This document shows positions 1 to 64,000 of a stretch of 64,000 nt of DNA, in pieces. Position numbers and translations under genes: made by a program. How positions within the stretch are numbered: position 1 is the stretch's first letter; the number at the start of each line of letters is the position of its first letter. Origin of the DNA: Haplodiscus bocki (Eukaryota); NCBI GenBank assembly GCA_965655095.1, contig OZ296650.1, positions 47,182,001 to 47,246,000 of the forward strand. The letters run 5' to 3'. The notes beneath the pieces were generated by a model, which saw only the letters and a list, made by a program, of their open reading frames with translations, made no database searches and was not told the DNA's origin.

Positions 1-12067: not shown

Positions 12068-12599
12068 TGTCCTAGGCATGTATGGGACAGGAATAGGAAA
12101 GAGGATTGAAATTATTATTTGGTTCTAAATTTTATTCCTGGTGAGAGCAGTGTGTGACTAAAGCTCCGTTTGTTGTCTAAGTTAACACTATGGTTACGGT
12201 GCGTCAGTTGTTTTATCAATATACATGAAAGTCTCTAAAGCCTTTATCTTTCGTACTCTCGGTGCCTTGCTGGCCTCGCGGACAAGGAGTGCGTTAATTC
12301 AATTAGCAAGGACTTGGGAGCGAGGAAAGGAAAATGGAAATGAAATAATCAAAGAATCGGTGTACAAGAAGCAATGGAATGCGTGCAAGTGAACTGAAGT
12401 GCAGCTGCCTATATTTGGGATTGAGTCATCGTGACTGTAGCCTAGAAAGGGATAAGCTGTGACATAATAGCAGTCTGGTTTAAAAAACTCAAATCTGAAT
12501 CTGATGGGAATTCGATAGGCTTGACTAATTTCCATTGGCTGTATCTCCCTGCTCTACGTGTGCGCTCCCTTGCACTTGAGAAGATATAGACTGTTTACA
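12068..12599 (-). repeat. Probable 5' LTR (~530 bp)
   Basis: Begins TGTAAACAG at 12599, contains CCAAT (~12535) and AATAAA (~12135), and ends ...GGACA at 12068. It is followed by AAC-TAGTGCGACCAG, a possible decayed PBS. The partner LTR is outside the window, so the inner boundary is unverified. Confidence 0.55.
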
Positions 12600-12816
12600 T
12601 GAATAGTTTTCTCAAACCAGGTGTTCATTGTGGAGAAAAAAATGGTTGACAGCTTCTTTCTTGGCCTTGTGAGTCAATTTTTTTCCATACATCGTAAAAA
12701 GTAATGAATACCACTTGCTACAAGCTAATCGTCTTTATTTCTCTTGCTTTGCTGCAGTCAGGTTGCTACAACCTTTGTATCAATTTCAGAGTTTTTGTTA
12801 TTCATTGGTTATCAAA

Positions 12817-15800
12817 ATGCCTAGTCTCTACCGCAACGAAAAAGTTACTTGAGAAAATCATGGAAGCAAACTACAAATAGGAAAATTGTGCGACACAAAA
12901 GGAGAGGTTCAATTGGAACAACTTTTCATGTCGAATGTCCCAAATTGTACACAACGGACAAAATACATCGGAAACCACAAATGTGGATGTGTCAGAGTTA
13001 GTGGGAGATTGATGATGAGAGTTTGAAGGAAGAACTGGAAATGTACTAGCACTTCTTTGTGATTTCTGAGTTGGAGAATGGGAGACACAGTCTTTACATT
13101 AGTCATGGAGTTAACGGATTTACACGCGTTGAATCGGATACTAGACACAGTGTCCACGAAGCTCAAACAAGTAGCAAAGTTTTACTTTGCATTTGGCTTT
13201 GTGCTCAAGAATGTAGAAGATAAAATTTGCTGGTAACATCATGAACGCGATAATAATGCTTCAATGGAACGATCAAAAGTTGTGCCGACCGAAAAAGAAC
13301 TGGTGACCATCAGGAAAATGTTGAGTAACAATGATATTATCGAAGCGTGCAAAAAAAGAGCAGACGCAAAATGGAAATTCGAGAAACTGGCTGTAGTCAC
13401 TGTTCTTCCTGCTCAACTCAGAAACGTTCCCGATGGGTTTAAGGACGCACAACTGACAGAACCTTCAACGAGAAGCCACTTTCAGTTGTCAAACTTGCGG
13501 ACAGAATACTAGAAAACCGTTCAACAAAAAAAAAATTACGTTTCTTCAGAACTTTCGCCGTGCATTTGTACGGGAGCAAGGGACTTGGGGAAAAAAATTC
13601 AAAAATTTTCAAACACTTCCCAGAGAAAAACCGAAGCATTCAACCAGCGGCTTCTCAAGGTGCTGGGATGAATGATATTCGAAATGTGGAAGGCTTCGTT
13701 TAGGTAAACATCTTTCTGTACGATATAAACTTGATGGACGGAGCAAAAACATGAGAGCTCGCCAGGAGAAGGTTGGCGAACATTCCAAACACTGTACGAA
13801 TAGTACGTGACAAAAGCCAGATTTGCCAAGTCTCTGATATCAATGTACTCTTCGAAACTTTTAACTGCCCGTCGTGTGATATCTCCTTCAGCAGAAGACC
13901 CAATTTGGAGCGTCATATATCTACTTGTAGTGAAAGAGGTAAGCATGTCTGTGCAAAGAAGCTGTATCAGCTGCACGGACCCTATTTGACAAGCTTGATT
14001 CGTTTGGTAGCCCTTATATAGACAAACAAAAGCTGTTCAACAAAATTTTTGAACCGATCTATGACGAAGAAGAATTTGAAGGTACCGAAATAACAACATG
14101 GATTGGGAAGCATATCCCACTTTCGATATTGATATCGTACAACTTTTTACAAGAACCCATATTCCTCAGCGATCCTAATCCTCGTGACTTTGAATCGTCT
14201 TCCATTGATGCTTTGGAGAATTTGGCCATTCAAAATAAATCTCAAATGAAAATGAAGCCCTTCAAAATGAAACCTAAACAAAAAGTAAACTTGCACGTAT
14301 CGTAAAGCAATTACTGAACGCCGCAGTCACGATGTTGGTTTCGAAGCAAACTAATTGGATGCTGAATCAGAAAACGGAGGAAAATTCTTAACATTGTAAG
14401 CGAAAGTGGTTTTGAACCGGTTGTAATCATAAAAGTCCACTAATTTCTGTCGCTCAGAGTTAGTAATGTTCAAGTTTTTGACAGTTTGAGCTTGGAGGTG
14501 CTACAAAACTTGATTCAATCCAGAAAGACCACAAGACATCGGAACCGAAAAAATTTTTCTACGAACGGTATAATCACCCAGAGAAGTTGAAGAGCAAAGA
14601 GCTTCCTCCTTACGAAGCCTTTAACAAAAAATTGCAAAATTGCAATCCAATCAGAAAAAAAGTATCTTGACGACGAGAAGTTGATCTGCAGTGGTTTATT
14701 GACAGAGTCTGCCCTCGTCAAAAAGGGACTCCCTGAAAAATCAACTGGATCAGAGAACTATTCGTACATTGTGAGTGTGGTAACAGGAAAAAAACGCAGT
14801 CATTCCAAGACTTTTTGCACCAACGCAAAAACAAAGATTTTTCAACACGAAGTTTTGCCGAAAAAGATTTAAACTCATCAAAACGAAGGCATTGGTAAGC
14901 TCAGGCTTGGATGCGATTTAGCTAACCTAGGCAACATTTGTCTGAAGAGTTCTACCGAAACAAAATGTTGTCCACTTACCTAATGTGATCAAGATTTCTC
15001 AAAAATTCAAGGAGGTAATGTTGGAGGACCGTTCATAGCGTTTACACGTAAAGCTGTTGTAGATGAGACTCATATTCGCAAGTCCACAAAAATTTGCAAA
15101 TCGATCGTTAGAATGCATGCTAGCCAACTTCGCCTTTATTTAATGGACTCTACACAAGATACACTTTTGATGCAGAATGGCAAAAGTTCAAGCATCACCG
15201 GAACAAGTGTAGAAGGTTCGAAAATGAGGTGATGTCGTACGTTCAACAAATGAAACCCACTTGCAAAATATAGAGATTCTACACAATGGGAATCCGGAAA
15301 ACGATTAATTCAATGCAGATGGCTTTTGTGGACAGTGCAACCCAGTGTTTGAAACAGTGGGTTGTTTTTTATCATTACTGTCATTGTCAAGAAGCACATT
15401 AATGATGAAAAGTCACTTCCATCGATCATCAATGAAAAGTTCAAGAGATTGTGACATATCAATGATCAACTCTACGAAATAAAGCTCGTCAAATCGACGG
15501 AAAAGAAAGTCATTGTAGATTTCGTTACCCTGTAGTACACTAAATGGAAAATGTATTAGCTTTTTACAACTTTTCCTAAAAACTTTGCGATAATGGACGC
15601 CCTGTGCAGAAAACACACAAAAAAGTCATCAAAAAGGGAGGAGAGCCTGGATTGCTCAACAAACAAGAATCTCGAAGCACTGAAAAGTAGTGTTTGTGTA
15701 GTAAGAGACTGCTATTACACCTCTGTGAGCACCAAGTATCATTCAGCTGCAAAGTGAAAAAGCGAACAATTGAAGACAGTGGAGAAGGACTTATCGAAAA

Positions 15801-15963
15801 ATATCGAAAAGTGTTGGACGGAACGGACAATGTAACAACTACAAATCGTGAATTTCGAACAAAGAAAAGTGCGGCAACCTACGAGCAAACGGAAGACTCA
15901 TATTTTCATACGAAAGGAAAAGTTGAAGCAAATGGAATCCATACTTTTCCATTGCTAGCGTGA
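12817..15963 (+). pseudogene. Polinton/Maverick-type protein-primed DNA polymerase B pseudogene (internally deleted)
   Basis: N-terminal Zn-finger remnants (MPSLYRNEKVT.; FNCPSCDISFSRRPNLERHISTCSER). Motif A region VGGPFIAFTRKAVVDETHIRKSTKICKSIVRMHASQL (~15020-15130). DGFCGQCNPVFETVGCF.HYCHC (VSR-like insert). C-terminus EKYRKVLDG...NREFR...GIHTFPL. Motifs B and C were not found. Confidence 0.8.
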
Positions 15964-16284
15964 AAAATCAATAGACGAGGTATTGGTTCAAATATGTAAA
16001 AACTGCAGTACTTTTTTCAACTTTCAATCAATTTTTTCACATAGCATTAAGTCTTAGCAGTACCCAGAATAAAAGTTCAGCAGGCGTGTTTGAAGTTTGA
16101 AAGGTCCGCAAGCGTACTAAAATGTACGACAGGCTTCACCAAAAAACTGCTTCCGTCCGAGTAGGTTCGAGTTCCGCAGACGCAACTCGCCTCCCCCCCC
16201 ACACACCCACACACACTTCTGCTCATTTGTTAGCACAGAATATAAAATAAATCCATACAAACTATGTCAAACGAAATTGGCTAC

Positions 16285-16655
16285 CCTAATGCATTGACAT
16301 ACCAAACTTGTGCCGAACATGATATAGCCCATGCATTCGCATATCTATTGACTCGGGGTAACGCGAATTGTACTGAACAGCCTTTGGAATGCCTATCGCT
16401 ATTTTTAAACATTGACTCCTCGGGGTAAGCCGACTTGTTCCGAATACATTACTTAACTCAATACATTGCCTATCTTATTACATTGACTCGGGTTTTGTCG
16501 CCTATCTTAATACATTGCACCCATGAATTAAAATACGAAACGAGAACGGGTCTGCACTACACAACAGCGGTATCAGCTCCATGCTGCTCCCGGACCGCTA
16601 TATCCTATCTCAAAAACACGTGGACCTACAACCCGCCCCGTCTGATTGACTCACT
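16285..16655. repeat. Cluster of short imperfect direct repeats (core CCTATC..TACATTGACTCGGG)
   Basis: ATTGAC/ATTGACTC at ~16293, 16348, 16411, 16482 and 16645; CCTATC at ~16392, 16469, 16501 and 16604. Confidence 0.6.
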
Positions 16656-19600
16656 TACTACTTAAGAAGCTTACTTTTTGTACCGAAAAGTAAACAAAAA
16701 CACCTAATTTAAAACATCAAAATCAATTCCGTCCTCTGGCTATTTTGTCTCATATGACCACCGCCAAGCTGAGCCGTTCCTAGTTTAATTTTCAAAGCAC
16801 GACGCTCTTCTCACTTCCAATCGACCCATTCTTCGGTGAAATTTTTGTCTCGTAAATTTTTGAACGAAATGCTAACGCAGCGTTCGTTTATTCACCAAAA
16901 AATTCTGCGCAACTAATGGCGTGCTACTCAATTTTCGTTCTGGTACATTCAAAACAAAAACTATGGTTCACAGAAAATATAGTCGTCGAAAATTGGTTTC
17001 GATAACCCAGCAGCGGTAAGTCGAAAAACCACTGCATTCAGTTCTTTTCCAAAAGGAAAACATGGTTTCGAAAGAATAATTGTTTTCGCTTGAACTTCCG
17101 TCAATAAAGTCTGCTGACGCACGAATCTTGGCAAGAAACGATGGTTTACTGATCTTCTAAAGCAAAAATTGCGGTTGCGCAAAAAAATTCTCGTACCTGT
17201 TTCTCCCTCGAATACCCCCACTCGAACTTCTGGCAATTAGGTCTGCCAGTGCGCGAATATTGGGGTTAATCGAGAGTTATTTGAATTGTTTGAAGATACC
17301 AAATTATTTTGTTCCAGGAAAACAATCTAAAACAAACGTAGCGCCCTTTAACCCTCGACTATTCACGTTCTGAATATCTGTTGAGCTATCACCTGAATAA
17401 TGATTGGAAAAACGCTAGCGAAAAAACGACGGAACAACACATTTATAGTTGGTATCGGAATTATCTTTTGAAAAAAGCTACACTTCATGAATTTCTCCGC
17501 CATCCCCATCTATACATCGACCCTCAATTATCCTCCAACTTAACAGCACCAAAAATGCTGAGAAACCTTGGCAGAATAGCGAGCGATTATTAAACTTATC
17601 GTTGTAATGTAATTATCTTATAAAAGTCAGCATTGCTTTCTATTGTTTTGCGGCAAAACAAAAACCTCAAGAAATTTTAATGAACACCACTCATCCTTCA
17701 ATTATCCGCCACTCTTTATTCCATCACTTTTTCCGACTTAACGAAGATGTTTAGTGGTTGAAGAAAATATACGCCGGACTCGTTTTTAAGCCAACTTCGA
17801 CTGAATGATTAGACATTTCATCGAAAATAAGCGAACGAAATTCGGGCCCGAAATGTTCCACGGAAGTTGGCGAAAGGTCGGGAATTTTATACACTTCACT
17901 TTGTTTCATGGAATTTTCTTCGAGAAAGCAAAAACTACAAAATTTCCCTTCCAGTATATTGAGCCTTAAGGCCGGCTCCGACTCTGGCTATCCTTGGTTT
18001 GCTTTTTTCGGATGACGCTCTTCTCACTTCAAACCGACCCACGGTTTATTGCCTCTAATTCCGTACATTAAAATAGAAAATGCTACCAAAACACCAAATT
18101 GACCGCCAAAAAAATCAGCGCAACCATTCGAGGGATACTTCAAAGTTTTCACAATATTCAAGAAAGAGGAAATCAAAAAAAACGAAGAGGGTGATACTAA
18201 CGAAATGATGAGAGAAAGATTACGTGATCCAATAACACGAGCCCCAGTGGCACTTCGATACTTTCTGGCAAGAGACCGCAGAGGAAGTATAGAAATTACT
18301 TCAAAAGCTTTTGAAAAACAAAGAGACCATATACTCCCAAAGGAGCGCAATTTTCCAGCTTTTGGCATTTCGGCCATTATATATCCAATGACGGTAATCG
18401 AATAGAATGCAGTATCATCCAATTACCTTCAACAAAAAGGAAACTGTCAAACGGAAAATTTCACGAATGAGGCGTACCAAAAGTCTCATGGAAAAGAATT
18501 TTGAAGTACGGACACATCAACAGCAATTTGATTTTTCGACATCTTCCAACCACGTAGTATCCAATGCAAGTCACGAAACCGATAACATTATCAAGTACAC
18601 ACCTTTTACAAATCTAAGTTAATTGGCGTAGAACTTGAAACGAAAATTCCAAGACGTAAATGTGAAGAAAAACCAATTTGGAAATAAAATATTAAAAGTG
18701 AACTACTCTTTTCGGAACGTTTAGACGTAAAGTAATCTCAGCACAAATGAACATGCCACCATCCCAAGTCCTTCCAAAGCTATGACCCGTTTGAAATACA
18801 CTGTTTAAAGAAAATAAAGACAATTTTTGACCTTTTTGGACTACCAGGTATCCAATGCAGGAAAAAACAATATAGGCAATTACCATCTTCAAACTCTATA
18901 AAAAAATGCCACCTTTTTGCAAGAAAGCTATCGGGATTTTTGAAAAAAAAAGTTACAATACGTTGAGAAAAACAGAACCACATTATTATTTTGAGATTTT
19001 CGAATTACCAACTGTACAAAGGAAGTCACCAAAACAAAAAAAACTTTCTACAAGCAGCATTCCGCCGTTGGAGTCCATGATGGAACAAAGCCATCATCCG
19101 AAAGGTTCTAAAAAAGAGTTTGAAAAAAGATTGCTGAAGGAACTTTTCGGCATTTTGGCCTATCTAGTTCCCTATGCAAAAAGCAAAAGCGAAGAGATTA
19201 TTGAAAAACATTACTAGATATGAAACCGTATATTAACATCAGGATGAAAGAAATCTAACACGTAGTTTTGGAGTTTGAAAACCGATTTAAGAAACACTAA
19301 GGATAGCAGGCTTTGGCATTTTCCACCTACAAGGTAACGATACCAGGAACAAAATTGATGCCTCAATCACATGACAACCTTCCACGAAAAAACAAGCCGT
19401 TGATAGAGAACTTCATGAAAGAGGCTCTACTGGACTGGTAGTATTGCAGAAATGTAGAAACAATGAAAATAAAAAAATCTGCTCGTAAAACGATGCGAAG
19501 CGACTCTCTTGGGCTAAATAACCGCAGTTAGGCCATACTGTTGCAAAAGACGCAGAACGTGAACTCGTGTGGATAGTCGTGGGTACTTTTCACAAGAGCA

Positions 19601-20094
19601 ATACCGAATTCCTTTTCCTTTCCCGTTAAATAAGGAAAAATAGTGAAAAAATCGTTAATCGTCGCCGCATCTCAAGCAAAACTTTGCCAATCAACGCTGA
19701 TAAGTTCATCCCTTGCTATTCTGAGCCGTTAGTGAAACCTAAAAGGTCTCTGTCACTGCTTCCAAAGTTTGTGTTCGAAAGTAATTAGTCAAAAGTTGAT
19801 CTTTTCTAGTCTAGGCCGCTGAAGTAGTCGCATGTAGATATCCTTCCAAACCAACAAGTTCCCAGAAACCTCTCCTTCAATCCGGACCATGTTACTTTAC
19901 AAGTCTGCAAAAGAAATCGAACACTTTAAGTTGCTGAACTCAAACCTTCTCCGTCTGAATAGCCAGTTCCAGGAATATCGAAAAACAGATCTAAGTTAAT
20001 TATGTATAGAAAATACAAAGCTTATTTGGTTTGAAAATAGGAGAGAAAATGCACCTTATTACTAGGCCAGCAATGCGGCACAATGATAAATTAT

Positions 20095-21720
20095 CAAACC
20101 CAAAGATGAATTCCCGCGCCCGGTATTCCTCTCTGTGGTTCAGCTTTTGGACTCTCCAACCATTGTGGAGGGCTTCCAGCTCCAAAAATTCGATTCCGTT
20201 AATTATTTGTTTTATCAATTACTTGGATCTCGGCTTAATTAATTGTTTCATAATGTTTGATGTGTTCACCAAAATCACTGGAGGCTCTTGAGTGCTCATG
20301 AGACAATGTGACAAGGCGGACGGTTGCTTGTCCGACGGAGCTCGACTTACATCCAGAACAGGTGATTTGGTACACCACGAGGCTTAACATCATTTTAGGC
20401 ACTAGACAAGAGTGAAGAGAGAATGTTTTTCAGTTTTCGAGTTCTGAAAGCCACACTGGTGTTAGCTCATCTTTTTAATTCCTTGGTAAATTGATAACTT
20501 TTCAATCTTCTATATTGCAGTACCATGTTAGATCTTGGATCAGGTCATTCGGTAGACGTGTTCAGTGGAAAACTAGTTTTACCACTCAGAATCCATTGTT
20601 TTTCTCAGAAAAAGCTCGTAAAACTGAGGTGCGTACTGTTTGTGTCTCCGAAATTTCATTTGCTTTCTACAAACCTTAGTGAAACTTTTCCAAGTGGACG
20701 TTCCTTCAATATTATTTTTTGTAAGATATTGAAGCTGAAGCAACGTGTCTGAATTGAAGCATAAAAACCGTACGGGTTGGTTTTTGGTACCAGGGAGCGT
20801 TCACGATTCCTTTTTCTAGATCTCCTTTCATGCCGAGGAAGAACCTCGAATAGTTTTGAAATCGATCACATTCTGATGGAGCCAGTTTTTGCTGCGCAGT
20901 ATATATTCAATTGCATCAATTCTTGCACATGAGAACATCGTCAAAATACCTTCCAAATAATCAGTAATTATACATCTCTTCAGGGTTGATGAGTTCCCGC
21001 CAGAACACAATTTGGAGTCCTTGTTTCTCTCATGGAGACGATTTATCATTGCACCACATTGGATGGAGGCTTGATGATAACAATATTTATCATCAAGCCT
21101 CCATGAATTGTGGTGCATTGATAAAACTATAACACCGACAAAAATGCCTCATTATTTCATCTGGATCCCTACAATCCTTCTTTTCAATTCTCGAAGCGAG
21201 CATTGATACAAGTGATTTTAGTGAAAGTGTGAAGCAGCTACACTTTCTGATGAAGTCAAAAATGCAAAAGTTGTGCGAGAAAGACACCCTACTTCGTCTC
21301 AAAAACGAACTGGAATTTGATACCAGCTTGTCTAAAAAACAAACAGCCGGAAAAGTTCCAATTCAGCGCCACAATGAAGCCAAAAACATTAATAGTGTAG
21401 TCTTTCGCTTTTTGAAAAGATTTGGCTTTACCGGAAAAAAAGGGTTTGCTATAGTTTTCTTTACAAAAAAAGTCTCCCACTGTTGAAATCTATGAAAAGC
21501 AAAAACCAATATGAAAACTTCTCAAGTTCTTGGAGTATGACAACCCCTTTCAAAAAGACCTCAAGAAATTCCAAAGGTGAAAACTCAGCATCAGGTAGGT
21601 TGGAGAGATGAGCTAGGAGTGGAAAGCTCCCGATGAAATGTTTTGATTTTGTGTTGCAACTTTGCTTTTAGGCTACCAAAAATTTTCCGACATCCCAAAT
21701 TATTAAATAGTTTCATGTTG
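20095..21720 (-). mobile_element. Degenerate Penelope-like retroelement (RT + GIY-YIG endonuclease)
   Basis: SLVVYQITCSGCKSSSVGQATVRLVTLSHEH (GIY-YIG) at ~20290-20385. C-terminal LELEALH...KLNHREEYRARE. DPDEIM..F (RT motif region) at ~21150. N-terminal NLPDAEFSPLE..VF.KGLSYS at ~21540-21600. Confidence 0.8.
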
Positions 21721-21784
21721 ATAATGTTAATGATATCGTTCTGTGTGGACCACCTCGTCAGAGGGTTTTAGAGACAGAACGTGA

Positions 21785-22429
21785 ATGTTGATTCATATTG
21801 CTGCCGCTAGTGTTTTACATCGAACCATCAGAGACAGTAATATCAACATTCGAGCCCACGACATCCGTCGTATCACTGCAATCCCTGGATTGTCCCTGAA
21901 CCCGAGAGCTTTGAATCAATTCACAGTTCTCCAGAACCTGCTAGTGGGGAAGCTGAAAAACTACAGAATCCTCATCTGGCACGACGTCATCAACAACTCG
22001 CTGACACCCCACAGCTCCAACAACAACAATCCCTGCACCGTCAAAGAACTTGTCGTGATTCTGAAAGGAATCAAGAAGCAAGTTACTGCGATTGTCTACT
22101 GTCGACGGAAGTTTGAAGGAAAACTCCTGCCAGATATCAGTGAACGACTCGCAGAAACAGGAATCAGAATTATTGAGGTGAAACGTCACCTAATATCGAG
22201 ACGCAAAAACAGCGACCCAGTTTATTTGGATGAACTCGCTGAACTACACCCCACGCCAGCGTCTCAAAGCATTCTTCTGCAGACGATCTTGCGACACTTG
22301 GTGAAGAAGACGGCAGATCGCGAAGAACTGCAGCCTGTTCAAGGTCGTCGAAGGTCAAAAGTGAAGCGCCCATCGCAGAAGAAAAGGAAGCAGGCCCAAA
22401 AGAAGCAGGAAAAGAAACAACAAGCTTAG
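21785..22429 (+). CDS. ORF0: SGNH/GDSL-hydrolase-like protein with a basic C-terminal tail
   Basis: 214-aa intact ORF. IHIAAASVLHR (block I-like Ser), AIPGL (block II Gly), LIWHDVINNSL (block III Asn), AELHP (block V His). Lys/Arg/Gln-rich C-terminus. Confidence 0.6.
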   Translation: MLIHIAAASVLHRTIRDSNINIRAHDIRRITAIPGLSLNPRALNQFTVLQNLLVGKLKNYRILIWHDVINNSLTPHSSNNNNPCTVKELVVILKGIKKQVTAIVYCRRKFEGKLLPDISERLAETGIRIIEVKRHLISRRKNSDPVYLDELAELHPTPASQSILLQTILRHLVKKTADREELQPVQGRRRSKVKRPSQKKRKQAQKKQEKKQQA

Positions 22430-22546
22430 TTGTTTAGTTGTTGTTTTTTTTTTGCTTTTGTTTTCTGTCCCTTGGGAACTCGCTGAGTTTGTTCTCGCGT
22501 AGGTCCCTTGGTGGCAGTAAGCGTAAGGCTCGTCCCCCCGCTCACC

Positions 22547-23413
22547 ATGGCACCCTGCAAGACATGTAACAAATCAATCGGTGCAAGAGATCTAACCTAT
22601 CATTGCCTTGCGTGTGAAACTACAATGCACTTAAATCCGACTTGCACAGGACTTTCAAACGTAGCAATCAATGGCATCAAGGAACTAGGCGCACGAGTAG
22701 CTCTTTTCTGCGACTGCGTTGAAAATAATCGTAAAGATCATCTTCTGAACACAATTCAGGCCAATGAAAAATTGAACTGTAAACTTGAGAGCCTTGAGCG
22801 AACGATTGAGAAGTCTATAGATGAGAGAGTCAGTAGTGTGGTTGAGAAATGCGAAACTAGTATTGAAGAAGTAGTCACGAAGGTCATCGAGAAACGGCTT
22901 GAACCACAAATCAAAGCCATACCTAACAAAACTGGCCCACCCAAATCACCCAAGACCCATCACAACGTCAAGTCAAGTTTTCGTGTGCGTGGTCTTCCAG
23001 AAGACCTCACCAAAAATAAAGAAGAAAATGCGCTCCTAGCAAATGAAAAACTTAAGGAAGTAATGACAGAAATAGGAGTTGATGTAAAAATCGAGCGGCT
23101 TCAGCGTCTCGGTAGATTTGATAAGGAACGACCGACCCCAAGGAACGTCATAGTCACTTTGAGCAATGACTGGGATGTCCGAATTGTACTTGCTAAAAGT
23201 GCTGAAAATAGAAAGAGAATGAAAGAGATGGGAATTCACATCTTGCCCGCCTTGTCGGCCGAGGATGCCAAGAGAGAAAATATGTGTCTGAAAAAACGGC
23301 GCGAGCTTCTGAACAACGGTATCACTCCATCGCAACTCAAAATACGGAACTTTGAACTTTTTCAAGATGGGTTTCTTGTCCCCCTAAGTGAAGAGCAACC
23401 CGAGCAGGATTGA
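22547..23413 (+). CDS. LINE ORF1p: PHD finger, coiled coil, RRM/CTD (L1-ORF1-like)
   Basis: Strong ATG context CACCATGG at 22547. CKTC..CLAC...H....C...C.C PHD pattern, heptad-rich middle, then FRVRGLPE, QRLGRFDKERPTPRNVIVTL and ILPALS.E. Confidence 0.88.
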   Translation: MAPCKTCNKSIGARDLTYHCLACETTMHLNPTCTGLSNVAINGIKELGARVALFCDCVENNRKDHLLNTIQANEKLNCKLESLERTIEKSIDERVSSVVEKCETSIEEVVTKVIEKRLEPQIKAIPNKTGPPKSPKTHHNVKSSFRVRGLPEDLTKNKEENALLANEKLKEVMTEIGVDVKIERLQRLGRFDKERPTPRNVIVTLSNDWDVRIVLAKSAENRKRMKEMGIHILPALSAEDAKRENMCLKKRRELLNNGITPSQLKIRNFELFQDGFLVPLSEEQPEQD

Positions 23414-26260
23414 CTATCGCAACTGAATTGCCTTCTTTTAAACACTAGAAGTCTAATTGATGTAGATAGAAGAATGAAGTTTGCAACGGCTGTTAGCTTG
23501 AACACCTGTATGATTCTTTGTCTCACGGAAACATGGCTTACCGCAAACATAGGCGACTCTGAGCTATATCTATGTAATTTTAACATCTACCGCAGTGAAA
23601 GAGAACCAACAAAGGAGGGCGCATCACGCCATGGAGGAGCATTGATCGCGGTAAACAAAAATATTAAGTCTGAGCAGCTCAATCTGAAACTTCCCAACTG
23701 CTGCGTTGCAGCTCAACTACAGCTTCTGAAACCAATCGTTCTTTGCGTTTTTTACAATCCACCTAGAGGTAGTACCTATCGGTATACTTTTGAAGACTTC
23801 AATATCTTGGTGAACTCTCTCTTGAAAAAGAACACTCCGGTCGTTGTCTGTGGTGACATAAACTTCCCAAATACGAACTGGGACACGAACCAAAGCATTG
23901 ACGCCGAAGAAAACAACATGCTGAACGAGCTAGATCGCTTAAATGCCGAGCAAGTGATTAGGTTTCCGACTTGCGGTAGGAAGACATTAGACGTAGTCTT
24001 TGCGAAAGATCTAGTAGTAAATGCACAAATCGATGAAAAGTTTGAAAGTTGCTACAACTGTTCCGATCACCGACCGGTCTCTTTTGATTTCTACATAGCA
24101 ATGAGAAAACCGAAGCCACTTCACGATTGTTACTACAGCTACGGCTCTGCGAACTATGATGAAATAAGAACCTACATGAACCAAAATCCTTTTAGGCCCG
24201 AGTGCTTCACTAACATCAATAGAATGAACAAGGAATTTGAAATCTATTGCAACGGAATTATCGATATGTTCGTGCCCCGAAGAACGAGACATCGTCAGAG
24301 TCTACCTGTTTGGTATACGAGTGACACATCAAACTTGCTCAAGCGTGTCGAGACTCAAAGGCGACTTTATCAATCAAAACCGACCTCATATCGAAAACTA
24401 AAACTGTCTGAAATGGAAAAACTGCTGCTAGAAGAAGCCGAACGCGACAAATCAGAATATCAATATAAACTCTTCTCATCTCGAAAAACGAATTTTCTCT
24501 TTAAACATTTTAAATCAATGAACAAAAATGCTGACATACCCGAAGTTTTAAGATTTGGCACTGAAGAAGCTAAAACCATGCAACAAAAAGCAAACCTTTT
24601 AAACGAATATTTCCAGTCTGTGTACTCACAGCCATGTAAAATCTCGACAAGACAAACAAGTGAAGTAACGGAAGGATTAGTGACTAATTTTTCTGTCTCA
24701 AAGCAATTAATTAGATCAATTCTTGAAGAAACTGATGAAACAAAGTCCAGAGGACCTGATGGTATCCCTCCAATTTTCTTCAAAAAGCTAGCTGAACCTA
24801 TGAGTTGTGCATTCAACACGCTATTTAGAACTGTGAAAAGACTCAAAGCGATTCCAGAAGACTGGAAAACTGGTGCCATTTCGCCAATTCACAAAAAAGG
24901 CAGCAAAAACGCTGTAGAAAACTATAGGCCGGTTACGCTATTGAATTTTGCCAGCAAGACACTTGAAAGATGCATGAACGTCCCGCTCTACAACCACTTG
25001 GCAACACTTGTCAGTAATTGTCAGCATGGATTCATCAAAAACAGATCTGTTTTATCAAATCTCCTGTCCTACCTTAAAATGGTATCAGAAACGTTAGACG
25101 CTGACCCCAAAACCGAAATACTCGCTTTTTACACAGATTTTGCAAAAGCATTTGACAAAGTTCCCCACTCCGAACTTCTTCACAAATTGGAAAATATGGG
25201 AGTAGGCGGATGCTTTCTTCAAGTTCTAGTTGACTATCTCACCAATAGAAAACACTACGTACGTATTGGAAATTGCAGCTCAACGAAACTAAATATAACA
25301 AGCGGTGTACCTCAAGGCTCCATCCTGGGTCCGACGTTATTCTGCTTTTTCATTAACGACCTTCCGAATGCGTTTCGAAATTCCTACACGCTTCTTTTTG
25401 CTGATGACCTAAAATTTGTTACGACCACAAACAACCATGTTATAATCGAGCTTGAACTAAAACGCTTCCAACGCTGGAACAAAGAAAACCAAATGTTACT
25501 CTCTGAAGGCAAAAACGGTTTCCTAGAATTTCGCGGTTCAAACAGCAACTTCGAATTGAATACAGAGATCCTCAAACCGGCCGAATACATGAAAGACTTG
25601 GGAGTGTTCATATGTCCTGACCTAACTTGGAACAAGCATATCGATGAGAAACTCAAAAAAGCTGTACAAACGCTTTACTTTGTAAAGCGGAACACTTCTT
25701 TTCAAACAAATTCACTAGCAAAACTGTGTCTATATAAGTCTATGATACTTCCGATCATTACATACGCTTCGCCCTGTCTACATCTGAGCAAGAAATCTCA
25801 GGCCAAAATTGAAGTCTTCCAAAAACGAGTTTTGAAGTGGGTCCTTGCAGACTACAAATTACCATACAGAGTTTTGCTAGAAAAGTCTAAATTGCTGCCT
25901 CTATCCTTGTTTCTCCAAATATTGGATCTGCTACATCTATCCAAGCTGTGCCAAAATGATCGGCAAACACCGAAGCTATTTGAAAAAACATTCAACCCAA
26001 GATCGCTGACGTTCAAATTCGAACTGCCAAAAGTTAGGACAGAAAAAGCGCGCACAGAGTTTTGCTTCAGAACTTGCAGGGTGGCAAACTTTTTACCTCC
26101 CCATGTCGAATTTTTCAATCCAATAGGTCTAAAGAAACGACTGACGGCGTTCTACTGGAATCTATTTGCAACTAGATACACTGAAAACAACTCCTGCACG
26201 TGGCACTTCGCATGCGACTGCCACTCGTGCCGAAACTCCTGGAGCCTTTGGACAATATAG
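23414..26260 (+). CDS. LINE ORF2p: AP endonuclease + reverse transcriptase, Cys-rich C-terminus
   Basis: APE motifs LNTRSL, LTETWL, HGGALI, YNPP, GDINFP, LDVV, SDH. RT motifs GPDGIP, NYRPVTL, QHGF, DFAKAFDKV, GVPQGSILGP, FADD. Open from 23414 (first ATG 23474). Ends CTWHFACDCHSCR. Confidence 0.97.
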   Translation, partial: LSQLNCLLLNTRSLIDVDRRMKFATAVSLNTCMILCLTETWLTANIGDSELYLCNFNIYRSEREPTKEGASRHGGALIAVNKNIKSEQLNLKLPNCCVAAQLQLLKPIVLCVFYNPPRGSTYRYTFEDFNILVNSLLKKNTPVVVCGDINFPNTNWDTNQSIDAEENNMLNELDRLNAEQVIRFPTCGRKTLDVVFAKDLVVNAQIDEKFESCYNCSDHRPVSFDFYIAMRKPKPLHDCYYSYGSANYDEIRTYMNQNPFRPECFTNINRMNKEFEIYCNGIIDMFVPRRTRHRQSLPVWYTSDTSNLLKRVETQRRLYQSKPTSYRKLKLSEMEKLLLEEAERDKSEYQYKLFSSRKTNFLFKHFKSMNKNADIPEVLRFGTEEAKTMQQKANLLNEYFQSVYSQPCKISTRQTSEVTEGLVTNFSVSKQLIRSILEETDETKSRGPDGIPPIFFKKLAEPMSCAFNTLFRTVKRLKAIPEDWKTGAISPIHKKGSKNAVENYRPVTLLNFASKTLERCMNVPLYNHLATLVSNCQHGFIKNRSVLSNLLSYLKMVSETLDADPKTEILAFYTDFAKAFDKVPHSELLHKLENMGVGGCFLQVLVDYLTNRKHYVRIGNCSSTKLNITSGVPQGSILGPTLFCFFINDLPNAFRNSYTLLFADDLKFVTTTNNHVIIELELKRFQRWNKENQMLLSEGKNGFLEFRGSNSNFELNTEILKPAEYMKDLGVFICPDLTWNKHIDEKLKKAVQTLYFVKRNTSFQTNSLAKLCLYKSMILPIITYASPCLHLSKKSQAKIEVFQKRVLKWVLADYKLPYRVLLEKSKLLPLSLFLQILDLLHLSKLCQNDRQTPKLFEKTFNPRSLTFKFELPKVRTEKARTEFCFRTCRVANFLPPHVEFFNPIGLKKRLTAFYWNLFATRYTENNSCTWHFACDCHSCRNSWSLWTI

Positions 26261-27085
26261 GGAGAAGTCCCCCCAGTCTGCAGGCTGGAAATTCACTACA
26301 ACAACAAATTTCACTGTGCCTTTCATGGGCATGCTGAACCGGCATAAATGGAGCGAACCGGGTGATTTGCCAGCGTTTAATTTACTTATTCCTTACTTTG
26401 ACAAAAAAACACGTATTTTCACCTGTTTTCCGTGGCGAAAAAAAATAGAACATTTTTCGGAGGCATAGAACCTCAACGATGTTTTCGAATGAAATGAATG
26501 GCCAAATTACAGCTGCATGACCAAATTTCTTGCTTAAATTTGATTTACATCGACTCACTTTTGTAGAATTCAACGGAGTTCCATTTTTCTTTGCTTACTT
26601 CGCACCGAAAAAAATTTTCGGTTTTTTTCGACGAAAAAATCTTCAAAATGTTGTATAGAATCCGGAAGATAAAAGGCCTGTCTTAAATAAACAATCGTCT
26701 TGTATAAAACAAACCAACATGCTTTTAGCGGCGCTATCGTAGATAAAGCCGAGGCTTGGAATCACAACGATTTCTCCACTTTTTCCCCTGGTACTTTATT
26801 TTACACCATCCGTACAGTCAAAGACAAGCACAGGCAAGTTCTCAAAAACACCAAATTGTTCTCTACGAAACTTTTTGGTAATGAGAGACAAAAAAATTGA
26901 AGAAATCGTGATACACCCCCCCCCTCCCTCTTATGCATGCATAAACTTTCTTTGATAACGGCAACTTTCAGAAACAACAAAGAGTCCGTCCCCCTCTATT
27001 GTTAAGCCAAATTTGCGTGCTCGACAGATGGGTCCCGCCGATGTTTGAGCAGCTCTCAGCTGGCTAATATAGTCTCAATGCTTAC

Positions 27086-27384
27086 GCTGCGTTTGTGATG
27101 AGGGCTTTGCTTCTGTCTTGGACGACACTGATGACTACGTCACAAACTAATCTGCATCCAAACCCTCTTCCCAGACCAAGGTATCCGTCTGTGCGAACGA
27201 TATGTTTCATGTAACTTAGTCCTCCAGGCAGTCTAGTGACTGGGCCCCCTGCGAAGCCCCAGCTGCGACCCTTGAAAGAGGCAAGCGGCTCATAGCCTAA
27301 CTGCATCAGGGTTTTAGTGTATGTCATAGGGTACATCACATTGTTGATCGAGGCATTTATCAAAGGCGGAATCAAGTAAGACAT
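27086..27384 (-). CDS. MTCH: First coding exon of a mitochondrial carrier homolog (MTCH1/MTCH2 family) gene
   Basis: YPMTYTKTLMQLGYEPL...LPGGLSYMKHIVRTDGYLGLGRG..RL matches MTCH2 QPLMYVKVLIQVGYEPL...LPGLFSYAQHIASIDGRRGLFTG..RL. GTAAG donor at 27085. Polypyrimidine-TAG acceptor at 27396-27405, just upstream of the ATG. Confidence 0.92.
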
Positions 27385-27518
27385 CTTTCACAATTCTAAA
27401 AAAAAGAACAACGTACCGAAGCATACTCTGGGGTCCTGGTACAAATTCCGGTTACTTTATATAAATTTAATAATTAAGTAACTAATTTCGCTAGCACTCC
27501 CCATTTGAGAGTTAGATA

Positions 27519-27580
27519 TTCGCCTCTAGAATACCCGCCAGTCGCAGTCTTCGCCTCTAGAATACCCGCCAGTCGCAGTC
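27519..27580. repeat. Perfect 2 x 31-bp tandem duplication upstream of MTCH
   Basis: TTCGCCTCTAGAATACCCGCCAGTCGCAGTC at 27519-27549 and 27550-27580. Confidence 0.95.
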
Positions 27581-28789
27581 TACAACAAAAATGTATCATC
27601 TTTTTGAATTGAAAAATTGAATGCGGGTGTATTCTATGTCAACCAACACTATCTGCCAAAACGATTTTACAATTGTTGGCGGAACATCGTGGCAGGGCTA
27701 ACTTCGAGGCAACAGATTACTCATTAAAGCTATTAAAACTGTGCGTTTCCTATCAAAAGTCGTGGTTAGTTTTTGTGGGAACGGGGACTGATTGAGCGTT
27801 GCTGAGGCTTAGAAAGGGGGCTCTAATCAAAAGGGAGGTCGAAATAATAACTTCATCGACTTCATTAGTTCAAAACTTGGAATTTACTCATTTTCCCACC
27901 AACATTTGCATCAGGCAAATTTATTTTAAAAATTGCAGACAAGCAACGTAAACATATGCGAAGACGGCAACACATTTCCAACAAGTTCAAAAATCTATAC
28001 CAGGGGGTCACAATTAGAGGGGGTTGACAATTTTGAGGCTCAGATACTACGAACGAAAATGGTTGACTCATAATTAAAACCACAGAGTATATATACCATT
28101 ATGGACGCAATCGGTACTTACCAAATTTTCCGATGAATAAAATTTTATAGCAACTAGTCATTATGTCCACACGCGATGTTTGACATGAAAAATTTAAATC
28201 GTTATGATACATTTCAATGATTTCAACAACAAATTAGGCTTTGACTGCATTTCTACTGAAATTCAAAATTGTTAAACTACCGAAGTATGACGGTGAGAAT
28301 TCGGTTATATGCTCAAAAACATAGGAGCCATCAAGGATGCCAGGCTTTGAGCGCTACGAACATAGAATAAAAATATGGGATTAAGCAAAATTAGCAGAAC
28401 AATTCAATCAAAATTAGCACACTATCCAAAGAGTCGAAATTTTTGCTTTCAATCAGCTACTGGTCAATTTTTCCTTCTTTAAAAAGTTAGCAATATTTCG
28501 ATGCTTTGTGAATCACTTCGAAAAATGCGGAAAACAAATTGCGAAATAACGTGACAAATTGAGATTATATTTCAAGTACTTGGAAAAAAAGTGTAAATGA
28601 TGACGTTCGCTCTAGCTTAGCGAAGCCAAGGAAAAAAATACAAATACAAGCAAATAAACAACATATGGGAAACTCCGCTTCACCAACACTTGCGAAACCA
28701 AAACCACACGGGAAAAAACAACAGAAAATTTATCTCCGATTCCAAATTAAACTCTGCTGTAGTTGCTACTTGATTCAACTCAATTCATC

Positions 28790-29480
28790 CGAGCTAAGAT
28801 ACAATTCCTCCACAAAAGATACAGGCTGCAAGTATTCGAATCAGCGTTGGATGGAGCTAATCCGAAAACTGGTCGAAAACAAATTTATCCGGCAAGGAAA
28901 GTGAAAACATTTTCGACATCTCGTAATTTCAGGTGAAAATTGTTCGCAATAAAACTCAAAAACAGGCTATACAAGCCTCTTTACAAAAAATCTAGAACGC
29001 AAGTGGTTGAACCAGCTCCAAATTGACTCAATCATACCCGATTCATTGAGAAAAAAACACTTTTAACGCAAGTGAAACATCTTCGACTTTTTCGGCAACA
29101 AGTCAGAAATCTTGGCAATGAAAAATCAAGATATAGGCTGCAAGCAATTCCACGGACACTCCAGGCTACCAGTATTTAGATCAGCTTTGGAGTGACCCAA
29201 TCTATTTACTATTCGTTTCGACGAAAAAGGCCAGTAAAAACACATTTCGACTTTCCAAATACAGGTCAAGAATTTTCGCAAAAAAACTATAAGATAGACC
29301 AAGAAAGAACCTATAGACCGTGGAAGAATTTTGCAGAACCTATAGGCCTTGGGCAGTCGAATCAGCGCTAGATGGAGCCGATCGGACCACTCCGTACTGA
29401 GAAAAAGACATTTTGAAAAAAAAATGGAATTAAGATGATTATCAATTTCTCAAGTACAAGTCAAGATTATTGGCAAAATT
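28790..29480. repeat. Decayed tandem array, ~170-190 bp period, about 4 copies
   Basis: Recurring CAT.TTCGAC...CA(G/A)GTCA..AAT..T.GCAA at ~28908, 29078, 29243 and 29440; recurring AGGCT...CGAATCAGCG. Confidence 0.65.
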
Positions 29481-29599
29481 CAACACAACCGATCACAAAC
29501 AGTTTGCAGTAATTCCTGAAACGAAGCAAAACAACATTCACCAGCGAGCCGCCTTTTCTGCAGTAACAACTCCGGTCTAGCACAGAAAATTGCAGTCGA

Positions 29600-30350
29600 A
29601 TAATTTTGAAAAAGTGTCAGCTTATCTCATTTCCAAGGGAGTTGCTTAACACAAGTACAGGACAGAGGCGAGCCTGAACTACTACTCACCCTAAAAAACC
29701 GACTCCCAGTAGAATTATAAAAAATGGAGCGCGCGAAGGATTACATTGAAACTAACGCTACCCAGCAAACGTTTCAACCTGCAGAACAAAAACAACACAA
29801 GACACCCTCTTATTGTTTTAGCTATTCAATGCATGGTTGATCCACGGGGAGAAACAGACATCTAAGCTTACTCCTAAGGCACTTTTAAAAAATTACATAG
29901 CATATTTGAAGAACAAACTAGTCGAAAGCCCCAAAAAAGAACATTTTGAGTACAAGTGAAGGCATTTGGTGAAAAAAAAAACATTCAGCGGACGACCTCT
30001 GCGACTTTCGGTTATCTCAAAGCAAAAAAAAACCAGATGGAAACCAGATGGACACAATGCAAGGAACAGTATTCGTGGTATACGACTCTGACGAAAAATC
30101 AAAGTTAACACTTCTGGGATACACCTATTACAAGCCAAGAGAACTTACTAGAGAAGCATGAGTCAAACCATCGCTGCCCCTCATGGCAAAAATTCATCCA
30201 ATTAGCCATCAATCGACAAAATCTGACCAACAGTCTTGGAGAAAAAAAACCTGCGATCAACGGCACAATTAAAAGGATCTTGGGTGTTTTCAATAACAAG
30301 TTGCACATTTTTCATCAAGAATAAAACAAGAAGCCCGGCCATTGAAAACA
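29600..30350 (+). pseudogene. Heavily decayed fragment of an LTR-retrotransposon reverse transcriptase
   Basis: Traces resembling xxDD..FG (~29985), LGYT (~30115) and AQLKRILG (~30265) in RT order. Confidence 0.35.
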
Positions 30351-31789
30351 TTGAAACGACGAATTAGCAGTGAATAATCAAAATCCTATAGCCTTGTCTT
30401 CTCCCTTTCAATGCTGAGCTGGATTTAGGCGGTACGTGCTTGAAAATTTCTCAAATTATAAATGGAAAATCAGCAATGTTTTTACTTGCGTCGTTCGATG
30501 AAAACCCTTTTCTCAATGACACATGGTCCTATTCAGTTCACTCAGTAGCGAGTCAACTTTCACGGTCTAAAGATTCTGCAAAGTAGCATTGATAGCGAGG
30601 AGTAAAATGTGATGTAAACAGCGATAAAGTGTACTGGATTAAATCTGTACTACACTGATCGCTACTAATCACTGATCAGTGGAGATTAACCTACTTCCAC
30701 TGATCTCTACAAACTTCGCAAAAAAAGGAAGTATTATCGGAACGGAGAGAAATTGAAAAACATGGAACGAAAATAATTGAGTAGAAGGCAATGCATTTCG
30801 CTCCATGGATTAGCCGGCCATTCAAGGAGCCAACTTCCAAGGGCGCGAATAATGGAAAGAAAGTAAGAACCTATACGCAATAAGCTTATCAGTTTAGGGC
30901 TTAAGAGGAGATATCAGAAACTGCATCAGTCTCCTTGAAATTGACGCGCCGAAGGTGTGGTTTCTCCAGATTTTATCACAGTTAGAAGAATTCACTCAGA
31001 ACAACGTCAAAACTTGAAGAACGTCAAAAAACAAGAGGCGCTGTGACATCGCGATAATCTGCGTCAGCAACTGCGAAACAAAAAACATTAAAAGCGGAGA
31101 AAACAGCTGGTAACGTCGAAAGCATTTTCTTTGCCAATTTATAATTCGAAAATCAAGAATTCCATTGCTGGTTCAGAAAAATTTGAAAAAAGTAAACCTG
31201 CGGTCAAATTTGTTTTCGTCTACAGAAAAGAATTCGCATCGTCCATGAAACCTCACGTGGCGTCGTTGTGGTTTGGTCACACAAAAACTGAGTTTGTTTG
31301 AAACCCAAGCGAGAAGTTACGGTTGGAAGTAGGGTAAATCTGTTCGAATATTCATGAAAAAGCAGGTTATTTTTTCGGATGAATTTCATCAAAACTTTCG
31401 AACAGGAAGAACAACTCAGCTAAGAAGAAAAAAGAGTTTTGTTACATCTCAAGCGAATTTGCGCTGAGTTGAAATCCCAGCTGCCATGCAATACAGTTTG
31501 AAAACGGCATTTTAGAGGCAAAAATCGCAAGTTCTCTTGTTCTTTCAAAAAAGTAATTAAATGCTTACAGTTGAAAACTCAAGGGACCGCTCAATGCTTA
31601 AATCGGATATTTCCGCCTAGCTGCGACAAAAATGAGCGCTTGAACAACCAAGTGGGTATATTTGCCGCCCGAAAGGTGGAAACACGATGACAAAGTTCGG
31701 AAATTTTTCCGATAGATTTCTCAGGAGATTTCACAATAAAAGAAGCAAAAAATCTCAGAAATCAGACAGCGGCGTAAAATAGTCTTTGC

Positions 31790-32310
31790 TGTTTTGCGCC
31801 ATATCCCCAAGAACATGAAAGCAAAATCTTCCTCTCAAATGAGCTATTTCCGACGCTTTTTTTAACCCGATTTTTGCCAATTGCGTTCACGCCAAACGCC
31901 AACATCGGCAAGTTTAATCACGCTACTAAACGTAAAATTATTTTTCCACCAAACTGTAGCATATTTGCCGTAGAATTCGCGACTGGAATAGTAAGAATTC
32001 TCAAAGCGTTCAAAATTTGGGTTTTTGGAAAAAAAGATGGGTTTTTTCGAAAAACTTTTTTTGGAATTTTTTTGAAATCCCTAAAGGTTGCAAACTTGCT
32101 GTAGAATGCGTATCAAATGGTATTATTTTGTAAAAAAAAGTCTTTTCCATCGTGATTATGGGTTTTTCAGCAAAAGACAGAAAAAATTTGAAAGTTGGAA
32201 AAGTTAGAAAAAATGTTCTTTTTCTGAAAGAAATGTTTCCATCTTCTTGAAAGCCTTCTTTACAAAAATGGGAAGGCGCAAAATATGCCGGTGGTAGCCG
32301 GCCGTCTTGT
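31790..32310 (+). mobile_element. Non-autonomous ~520-bp element ending in hairpin + TCTTGT (Helitron/Helentron-like end), copy 1
   Basis: GCCGG-TGGTAG-CCGGC hairpin followed by CGTCTTGT|T. Homologous over its length to 36119-36610 in the opposite orientation. Confidence 0.7.
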
Positions 32311-35300
32311 TGTATCGCCTCGGCAATTTTAGGATCAGTTAAGTGCTTAGCTGCCATGCTATCCCATTCAGAAGGAGTCAGGCGAAGGTACATCTAATAT
32401 TTCGTAATGAAAAAATTAAATACCCTTGGATCTTTTGGTTTACTTCATCCGTCCAAATTGAAACAATCTCACTTTGGGTAAAACAAGAACTGAATTTTTC
32501 TTAAACAACGTGAGATTGTTCAAATTCGGAGGGACGGCTAAAAACCGAGAATCTTCAGAAAGAATGTTTTATCTCACAATTTCCTTCAAAAACTCTCGAA
32601 GAAAAACCACTAGACGCTAAGAAGAAAATGTGACTACCAATTCATACATTATCGTTTTAGTACGTCCCCAGCTCCACGGAATGGGCTTTTGCGGCTTGCT
32701 CCGACAACATTCAACTCCTTAAAAATGAGGTGGAAGTATGTACGATTATAGACACGCTAAAACTGAAGAAAAAAGTGAAAAGTTTTCTTCAGAAGCTCCC
32801 AACAACACGACGGAAACTACATAAACTTAATTAGAGCTCGAAAACACTGCTTGACAAAAGTTTAGGCGAAGTTTAGCTCTGTTGTAAGGTGAGCTGTCCT
32901 GGAACACCTTTTTCAAGCTTTCGGACGGTAAAAGTAACATTTTTCAAATTTCCCATTTCCAAAGTAATCAACTGCTCTTAGATCATATTGGACGCCACAA
33001 ATGCTTATACATGGTTCTTTCAAGTCTTGCTTTCACATATATTTAGTGCTTTCACAACCGAAATCAGGCTATTTACGGTTCAAAAGACGGCAGAGGTCTG
33101 TCAAACATCAGCAGGAAGCACGTGCTTTTTCCAAAGTTTCTAAAACTCCAACAAGAAAATATCAAAAAACTTAATACTAAAACTCATTTGCCTTTTCCTT
33201 TGGCTCAGGAACACTGAGGTTTGTGTAGAGGTGAGCTGCCATGCCACGCTGTTTTGAGTTCGCAAATAAGAGGAAGAAGTCTCAATTTTGTTCCATTTTC
33301 CTAATTAATTGGTAACTCAATGCTCTTAGGTGGACTGAGGTACTTCAGACTGCTTTCATTCCGCTCTTTTTGTTTTTCTGGGGCAACTGTCAAGCTCGTA
33401 AAGAACTTAGGCAAGGGTAATTAATGTTGAAAAGGTGCAAAACTGTGAAGAAATTCAGAAAAAAACTATGTTTCTTTTTCTTAATTTCCTTCAAAAACCG
33501 TAGAAAACGAAGAGAGCAAAACAAAAATGCAACAAAAACTCCATTCTATTCTTTGCTTTTCACAAAACCACATTTCGGCTCTGTTTAGGCCTCATCTGTT
33601 AAGCGATATCAATTTGATAACAACAAATTAGAGGTAAAAGTAGTTTATTTGCCCAGGCAAAAGCGAAAATTTTCACTTTCTCAAGGCAAGCCCTGAAAAC
33701 CTCACAACGCTTAGATGCGGCTAAATTTTCTCTAGTTAGACAATAGTGATGTCCATTTATAACTACAGTCACATTATTTACGGCTTCACAAGTTTCCGAA
33801 AAAAACTTCGATAAATTTCCACGGTTTTAATTGAGGATAAAACTCCTCCAAAAATGTCAAAATAACTGAATAAACCTGGAAGTGATTGAAAATCATATCT
33901 ACAGGTGCTAATATTCATGCCATTTTTTTGGAAAAATTACAAATTCTATAACTTTTTTCGGCCATTGTGAAAAACTTTCGGAGAGTCTCGAAAAATGTTT
34001 CCATAACCAAGCCAAACAGTTTTTGAAGGAAATTTAAACTGATTCCTTTAAAAAATGAAGCGGACGCACAGATAGACAAAGGCGACATAACTGACCCCAA
34101 CTGGCGTCATAATTTTGATTGCGCACACTCTGCTAGCGCTATTTGATCGAGTTGGAGACCCGCAAAAAAACGAAAGCCGTACGTAATTCACTTCTCTTCG
34201 CTTGCTCTCTCGTATAATAAAAAGAAATTATCCGGTTCCCTTTAGTGCTCAGCTTCAATCAGTCAGTCAATCACGCCAGCTTCTGCGAAAAAAACCACAG
34301 GGTGTAAGGCATTAAACGCATCAATTCCCATCGCGTTGAAAAAGTGCAGACTAACCAAAGCGTCAAAAATTTCAGTTTCGATGTTCTACCGGTCGATTGT
34401 GACGCTTCAATAATTTAAAGTTTCTCAACAATTTGGGAACAAACAAATTTTAGACGTGATAAATAGTCACCAACTTGAAAAAAGCGAAAAACAAGATGCC
34501 AATTCATTTGACATATTTAAGAATATTTCAATCTAAATTACTTGAATATTTAAATCATCATCAAATACCAACTACATCAAATACTTTAAATCTCAAAGTA
34601 AACAATGACGCTCGCTCTTGCTTGAAAAAACCGAAGTTAAATACGGAAGAACAAACGTAAATAATGAGCAGGGACCATTCCGGTTCACTTTAGCGATCAG
34701 ACTCGCCTACTCGGTCAATCACGAAAATTTCGTCATATGTGAAGAAAAAATTAAAATATATAAGTATCAAGTTTCATCTAATGCTTACAAATTCAAAGCA
34801 GCTCCTGAAAACCTTTCGTGCTCAGCCGTGTTGTCGCATAAGCGAACAGATAACCATTGACAGCATGTTTGCTCTAGAGATTTGGGATAAGTTTTCCATT
34901 TCATGAGGCTTGGCAAAGCAGTAAATAACTACAGTTACTTCGTTTGTCAAAAATATGGTGACCGGCCAAATCGAAACTCCATACCGCACAGTACCATGGT
35001 TGCAACTTTAAAGTAGCAACTTTAGCCTTGAGGGATTTAAAAAAAACGGGAGCCCGGGCAATGCTAGAGACCTGAAAGTGGTGCTACCCATGCAAAATCG
35101 AACTCCCCTGATTGAAATCTGAAGGGGTGGGCGCGTCGAGTTAAGCTTTTTGGCACTTGTTTTTCCAATAGATTTTGGTATTTTGAAGGAGGTCCTAAGC
35201 GATACAATTTTGTTGTTTCTAAGGCCGAACTCACTCAATACTCAATTTTAGAATACAGGTTTGAATGAAAATTTTGATAGTTCATTCATTCTTTTTGGAA

Positions 35301-36118
35301 GTTCAACTTGCGATGTTAGCAATATGATATCGGACCCCGTTTATTTGAAGCCCCTTTTCATTGTCAAATGAAAACATATTGGACCCCTCGTCCAATATCT
35401 GAGGAATATCATTAGGTTCAATATTATTAGGAGTATACAGTACTGTTAGCAAATATTCTGACTCTTGGGAAAATAGATTCGGACAGAAATTTATAGAGCT
35501 TCCAATCTTCTAAATGGGCATTGTTTGAAAAAAGCAGTGCGGAAAAAAGTTAGGTAAAACTTTACGTAGATTTTAATCCTTTTTGTTTCAAATTTGTGGA
35601 ACCAAGTTATATTTTTATCAATTTTTCTCCGGCATATTACTATTTTTGAAGAGGCAGTGAGGGAGAGATAGAGAGACGGACAGACACACACGAGCACTTT
35701 ATTGTTACAAGTATTGTAGCAGTTGTTACAACATTGATTTGAAACAAATGCGATCAGAAGTAACAAAAAATTAGGAACTTCATGCAGTGTTCATCTATCA
35801 GTTTTTGATGCTTTAATATTTGCATTTTTTTCCGATTTTTGAATAATTGTGGAAAAAATGAATCATTGCAAACTGATGGATTTGAGGACAAATGAGTTTT
35901 TGATATTGTTGTTGGGCTTGGTCGGTTTGTTTCTGAGTTCACTCTGAGAATAATAGAGTTGGGAAAATTGAGTTTCTGGTATACATCAATGTGCTTTTTT
36001 TAAGAATTTGCGCAGCAATGTATTGTTCTGATCTATATTTGATTACTTTAAGAGCTGTTGGCATGGAGTGAGTTTTTCCTGATTTCATCTAGTTTAATTC
36101 AAGCTTTTTAAAACACAA

Positions 36119-36610
36119 AAAAGACGGCCAGCTACCACCAACATATTTTCCCCCTACCATTTTGCTAAAGATGCATTTTTAAAAGATGAAAGCGTTGCGT
36201 TGTTCTTCAAAATGCTCTTTCTTCATAATAATTTCTAATTTTACCAATTTTGAAAATTTTCTGCTTTTTCGTTGAAAAAACTCAGAATTAAGGAAGAAAA
36301 GACATTTTAAAAATAATACCATTTGATACGCATTCTACAAAAAGTTTGCCAAATTTGGCGATTTTGGAAAAGTCAAGCTTTTTTTCGAAAAAACCCATCA
36401 TTTTTTCAAAGAGCCCAAGTTTCGTTCGTTTTGAAAAACCTTAGTATTTCAGTCTTATTTTACAGCAAATTTCCTACAATTTAGTTTTGAAAATTTTCAT
36501 GGTCAGAAAGTGTCCCAATATCGGATGTTATCAATTGGCAAACATTGAGCAAAAAATGTTCGCGTTGAGCTGATGATTTTCCTCCCAATTTATAAATATG
36601 GCGAAAAATA
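36119..36610 (-). mobile_element. Non-autonomous ~500-bp element, copy 2 (inverted relative to copy 1)
   Basis: AAGACGGCCAGCTACCACCAACATATTTT, ATAATACCATTTGATACGCATTCTAC and TCAATTGGCAAA...ATATGGCG match the reverse complement of 31790-32310. Confidence 0.7.
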
Positions 36611-37530
36611 TTGAATTTTAGCTGAATTTTCAAAAAATGTAATTCACGGACGTCACAAATTGTGAGCTCCAGCTTCGCACTAAGATTGAGACAGCATCAC
36701 AGCCCATAAACAGCTAAATTAGGTTTTTTTCAACTGTTGTGAAAAATATTCTCAAATGAGCGAAAAAAAGACCCATTCATAAAAACATGGTTCTAAAATT
36801 CCAAACTTAATAAAAATTTAACCCGAAGGTGGTTATAATGCTGGACCATAAAAATGGCGCAAGTATAAAAGACCGCCGGTAAATGCTTCCGCAGGCAAAA
36901 TTACCTGAGCGTACATGTAAAATGTTCTGAGGGTATTGTGGGACCCTAATTTCACATATCTTCTGCAAACTGCAAACGCCTGGTCATGTCATCCATTGTT
37001 TCTAGTTGGCTCTTGAGTTAATTATGACTAAAAGAGCCACTACATTAGTAGTTAGTGTTTTTTGAAATGACAAAGCTCACGCTGTAAACAACGTTTTTAA
37101 AAACTTTGCTAACCCACCACATTTTAACCCCCTCTGCCTACTGAATAAGTACCATACACATTTTCAACAGTAGAACGTTCCAATCACCTGCAGAAAAGCT
37201 TATACGAAAAGTAAAAATCTTCCGCAAAAGCAGAAATCAAAACTGCGATATAGTTCGATCAAAACTTTTCGGGATAGTAAATCCCGAAAACACTTTCAGT
37301 GATACCCCCCTATGGCTAATCCAGTACTTTTCAAGAAAAAAATACCATAGTTTTGAGTGAACCCACCTTTGTTTACTGTGTTTAAAAATTTCGATAGGCA
37401 TTGCTTATAACAAAATTTTTCTGAAAAAAGTTTTCGAACTTCTAATAGACTGCAGTAAAAGTATTTTGAGCCGTCGGGGAGGCGCTGACCTGGCCGGTTA
37501 CATGTCATTCCATCGTACGCCGTTTCAACT

Positions 37531-39277
37531 CGATGTGAAAATTAGGTGGGTCCAGAACGAAGTGCGAAGAAAAAAAGTCTCCCAAAAAGAAATATCAGGC
37601 TAAACGAGTTCGATTTCTAACTTTATCGCAAAAGAATTTAATCGAAAGCGATTCCAACACATTAAAATTTCAATGTTTCGTACATTAGCTCGTCTGCAGA
37701 TAAAAAACGATCCACGTGATACAGGAGGAGTTCAAACAGGAACAGGTCAAACTAAAACTTTAGGCAATCCAATTCAATGCCATTTAGCAGCTATAGAGAT
37801 CATTACTTCTCCAAGCGCAAGAAAAGACTCGTACCTTGACATCACAACGTAGCTGCGTCACTTACGAACACATGGCTCCCTGTACAAGTAAAGTGCACAA
37901 AACCTAACGTCAGTGGATTTCACATATCTACACATATAAAGTCCGAAAAAAATGGACATGATCCGGTTTTGAAAGTATCTTCACCTTCAGCTTCGATATT
38001 GATGAGACCCCTGATATTTCTGAAACAATTGTTATTGTAAAATAAAACATTGATGGAGGAAATCAAGAGCGTGGTTTGGGAGCAAAAATCATCCTGAACA
38101 TCAACAAAAGTCAAGATATTCATTTTTTGGCATCCTCAGGCTGACGGGTCTTTATTACAAGGAATACCACGGGCAATATCTCCATCTAGTAACTTGAAAA
38201 AACATTTGAAAAAACGAGAGACCGATTGAGAATAGACAACCAGCTGGTAGTTTTTGGAAAAAAATGCTTGCAACCCCGTGGAACATCATTACAAAATCCC
38301 CATTTCTTGGCCATTTTAGTTCATCAATTTTCTCAGGCGACGCCAAAAAAGTTGAGGCATATACTTGAGTAGTGTACGAGAAAAAAACTCGATTTAGACT
38401 GCGGCACCGGAAAAATATTCGCTACTGAGGAAGAAAGACTTCAAAGAATAATATCGAGAAAAATGACCATTTCCACTTTCTGGCCCATTAGTTTGCCGAT
38501 GCCACGCTCAAAATCTAAGGTAAAGTAGCTGAATAACCTAAATAGTTTTTTAAAAACAGAATGTTGTCGAAAGACACCTCGATAAAAGAAAACTAACGGG
38601 TAGTTCTCGAGAACAAAGAAATTCGAGAAAAATCAGTTGGGTTTTTCACTTTCTACGCGAAAAGTGCTCATTTTGCAGGGAAAAGAGCAAAAACTCCAGG
38701 AAAGTCAAGAAAGCAGTAAGAGAATCGAAAGGACCAAATAGTTCTGTATTTGTAACGTACAGGATAAAAACAGGTTATGTACATGGCCCTGACACAACAG
38801 TAGCGGACATGCAACTTCCGAAGGCATGAAACTTCAGTAAACTTGTAACTGTATCAAATGCAGTGAGGCCAGCATCAAGCCAAGACTAGTGCGGCAGTTG
38901 TGTCCGATTCAGCCAGGTGCCTTCCGGAAAAAAATCAGCGTTCAACCTATAATATCCTTCGCCTCCAAAAATAAAAACAGGAGTAATGCTGGAACTTTCA
39001 AAGTTGACTTAGAAGGGTTAATTGCGCCAGAGTTACGTTGCTTAAATAAGAAGATGATCACCAATTGCTTGAAATCTGTCTGCGAGTATAAGCTAGAATA
39101 GAGGTTGGGCATAACTGTTTCGCCGATTTAATTCGCATCACCGCTCGATGCATTTCAGTGACAGTGTATTATCAATCACTTTTTGTGAAAGGAGCCCCAA
39201 CTGATGCAACTGGGTCCTTTGAGGCTGCAGTATATAAACAAAAAATTCCCAAACTTGTCACTTCTTTATCCCCTTTG
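37531..39277. repeat. Segmental duplication copy A (~1.75 kb)
   Basis: Nearly identical to 40217-41963 at an offset of 2686. The ORF track repeats at the same offset. Confidence 0.97.
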
Positions 39278-40216
39278 AATATAATCAAGTACCAGCAAAA
39301 CAGACAAAAATAGCTCAAATTTCAAGTTTCTCGCTTAAAGCCTAACGCACAATCACCAAACAACTATTATTCACTCAGTCAAAAATTATTGTCTTCCAAG
39401 TATCTCATCACAAAACTTAGGCGATTTGGAGCCCTGCTTGTCAAGATGTATAATGCGCATCAAAAACGATTGAGCATTAACCGAAACGTCGAATCGACTG
39501 TATTTCATCGATTGAAGATTCTTTCAAATAAACACCTATTGAAAAACTTTTGGATCAAAACCAAAAATCAACAGGCCGAAGTTACAAATGAAGTATCGGC
39601 AAACTAGCCCAATGTAGCTCGAATTTCAAAATTCATTCACTACAAACTCATCCCAACTCTCCCAGACAACGACCAAAATTGATCAGTTCGTAGATCAATT
39701 TCTTCTTGTTACTTCTACGCACGAAAAACTGGTTCATTTGAAGGCTTAGGTAGGTATGCATAAGCCTACAAAAATCAACAAAAAAAGGTAAATGAGCTCG
39801 AATTTAAGAAAAAACAACCGAAACAAATTCGGACCGCAAGCAAAACTGAAAAACTAGTGCACAAAAGACTTTTCGTGGTTTCAAGGTAGTAACTAAAAAG
39901 GTTTGGAAAACCAGATATTAAAAGTTAGGACTTCAAAATGATTAAAATCCAATAAAAACAAAAAAAAGTTCGATTTTTATTGAAGTCCGATCGCAATCAA
40001 GGTTCACAACATCGTGAAGCGACGAATTTTCGCCACTTCCAACAAAAAAGTTTGCGTTTCAATGCCTTAATTCTACTTTAGATACGACTTTAAGCCGCGA
40101 TAAAACAGCGGAATCAGCTCGAGTTTCAATTTGATTCCGAATAAACCATTAGAACTCATTTTTGAGCCGCAATCACAGTTTAATAGATCGCGAAAAGCGT
40201 TACTTGCTTCCCACTA

Positions 40217-41963
40217 CGATGTGAAAATTAGGTGGGTCCAGAACGAAGTGCGAAGAAAAAAAGTCTCCCAAAAAGAAATATCAGGCTAAACGAGTTCGAT
40301 TTCTAACTTTATCGCAAAAGAATTTAATCGAAAGCGATTCCAACACATTAAAATTTCAATGTTTCGTACATTAGCTCGTCTGCAGATAAAAAACGATCCA
40401 CGTGATACAGGAGGAGTTCAAACAGGAACAGGTCAAACTAAAACTTTAGGCAATCCAATTCAATGCCATTTAGCAGCTATAGAGATCATTACTTCTCCAA
40501 GCGCAAGAAAAGACTCGTACCTTGACATCACAACGTAGCTGCGTCACTTACGAACACATGGCTCCCTGTACAAGTAAAGTGCACAAAACCTAACGTCAGT
40601 GGATTTCACATATCTACACATATAAAGTCCGAAAAAAATGGACATGATCCGGTTTTGAAAGTATCTTCACCTTCAGCTTCGATATTGATGAGACCCCTGA
40701 TATTTCTGAAACAATTGTTATTGTAAAATAAAACATTGATGGAGGAAATCAAGAGCGTGGTTTGGGAGCAAAAATCATCCTGAACATCAACAAAAGTCAA
40801 GATATTCATTTTTTGGCATCCTCAGGCTGACGGGTCTTTATTACAAGGAATACCACGGGCAATATCTCCATCTAGTAACTTGAAAAAACATTTGAAAAAA
40901 CGAGAGACCGATTGAGAATAGACAACCAGCTGGTAGTTTTTGGAAAAAAATGCTTGCAACCCCGTGGAACATCATTACAAAATCCCCATTTCTTGGCCAT
41001 TTTAGTTCATCAATTTTCTCAGGCGACGCCAAAAAAGTTGAGGCATATACTTGAGTAGTGTACGAGAAAAAAACTCGATTTAGACTTCGGCACAGGAAAA
41101 ATATTCGCTACTGAGGAAGAAAGACTTCAAAGAATAATATCGAGAAAAATGACCATTCCCACTTTCTGGCCCATTAGTTTGCCGATGCCACGCTCAAAAT
41201 CTAAGGTAAAGTAGCTGAATAACCTAAATAGTTTTTTAAAAACAGAATGTTGTCGAAAGACACCTCGATAAAAGAAAACTAACGGGTAGTTCTCGAGAAC
41301 AAAGAAATTCGAGAAAAATCAGTTGGGTTTTTCACTTTCTACGCGAAAAGTGCTCATTTTGCAGGGAAAAGAGCAAAAACTCCAGGAAAGTCAAGAAAGC
41401 AGTAAGAGAATCGAAAGGACCAAATAGTTCTGTATTTGTAACGTACAGGATAAAAACAGGTTATGTACATGGCCCTGACACAACAGTAGCGGACATGCAA
41501 CTTCCGAAGGCATGAAACTTCAGTAAACTTGTAACTGTATCAAATGCAGTGAGGCCAGCATCAAGCCAAGACTAGTGCGGCAGTTGTGTCCGATTCAGCC
41601 AGGTGCCTTCCGGAAAAAAATCAGCGTTCAACCTATAATATCCTTCGCCTCCAAAAATAAAAACAGGAGTAATGCTGGAACTTTCAAAGTTGACTTAGAA
41701 GGGTTAATTGCGCCAGAGTTACGTTGCTTAAATAAGAAGATGATCACCAATTGCTTGAAATCTGTCTGCGAGTATAAGCTAGAATAGAGGTTGGGCATAA
41801 CTGTTTCGCCGATTTAATTCGCATCACCGCTCGATGCATTTCAGTGACAGTGTATTATCAATCACTTTTTGTGAAAGGAGCCCCAACTGATGCAACTGGG
41901 TCCTTTGAGGCTGCAGTACATAAACACAAAATTCCTAAATTTGTCACTTCTTTATGCCCTTTG
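40217..41963. repeat. Segmental duplication copy B (~1.75 kb)
   Basis: Starts CGATGTGAAAATTAGG, as at 37531. Only a handful of substitutions. Ends in a 20-bp tandem TTTGTCACTTCTTTATGCCC x2. Confidence 0.97.
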
Positions 41964-42577
41964 TCACTTCTTTATGCCCTTCGTCACCTTAAGCTGTCTT
42001 TCATTTCCGAAACATCAATATCCTTCATGGAATTCCGCTGTTCAGTCGGAAGTCAAGTTTCCCAAAAACCAAACAGTTTCGAAGTATTATTTAAATTTGA
42101 GGTAATTGTCAAAATTGCTCCGGTAATCTTGATACGCTCTTTAATTCAATCGATTCTTTTGAGTGAAAAGAATTTTATTTTTTGTACTTCTGAATTCATG
42201 TAAAAACTGGCCTTCCTCTAGGTTTAACATAATATTGTTTTTTTTTCGGCGCAATTTATGTTCCAGTGCAGTGAATTTCCGCAAGAATGATGTTCAAATG
42301 TAAATAAAATTAAACACTGCATCAACGCATGAAGCCCAACAGGACGCTTCGGAGTGCTTGAGTGGAACAGGTGTGAGAGTAGTTGTTCCAGTTAAACACT
42401 CGAATGCAGGTATTTTTATGCTTAGTCTTACGTTCAGTGTTACTCATAGCTACCGTTGCGGTCTGGTTGGTTAGGAAATCTGTCTCACAGAAAATTTTCC
42501 ACAATCTTTCGTACGATTAAATTTTGTTCCAGCATACAGTGGTTGATCACTAAACCAAGTGTTTTCAACAACAGGGC

Positions 42578-42777
42578 NNNNNNNNNNNNNNNNNNNNNNN
42601 NNNNNNNNNNNNNNNNNNNNNNNNNNNNNNNNNNNNNNNNNNNNNNNNNNNNNNNNNNNNNNNNNNNNNNNNNNNNNNNNNNNNNNNNNNNNNNNNNNNN
42701 NNNNNNNNNNNNNNNNNNNNNNNNNNNNNNNNNNNNNNNNNNNNNNNNNNNNNNNNNNNNNNNNNNNNNNNNNNNNN
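42578..42777. other. Assembly gap (200 N)
   Basis: Run of N. Confidence 1.
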
Positions 42778-42978
42778 AATTTTACGAGATAATTCTAGTG
42801 TTACTCGGTTTTTGTTCTTTAGGGCGTTTCTTCGTACGACACTTTGCAACCTCGTCCGAAATTTGGAATTTTGGGCAACTTTTGGAAAAATGTATATTTC
42901 TTTCCACACGCACCAAAGCTGCGTGGGAGTACAGAAAAATTCGGACCGTCATAGTAGTGGTGCGAGCGCGCAAATCAG

Positions 42979-42980
<2 letters not shown>

Positions 42981-43058
<78 letters not shown>

Positions 43059-43065
43059 TATATAT
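42981..43065. repeat. (AT)n microsatellite
   Basis: About 42 AT units with one phase shift. Confidence 1.
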
Positions 43066-43069
43066 CGGA

Positions 43070-43270
43070 AGTACTATCCGCCCAGGCGGCTATACTTTAT
43101 AAACATTTTTTCCTCTTTTTTAGCAACAGCTGATGTTGAAATAAACCATCAAAAACGTCTACCATCACTGAGTGTATAAAAACTGCCTTTATAAGATCTT
43201 TATAATATCTATAATAAGATTCCGTTAACCTTTTGTTCGGATAAGCAGAACACGCAATTAATTTAGCTGC
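43070..43270 (-). pseudogene. Decayed LINE AP-endonuclease fragment (paralog of 46545-46720)
   Basis: Shares ATCCGAACAAAAGGT, CAGTGATGGTA..CGTTTTTG..G.TTTCAACATCA and GATA.TACTTC with the 46.6-kb fragment. Confidence 0.5.
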
Positions 43271-43719
43271 TAGTGATAGTTATCTTTGTCGGCAATGGTT
43301 AAGCATTGAAATCATCAGTTTTCACCATCAGCATTTTCGAGGATAATCAGGCTGTTTTTTTTCTAATATCAGAAATAAAGTGAGCACTAAACTGGAATGT
43401 GACAAGAATCTTTCGACTAGATATGACACCAATGTTGATTAGTAGTTTGATAGCATTACGTGATTGTCAATTGATCACTGAAAAGATCACTTATGTGTTT
43501 GGAAAGTTGACTTGCAATCAGAAAAGTTCACCCCTTCTCCATAAAATGAATTTATAACAAATAGGCTCTGCTTCATTGCTGCTATACTAGCCATAGCTAT
43601 CGAACCCCATTTGTGTCGAATAAAAATTTCGAAAAGAAAATATTCAATTCAGTAGTCGGCGTTTTATTCTTTTTCCTGATACTGCCCATGAAGCGCAGAG
43701 TTCAAGTCTGCAGAGTCAT

Positions 43720-43810
43720 TGGTGTCTTGCATAATGCAAATGTCGGCTGTCACCGCGGTTCGGAAGCCGAAGGTCGCGGGCTCGAAACCCGCTATCGACC
43801 ACATTTTTTC
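43720..43810 (+). other. tRNA-like sequence (tRNA-derived SINE head or tRNA pseudogene)
   Basis: T-arm GCGGG-CTCGAAA-CCCGC (43776-43792) preceded by AAGGTC and an anticodon-like stem CGGT..GCCG. D-arm and acceptor stem cannot be reconstructed. Confidence 0.45.
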
Positions 43811-44329
43811 TTCTTAGATACTCGTTAACACGTTCTTATTTTTTAAGAGCAAAAATTAGGGTTTTTTCGACAAAAATTCAGGGTTTTTTGGTAAGTGGGC
43901 TTTTTTTCTCAAAAATACCCCTTTTCAGATGTAACTGAAACAAATTGTTCTTTTTCAATATTTTTTTAAACATTTGAGAAAAACAGTTCAATTTTCCTGA
44001 AAAAACCCAAAAAAAATAGATCTGTTAAAGTTTAATTAAAAAATTGAATAATTCTACAAATTTTCCCAGTTTTTATGTAATAGTTTTTTCAAAATCCTCA
44101 CTTAATTAAAAGCAAATATATATAATTTTCTGACAATATGTCTGCTGCATCATATCGTTCTGTGATGTCGACAATAAGAAAATGCCAAAAACCCCCATTA
44201 GTACTGAATTTCCTTGACTTGGAAGTTCAATTCTCTGCAAAAATACAGGTATGAATCTGTATGAAATGTCGGTATCAGTCGGATGCGTTCCATTCATGAT
44301 GAACTGTTTTAATTGAGAAGTTTCGATTT

Positions 44330-45960
44330 TGTTCCTTGAGAATCCTAAGAGGAATAAAATTTTGAGAAGTGCAATTTATAATGACTTCTATCGACATTTA
44401 AAAAACAACTAGAAGCTTGATTTCCTCTATCAAATCGAAAACCTACCATTTGCGCAGGATTGTTCGATTTAAAAACCGATATTTCTAATGCCTCCATCAT
44501 TATCCCGATAGCCAGAAAATTCAAAAAGTGTTCAATATTGCTGATTTGTCTCGATTATCAAACTCACATTTCTCAGGTATGATTTCTCCAACCAAGTTCT
44601 CCAAGGAAAACTCTCCATTTAAGGAGTACGATTCAATTAACAAAGACTTTGTTTTGATCCATCAAGCGGATTCGTGACAGTCCAAATATTCCAAAAAATG
44701 CTATTTATTTTCATATCGATCGATACTTTTAAATCTCAGCCACTACAATTTCGATTTCTTTCATCAAGAGCTCAGTCGAACACACAGCACTTGCAGACGA
44801 CAAAAATCATGGTTTGCAGCAGAATCCTGATACTCCGGAAATTCCAGAGAAAACCTTTTAGTTTCGATTTTTTTTCCATAATCAGACTGATATTGCACCG
44901 AAACTACAAGCTTTATGTCTTCCATCAGGGTCGGCATCAAAAACTTTCTGGTTGTAGACAGTTTTCCGATGGGAAAATTTTTGATTTGTTTTTCTTGCAT
45001 CAGAGTCTTGACAGTCCGAAAAATCCAATAAGTGCTATTTTTACCCATTTCACTCAAAAATCAAAATTCTATTCTTCAGCCACTACCAGTTCGAACTTCT
45101 CCATCAAAAACCCAATCTAAAACAAAACACTTGTAGTGGAGAATTGAGATGAAAAACCGTTGGTTTTGTTAGCTGCATCAGAATACTGATGGTCCGAAAA
45201 TTCCAAAAAAAATCATACCATTAATTTTTCTCGTTATTCAAACTGATATTTCATCAAAAGTACAGGCTTTATCTTTTCTATCAGGGTCGGTATCGAAAAC
45301 TTTCCAGATGTAGAGAAGTTTTCGATTGCAGAATTGTTGATTTGTTTTCCTTGCATCAGAGTCTTGACAACCCGAAAATTCCAAAAAAATGCTATTTTTG
45401 ATAATTTCGCCCAAAATTCAAATTTGTATTCTTCAGCCGCTACAAGTTCCAATTCTTCCACAAAAGACTTAATGTAAAACATAACATTTGTAGAGGAATA
45501 ATGAGGTGGAAACCCGTTGATTTGGTACGTTGCATCAGAATGCTGATAGTCCGGAAAGTCCTCAAAAACTTCTTAATAATTTTCCCCGAAATTCAAACTC
45601 ATCCTTATTTGTCACCCATAACTACAGGCTTCATTTCTTCTATCAATGTCTCAATCAAAAAGTTTCCAGTTTTCGCGATGGATCGAAACATTTTCGATGG
45701 AAATTTTGTCGATTTTGTTCCTTGCATTGGAATATTGACAGTCCGATATTCCAAATAAAGCTATTTAGAATGTTTCTTGTCGATATTGAAACTCCTACTT
45801 CTCCAAAACTAGAGGCTTGGTATTTTGAATCTTGACCTCTGGCGAAAGCTTGAAACTTGTAGAGATCCATTGACGAATCAAATTATTTAATTTTTCATCG
45901 CATCAAATTCTTGATAGTCCGAAAGTCCCAAAATATTCTATTACTTTTCATTTATCTCGG
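44330..45960. repeat. Decayed tandem array, ~177-bp monomer, about 9 copies, with alternating A/B variants
   Basis: GCATCAGA.T..TGA.AGTCCGAAA.TCCA recurs at ~44495, 44660, 44816, 44997, 45174, 45353, 45532, 45724 and 45900. Confidence 0.85.
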
Positions 45961-46544
45961 CCTTCAAATACATTTTTGTCGGCAACTGCAGGCTTCTTTT
46001 TTTGCACCAAAAGTTTTTGTTTTTGGGGAATTGGAGGATAACAACTAATCTTTTTCATTCCTTGCGTTTCTTTCTTCAACTCTACCTATTTCATTTTTCT
46101 CATCAAGCTCGGTAACTTTATACCTGAAGCGGACTGTTCCTTTCTAAAAATCTTAAAATATGATCTGTACATCGGAATTGGAATTTTGGCAGCCCAGAAG
46201 TGTCAGAAGTGCTTTTAGCTCAGACATATCTCGAAGTTCTCAAAAACCACAGCTTTGAAATCTTACATCAAGTTCCGAAGTGACGCTTTCATACAACTAC
46301 TTGACTCACACTGAAAATCTCAGGATGTATTCCTTAGATTGGCTTGAAATCTTCCATCAAGATCTCCATCGACAACTTTTTTTTCTCAAAAATGGGCTTC
46401 TTTTTTAAAATCAATTGTTGTATGTTCAATCTATCAATTCTGTGCCGTCTTGACAGAAAATATCGCAGTGCGACTGCGCCTCTTGTTTCAACTCCCTTCA
46501 AACACCCATATATCACATTTTGTTGACCAGACCCCATAACTGAA

Positions 46545-47035
46545 GTATTATCTACCTTGGGCGGGTATGTTTTAATATTTTCTTCTTGATGTTGAAATCA
46601 CCCACCAAAAACGCATACCATCACTGAAGTTATAAAAGATTCCTTCAACAGGTACATCTAGCAACTTTTCGTTATACCTTTTGTTCGGATATTAGGCAGT
46701 ACACACAATTAAGTTGAACACTTTACCATGCTCCGGCGTTAAATTTATCCAAATACCTTCGAAGTAACTAGCACGCAGAAAATTTGAATCTTCCCATAGC
46801 TTTGGGTTGATTTTTTCGGAACAAACAAAATGCAGCAAACTCTTACAGGTTGCCCTCTGCAGTATTTGTTGCGGTCGCATCTATACATCTTAGGGTTTGA
46901 ATTTGGTAATTGAGAAAAATCATTATCACAACTTTCGTGTAGCCAACTTTCAGTGATTCCTACAATTATACTGGAATTCATTTTTCAGCTGTATTTCAGA
47001 TACTTCGAAAATAACTCTTACGAATTTGATATGGT
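46545..47035 (-). pseudogene. Decayed LINE AP-endonuclease fragment
   Basis: IVGITESWL, MYRCDR, ILFVPKK, FEGIWI, V.GDFNI. Confidence 0.75.
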
Positions 47036-48195
47036 CATGCCATCTTAGTACGTCTCTTACCGTTTAATCACAGCCTTCAATGGGCATGGGTTCAAGTCAA
47101 CATCACCTGAACGGAATAGCAGCAGGAAAAAAGAAAGCTGATGCAAGATTTTTTCATTGTAAGATGTTTATCCGCACCGTGCAGTCGATTGCATGCTATA
47201 TGTATGCTCGAGCGCTGATTGAAATTTTTGAACTTACTTCTTGTTTCTGTCTTACATTTTGACAACACTCCTCTTGAGGATTCATTACATGTCGCTACAA
47301 ACAATAGGAGACGAAACACAAACATAAAGCATTAAAAAATTCACCTGTTCTCAGAATCAATCATGCTCAATTCAAATACAAATAAAACCTGTTATCCTTC
47401 AACGTGTATGCATATTACTGTGGGTAAAGTCTACTCATGGGGCAATCCGCCCGGCCAAGCTCTGGCGTTTCTAGTCAGTCTCTCCGCGTAGGCTAGGTCC
47501 GGCTGATGCGAAACATCGCTTCGCACTGGGCAAGATTTTTCTGAGAACGTGCTTCAAGTGAAGAGGTAGGCAGCACCGTTTCCAAAACACAAATTCGTAT
47601 CATTTTTTATCCGGCAGTGCTATCTGTAAAGGGTAGTTCATCATCAAATAGTGTTTCATAAGTTTTTTATGGATGTAATTTCTCATAGAAGGTTACAACT
47701 CGGATCATGACAGCACTCTTTGAATTTTCTGCCCAACAGTTCATTGAATTCACAAATTCCTGCACTACCCGTTGAGTTTTCGTCTGACTTGAACGAGATG
47801 GACAGTGCAAAAGTTAAATATTATCGGGTGAAACTTTTTATTTGGTGTACAAACCATCTCACAGAAGGTTTGGAACATATAATCCTCCCTTTTACCCGAT
47901 TCTCTTGAGAAGGAGTTTGAGTATTATAGGGGATGGGGGTGTTCACAACGGGGCGGGGTCCTTCGCAAATGTGGGGTTTACAACGGGTCTAATCCTCAAT
48001 TTTATTTGTTGTTTGAACTACATTTTTCAACTCTGTAACCTACTTTTTGTTCACGCAAATAGTTTGTTCATATTAATGTGTACACTGCAATAGATTATGT
48101 AATGTAACATTTACAGCCTTAAAGTTAACTATTCAGAACATCCAACGAGTTAGACAACTTAATTTTTTCACCCAAGTGTGTTCTAAAAAACAACA

Positions 48196-48417
48196 GTGGT
48201 GAAAATCGCAATGTTCAACAAACATCAGCTAATTGCTGCCATAGCTCTTGTTAGCCTATTCCTACTGGCGGCCAGTGTACTTGCTGTAGTGCTCAATCAT
48301 CATAGAAAACCTCGCATGGATGGTAGTGAAGATGTAACAGAAAAGCTACGGGTAACGAGTTCGACAAAAAAGCCATTTCGCTTGAATGCTCACCAAAAAA
48401 CCGAAATTACTGTTTGA
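48196..48417 (+). CDS. Small predicted membrane/secreted protein in the Polinton left arm
   Basis: Hydrophobic stretch LIAAIALVSLFLLAASVLAVVL; probable ATG at 48211. Confidence 0.35.
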   Translation: MVKIAMFNKHQLIAAIALVSLFLLAASVLAVVLNHHRKPRMDGSEDVTEKLRVTSSTKKPFRLNAHQKTEITV

Positions 48418-48985
48418 ATTCAGGAAAATGTGTTCGTCTGACAAATCCTCCAGTGGTAGCAAGTTTTTGCAAATCTCTATATTGTGGTAAAAGGTGTGAA
48501 AAATTTTTATGGTATCATTGACAGAAGCTTTTCCAATCCATCAGATTTTATTGTGGTTCACAGTCGATTTTTTACAGAATGTCTCTTTTTTTAATAGATC
48601 GTTTCTAGAATTCATCCACGGTGCAAAATACCCTCCTGCAGATCCCTCCAGAAACCACTGAAGCTGTTTCGAAGGAACCAGTTTCTTTGTCCTATAACAC
48701 AAATATTCTCATCCAAATAATATCAGCAGTAGTTCTTCTTCACCCGATCACAGCAGCATTTTGACATCGGAGACGCAACTAGCACAGTCCTGATGAAAGA
48801 CCATCGATATTTCTTTGGCCTACATTTTCAAAAAATATATATTTAGTTTTCATAGCCAGGAATACTTTTCAACCAATTACAGCTGAGCGTTTATCTGTTA
48901 CTATATTTATCCAGAGAACGAAATCAGTCTTCACTATCTCGGGTCAAGAAAAAATACCTCATAACGTTTCCATCAGTGCATTGCA

Positions 48986-49582
48986 ATGCTCAGCTCTTAA
49001 CCAGTTGTTATCGATTTCGAAGGTTTTCGTTTGGCAAATTTGAAGGAATTATCAGTACGGGGCGTAGACTACGACAAAAATTTATAAGGACCTACAAATA
49101 TTTCCAACATTCCGAACGCCACAGTCCTGAAACCGTATAATTGGGTAACAAAAACCTTACATGGTCTCACTTGGGATTCTGGTGACTATGATTATTGTTT
49201 CGGCTTCTGTTTCTTCATTAGCCTCAAATTGCGATTCCCCAACATACTGGTGAACGGAAAGGGTAGAGAAAAGTGAGAATTTTTTCCTCACATGATCGGC
49301 TTGGACACGCTAAGCTGTCCAAAATCGTGAGAGTTCAATAACACGGAGGGTTTCATTTGCTTGAACCACCAAAATAACTACCACAGGGACCACTGCGTAA
49401 GAGAAAAAGGCAGCTTGTTCTTCGATTGGCCCACCTTTTGCCAACAACAACAACAACAATATCAGCAAGGACATCCTTGTCAACATGGCAGCGGACCAGA
49501 TGATCAAAGACAACCTACGACTTGTCTTAACCCCGAACCTAACAAATTCGGTATCAAAAATACAAAACGCCACATCAAGTAA
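48986..49582 (+). pseudogene. DEDD-like 3'-5' exonuclease-family gene typical of Polintons
   Basis: One frame with stops: VVIDFEGF...KELSV...WVTKTLHGLTWDSGDYDY...KGREK...LDTLSCPK...HC..EK...FDW. Confidence 0.7.
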
Positions 49583-50339
49583 TCATTTGGACAATTGTTC
49601 GATACTTCGTTAAAGAAGAGTACACAAAAATTAGCGGGCACAAACTTTCACGGAAAACAGTTATCAATAGATCTCCAGCTGACTATTTTCAATTGAAGTC
49701 TAGCGGAAACTCCATAGACTCCTTCGTCCAATTCATTGATAACAAAGATCTCAAACCAACGTCTGCAGAAATTGATGGAGCTGAAAATCCAAACGCCGGG
49801 GCTACCACCACCACCTGATCCCATCATATGATCTAGCATCGATGACAATCTCTTACCCAAACAGATTGCTGAAGAACTCAAATTCATTGAATATAGAATA
49901 TATTGTGGAATTTGCCTATTTGCCCGCATATGGGAGAAGAACGAAATGTCAATACCGAGTGACTTTCAATAAAGGTGACGAATTTAATATAAAGGTATTT
50001 TAAGTATAATTGTGAAAAGATCTGCTTCACTTCATTTAGCTTTGCGTAACTATTCATTTTTTATACGATGGAAGACCGAACAGTTGACTGCGAAGACGGC
50101 ATTAACGTTGAAGATTTTGTATTTGATTGAGAATCATAGCGAAAGGTTCGCTTGGAAGTTCTGCAATTGCACGAAATTATCTAGATCGGAAGTTGTAATT
50201 TCCGAGTGATTACTCTGTTGATTCTCATCATAACTAATCTGATTAAGCGAACCTTCTATAAAGTTCCCTGTGACGATACACCATTTCGGGTATCAGTCTT
50301 GTCAGCTGCAGTTGGTTATATACCTCCTAGCCTACGGTT

Positions 50340-50990
50340 ATGAACAAAATTATTCTCACAAGCGACCGTCTTTTAACGTCCGTTGTTGGTCCTGGTGGAT
50401 CTGGGAAGATTAAACTGATTTTCTCCATGTTAGCTTCCAATACATTTCGTCCCAGTTTCAATAAAACGTTCTATTTTTACAAAGAGTATCGATTTTATTT
50501 AACGAGATGGCTAAAGAACTAAAAATAGAGTTTGCTCCCTGATTCGATTTCAGCATGATCAAGAAGCTAGAAGATTGCCTACTAGTTTTCGATGATTCAT
50601 GCGAAGAAATTTATCAGGAAAAGGAGTTTGTGAAACTTTCTGTTGCCGGAAGAAACAAAAAAGTTCATTGCGTTTTCGTGAAATATAATATTGTTCATCA
50701 GAGTAAATGGTCGCGTAGCATTGACGTCAATACAACTCACAACATTTTGTTCCAGTCACCACGCGAATTATAAAAAATTGATCACTTTGGTAGGCAGCTG
50801 AAGAAAGTTCAGTCCTTACAAGATTGTTATAAGAGTAACTTCGGAACCTTACAGACACTTGTTGATTGACTAAGATCCAAAAACTAGCGAATGCTTACGA
50901 TTTTGTTCCACTATTACAGCACCAGGTGCCAGCATATTTCCTATACCCTCCGAAATAGCCAAAGAAACGATGATGCCAAAATTTTAGATG
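50340..50990 (+). pseudogene. FtsK/A32-like packaging ATPase
   Basis: Walker A VVGPGGSGK, Walker B LLVFDD, AGRNK, ILFQSPR, PYRHLLID. Confidence 0.93.
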
Positions 50991-51530
50991 ATGCAACGAT
51001 AAGCGAAAAAGCTAAGAAACTTACTTTGCTTCAAAGACAGCACAAGTCTTCAGAAAAAGTTGAACCCGATGAAAAGAAGGATAGAAAATTTCCGTCGAAC
51101 CCATTGCAGGAAGAAATCATTGAGAAAAGAGTGCTGAAGTCACTTTCAATGATGAAACCATGGCAGAAAGAAAAAAGCAAAACGAGTCTCCGGAAAATAT
51201 ACGACTCAAACAATATTTCAATAAAAGATGATGGTTTTCTAAAAATTGGCTACAGAGAAACTTCGACTCAAGCAACAAAGTTTCTTCATAACCTGCAACA
51301 ACCAAAAACAGGCCTACACGATCCAGACTATAAAAAACTTCTCGACAAAATTGACATTTCGCCTCATTTGGTACCTAATTCAACAGCCAAATCATAGTTT
51401 CAACCTACAAGCGGTAAGAAAAGGGTTGGAATCAGTACCCAAAAAAAAAACAAAATTCCCAAAAAACGACACTTGACAAGTATCCCTTCCGATGATGCCT
51501 CATCTATCGAGGATCCTGAAGATGAAAAGC
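50891..51530 (+). pseudogene. Polinton hypothetical protein between ATPase and integrase
   Basis: 168-aa Lys-rich ORF (50891..51397) with a frameshifted acidic tail; true start probably near 50970. Confidence 0.5.
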
Positions 51531-51549
51531 ACTCAACGAGACGCTGGGA

Positions 51550-52410
51550 TCATATCTAACTACTACGAGAAAAACTTAGAATTACTCCATCGGAAAGGAC
51601 CAGCAGCTTACGGAAGTATAACCAATTTACAAAAAGCAAATCGATTACCCCGGAAAAAGTTGAAAACTTCCTGAGAAACAAAAATGCTCACACAAAGTAC
51701 AGACAGTTCCACCGAAAGTTTCCACGTCTCAAAGTTATCTCAAACGACATTGATGAAAGCTGGTCCATTGATGCTGCCTGCGTTGACAAGTTAGCCAAGT
51801 AAAATCATGGAGCAAATATTTACTGGTTGTTGTTGACGTTCTGTCACGAAAACAAAGAGTGGAACCCATGCACTCGAAATCTGCAGAGGAAACTGCAAAA
51901 CCCGTTAATCAAATGATAAAAAAGAAGGAACCACGGAAAATTTGGTCGGACAAAGAACTGAATTCAGAGGTTCTTTTGAATGTTTTTGCCGAAAGAAACA
52001 TAAGGTCGTTGAAAAACATTTTCTACAAACATTTGGAGAACAAATTGTCGTATGACTACATGAACGAATTGCAATCATTTGTACAAACGATCAATTCTCG
52101 CGTCAACAGAATGACTGGTTTGGCACCAAATAAAAAATTCGAAGCGACATGTTCCAAAATTAATTTCAGTACAAGCTAAGCAATGGAGGAAGTTGGTTTG
52201 GAAACCAAAATATGAAATAGGCAACGGGGTTCGAATTGCGAAACAATATTTACCTTCCGAGAAAAGTTAGAAGCAAAATTTCACTCACGAAGTTTTTCGG
52301 ATTACCAAGGTTGCAGCATTCAATCCGCCTACGTATTCATTGGCTGCCAAAAACGAAGACATTCAAGGGAAGTTTTATGAACCAGAACTGATCAGAATTC
52401 GCCGAAGATG
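51550..52410 (+). pseudogene. Retroviral-like (rve) integrase of the Polinton
   Basis: GPAAYGS, WSID..VDKL, LLVVVDVLSR, IWSDK, AERNIRSLK, INSRVNRMTGLAP, EVFRI, GKFYEPEL. Confidence 0.93.
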
Positions 52411-53245
52411 GACGAATTTGATATCTACATAGTGTCAACCGCTTCAATGCAAACCTACCGCGACAACAAAATGGCATGTTTTCGCAACGTGCTTTCTGAA
52501 CTCTTGCAGTTGGATGGAGACTGGAGAGTTGCATTGGCAGAAATTACCTTTCCTTCTAGTATCAAAAACGTAACAACCAAGGATTACTTCATTTACAAAC
52601 CTGGCACGGCAAAGAAACTTTGTCTAATCTCAACCGCTCAGCCTCAGCAGGTGTGATAGTTGAACGTCCGAATTTTTCCAGCAACGCAACATTCCCAGAC
52701 GGAGAAAGCATAGAGAAAATATTGGAATTAATGAAAACGGGTACAGTACTCAGCAAACCACTCCTGAAAGCAAGTTGCGGAGAGAAAACGTTTGAGCTGA
52801 AGTTTGCAGAAGGCTATGGCATCAGTGCTCGAGACCGCAGCTTATCGGACGTTTTAGGGTTTAGCGGTATCCCTGACACCAAACGAGGTGGATACTTCAT
52901 CGGAACGCACAAGAAGGTACGAATCAAACGCAGCCATTGAAAGGAGACTTTCCAGCCGACATTCTCTAAGGAACAGAAATCTTTTTTGTTACTTACAACA
53001 TCATCGAACAACAACACGTTGCTCGCGTGAAAGCACCAATATTAAGCGTCATTGATACAGGAAGAAAGCTAACAGACAGTAAGCTCAATATCACATCTTC
53101 TACAACTCATAAAACATTCACAGAGTTGCAATTCAAAAAACTAATTCAGTCAGAGACGTTTACGTTGAGCTGGTCACACCTACTGAAAATTACGTTCCTT
53201 TTGTTGGCGCAGGAGGAGTATTTACAACTTGAAGGTTTAGAAAAT
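52408..53245 (+). pseudogene. Minor capsid (penton) protein
   Basis: FDIYIVSTASM.TY.DN....FRN.L...LQLDGDWRVALAEITFP; NIIEQQHV...KAPIL; VELVTP...VPF. Confidence 0.85.
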
Positions 53246-53254
53246 TTTGAAGCG

Positions 53255-53593
53255 ATGGAAAATTAATATTCACGTCAAGCTATCACGCCACATTTTACCG
53301 GCCTTGCTCGTCAACGAGGTGGCGGGTTTGGATCCTTAGCACTCGGTGTTGGACGTGTTGCATTGCCTTTCGCAAAAAAAGTCCTTCTACCTGCTGTTCA
53401 TACGATTGGTAAAGAGTTAGTCGTCCAAAGTTTGGCAGAAACAATGAAGTTGCTACAAAGAAGAAATCTATCAAACAATCAGCAAAGCTGCCCTGAAAAA
53501 GACGTTCAAAAACGAAAGAAGAATTGGTGGGCGTAGAAAAAACAAACATTCCACGAAAACGCAAGCTACAGAAAGTTCGGTCAGAGAAGTTAA
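53255..53593 (+). pseudogene. Small basic QRGxG-motif virion core-like protein
   Basis: ARQRGGGFGSLALGVGRVALPFAKKVLLPA; Lys/Arg-rich tail. Confidence 0.7.
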
Positions 53594-53595
53594 AA

Positions 53596-54920
53596 ATGTT
53601 ACAAAACGTTCTACCAGTTAAAGCAACGCATAGGTCGTTGGATATATTCGAAGGACCCCTCTTCTGATCACATTCGATACTTCATTTGAGCAGAAGATCG
53701 GACACCTTTATAGTCCCAAAGGACCTACTTAAGAGTTCGAAGTAGTTAGAAGTAAAAGAGATAGAACCAACTTCATCGATTTACTACAGAACATCTACCT
53801 CGAAGTGATGTGCAAATTTCTTCAGCGGGACAGCAGTAACCTTCATTTCACCACTGGAGATGCAGCGGCAAGTGATTCAACCGTTTTCGTCAACAACACA
53901 TTACACTCGTTATGTTCTGACTGCAGTGTCTCTGCAAATGGCATCAAAATTTCTTAATCCAATGGAAACTATGCGCAGAAAGCTTTCATCGAGACAGAGT
54001 TTTCTAATAAAAGATAGGCTAAGGACACATGGTTGAAATGTCAAGGCTATTGCTACGAAAAATCACCAGACACTTTCCTTTCACCGATGCTGTGTTTACA
54101 GAGCGTGAAAACGAGAAAAAACGGTCTGCAGTAGTTACATTTATTGGCAAAGTTGCAGCTGATTTTTTCTCCTGTGATAAATATCTTAGCAGCGGCGTAA
54201 CCCTCCGGGTATCTGTTCTCAGAAATCGTCCCGAACTCTGTTCGATTTAAGATGATGAAGCGAAAGATTACAAGATTGAAATATCACAAGGAAATATGTA
54301 TCTAGGTAAATTGACAGTTTCTGAAAACGTTTACTCTGCAATTGAAAGTGCCCTGACAAAGACACCTGCAGCAATCTACCGATACACGGATAGCATACCA
54401 AAAACTTTTCTAGTTTCGGCAGGTTCGAAAAGCTCGAACCATGAGGACATTTTTAACTGCGAACCAATCCGACGTTTTGCTTCAGCGATGACAACAAACA
54501 AAGCCTTCTTTGGCTCGAAAGCTGACAACCCTTTTCAGTACCAAAGTTCAACCTAGAGAGCATTCCGGTGTACCAGAATGGTTATCCAATTGCTGCAACA
54601 CCGCTACAGCCAGGCAACGACAGAAAACTTTATCTAAATTGTCTCGAGGCTCTTGCATTCGAATCTCACGGCCATGGTTTCCCACTTTCCGAATTTCCAA
54701 ACCACTACGTTTTATTTTTCGAACTAACAAGTACCCAACAGGCTTCTGACGAACATTTATATCCTGGGTTAACCAACGGCTCCATATCAATTGATTTGCG
54801 CTTCTCAGCCGACCTAACAGACAACCTAGAGCTGTTCTTTCTGGGTGAAAACTCTTCAACAATTCACATCAATTCCTCCGGTAAAGTATCGATATACACT
54901 TTTCTCAATACGAAGATTGA
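53596..54920 (+). pseudogene. Double jelly-roll major capsid protein
   Basis: SLDIF, EFEV, NFIDL.NIYL, FVNNTLHSL.SD, NY..KAFIETE, ADFF..DKYL..GV, NPFQYQ, FFELT, IDLRFS. Confidence 0.9.
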
Positions 54921-55367
54921 TGTCAAGAAACGATCGATGAAATTGGTTTATAGAGAGTTGTTAATAAACGTGCACACTTGGCATATAAATTTGAGGGAGT
55001 TTATTCTGCGGAAAATTTCCCTGTTACGCTCACAGAAAACACTTCCGTTATAGTCAATTGAGACAACTCAGAAAAAGACGGAACTGAATGGCTGCTCTAA
55101 TGCAATAGGCAGCACAATTGCAACAGGCGCTGCTTTGGCGACCCACCGGGTGTACCTCTTCCATCTTACAAGAAAATTTCCTGTCGTCTGGATTCGACTG
55201 ACTTCAGGATGAAGGAAATCAATAATTATCAACTTCAGAAACCCACATCTAACTTTTGCGGACTCTACTGCATATACGTTGCTCAATATGTGTTTAGCGC
55301 TTACTATGCTTTATTACCTATGATATCAGAAGAGGAGCTGCTCCGATTTGCTGAGCAAACTTTATAA
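54920..55367 (+). pseudogene. Adenain-like cysteine maturation protease
   Basis: FEGVYSAENFP, VIVN.D.S...GTEW (catalytic His position mutated), FGDP, QLQKPTSNFCGLYCIY. Confidence 0.85.
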
Positions 55368-55719
55368 TGCTGTTGCCACTACTTCTGTTGGCATTAGGAA
55401 AAATATGGAGCATTGCAAAAGTTTTGAAGGCTGATGAAAATCACGTAGTAATCAACAAATTACAAATTTCATTCAACTTATCCATACTGAAAATTGTAAC
55501 TCAGAACTTGAAAATTCATAATTTCAAAAACCTCTTTTCTAATCCGTAAAAACATGGTTCAAAACAGAGGACTGAAAGGAAAAGTCTCAAGTCAGTTAGA
55601 AATGCTAAAATGCTCAGCAAAAGAAACTCACGATCCACTGAAAAAATTGAAGAAACGTTGCACAAATTCCACTTTTTTGTTTGAACTGCAAAAACCAATC
55701 ATGCTTTCAAATCGCCTTT

Positions 55720-56229
55720 CTAAGGCTGTTCCAAAAGTTGCAGCGCGATTTTTAACAGCTTACCTCTATTGAAAATCGGTAGAAAGTGAAACACTTCAAA
55801 TGAAATATTTGAGAAAAGTACAACCCTAATTGAATTAGTGGAGAGTTTGGTTGATTTCGCGGGTGCTTTATTCTGGAACCACTTTTCGGGTCGTTTCGGC
55901 GCTCCAACAGTATTTCTTCTGTTTCCAGGTTGTGGTCCCATGTTAATGTTTTCCGCGTTGTTGATCAGCTCTTGAAACTCAGGAACTGTCAGTGTAACAC
56001 GCTGATCGCTGTAAAATTCGCCATCCGCTCTCTTTTTAAAGAGTTTGAGGAAAAGACAAGTTCCAGTAGTTCTGTAGGTTTTTGTAGTGACCCTCAATAA
56101 TTTTCTTTCGGTTTTCGAGACGTCGACGAAACTCTCTCCGAAATCTTTGTCGATAGAAGAGGTGAAAGGACGACTAACTTTAATTGAGTTAAGGAAGGAA
56201 GTTGAAAAGTGGAAATGAGATTGAGACAA
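55720..56229 (-). CDS. PC4-like ssDNA-binding protein (tentative), opposite strand
   Basis: LLRVTTKTYRTTGTCLFLKLFKK...QRVTLTVPEFQEL resembles the PC4 fold pattern; largely uninterrupted. Confidence 0.5.
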   Translation of the reverse strand: MSQSHFHFSTSFLNSIKVSRPFTSSIDKDFGESFVDVSKTERKLLRVTTKTYRTTGTCLFLKLFKKRADGEFYSDQRVTLTVPEFQELINNAENINMGPQPGNRRNTVGAPKRPEKWFQNKAPAKSTKLSTNSIRVVLFSNISFEVFHFLPIFNRGKLLKIALQLLEQP

Positions 56230-56777
56230 AGAAGTTAACTAAACAAAGAATCAAATTTTAAAACGAATGAACTTTGGGTTCATGCGTTTACCTTGAGACC
56301 TAGTTCAAAATCATCAATCAAAAAATTGAATAAATCTAGGTTAATTACTAGCAAGCGCACACCGTACAAACCATAGCAACCAAAAATAGATTGAACACAT
56401 CTGATAGGAGCTTTTGTACAATCCCATCACAAAGAAAAGATATACATCGAAACATTAAACTTCAATTTTTTGTACACATGGTCAACTTGAAAAAAATAGG
56501 ATGTCCAGACCTTGTTTGTATTCCAGCGTGATAAAGAAAGTAGATGTGTAGACTTTGTTTGAATTTCCTCACGAAAACGTAAGTTTTTCGACAGGCAAAA
56601 CAGTTGTGTGAAATATGTCATAATCTAACAAAACACACTTTCTATTTTCATCAAAAGTGACCTGCTATCAGGTTCTGATTGCGTTAACTATTCTATCATA
56701 CTTTATTTTACGACAAAATCAACTACTTGCTTTTGAAAGTCTTCGAAACATTTATTCCGAAATGAAAATTGAAATTC

Positions 56778-56997
56778 AAACTTTTACTGACTGTAGAAAT
56801 TTTACTAAATACACATTTTACGAAATTTGGTTCAATGATAAAATTATTGGTATGGAGAAAAAATGATGGACGAAGATTGGCAAGTTATGACTTGCCAATC
56901 TTCGTCCATCATTTTTTCTCCATACCAATAATTTTATCATTGAACCAAATTTCGTAAAATGTGTATTTAGTAAAATCTCTACAGTCAGTAAAAGTTT
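56778..56997. repeat. 220-bp near-perfect palindrome (108-bp arms, 4-nt loop, 1 mismatch)
   Basis: 56778-56885 is the reverse complement of 56890-56997 except at one position; loop TATG. Confidence 0.98.
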
Positions 56998-57044
56998 AGT
57001 ATCGTTACTAAAATCCTTACTGAAAATCCTAAAACTGAAAGCAT

Positions 57045-57158
57045 CGGCTCCAAGAATTTCTACCAGTCTTGGAAACGTCCTAACGTCACCTAACAACTAT
57101 CCGGGTCCAAGAATTTTTACCATTCATGAAAACGTCCAACGTCAACCAACAGTTATCG
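57045..57158. repeat. Two imperfect ~57-bp tandem repeats
   Basis: TCCAAGAATTT.TACCA.TC.TG.AAACGTCC.AACGTCA.C.AACA.TATC occurs twice. Confidence 0.85.
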
Positions 57159-57910
57159 AGCAAAAACAGTCGATCGCTTAGAGTTACCGACGCAGGTCAA
57201 AAAAGTAAATTTTAAGTGAGATTGTGAAGAAATATCATTGTCGGAGGATCCGATGGGGTACTTCAGCGACCTAGACACTCTTGAATGGTTCTGGGATATA
57301 GTCAAGGAAGAAGATTTTCAAAGGACGAAAGAAGTAACACCTCCATCTTCTTTCGAGACACCTGTCAAAAAAGCACTACAGGAGAAGGTGAGTTGTTGGT
57401 TTATCAAGAGCCAAAAACAGCGGGAAACATTTCAAATGGTGATGTTTTTACATGTCAACGACCGAAGACTCCTGAAACAATGAGTTCAAACGAAAAAAGA
57501 GTCCTCCAGCTCCGAAGAAACCCAAAAAAACAAGAGGGATTTATTTGAGTTTGGGAACGATCCGATTCCTCAGAGCTGTGAAAAGGAGAATCTGAAAGTG
57601 GTATGAGCAATCAGATATTGTAGTTTGTTATGTTTGATATGTCAAAACTTTCGAGTTAAACTTCTTCTTTTTTATTTATTTCAGTGTTGACAAAAAGTAA
57701 ATTCCGTTTTGCGCCAGCTTTTTGTATCACTTCAAGACAAAAGTCTCCTTCTGAAGGACTTTTTCTCCCGAAGCAGGAAATTCAATTTATGCATTTGTAA
57801 AGACAGAAATGACAGTGAACTCTAAATAAAAGAGATCAGCTGAAAGGTTTGTGGCAACATATCACAAGCAAGCGGCCAGCTCAAAAGGAATTTCAAAATC
57901 AAACTTCCTT

Positions 57911-58030
57911 AACCAATCAGAGAAAGGTTGCAATGCAGATCTAAGGAAATAGGATTGCAAAATGACTGACTATTTCAACCAATCAGAGAATAAAAGCAGT
58001 TGCAACAAAAACTAACTTTGCATATAAATC
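57911..58030 (+). promoter_or_regulatory. Putative pPolB promoter: duplicated CCAAT boxes and TATA
   Basis: AACCAATCAGAGAA at 57911 and 57977, TATAAA at 58023, ATG at 58040. Confidence 0.45.
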
Positions 58031-58039
58031 ATTCTCAAA

Positions 58040-61000
58040 ATGCAACGTAATATTTGTTCCAAAAAAATTGAAAATCGACAAAACCTAAACTGAAATCGCA
58101 AGAAAAATCAAAATTTTAACAGGAATTTTTCTGCAGTTCTTGTGATCTCAACTGTAAAACACTATTGGCAATGCAAGTGCACTTATCATCCTAACACAAT
58201 GGGAAACCGTCGCGGAACTGGGTTTACTGCCAGAAAAAATTTACGACGGATTCAGAAAACATCTAAGGGAACAGCACAGACTTACCATGCGTAAACAGAC
58301 AGACAAAAAAGACGACCGAACTTTCAGTTCAGCTTTCAACAACACATTGAAAAAAATTGAAAAGTGAGGCGGAAGATAATCACGACTTGCTAGAATTTTT
58401 GTTCGAGAAAGAAATTCTAATTAAAGAAACTTTGATGGAAACGTGGCAACAGAAACCAGTGGAAGTACAACTCTCAGTGAAACCAATTGAAGAAGACACC
58501 GACAAAATAGAAGTTATTTGAAAGCGGATATGACTCGTTTTCGCTCAAGCTCTGGCAAAAGAAACATTTTTCGAGATCATAGACAAATTGCTTTCAACGT
58601 TATTTTCGTTCACATCGCAAGGGAGTGGGTGGATAGTGGACAAAATGAAAACTGTGCAATTCAAAATGGCTCACTTTGCACTGGTGAGCGGATCGTCCTA
58701 CTTAGCTTTACGATCGGAATTGCAGGGAGTACAGAGCCTTTTGAATATTCGTAACCATCTTGACAACAAATGCTTCCTTTACTGCTTTACAGCGGCATAC
58801 TATTTATTTTCACGGTCCACCGCTAAAAGCTGATACTTTGCGAACAGTTACAAGCCGGCCACTCTACAGCAGTAGCAACCCTTCAGCTCATCGAGCAATA
58901 GCCGACTTTGACGTGCCCATGGGATTTAGAGACATGGCAAACTTTCAGATTCTCAACGTACAAGTAAATGTTTTCAAATGAGAACAAACCGCTGTTCCCG
59001 TTGCGTTTATCGAAAAATTACTTTGAGTTCCCGCTGGACCTTCTTCTATTATAAGACGACCAAATTTATCATTATGTTTTCATTACAAATATATTGAGCC
59101 TAGTCAACCACGTTAGACAGAGACGACCACGAAGTGATGACAAGCTGTGTCGTAACTGTTTTCAAAATTGCTCACAGGAAAGTTAAATCCATCATCATAC
59201 CAATTGTGTAAAATTCGAGGCAGCAACAACCAAAATGCCCGTATCAAATGCTGACAAAGTTGAATTCAGAAACTTCAATGCACGAGCATATGTTCCAGTT
59301 ATAAATTTGGAATCCCTCATCATCCCCATAAAAAGTTGTGATGATAATCCCTCAAGTAGCTGGATTCGCACTTTGGAAAATAATACAATTAGCAGTTTTT
59401 GTCTGGTGATAATTGAAAGCGGCTCAATGCAACGGGTACATGTTTCTATAGATCGAACACCAACGTGCATGCAAAAATTGGCAATACAGCTTCAGGCAAT
59501 TGCAAAAGAAATTTACCAGAGAAAGCAAACCCATCGCATCTACAAAGGTAGACCGGATTATTCAAGTGATCAAGTTAACGACTGTTGGATTTGTGAGAAT
59601 CCAATTCACGATGAGTTGAAGGTTCTACATCACTGCCATTTCCCCGGAAAATTTCTAGGTTACGCACCCAAACAATGCAACCTTAGACGAAGCATAAATT
59701 ATATCCCGGTCATAGCACATACCTCCTCCAACTACGACATACATCATTAATGTAAGAACTTACATGAATTCGAGTCAGGATGCAATATTGAACTTGTACC
59801 TGCTACCAACAAAAAATATATTACGGTAAGAACTGGTGTAAAAGTCAATTCTTACACAGACAAAAGAGGTGTCGCCCAAAACGTTTACTAGCACTTGAGG
59901 TTTATTGATTCTCACCGATTTTTACGCCCACCGCTGGAAAAGCTGGTTAATTACCTGCCGACAAACTTTTCAAATACTGGACAACTACTTTGAAAATATC
60001 AGCCTTCAGAAAGAGAGCTTTTATATCAGAAAGGAATTATCCCTAGTTATTTCGATTCCTTTAAGAAGTTCCAAGAAAATCAACTTCCCCCTATAAACTA
60101 CTGGACCAACAGGCTCAAGGGCAACGAAACTTTCTTGAATGAAACAGAATACGGACATGCCGAAAAAGTTGTCTTCTTTTGGTTGTCAAACAGTGGGCGA
60201 CTATCACAACCTGTACTTGAAAACGGACACATTGCTGCTTGCCTGTGAAGTGGATGAATTGAGAAAGCTGTGTTATGACACATATGGCCTTGATAGAGCA
60301 CATTATTTCACTAGTTCTCACCTGTCAGGTGATGCTTTCGTCGAAATTTTGTCGAGCCGACCTACACCTACTGACAGACCGTGAAAGCCTTGAAATGACA
60401 AAAAAATGATCCGAAGGGGTGAAGCTTCAATCTTCTCGATACGATTTTTCAGAGCGAACGACAAGTACAAGAACAGCTGCAACCCTGATGATGAATCGAC
60501 TTTTTGGACTACTTCTCGACGCTAACAATTTATATGGTGGGGTTATGGAAAAACTACCTCTTCCTCTCAAAGACTCCCAGAAAGTTGAGATCCCCCTCCA
60601 AGATATTCTCAATACGGATATCGATTCAAATATTGGATATATTCTTGAGGTTGAAAGAGAGTACCCCGACAATTTTCATGATCAACAAAAAAATTTTCCT
60701 CTGGCGCCCAGAAAAGAAAATACTGAAGAAAAGTTCCGAAACGAGTTTCAATTGAACCTACTTGAAAAAATCGGATTTAAAAAAATGAATCACCAAAAGC
60801 TGATGCAGACACCAAACAACAAAAGTAACCAAACTGTCCACTATCTCAATTTGAACATCTATATGGAGCTGGGCTTAATAGTAAAGAAAGTTCACAGAGT
60901 TCTGCAGTCAATCAGTTTGGTTATGCCCAAACATTTTGCTCAACACAGAGAATAGACAGCGATCGGTTAAAAAGTTCCAGCGTTTCTCAAGCTGATGAAC

Positions 61001-61790
61001 AACAGCTGCTATGGGAAGACTCTCGAGACTAGGAGAAACAGAGTTGAAGTACAACTAATACGATGAATCGACGAAGCCCAACGCGTCACTGACAAGTCTT
61101 TGATGCAATAATCCAAAGTCTTCGACGGAATTTTAGCAGCTGTGACATTCGAACAAACGAAAATTTACAGGAACAAACCCATCATTGTCGGAGAAGGTGT
61201 TCTCGAACTTGCGAAATTTCAAATATTCTCATTCCACTAAATTTATGGAAAATGCGTTTGATTGTCAACCAATTTAGTCAGACACGGACTCGCTTCTCTA
61301 GGAAACAGATCACGCTGAGCTTCACAAAGAAGTAGCGGAAATTGCAAAGTTCAGAAAGTACGTCGACTTTTCAAAGAACCCACAAAATGACCCCTTCTAT
61401 CATAATTGAAAAAAATGGTTACTTCTTTTCAAGGACAAGTTGGCGGGTAAAATTTTCGAAAAATTTGTCGGACTCAAACCGAAAATGGTTTCCAAAAAAT
61501 ATGGTAATAATCAAAAGCTCTCCCCTAAGGCGTTTCTTGCTTCGCAGTGACAAATCCTAATGACGATGTTTACAAAACAGTTTTATCAATGACCAACAGC
61601 ATTAGAACCAGGAACGGATCGGATCTATACCTCATCAATTGGAAACTATTTCAAGCAGCAAAATATCTGCACGGTTTCGATGATAAACGCTAATTTTAGA
61701 GAGCGGCATCGAATCTCTACCATTTGGCCATTATTTGGTCAGAGGCATAGTCATTTTCCGTGAAATATTAGCAGATCCTGACTGGGGTGA
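58040..61790 (+). pseudogene. Protein-primed DNA polymerase B with an inserted endonuclease VII/HNH-like domain
   Basis: GSGW...SGSSY...NIRN.DNKCF.YC; CWIC...HHCHFPGKFLGYA...CNL; NYD; FIDS; YLKTDTLLL; motif A DANNLYG (~60517), motif B KLMNNSCYGK (~60990), motif C SDTDS (~61280). The acidic ORF 61787..62125 may be its tail. Confidence 0.95.
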
Positions 61791-62779
61791 AGATATTGCT
61801 GCAAGTCCAGACTGGGAAACTTTTGAGCGATTATGGCCCGAGTCGACTCGCTAGGAGATCTAACAGAACCCTTCCAGTCCCAAACACTCCACCTCGAGGT
61901 CGAGACGTTCATAACGATACATTTAGTGAAATCTTCAATGACACTTGGACACCACCAGAGCCTGGTTTCCTTCAAGAAAACCATAATGAATCTGACTTAG
62001 ATGACGATTGGTTGGTTGATCTTGCGACTGACATGAGAAAACACACTACCGACTTCTATGCAACCTATGGACAAGAAATCTTTATGTCATTCATAAACCC
62101 CAACATTGATGATGAAGCAGTTTAGGAAGTTACAAGTGAGCCTGAAGAAGTACGGAAACGAAAAAGACGTCAAGTTGTAATCCTGAGTTCTGGTGAAGAA
62201 TCTTAGTATTGTCATGTTGAAGTCCCTTGAAACTTTAAGCATTTAACAAGTATTTTTTGTCATGATTTGCTTCGATTAGGTCCTTGCCTCGCCTCAATAT
62301 TTGAAGCCAAAACATTTTTTCAACTGTCAAACCAGACAGAAGTCAGTGGGGTGGACGCTTTTTCAAAAATGGAGGTGCAGTTCAATTAGTTATTTATATC
62401 GTGGAACAAGCTCACGATTACCAAGTAAAGATACTGCGATACTAGGTTAGTAGTGTCCTCCAAAAGAAGAGAATGAAAGACCGCACACGCTTCAGCAGAC
62501 ACGCTAAACAGTTCGTAAGGGAAGTTGCTTGATGAAGAGATTTGTTGACAACTTACGAATTAAACTTTCTCAATAAATGTTTACACAAAATAATTCAAGC
62601 ACTCAAGAAACTAAAATTGGAGAAAGTTTTGGTTTCACAACAGCAGTAGCTACCATTGGTCGGACTGTAGCGAATAACGAGAAGAGGACAGGAATTGAAA
62701 GTTCGAAGATTTTTCATGCAAAAAAACACAATGCAATGTGAAAAATCATGGCAGCCCACTTGTGTGACTCAAAATAAAA

Positions 62780-63450
62780 TACCTTCTGAAACCCCTTCAA
62801 GGCTGAATCCAGCGGTACCAGCCACCGTCCTGGGGGATCGTGGTTGAAGAGATATATTTTGACGAAGACAAAGAAATGTTTTGAGGAAATGAAAAGGTTT
62901 TGCAAAAAAATTGGTGCAAAAGACAGGGAAAACAACTTTTATCGTTCGGAAAACCTTTTCACGTTTCGAATTGAACCAACCCCCACCCACGGGGATCTTG
63001 GTTAGTGATAAATTTTGAAAGCAAAAACAAAATGAATAGGAAAATAATTTCCCCTGCAAAAATTCAGTCAAAAAAATGTGCAGAGCAACTTATTACGCTG
63101 CGGAAAACCACTCCGAGAAAGCCCAGTTACTGGTGCTTGAAATCCTACCTTCCCCCCAGCCTGTGGGGTACCTAGTTGACGCGGAAACGATCGAAAAACA
63201 ACGAAAAAAATTCGTGAAAAGAAAAAAATAGCAAGAAAACAGTCAGAAAACCACAGGCAAGCATTTTCAGCGCTCGACAATGGTACCGTCTGAAAGCCCA
63301 GCCAAATGTGTTTCGAATGGTACCAGCTACCAGCCTGGGGGATCCTAGTTGAGTAGAAATTCAATTGACAACCTGAAAAACGTTTTTTTTCGGATATTCT
63401 GATGAAAAATCCGTAAACACCTCCATACACGTTTTCCTTCATCCAGAAAG
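62780..63450. repeat. Decayed tandem array, ~170-bp period, at least 4 copies
   Basis: CC..GGGGATC.T.GTT.A at ~62832, 62991, 63165 and 63337. Confidence 0.7.
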
Positions 63451-64000
63451 TAATTAGAGGCTGTGAAAAGATCAGTTTCCGGTGGGGCTCGAAACCGTGA
63501 ATTTCGACCTCCCAACCCCCTAAAAGGTCCTTTTTGGCACATTTTAACCCAGGATCGTCGCTGTAGGGCTGAATTATGGACATACCCGGGAAAATTTTCT
63601 TTTCAAAACCCCTTAGTTTTTTATCCCAGGGGGCGTCGAACCAACGGCTGTTCAGGTGCGGTGTTCCCGTCTGCCTGCAAACTCAACTGCACACTGTTCC
63701 CTGAAGCGTTAACCACTACACTACCGGGCCATTGATATGTCTAAGTTTAATTGCTATATAAACATATACTCCGCCCCAATTTTTATTTACATAAATACTG
63801 CGCTGGTCAACTTACTTCATGGGCGATAAAATTTAGGATTAGACCCGTTGTGCAACCCACATTTGCAAATGACAACCATGATGAATTTGGTTCAAAATCA
63901 CAACCATCCAGCAGGAAACGGAATGCGCCAGACAGCAAGAAGTCACTCGAATTTTGAGCTCAAAGATCTCGCGGAGTGTTGAGTTTTGAAGTTTTACTGT

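Follow-up and report, generated by a model that had tools for sequence, protein, structure and literature searches.

The locus raises the question of how the second open reading frame (ORF2) of a LINE is translated when it opens at the codon directly after the ORF1 stop and its first ATG lies inside the endonuclease. The window, a 64,000-nucleotide stretch of Haplodiscus bocki DNA, carries the junction codons GAG CAG GAT TGA CTA TCG CAA CTG AAT TGC CTT CTT TTA AAC ACT AGA AGT CTA, with the TGA at 23411–23413. The ORF1 ATG (22547), this TGA and the codon that opens ORF2 (23414) occupy one frame together with the earliest ATG of ORF2 (23474), as had been claimed in the original prediction, and the fusion put there at about 1240 amino acids was computed to be 1237 amino acids long. 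Programmed UGA-CUA readthrough of the alphavirus type, giving a 1237-residue ORF1p–ORF2p fusion, is on the sequence evidence the probable answer. The features are listed in Table 1.

Table 1. Features of the retrotransposon and its reading frames in the window.
Feature	Positions	Strand	Evidence or remark
APE-type non-LTR retrotransposon, full-length, apparently intact, three ORFs	21702..26310	+	
ORF0, 214 aa, predicted SGNH-hydrolase-like fold, basic C-terminal tail; ORF of its own, closed by TAG	21785..22429	+	
ORF1, 288 aa, PHD-type zinc finger at the N-terminus followed by a region weakly like L1 ORF1p RRM-CTD	22547..23410	+	
TGA CTA, ORF1 stop and predicted readthrough signal	23411..23416	+	TGA CTA in window, L001 and L002; TGA CTG in L003
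ORF2, 948 open codons, first codon 23414, TAG 26258–26260	23414..26260	+	
20 ORF2 codons preceding first ATG: endonuclease strand 1 (residues 4–10), Asn10 (23441–23443), start of helix 1	23414..23473	+	
APE endonuclease domain	23414..24094	+	Pfam PF14529 E 2e-10, PF03372 E 5e-7
Reverse transcriptase domain	24887..25522	+	Pfam PF00078 E 8.5e-29, ORF2 residues 492–703
3' UTR, short, two small predicted hairpins and CAA-repeat tail	26261..26308	+	RNA fold

The element has the properties of an APE-type non-LTR retrotransposon: ORF2 combines an N-terminal APE endonuclease with a reverse transcriptase (RT), the tail is a simple repeat and copies are dispersed over many long contigs. Neither an element self-repeat nor LTRs were found in the window; a CAA-repeat tail is present instead, as it also is in L001, one of three relatives with DNA (L001–L003). 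Copies were drawn from protein databases, three metagenome contigs and Logan contigs. At the 5' end, contig depth (run X4) climbs in the bin 21681–21761, a loose end lies at 21701 and a 12-nt motif at 21702 is shared with L001 (position 371). Positions 21696–21701 and 26305–26310 form a possible 6-nt target duplication that overlaps the tail. The 3' UTR hairpins were obtained by fold prediction without a shuffle control. A quick RT tree was calculated from 70 of 76 ORF2 rows, six having been dropped for short RT cover; the window element, L001 and P0002–P0007 form one group (SH-aLRT 100) in this tree, which holds no named CR1/L2 references. The RT motifs of the window element are presumably CR1-like.

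The claim that initiation at the ATG would truncate the endonuclease was borne out by modelling. The domain resembles the L1 endonuclease (Foldseek E 5e-13, TM 0.75). Its first beta strand comprises residues 4–10 in the model (mean pLDDT 95), and profile alignment places Asn10 on the Asn of LNVNG and Glu39 on the Glu of QET of human L1 ORF2p. The first Met of the window ORF2 (residue 21) thus falls past both strand 1 and the conserved Asn10. In L001 the first Met is residue 53, and none occurs in the 87 L002 codons covered.

Conservation of TGACTA and of the frame had been proposed as a check. The stop, the next codon (CTA or CTG), the frame and the spacing of nine codons from stop to Asn are kept in all three relatives with DNA, and hence in four of four elements with the window copy; a different frame relation, which would count against readthrough, was found in none of them. 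ORF1 of these relatives is 40–41% identical to that of the window, and synonymous sites are saturated, the window and L001 agreeing in codon at 18 of the 96 four-fold sites of ORF2 and at four of the 22 of ORF1. Of 76 Leu columns conserved between these two elements, one has CTA in both, and it is the junction; among the Leu columns conserved in three elements, CTA is common to all three at none of the 17 others. The elements differ in the length and sequence of the linker that precedes the stop, and the distance after the stop is fixed. Since three of three relatives keep the junction arrangement while none of the six other stops of the four elements is TGA-CT, it exceeds chance. The joint chance for the three relatives is about 0.0015 assuming independence, a rough figure because the four elements are related.

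If the element were naturally one ORF, the TGA would have arisen as a nonsense mutation in this copy or its subfamily and a sense codon would be expected in other copies; none was found family-wide. In the window family, 17 of the 22 proteins reaching the junction end at the stop, three read Trp-Leu and two end earlier. The L001 family has 19 such proteins (16 ending at the stop, two reading Trp-Leu, one frameshifted), and all 11 of the L002 family end there, so that 44 of 52 junction-reaching proteins in the three families do so. The identical TGA stands in three of three distant relatives with DNA. Gapless contigs of runs X4 and X6 cross the junction with no change at 23411–23416 among 40 of 101 rows; read-contig cover there came from these two runs only, X5 being uncovered and X7 starting at 23429. 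A mutation would suit the private deletions of the window copy, the Cys or Arg at this position in some distant entries and the existence of single-ORF PHD-APE-RT elements (P0041, P0047), but the latter belong to a different branch in the RT tree. In about eight further lineages, known from protein entries only, the entries continue into the endonuclease with Trp, Cys or Arg at the stop position, and with one exception the next residue is Leu. Genuine sense-codon fusions may be among these, Arg being present in both P0275 and P0380. Proteins of 768–2190 amino acids with an ORF1 alignment numbered zero among 8000 candidates, which is weak evidence on fused forms. A nonsense mutation is largely refuted by these observations and is extremely improbable.

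Trp at the junction of database proteins could also mean that the host reads UGA as sense, by reassignment or as selenocysteine, the element then being one ORF. Where this could be tested, the Trp was rejected as a sense codon and traced to gene calls with TGA as Trp (P0109 and P0178 read four and 12 out-of-frame TGAs in this way); P0105, P0185 and the distant entries lie outside that test. The four elements encode Trp by TGG 24 times and contain an in-frame TGA once each, at the junction only, and L001 ORF0 ends in TGA. By codon usage, TGA is not reassigned in these elements. For selenocysteine, a SECIS element was sought among the Rfam families, of which none matched over threshold in four sources, and the 3' UTR measures about 50 nt. 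Decoding of UGA as sense is hardly credible.

The stop might instead be removed in the RNA, either by splicing with TGACT as branch point or by A-to-I editing of the UGA. TGAC resembles the branch-point consensus, and the three sufficiently long junctions all have an AG at a distance of 40 nt from the T of TGA; at 37 nt, three of four have one. These AGs, however, are parts of the codons for Arg12 and Ser13 in the NxRS motif, and strand 1 and Asn10 would be lost by their use; moreover, a branch point needs no in-frame TGA. The duplex required for editing was not predicted. Both routes together are very improbable.

A further explanation is termination followed by AUG-independent reinitiation near the stop, a mechanism suggested for mammalian L1 that would result in free ORF2p. 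Human L1 and silkworm SART1 likewise make low-level ORF2p from a bicistronic RNA, but by reinitiation (unconventional termination–reinitiation with a 63-nt spacer in L1, coupling through an overlapping stop–start in SART1), and so yield a free protein (PMC5972666). Start-like codons are present in the window (CTG at codon 4), in L002 (ATC at codons 6 and 9) and in L003 (CTG at codon 1 and ATG at codon 7), the last being a decayed copy in which a TAA stands three codons past the junction; P0005, P0006 and P0008, which are protein entries only, were called with a start one residue before the Asn and may have a start of their own there. Against this, no start-like position is common to the elements, codons 1–10 of L001 contain none within one mismatch of ATG and the ORF2 frame has no stop–start overlap. 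The frame identity, the UGA and the CUA are all unneeded for reinitiation, yet all are kept. Reinitiation is therefore considered unlikely.

Programmed readthrough seems to be signalled here by the context alone, without a 3' structure. A 3' stimulatory structure was detected neither against synonymous shuffles (z −0.84 to +1.27, 15 tests) nor against dinucleotide shuffles (z −0.37 to +0.83, six tests), with fold programs that are blind to pseudoknots. UGACUA is the defining signal of type II viral readthrough (PMC13517186), and in HEK-293T cells a readthrough of 1.5% was measured for UGA-CUA alone (PMC4132726). In keeping with type II, the UGA is followed by CUA in three of four elements and CUG in one, in frame with downstream coding sequence, and the motif is kept at the nucleotide level beyond protein constraint. 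The contexts of the window (UGA-CUA-U) and L002 are without the stronger CUAG. The same hexanucleotide occurs in Sindbis and o'nyong-nyong viruses and in mammalian UGA-CUAG genes (PMC13517186, PMC4132726). In both viruses the polymerase likewise lies 3' of the stop, and the L001 junction, TGA CTA GAC A, is identical to the o'nyong-nyong sequence; here, in contrast, the carrier is a retrotransposon, and the downstream stem-loop described for Sindbis has no detected counterpart (PMC13517186).

The junction had also been likened to gammaretroviral gag-pol. The likeness holds for the logic of a rare fusion: in MoMLV and the LTR element Tca2, too, a structural protein, an in-frame stop and an RT polyprotein follow one another, and the ratio is set at the stop. 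MoMLV cleaves the gag-pol fusion by its own protease, whereas no protease domain was found in the element by Pfam. For the signal the likeness fails, MoMLV having UAG and a pseudoknot (type III; PMC13517186) and the four elements UGA-C in four of four, of type II sequence, with no stable 3' fold found instead of UAG-G and a pseudoknot. The in-frame gag-UGA-pol junction of Tca2 gave no readthrough in yeast reporters (PMC2194720).

Under programmed readthrough, most ribosomes would terminate at the UGA and release the 288-residue ORF1p. A few percent would insert a near-cognate residue, usually Trp, Cys or Arg at UGA, and proceed to the 1237-residue ORF1p–ORF2p, from which alone intact endonuclease and RT would come; a high ORF1p:ORF2p ratio would then be set by the leak rate. 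More speculatively, the ORF1 moiety may anchor the enzyme in multimers of ORF1p on the RNA that encodes it.

The literature searched on LINE readthrough, with Repbase entries and Kojima 2005 outside the search, contained one proposal and none for animal LINEs. It concerns the non-LTR Group 3 of Paramecium tetraurelia, for which readthrough was proposed from the sequences of 12 consensus elements (PMC5405496). There, as here, a single stop separates ORF1 from an APE-RT ORF2 in the same frame. In contrast, Group 3 is a ciliate-specific clade with CCHH-type fingers, its endonuclease core starts about 35 codons past the stop, three junctions counted by eye read TGA-TTC, TGA-GTG and TGA-GTG, and it is not known to have a conserved leaky motif (PMC5405496).

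The upstream proteins were compared with those of CR1/L2 LINEs. The start Met of ORF1 is common to its relatives. PHD_Pygo or PHD is annotated on 12–42% of the members of its top ESM clusters; Pfam matches remained below cut-offs and both profile matches are weak (L1 ORF1p 2ykp, E 0.07; Pygopus PHD, E 0.32). ORF0 is predicted by modelling to have a Flavodoxin-like SGNH fold (pLDDT 68, model built from four sequences). ESM features score 0.90–0.91 against SGNH/GDSL clusters, the top VIA-align rows are nearly all SGNH/GDSL proteins (1yzf: Z 10.7, rmsd 3.7, 161 aligned, with many SGNH folds matching) and the best Foldseek E is 0.0024. Candidate catalytic Ser, Gly and Asn align in the two or three sequences covering them; the candidate His is present in three of four (Asn in the decayed L003), with no Asp three residues upstream. 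ORF0 homologues lie 5' of ORF1 in L001–L003, so that a separate upstream SGNH-fold ORF occurs in four of four elements, and the linkage recurs in P0122, P0125 and P0133. This third ORF goes unmentioned in the original prediction.

CR1/L2-lineage LINEs share the APE-RT ORF2 and the short-repeat tail; type IIC (PHD and Tnp22-like ORF1, the PHD preceding an L1-like coiled coil, RRM and CTD) shares the predicted PHD, backed here by ESM, and possibly the L1-like RRM region, for which the match is the weak one above, and type IV (esterase ORF1) shares the SGNH fold, as in ZfL2-1 ORF1p (PMC4120745, PMC3905857). The ZfL2-1 esterase was absent among the matches listed in both ORF0 fold searches, which excludes nothing. 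In CR1/L2 the esterase is described as an ORF1 domain that replaces the RRM domains and, within the superfamily, as confined to vertebrate subgroups (PMC4120745, PMC3905857), whereas the present element has both SGNH and PHD-RRM, each in an ORF of its own. The window ORF2 differs further in having no start codon of its own.

Whether a whole animal-LINE clade produces endonuclease-RT solely in the form of an uncleaved ORF1p–ORF2p by alphavirus-type UGA-CUA readthrough, from an RNA with a separate upstream SGNH-fold ORF, is judged from the sequences to be an evenly balanced question. Translation of ORF2 from a bicistronic RNA has been settled for very few LINEs (L1 and SART1), both of which reinitiate. 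This clade provides a six-nucleotide signal with phylogenetic support that is directly testable in reporters. Readthrough predicts a LINE RT bearing its own ORF1p. If this is true, the enzyme would be covalently built into the ORF1p particle, stoichiometry and cis preference would be solved in a manner unlike L1 reinitiation, and retrotransposition would vary with the cellular level of readthrough. It would also follow that automated annotation truncates such ORF2 proteins or calls intact elements broken. Sense-codon mutants would offer a simple handle on the ORF1p:ORF2p ratio versus retrotransposition.

The element is an APE-type LINE, present once in the window. Its 5' boundary was placed where the depth in sequencing run X4 goes up (~21702); a 12-nt 5' motif is common to it and its distant relative L001, and the 3' ends of both carry CAA repeats. 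Compared with the sequencing runs, 1 nt is missing from the window copy at 22485 (ORF0-ORF1 spacer; present in all four runs) and 3 nt at 22710 (one PHD-finger codon; present in three runs), so this copy differs from the family's master.

Coordinates and junction codons of the element and of its three relatives with DNA (L001, L002 and L003, from metagenome contigs)
Feature	Position or codons	Strand	Remarks
LINE	~21702-26310	+	X4 depth rise, 5' motif, CAA repeats
ORF0 (third ORF), window	21785-22429	+	Upstream of ORF1; predicted SGNH-like fold
ORF1	ATG 22547 to TGA 23411-23413	+	Stop at junction
ORF2	CTA just after TGA to TAG 26258-26260	+	948 codons
ORF0, L001	417-989		
ORF0, L002	1-495		
ORF0, L003	1-243		
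L001 junction	TTT TGA CTA GAC		Full element
L002 junction	AGA TGA CTA TCT		
L003 junction	TAT TGA CTG GGA, then TAA		Decayed copy

Elsewhere in the window, a 1747-bp direct repeat (37531-39277 and 40217-41963, 99.5% identity) is followed shortly by a 200-N gap near 42570-42770 and is either a recent duplication or an assembly artefact. Broken ORFs at ~350-9100 (-) have the appearance of a decayed LTR retroelement (RVT_1 match, E 6e-8, 7483-7845). Those at ~50900-61000 (+) resemble a decayed Polinton-like element; a weak integrase match (E 0.005) lies at 51787-52176. Two self-complementary stretches, 56778-56997 (220 bp, 98%) and 21042-21125 (84 bp, 86%), are possibly MITE-like.

ORF1 encodes a predicted PHD-type finger (ESM) and gave a weak profile match to the RRM-CTD of L1 ORF1p (E 0.07). 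The SGNH-like fold of ORF0 was predicted from ESM features, Foldseek and structure alignment. ORF0 is linked with ORF1 in further family copies as well, has a C-terminal tail rich in Lys/Arg and has a homologue in all three relatives; in each of the four elements it is a separate ORF ending 96-189 nt before the ORF1 ATG, and in none is an Asp present three residues ahead of the candidate His. For CR1/L2 lineages, excerpts of PMC4120745 and PMC3905857 describe esterase and PHD-Tnp22 ORF1 types as alternatives; unlike in those descriptions, the SGNH and PHD types co-occur here, in separate ORFs.

The junction codons quoted in the original prediction (GAG CAG GAT TGA CTA TCG ...) match the window exactly, and ORF2 is indeed open from the codon directly after the stop. 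ORF2 contains APE endonuclease and RT domains; the earliest ATG in its frame is Met21 (23474). An endonuclease model (pLDDT 95), built from a 40-sequence alignment, matches the L1 endonuclease (Foldseek E 5e-13) and has its first beta strand at ORF2 residues 4-10. In a profile alignment Asn10 and Glu39 pair with the corresponding L1 residues. As had been predicted, ATG initiation would truncate the endonuclease: according to the model, a Met21 start loses the first strand and Asn10.

The three relatives were confirmed among 417 candidate stretches from a metagenome scan with the ORF1 alignment. Their ORF1 identity is 40-41% to the window and 50-56% among themselves; synonymous sites are saturated, the window and L001 having the same codon at 18 of 96 four-fold ORF2 sites. 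Conservation of TGACTA and of the frame had been proposed as a check: TGA-CTA recurs in L001 and L002 and TGA-CTG in L003, and in all three the frame and the nine codons from the stop to the Asn are as in the window. The linker ahead of the stop varies in length and sequence. Besides the junction, none of 17 conserved Leu columns has CTA in the window, L001 and L002 together, and among 76 Leu columns common to the window and L001 both have CTA at the junction only. TGA-CT was found at none of the six other stops of the four elements. Codons around the junction drift, but the kind of stop, the codon after it and the frame do not change; readthrough predicts this pattern, and the comparison indicates that programmed UGA-CUA readthrough probably makes an ORF1p-ORF2p fusion.

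Among the members listed (stored proteins, at most 15 per cluster), 17 of 22 junction-reaching proteins of the window's family end exactly at the stop, three continue with W-L and two end a few residues short. W as a real sense codon was rejected as a gene-calling artefact (TGA=W) wherever testable; P0109 has W also at four of four out-of-frame TGAs and P0144 at one. One contig each from runs X4 and X6 crosses the junction gap-free, and no change at 23411-23416 was seen among the 40 of 101 run-contig matches listed. The L001 family has 16 of 19 proteins ending at the stop, two reading W-L (one of them, P0178, a TGA=W call) and one frameshifted; in the L002 family all 11 end there. A sense codon in other copies, which would mark the TGA as a nonsense mutation, was thus not found family-wide, and because relatives keep the same stop this explanation is virtually excluded. 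In about eight further lineages (best 150 of 1485 ORF1 representatives), entries have W, C or R in place of the stop and continue into the endonuclease. Leu comes next in all but one, and the spacing to the Asn, where it is seen, is nine residues (ten in P0248); R occurs in both P0275 and P0380. Codons for these residues are one base change away from TGA. Known as proteins alone, the entries may be decayed copies, TGA=W calls or true sense-codon fusions.

Code reassignment or selenocysteine at the UGA is extremely improbable, since Trp is encoded by TGG 24 times, in-frame TGA occurs once per element and an Rfam search gave no matches. Removal of the stop by splicing or editing is very unlikely: the TGAC resembles a branch point and AG is found 37-40 nt downstream, but those AGs belong to codons of the NxRS motif and their use would drop Asn10. 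AUG-independent reinitiation near the stop has a precedent in L1 (excerpt of PMC5972666), and P0005, P0006 and P0008, known as proteins alone, were called with a start just ahead of the Asn. However, L001 codons 1-10 hold none within one mismatch of ATG, start-like codons of other elements are at positions not common to them, and UGA-CUA is left unexplained; we consider reinitiation unlikely.

For readthrough, the available text of PMC13517186 gives UGACUA as the defining motif of type II viral readthrough, and that of PMC4132726 reports 1.5% for UGA-CUA alone in human cells. L001 1995-2004 (TGA CTA GAC A) is identical over all ten bases to the o'nyong-nyong virus readthrough site tabulated in the former, presumably by convergence or chance. 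Folding against shuffled controls detected no 3' stimulatory structure at the junction, so the signal looks context-only. Most ribosomes would stop, giving abundant ORF1p, and the rare product would be a fusion of 1237 aa (computed), close to the ~1240 aa proposed. A domain search of the element found no protease domain, and the fusion may thus stay whole. The junction would function like alphavirus nsP3-nsP4 readthrough or retroviral gag-pol. Caution comes from the LTR element Tca2, whose in-frame UGA junction directed no readthrough in yeast reporters (PMC2194720).

Group 3 LINEs of Paramecium come nearest as a precedent: PMC5405496 proposed readthrough for them because 12 consensus elements have a stop in frame; the contexts there differ (TGA-TTC, TGA-GTG and TGA-GTG at three junctions, counted by eye). 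For animal LINEs, no earlier description of UGA-CUA readthrough was found in the literature searched, subscription papers and Repbase being outside the search. In a quick RT tree the near relatives form a well-supported group separate from P0041 (1271 aa) and P0047 (1317 aa), natural single-ORF PHD-APE-RT LINE proteins of another RT branch, which imply that other lineages tolerate an endonuclease with a protein fused to its N-terminus. TGA=Trp gene calls on eukaryotic contigs (P0109, P0144 and P0178) continue across UGA stops that lie in frame, and searching protein databases for such calls is a way to find these junctions without DNA.
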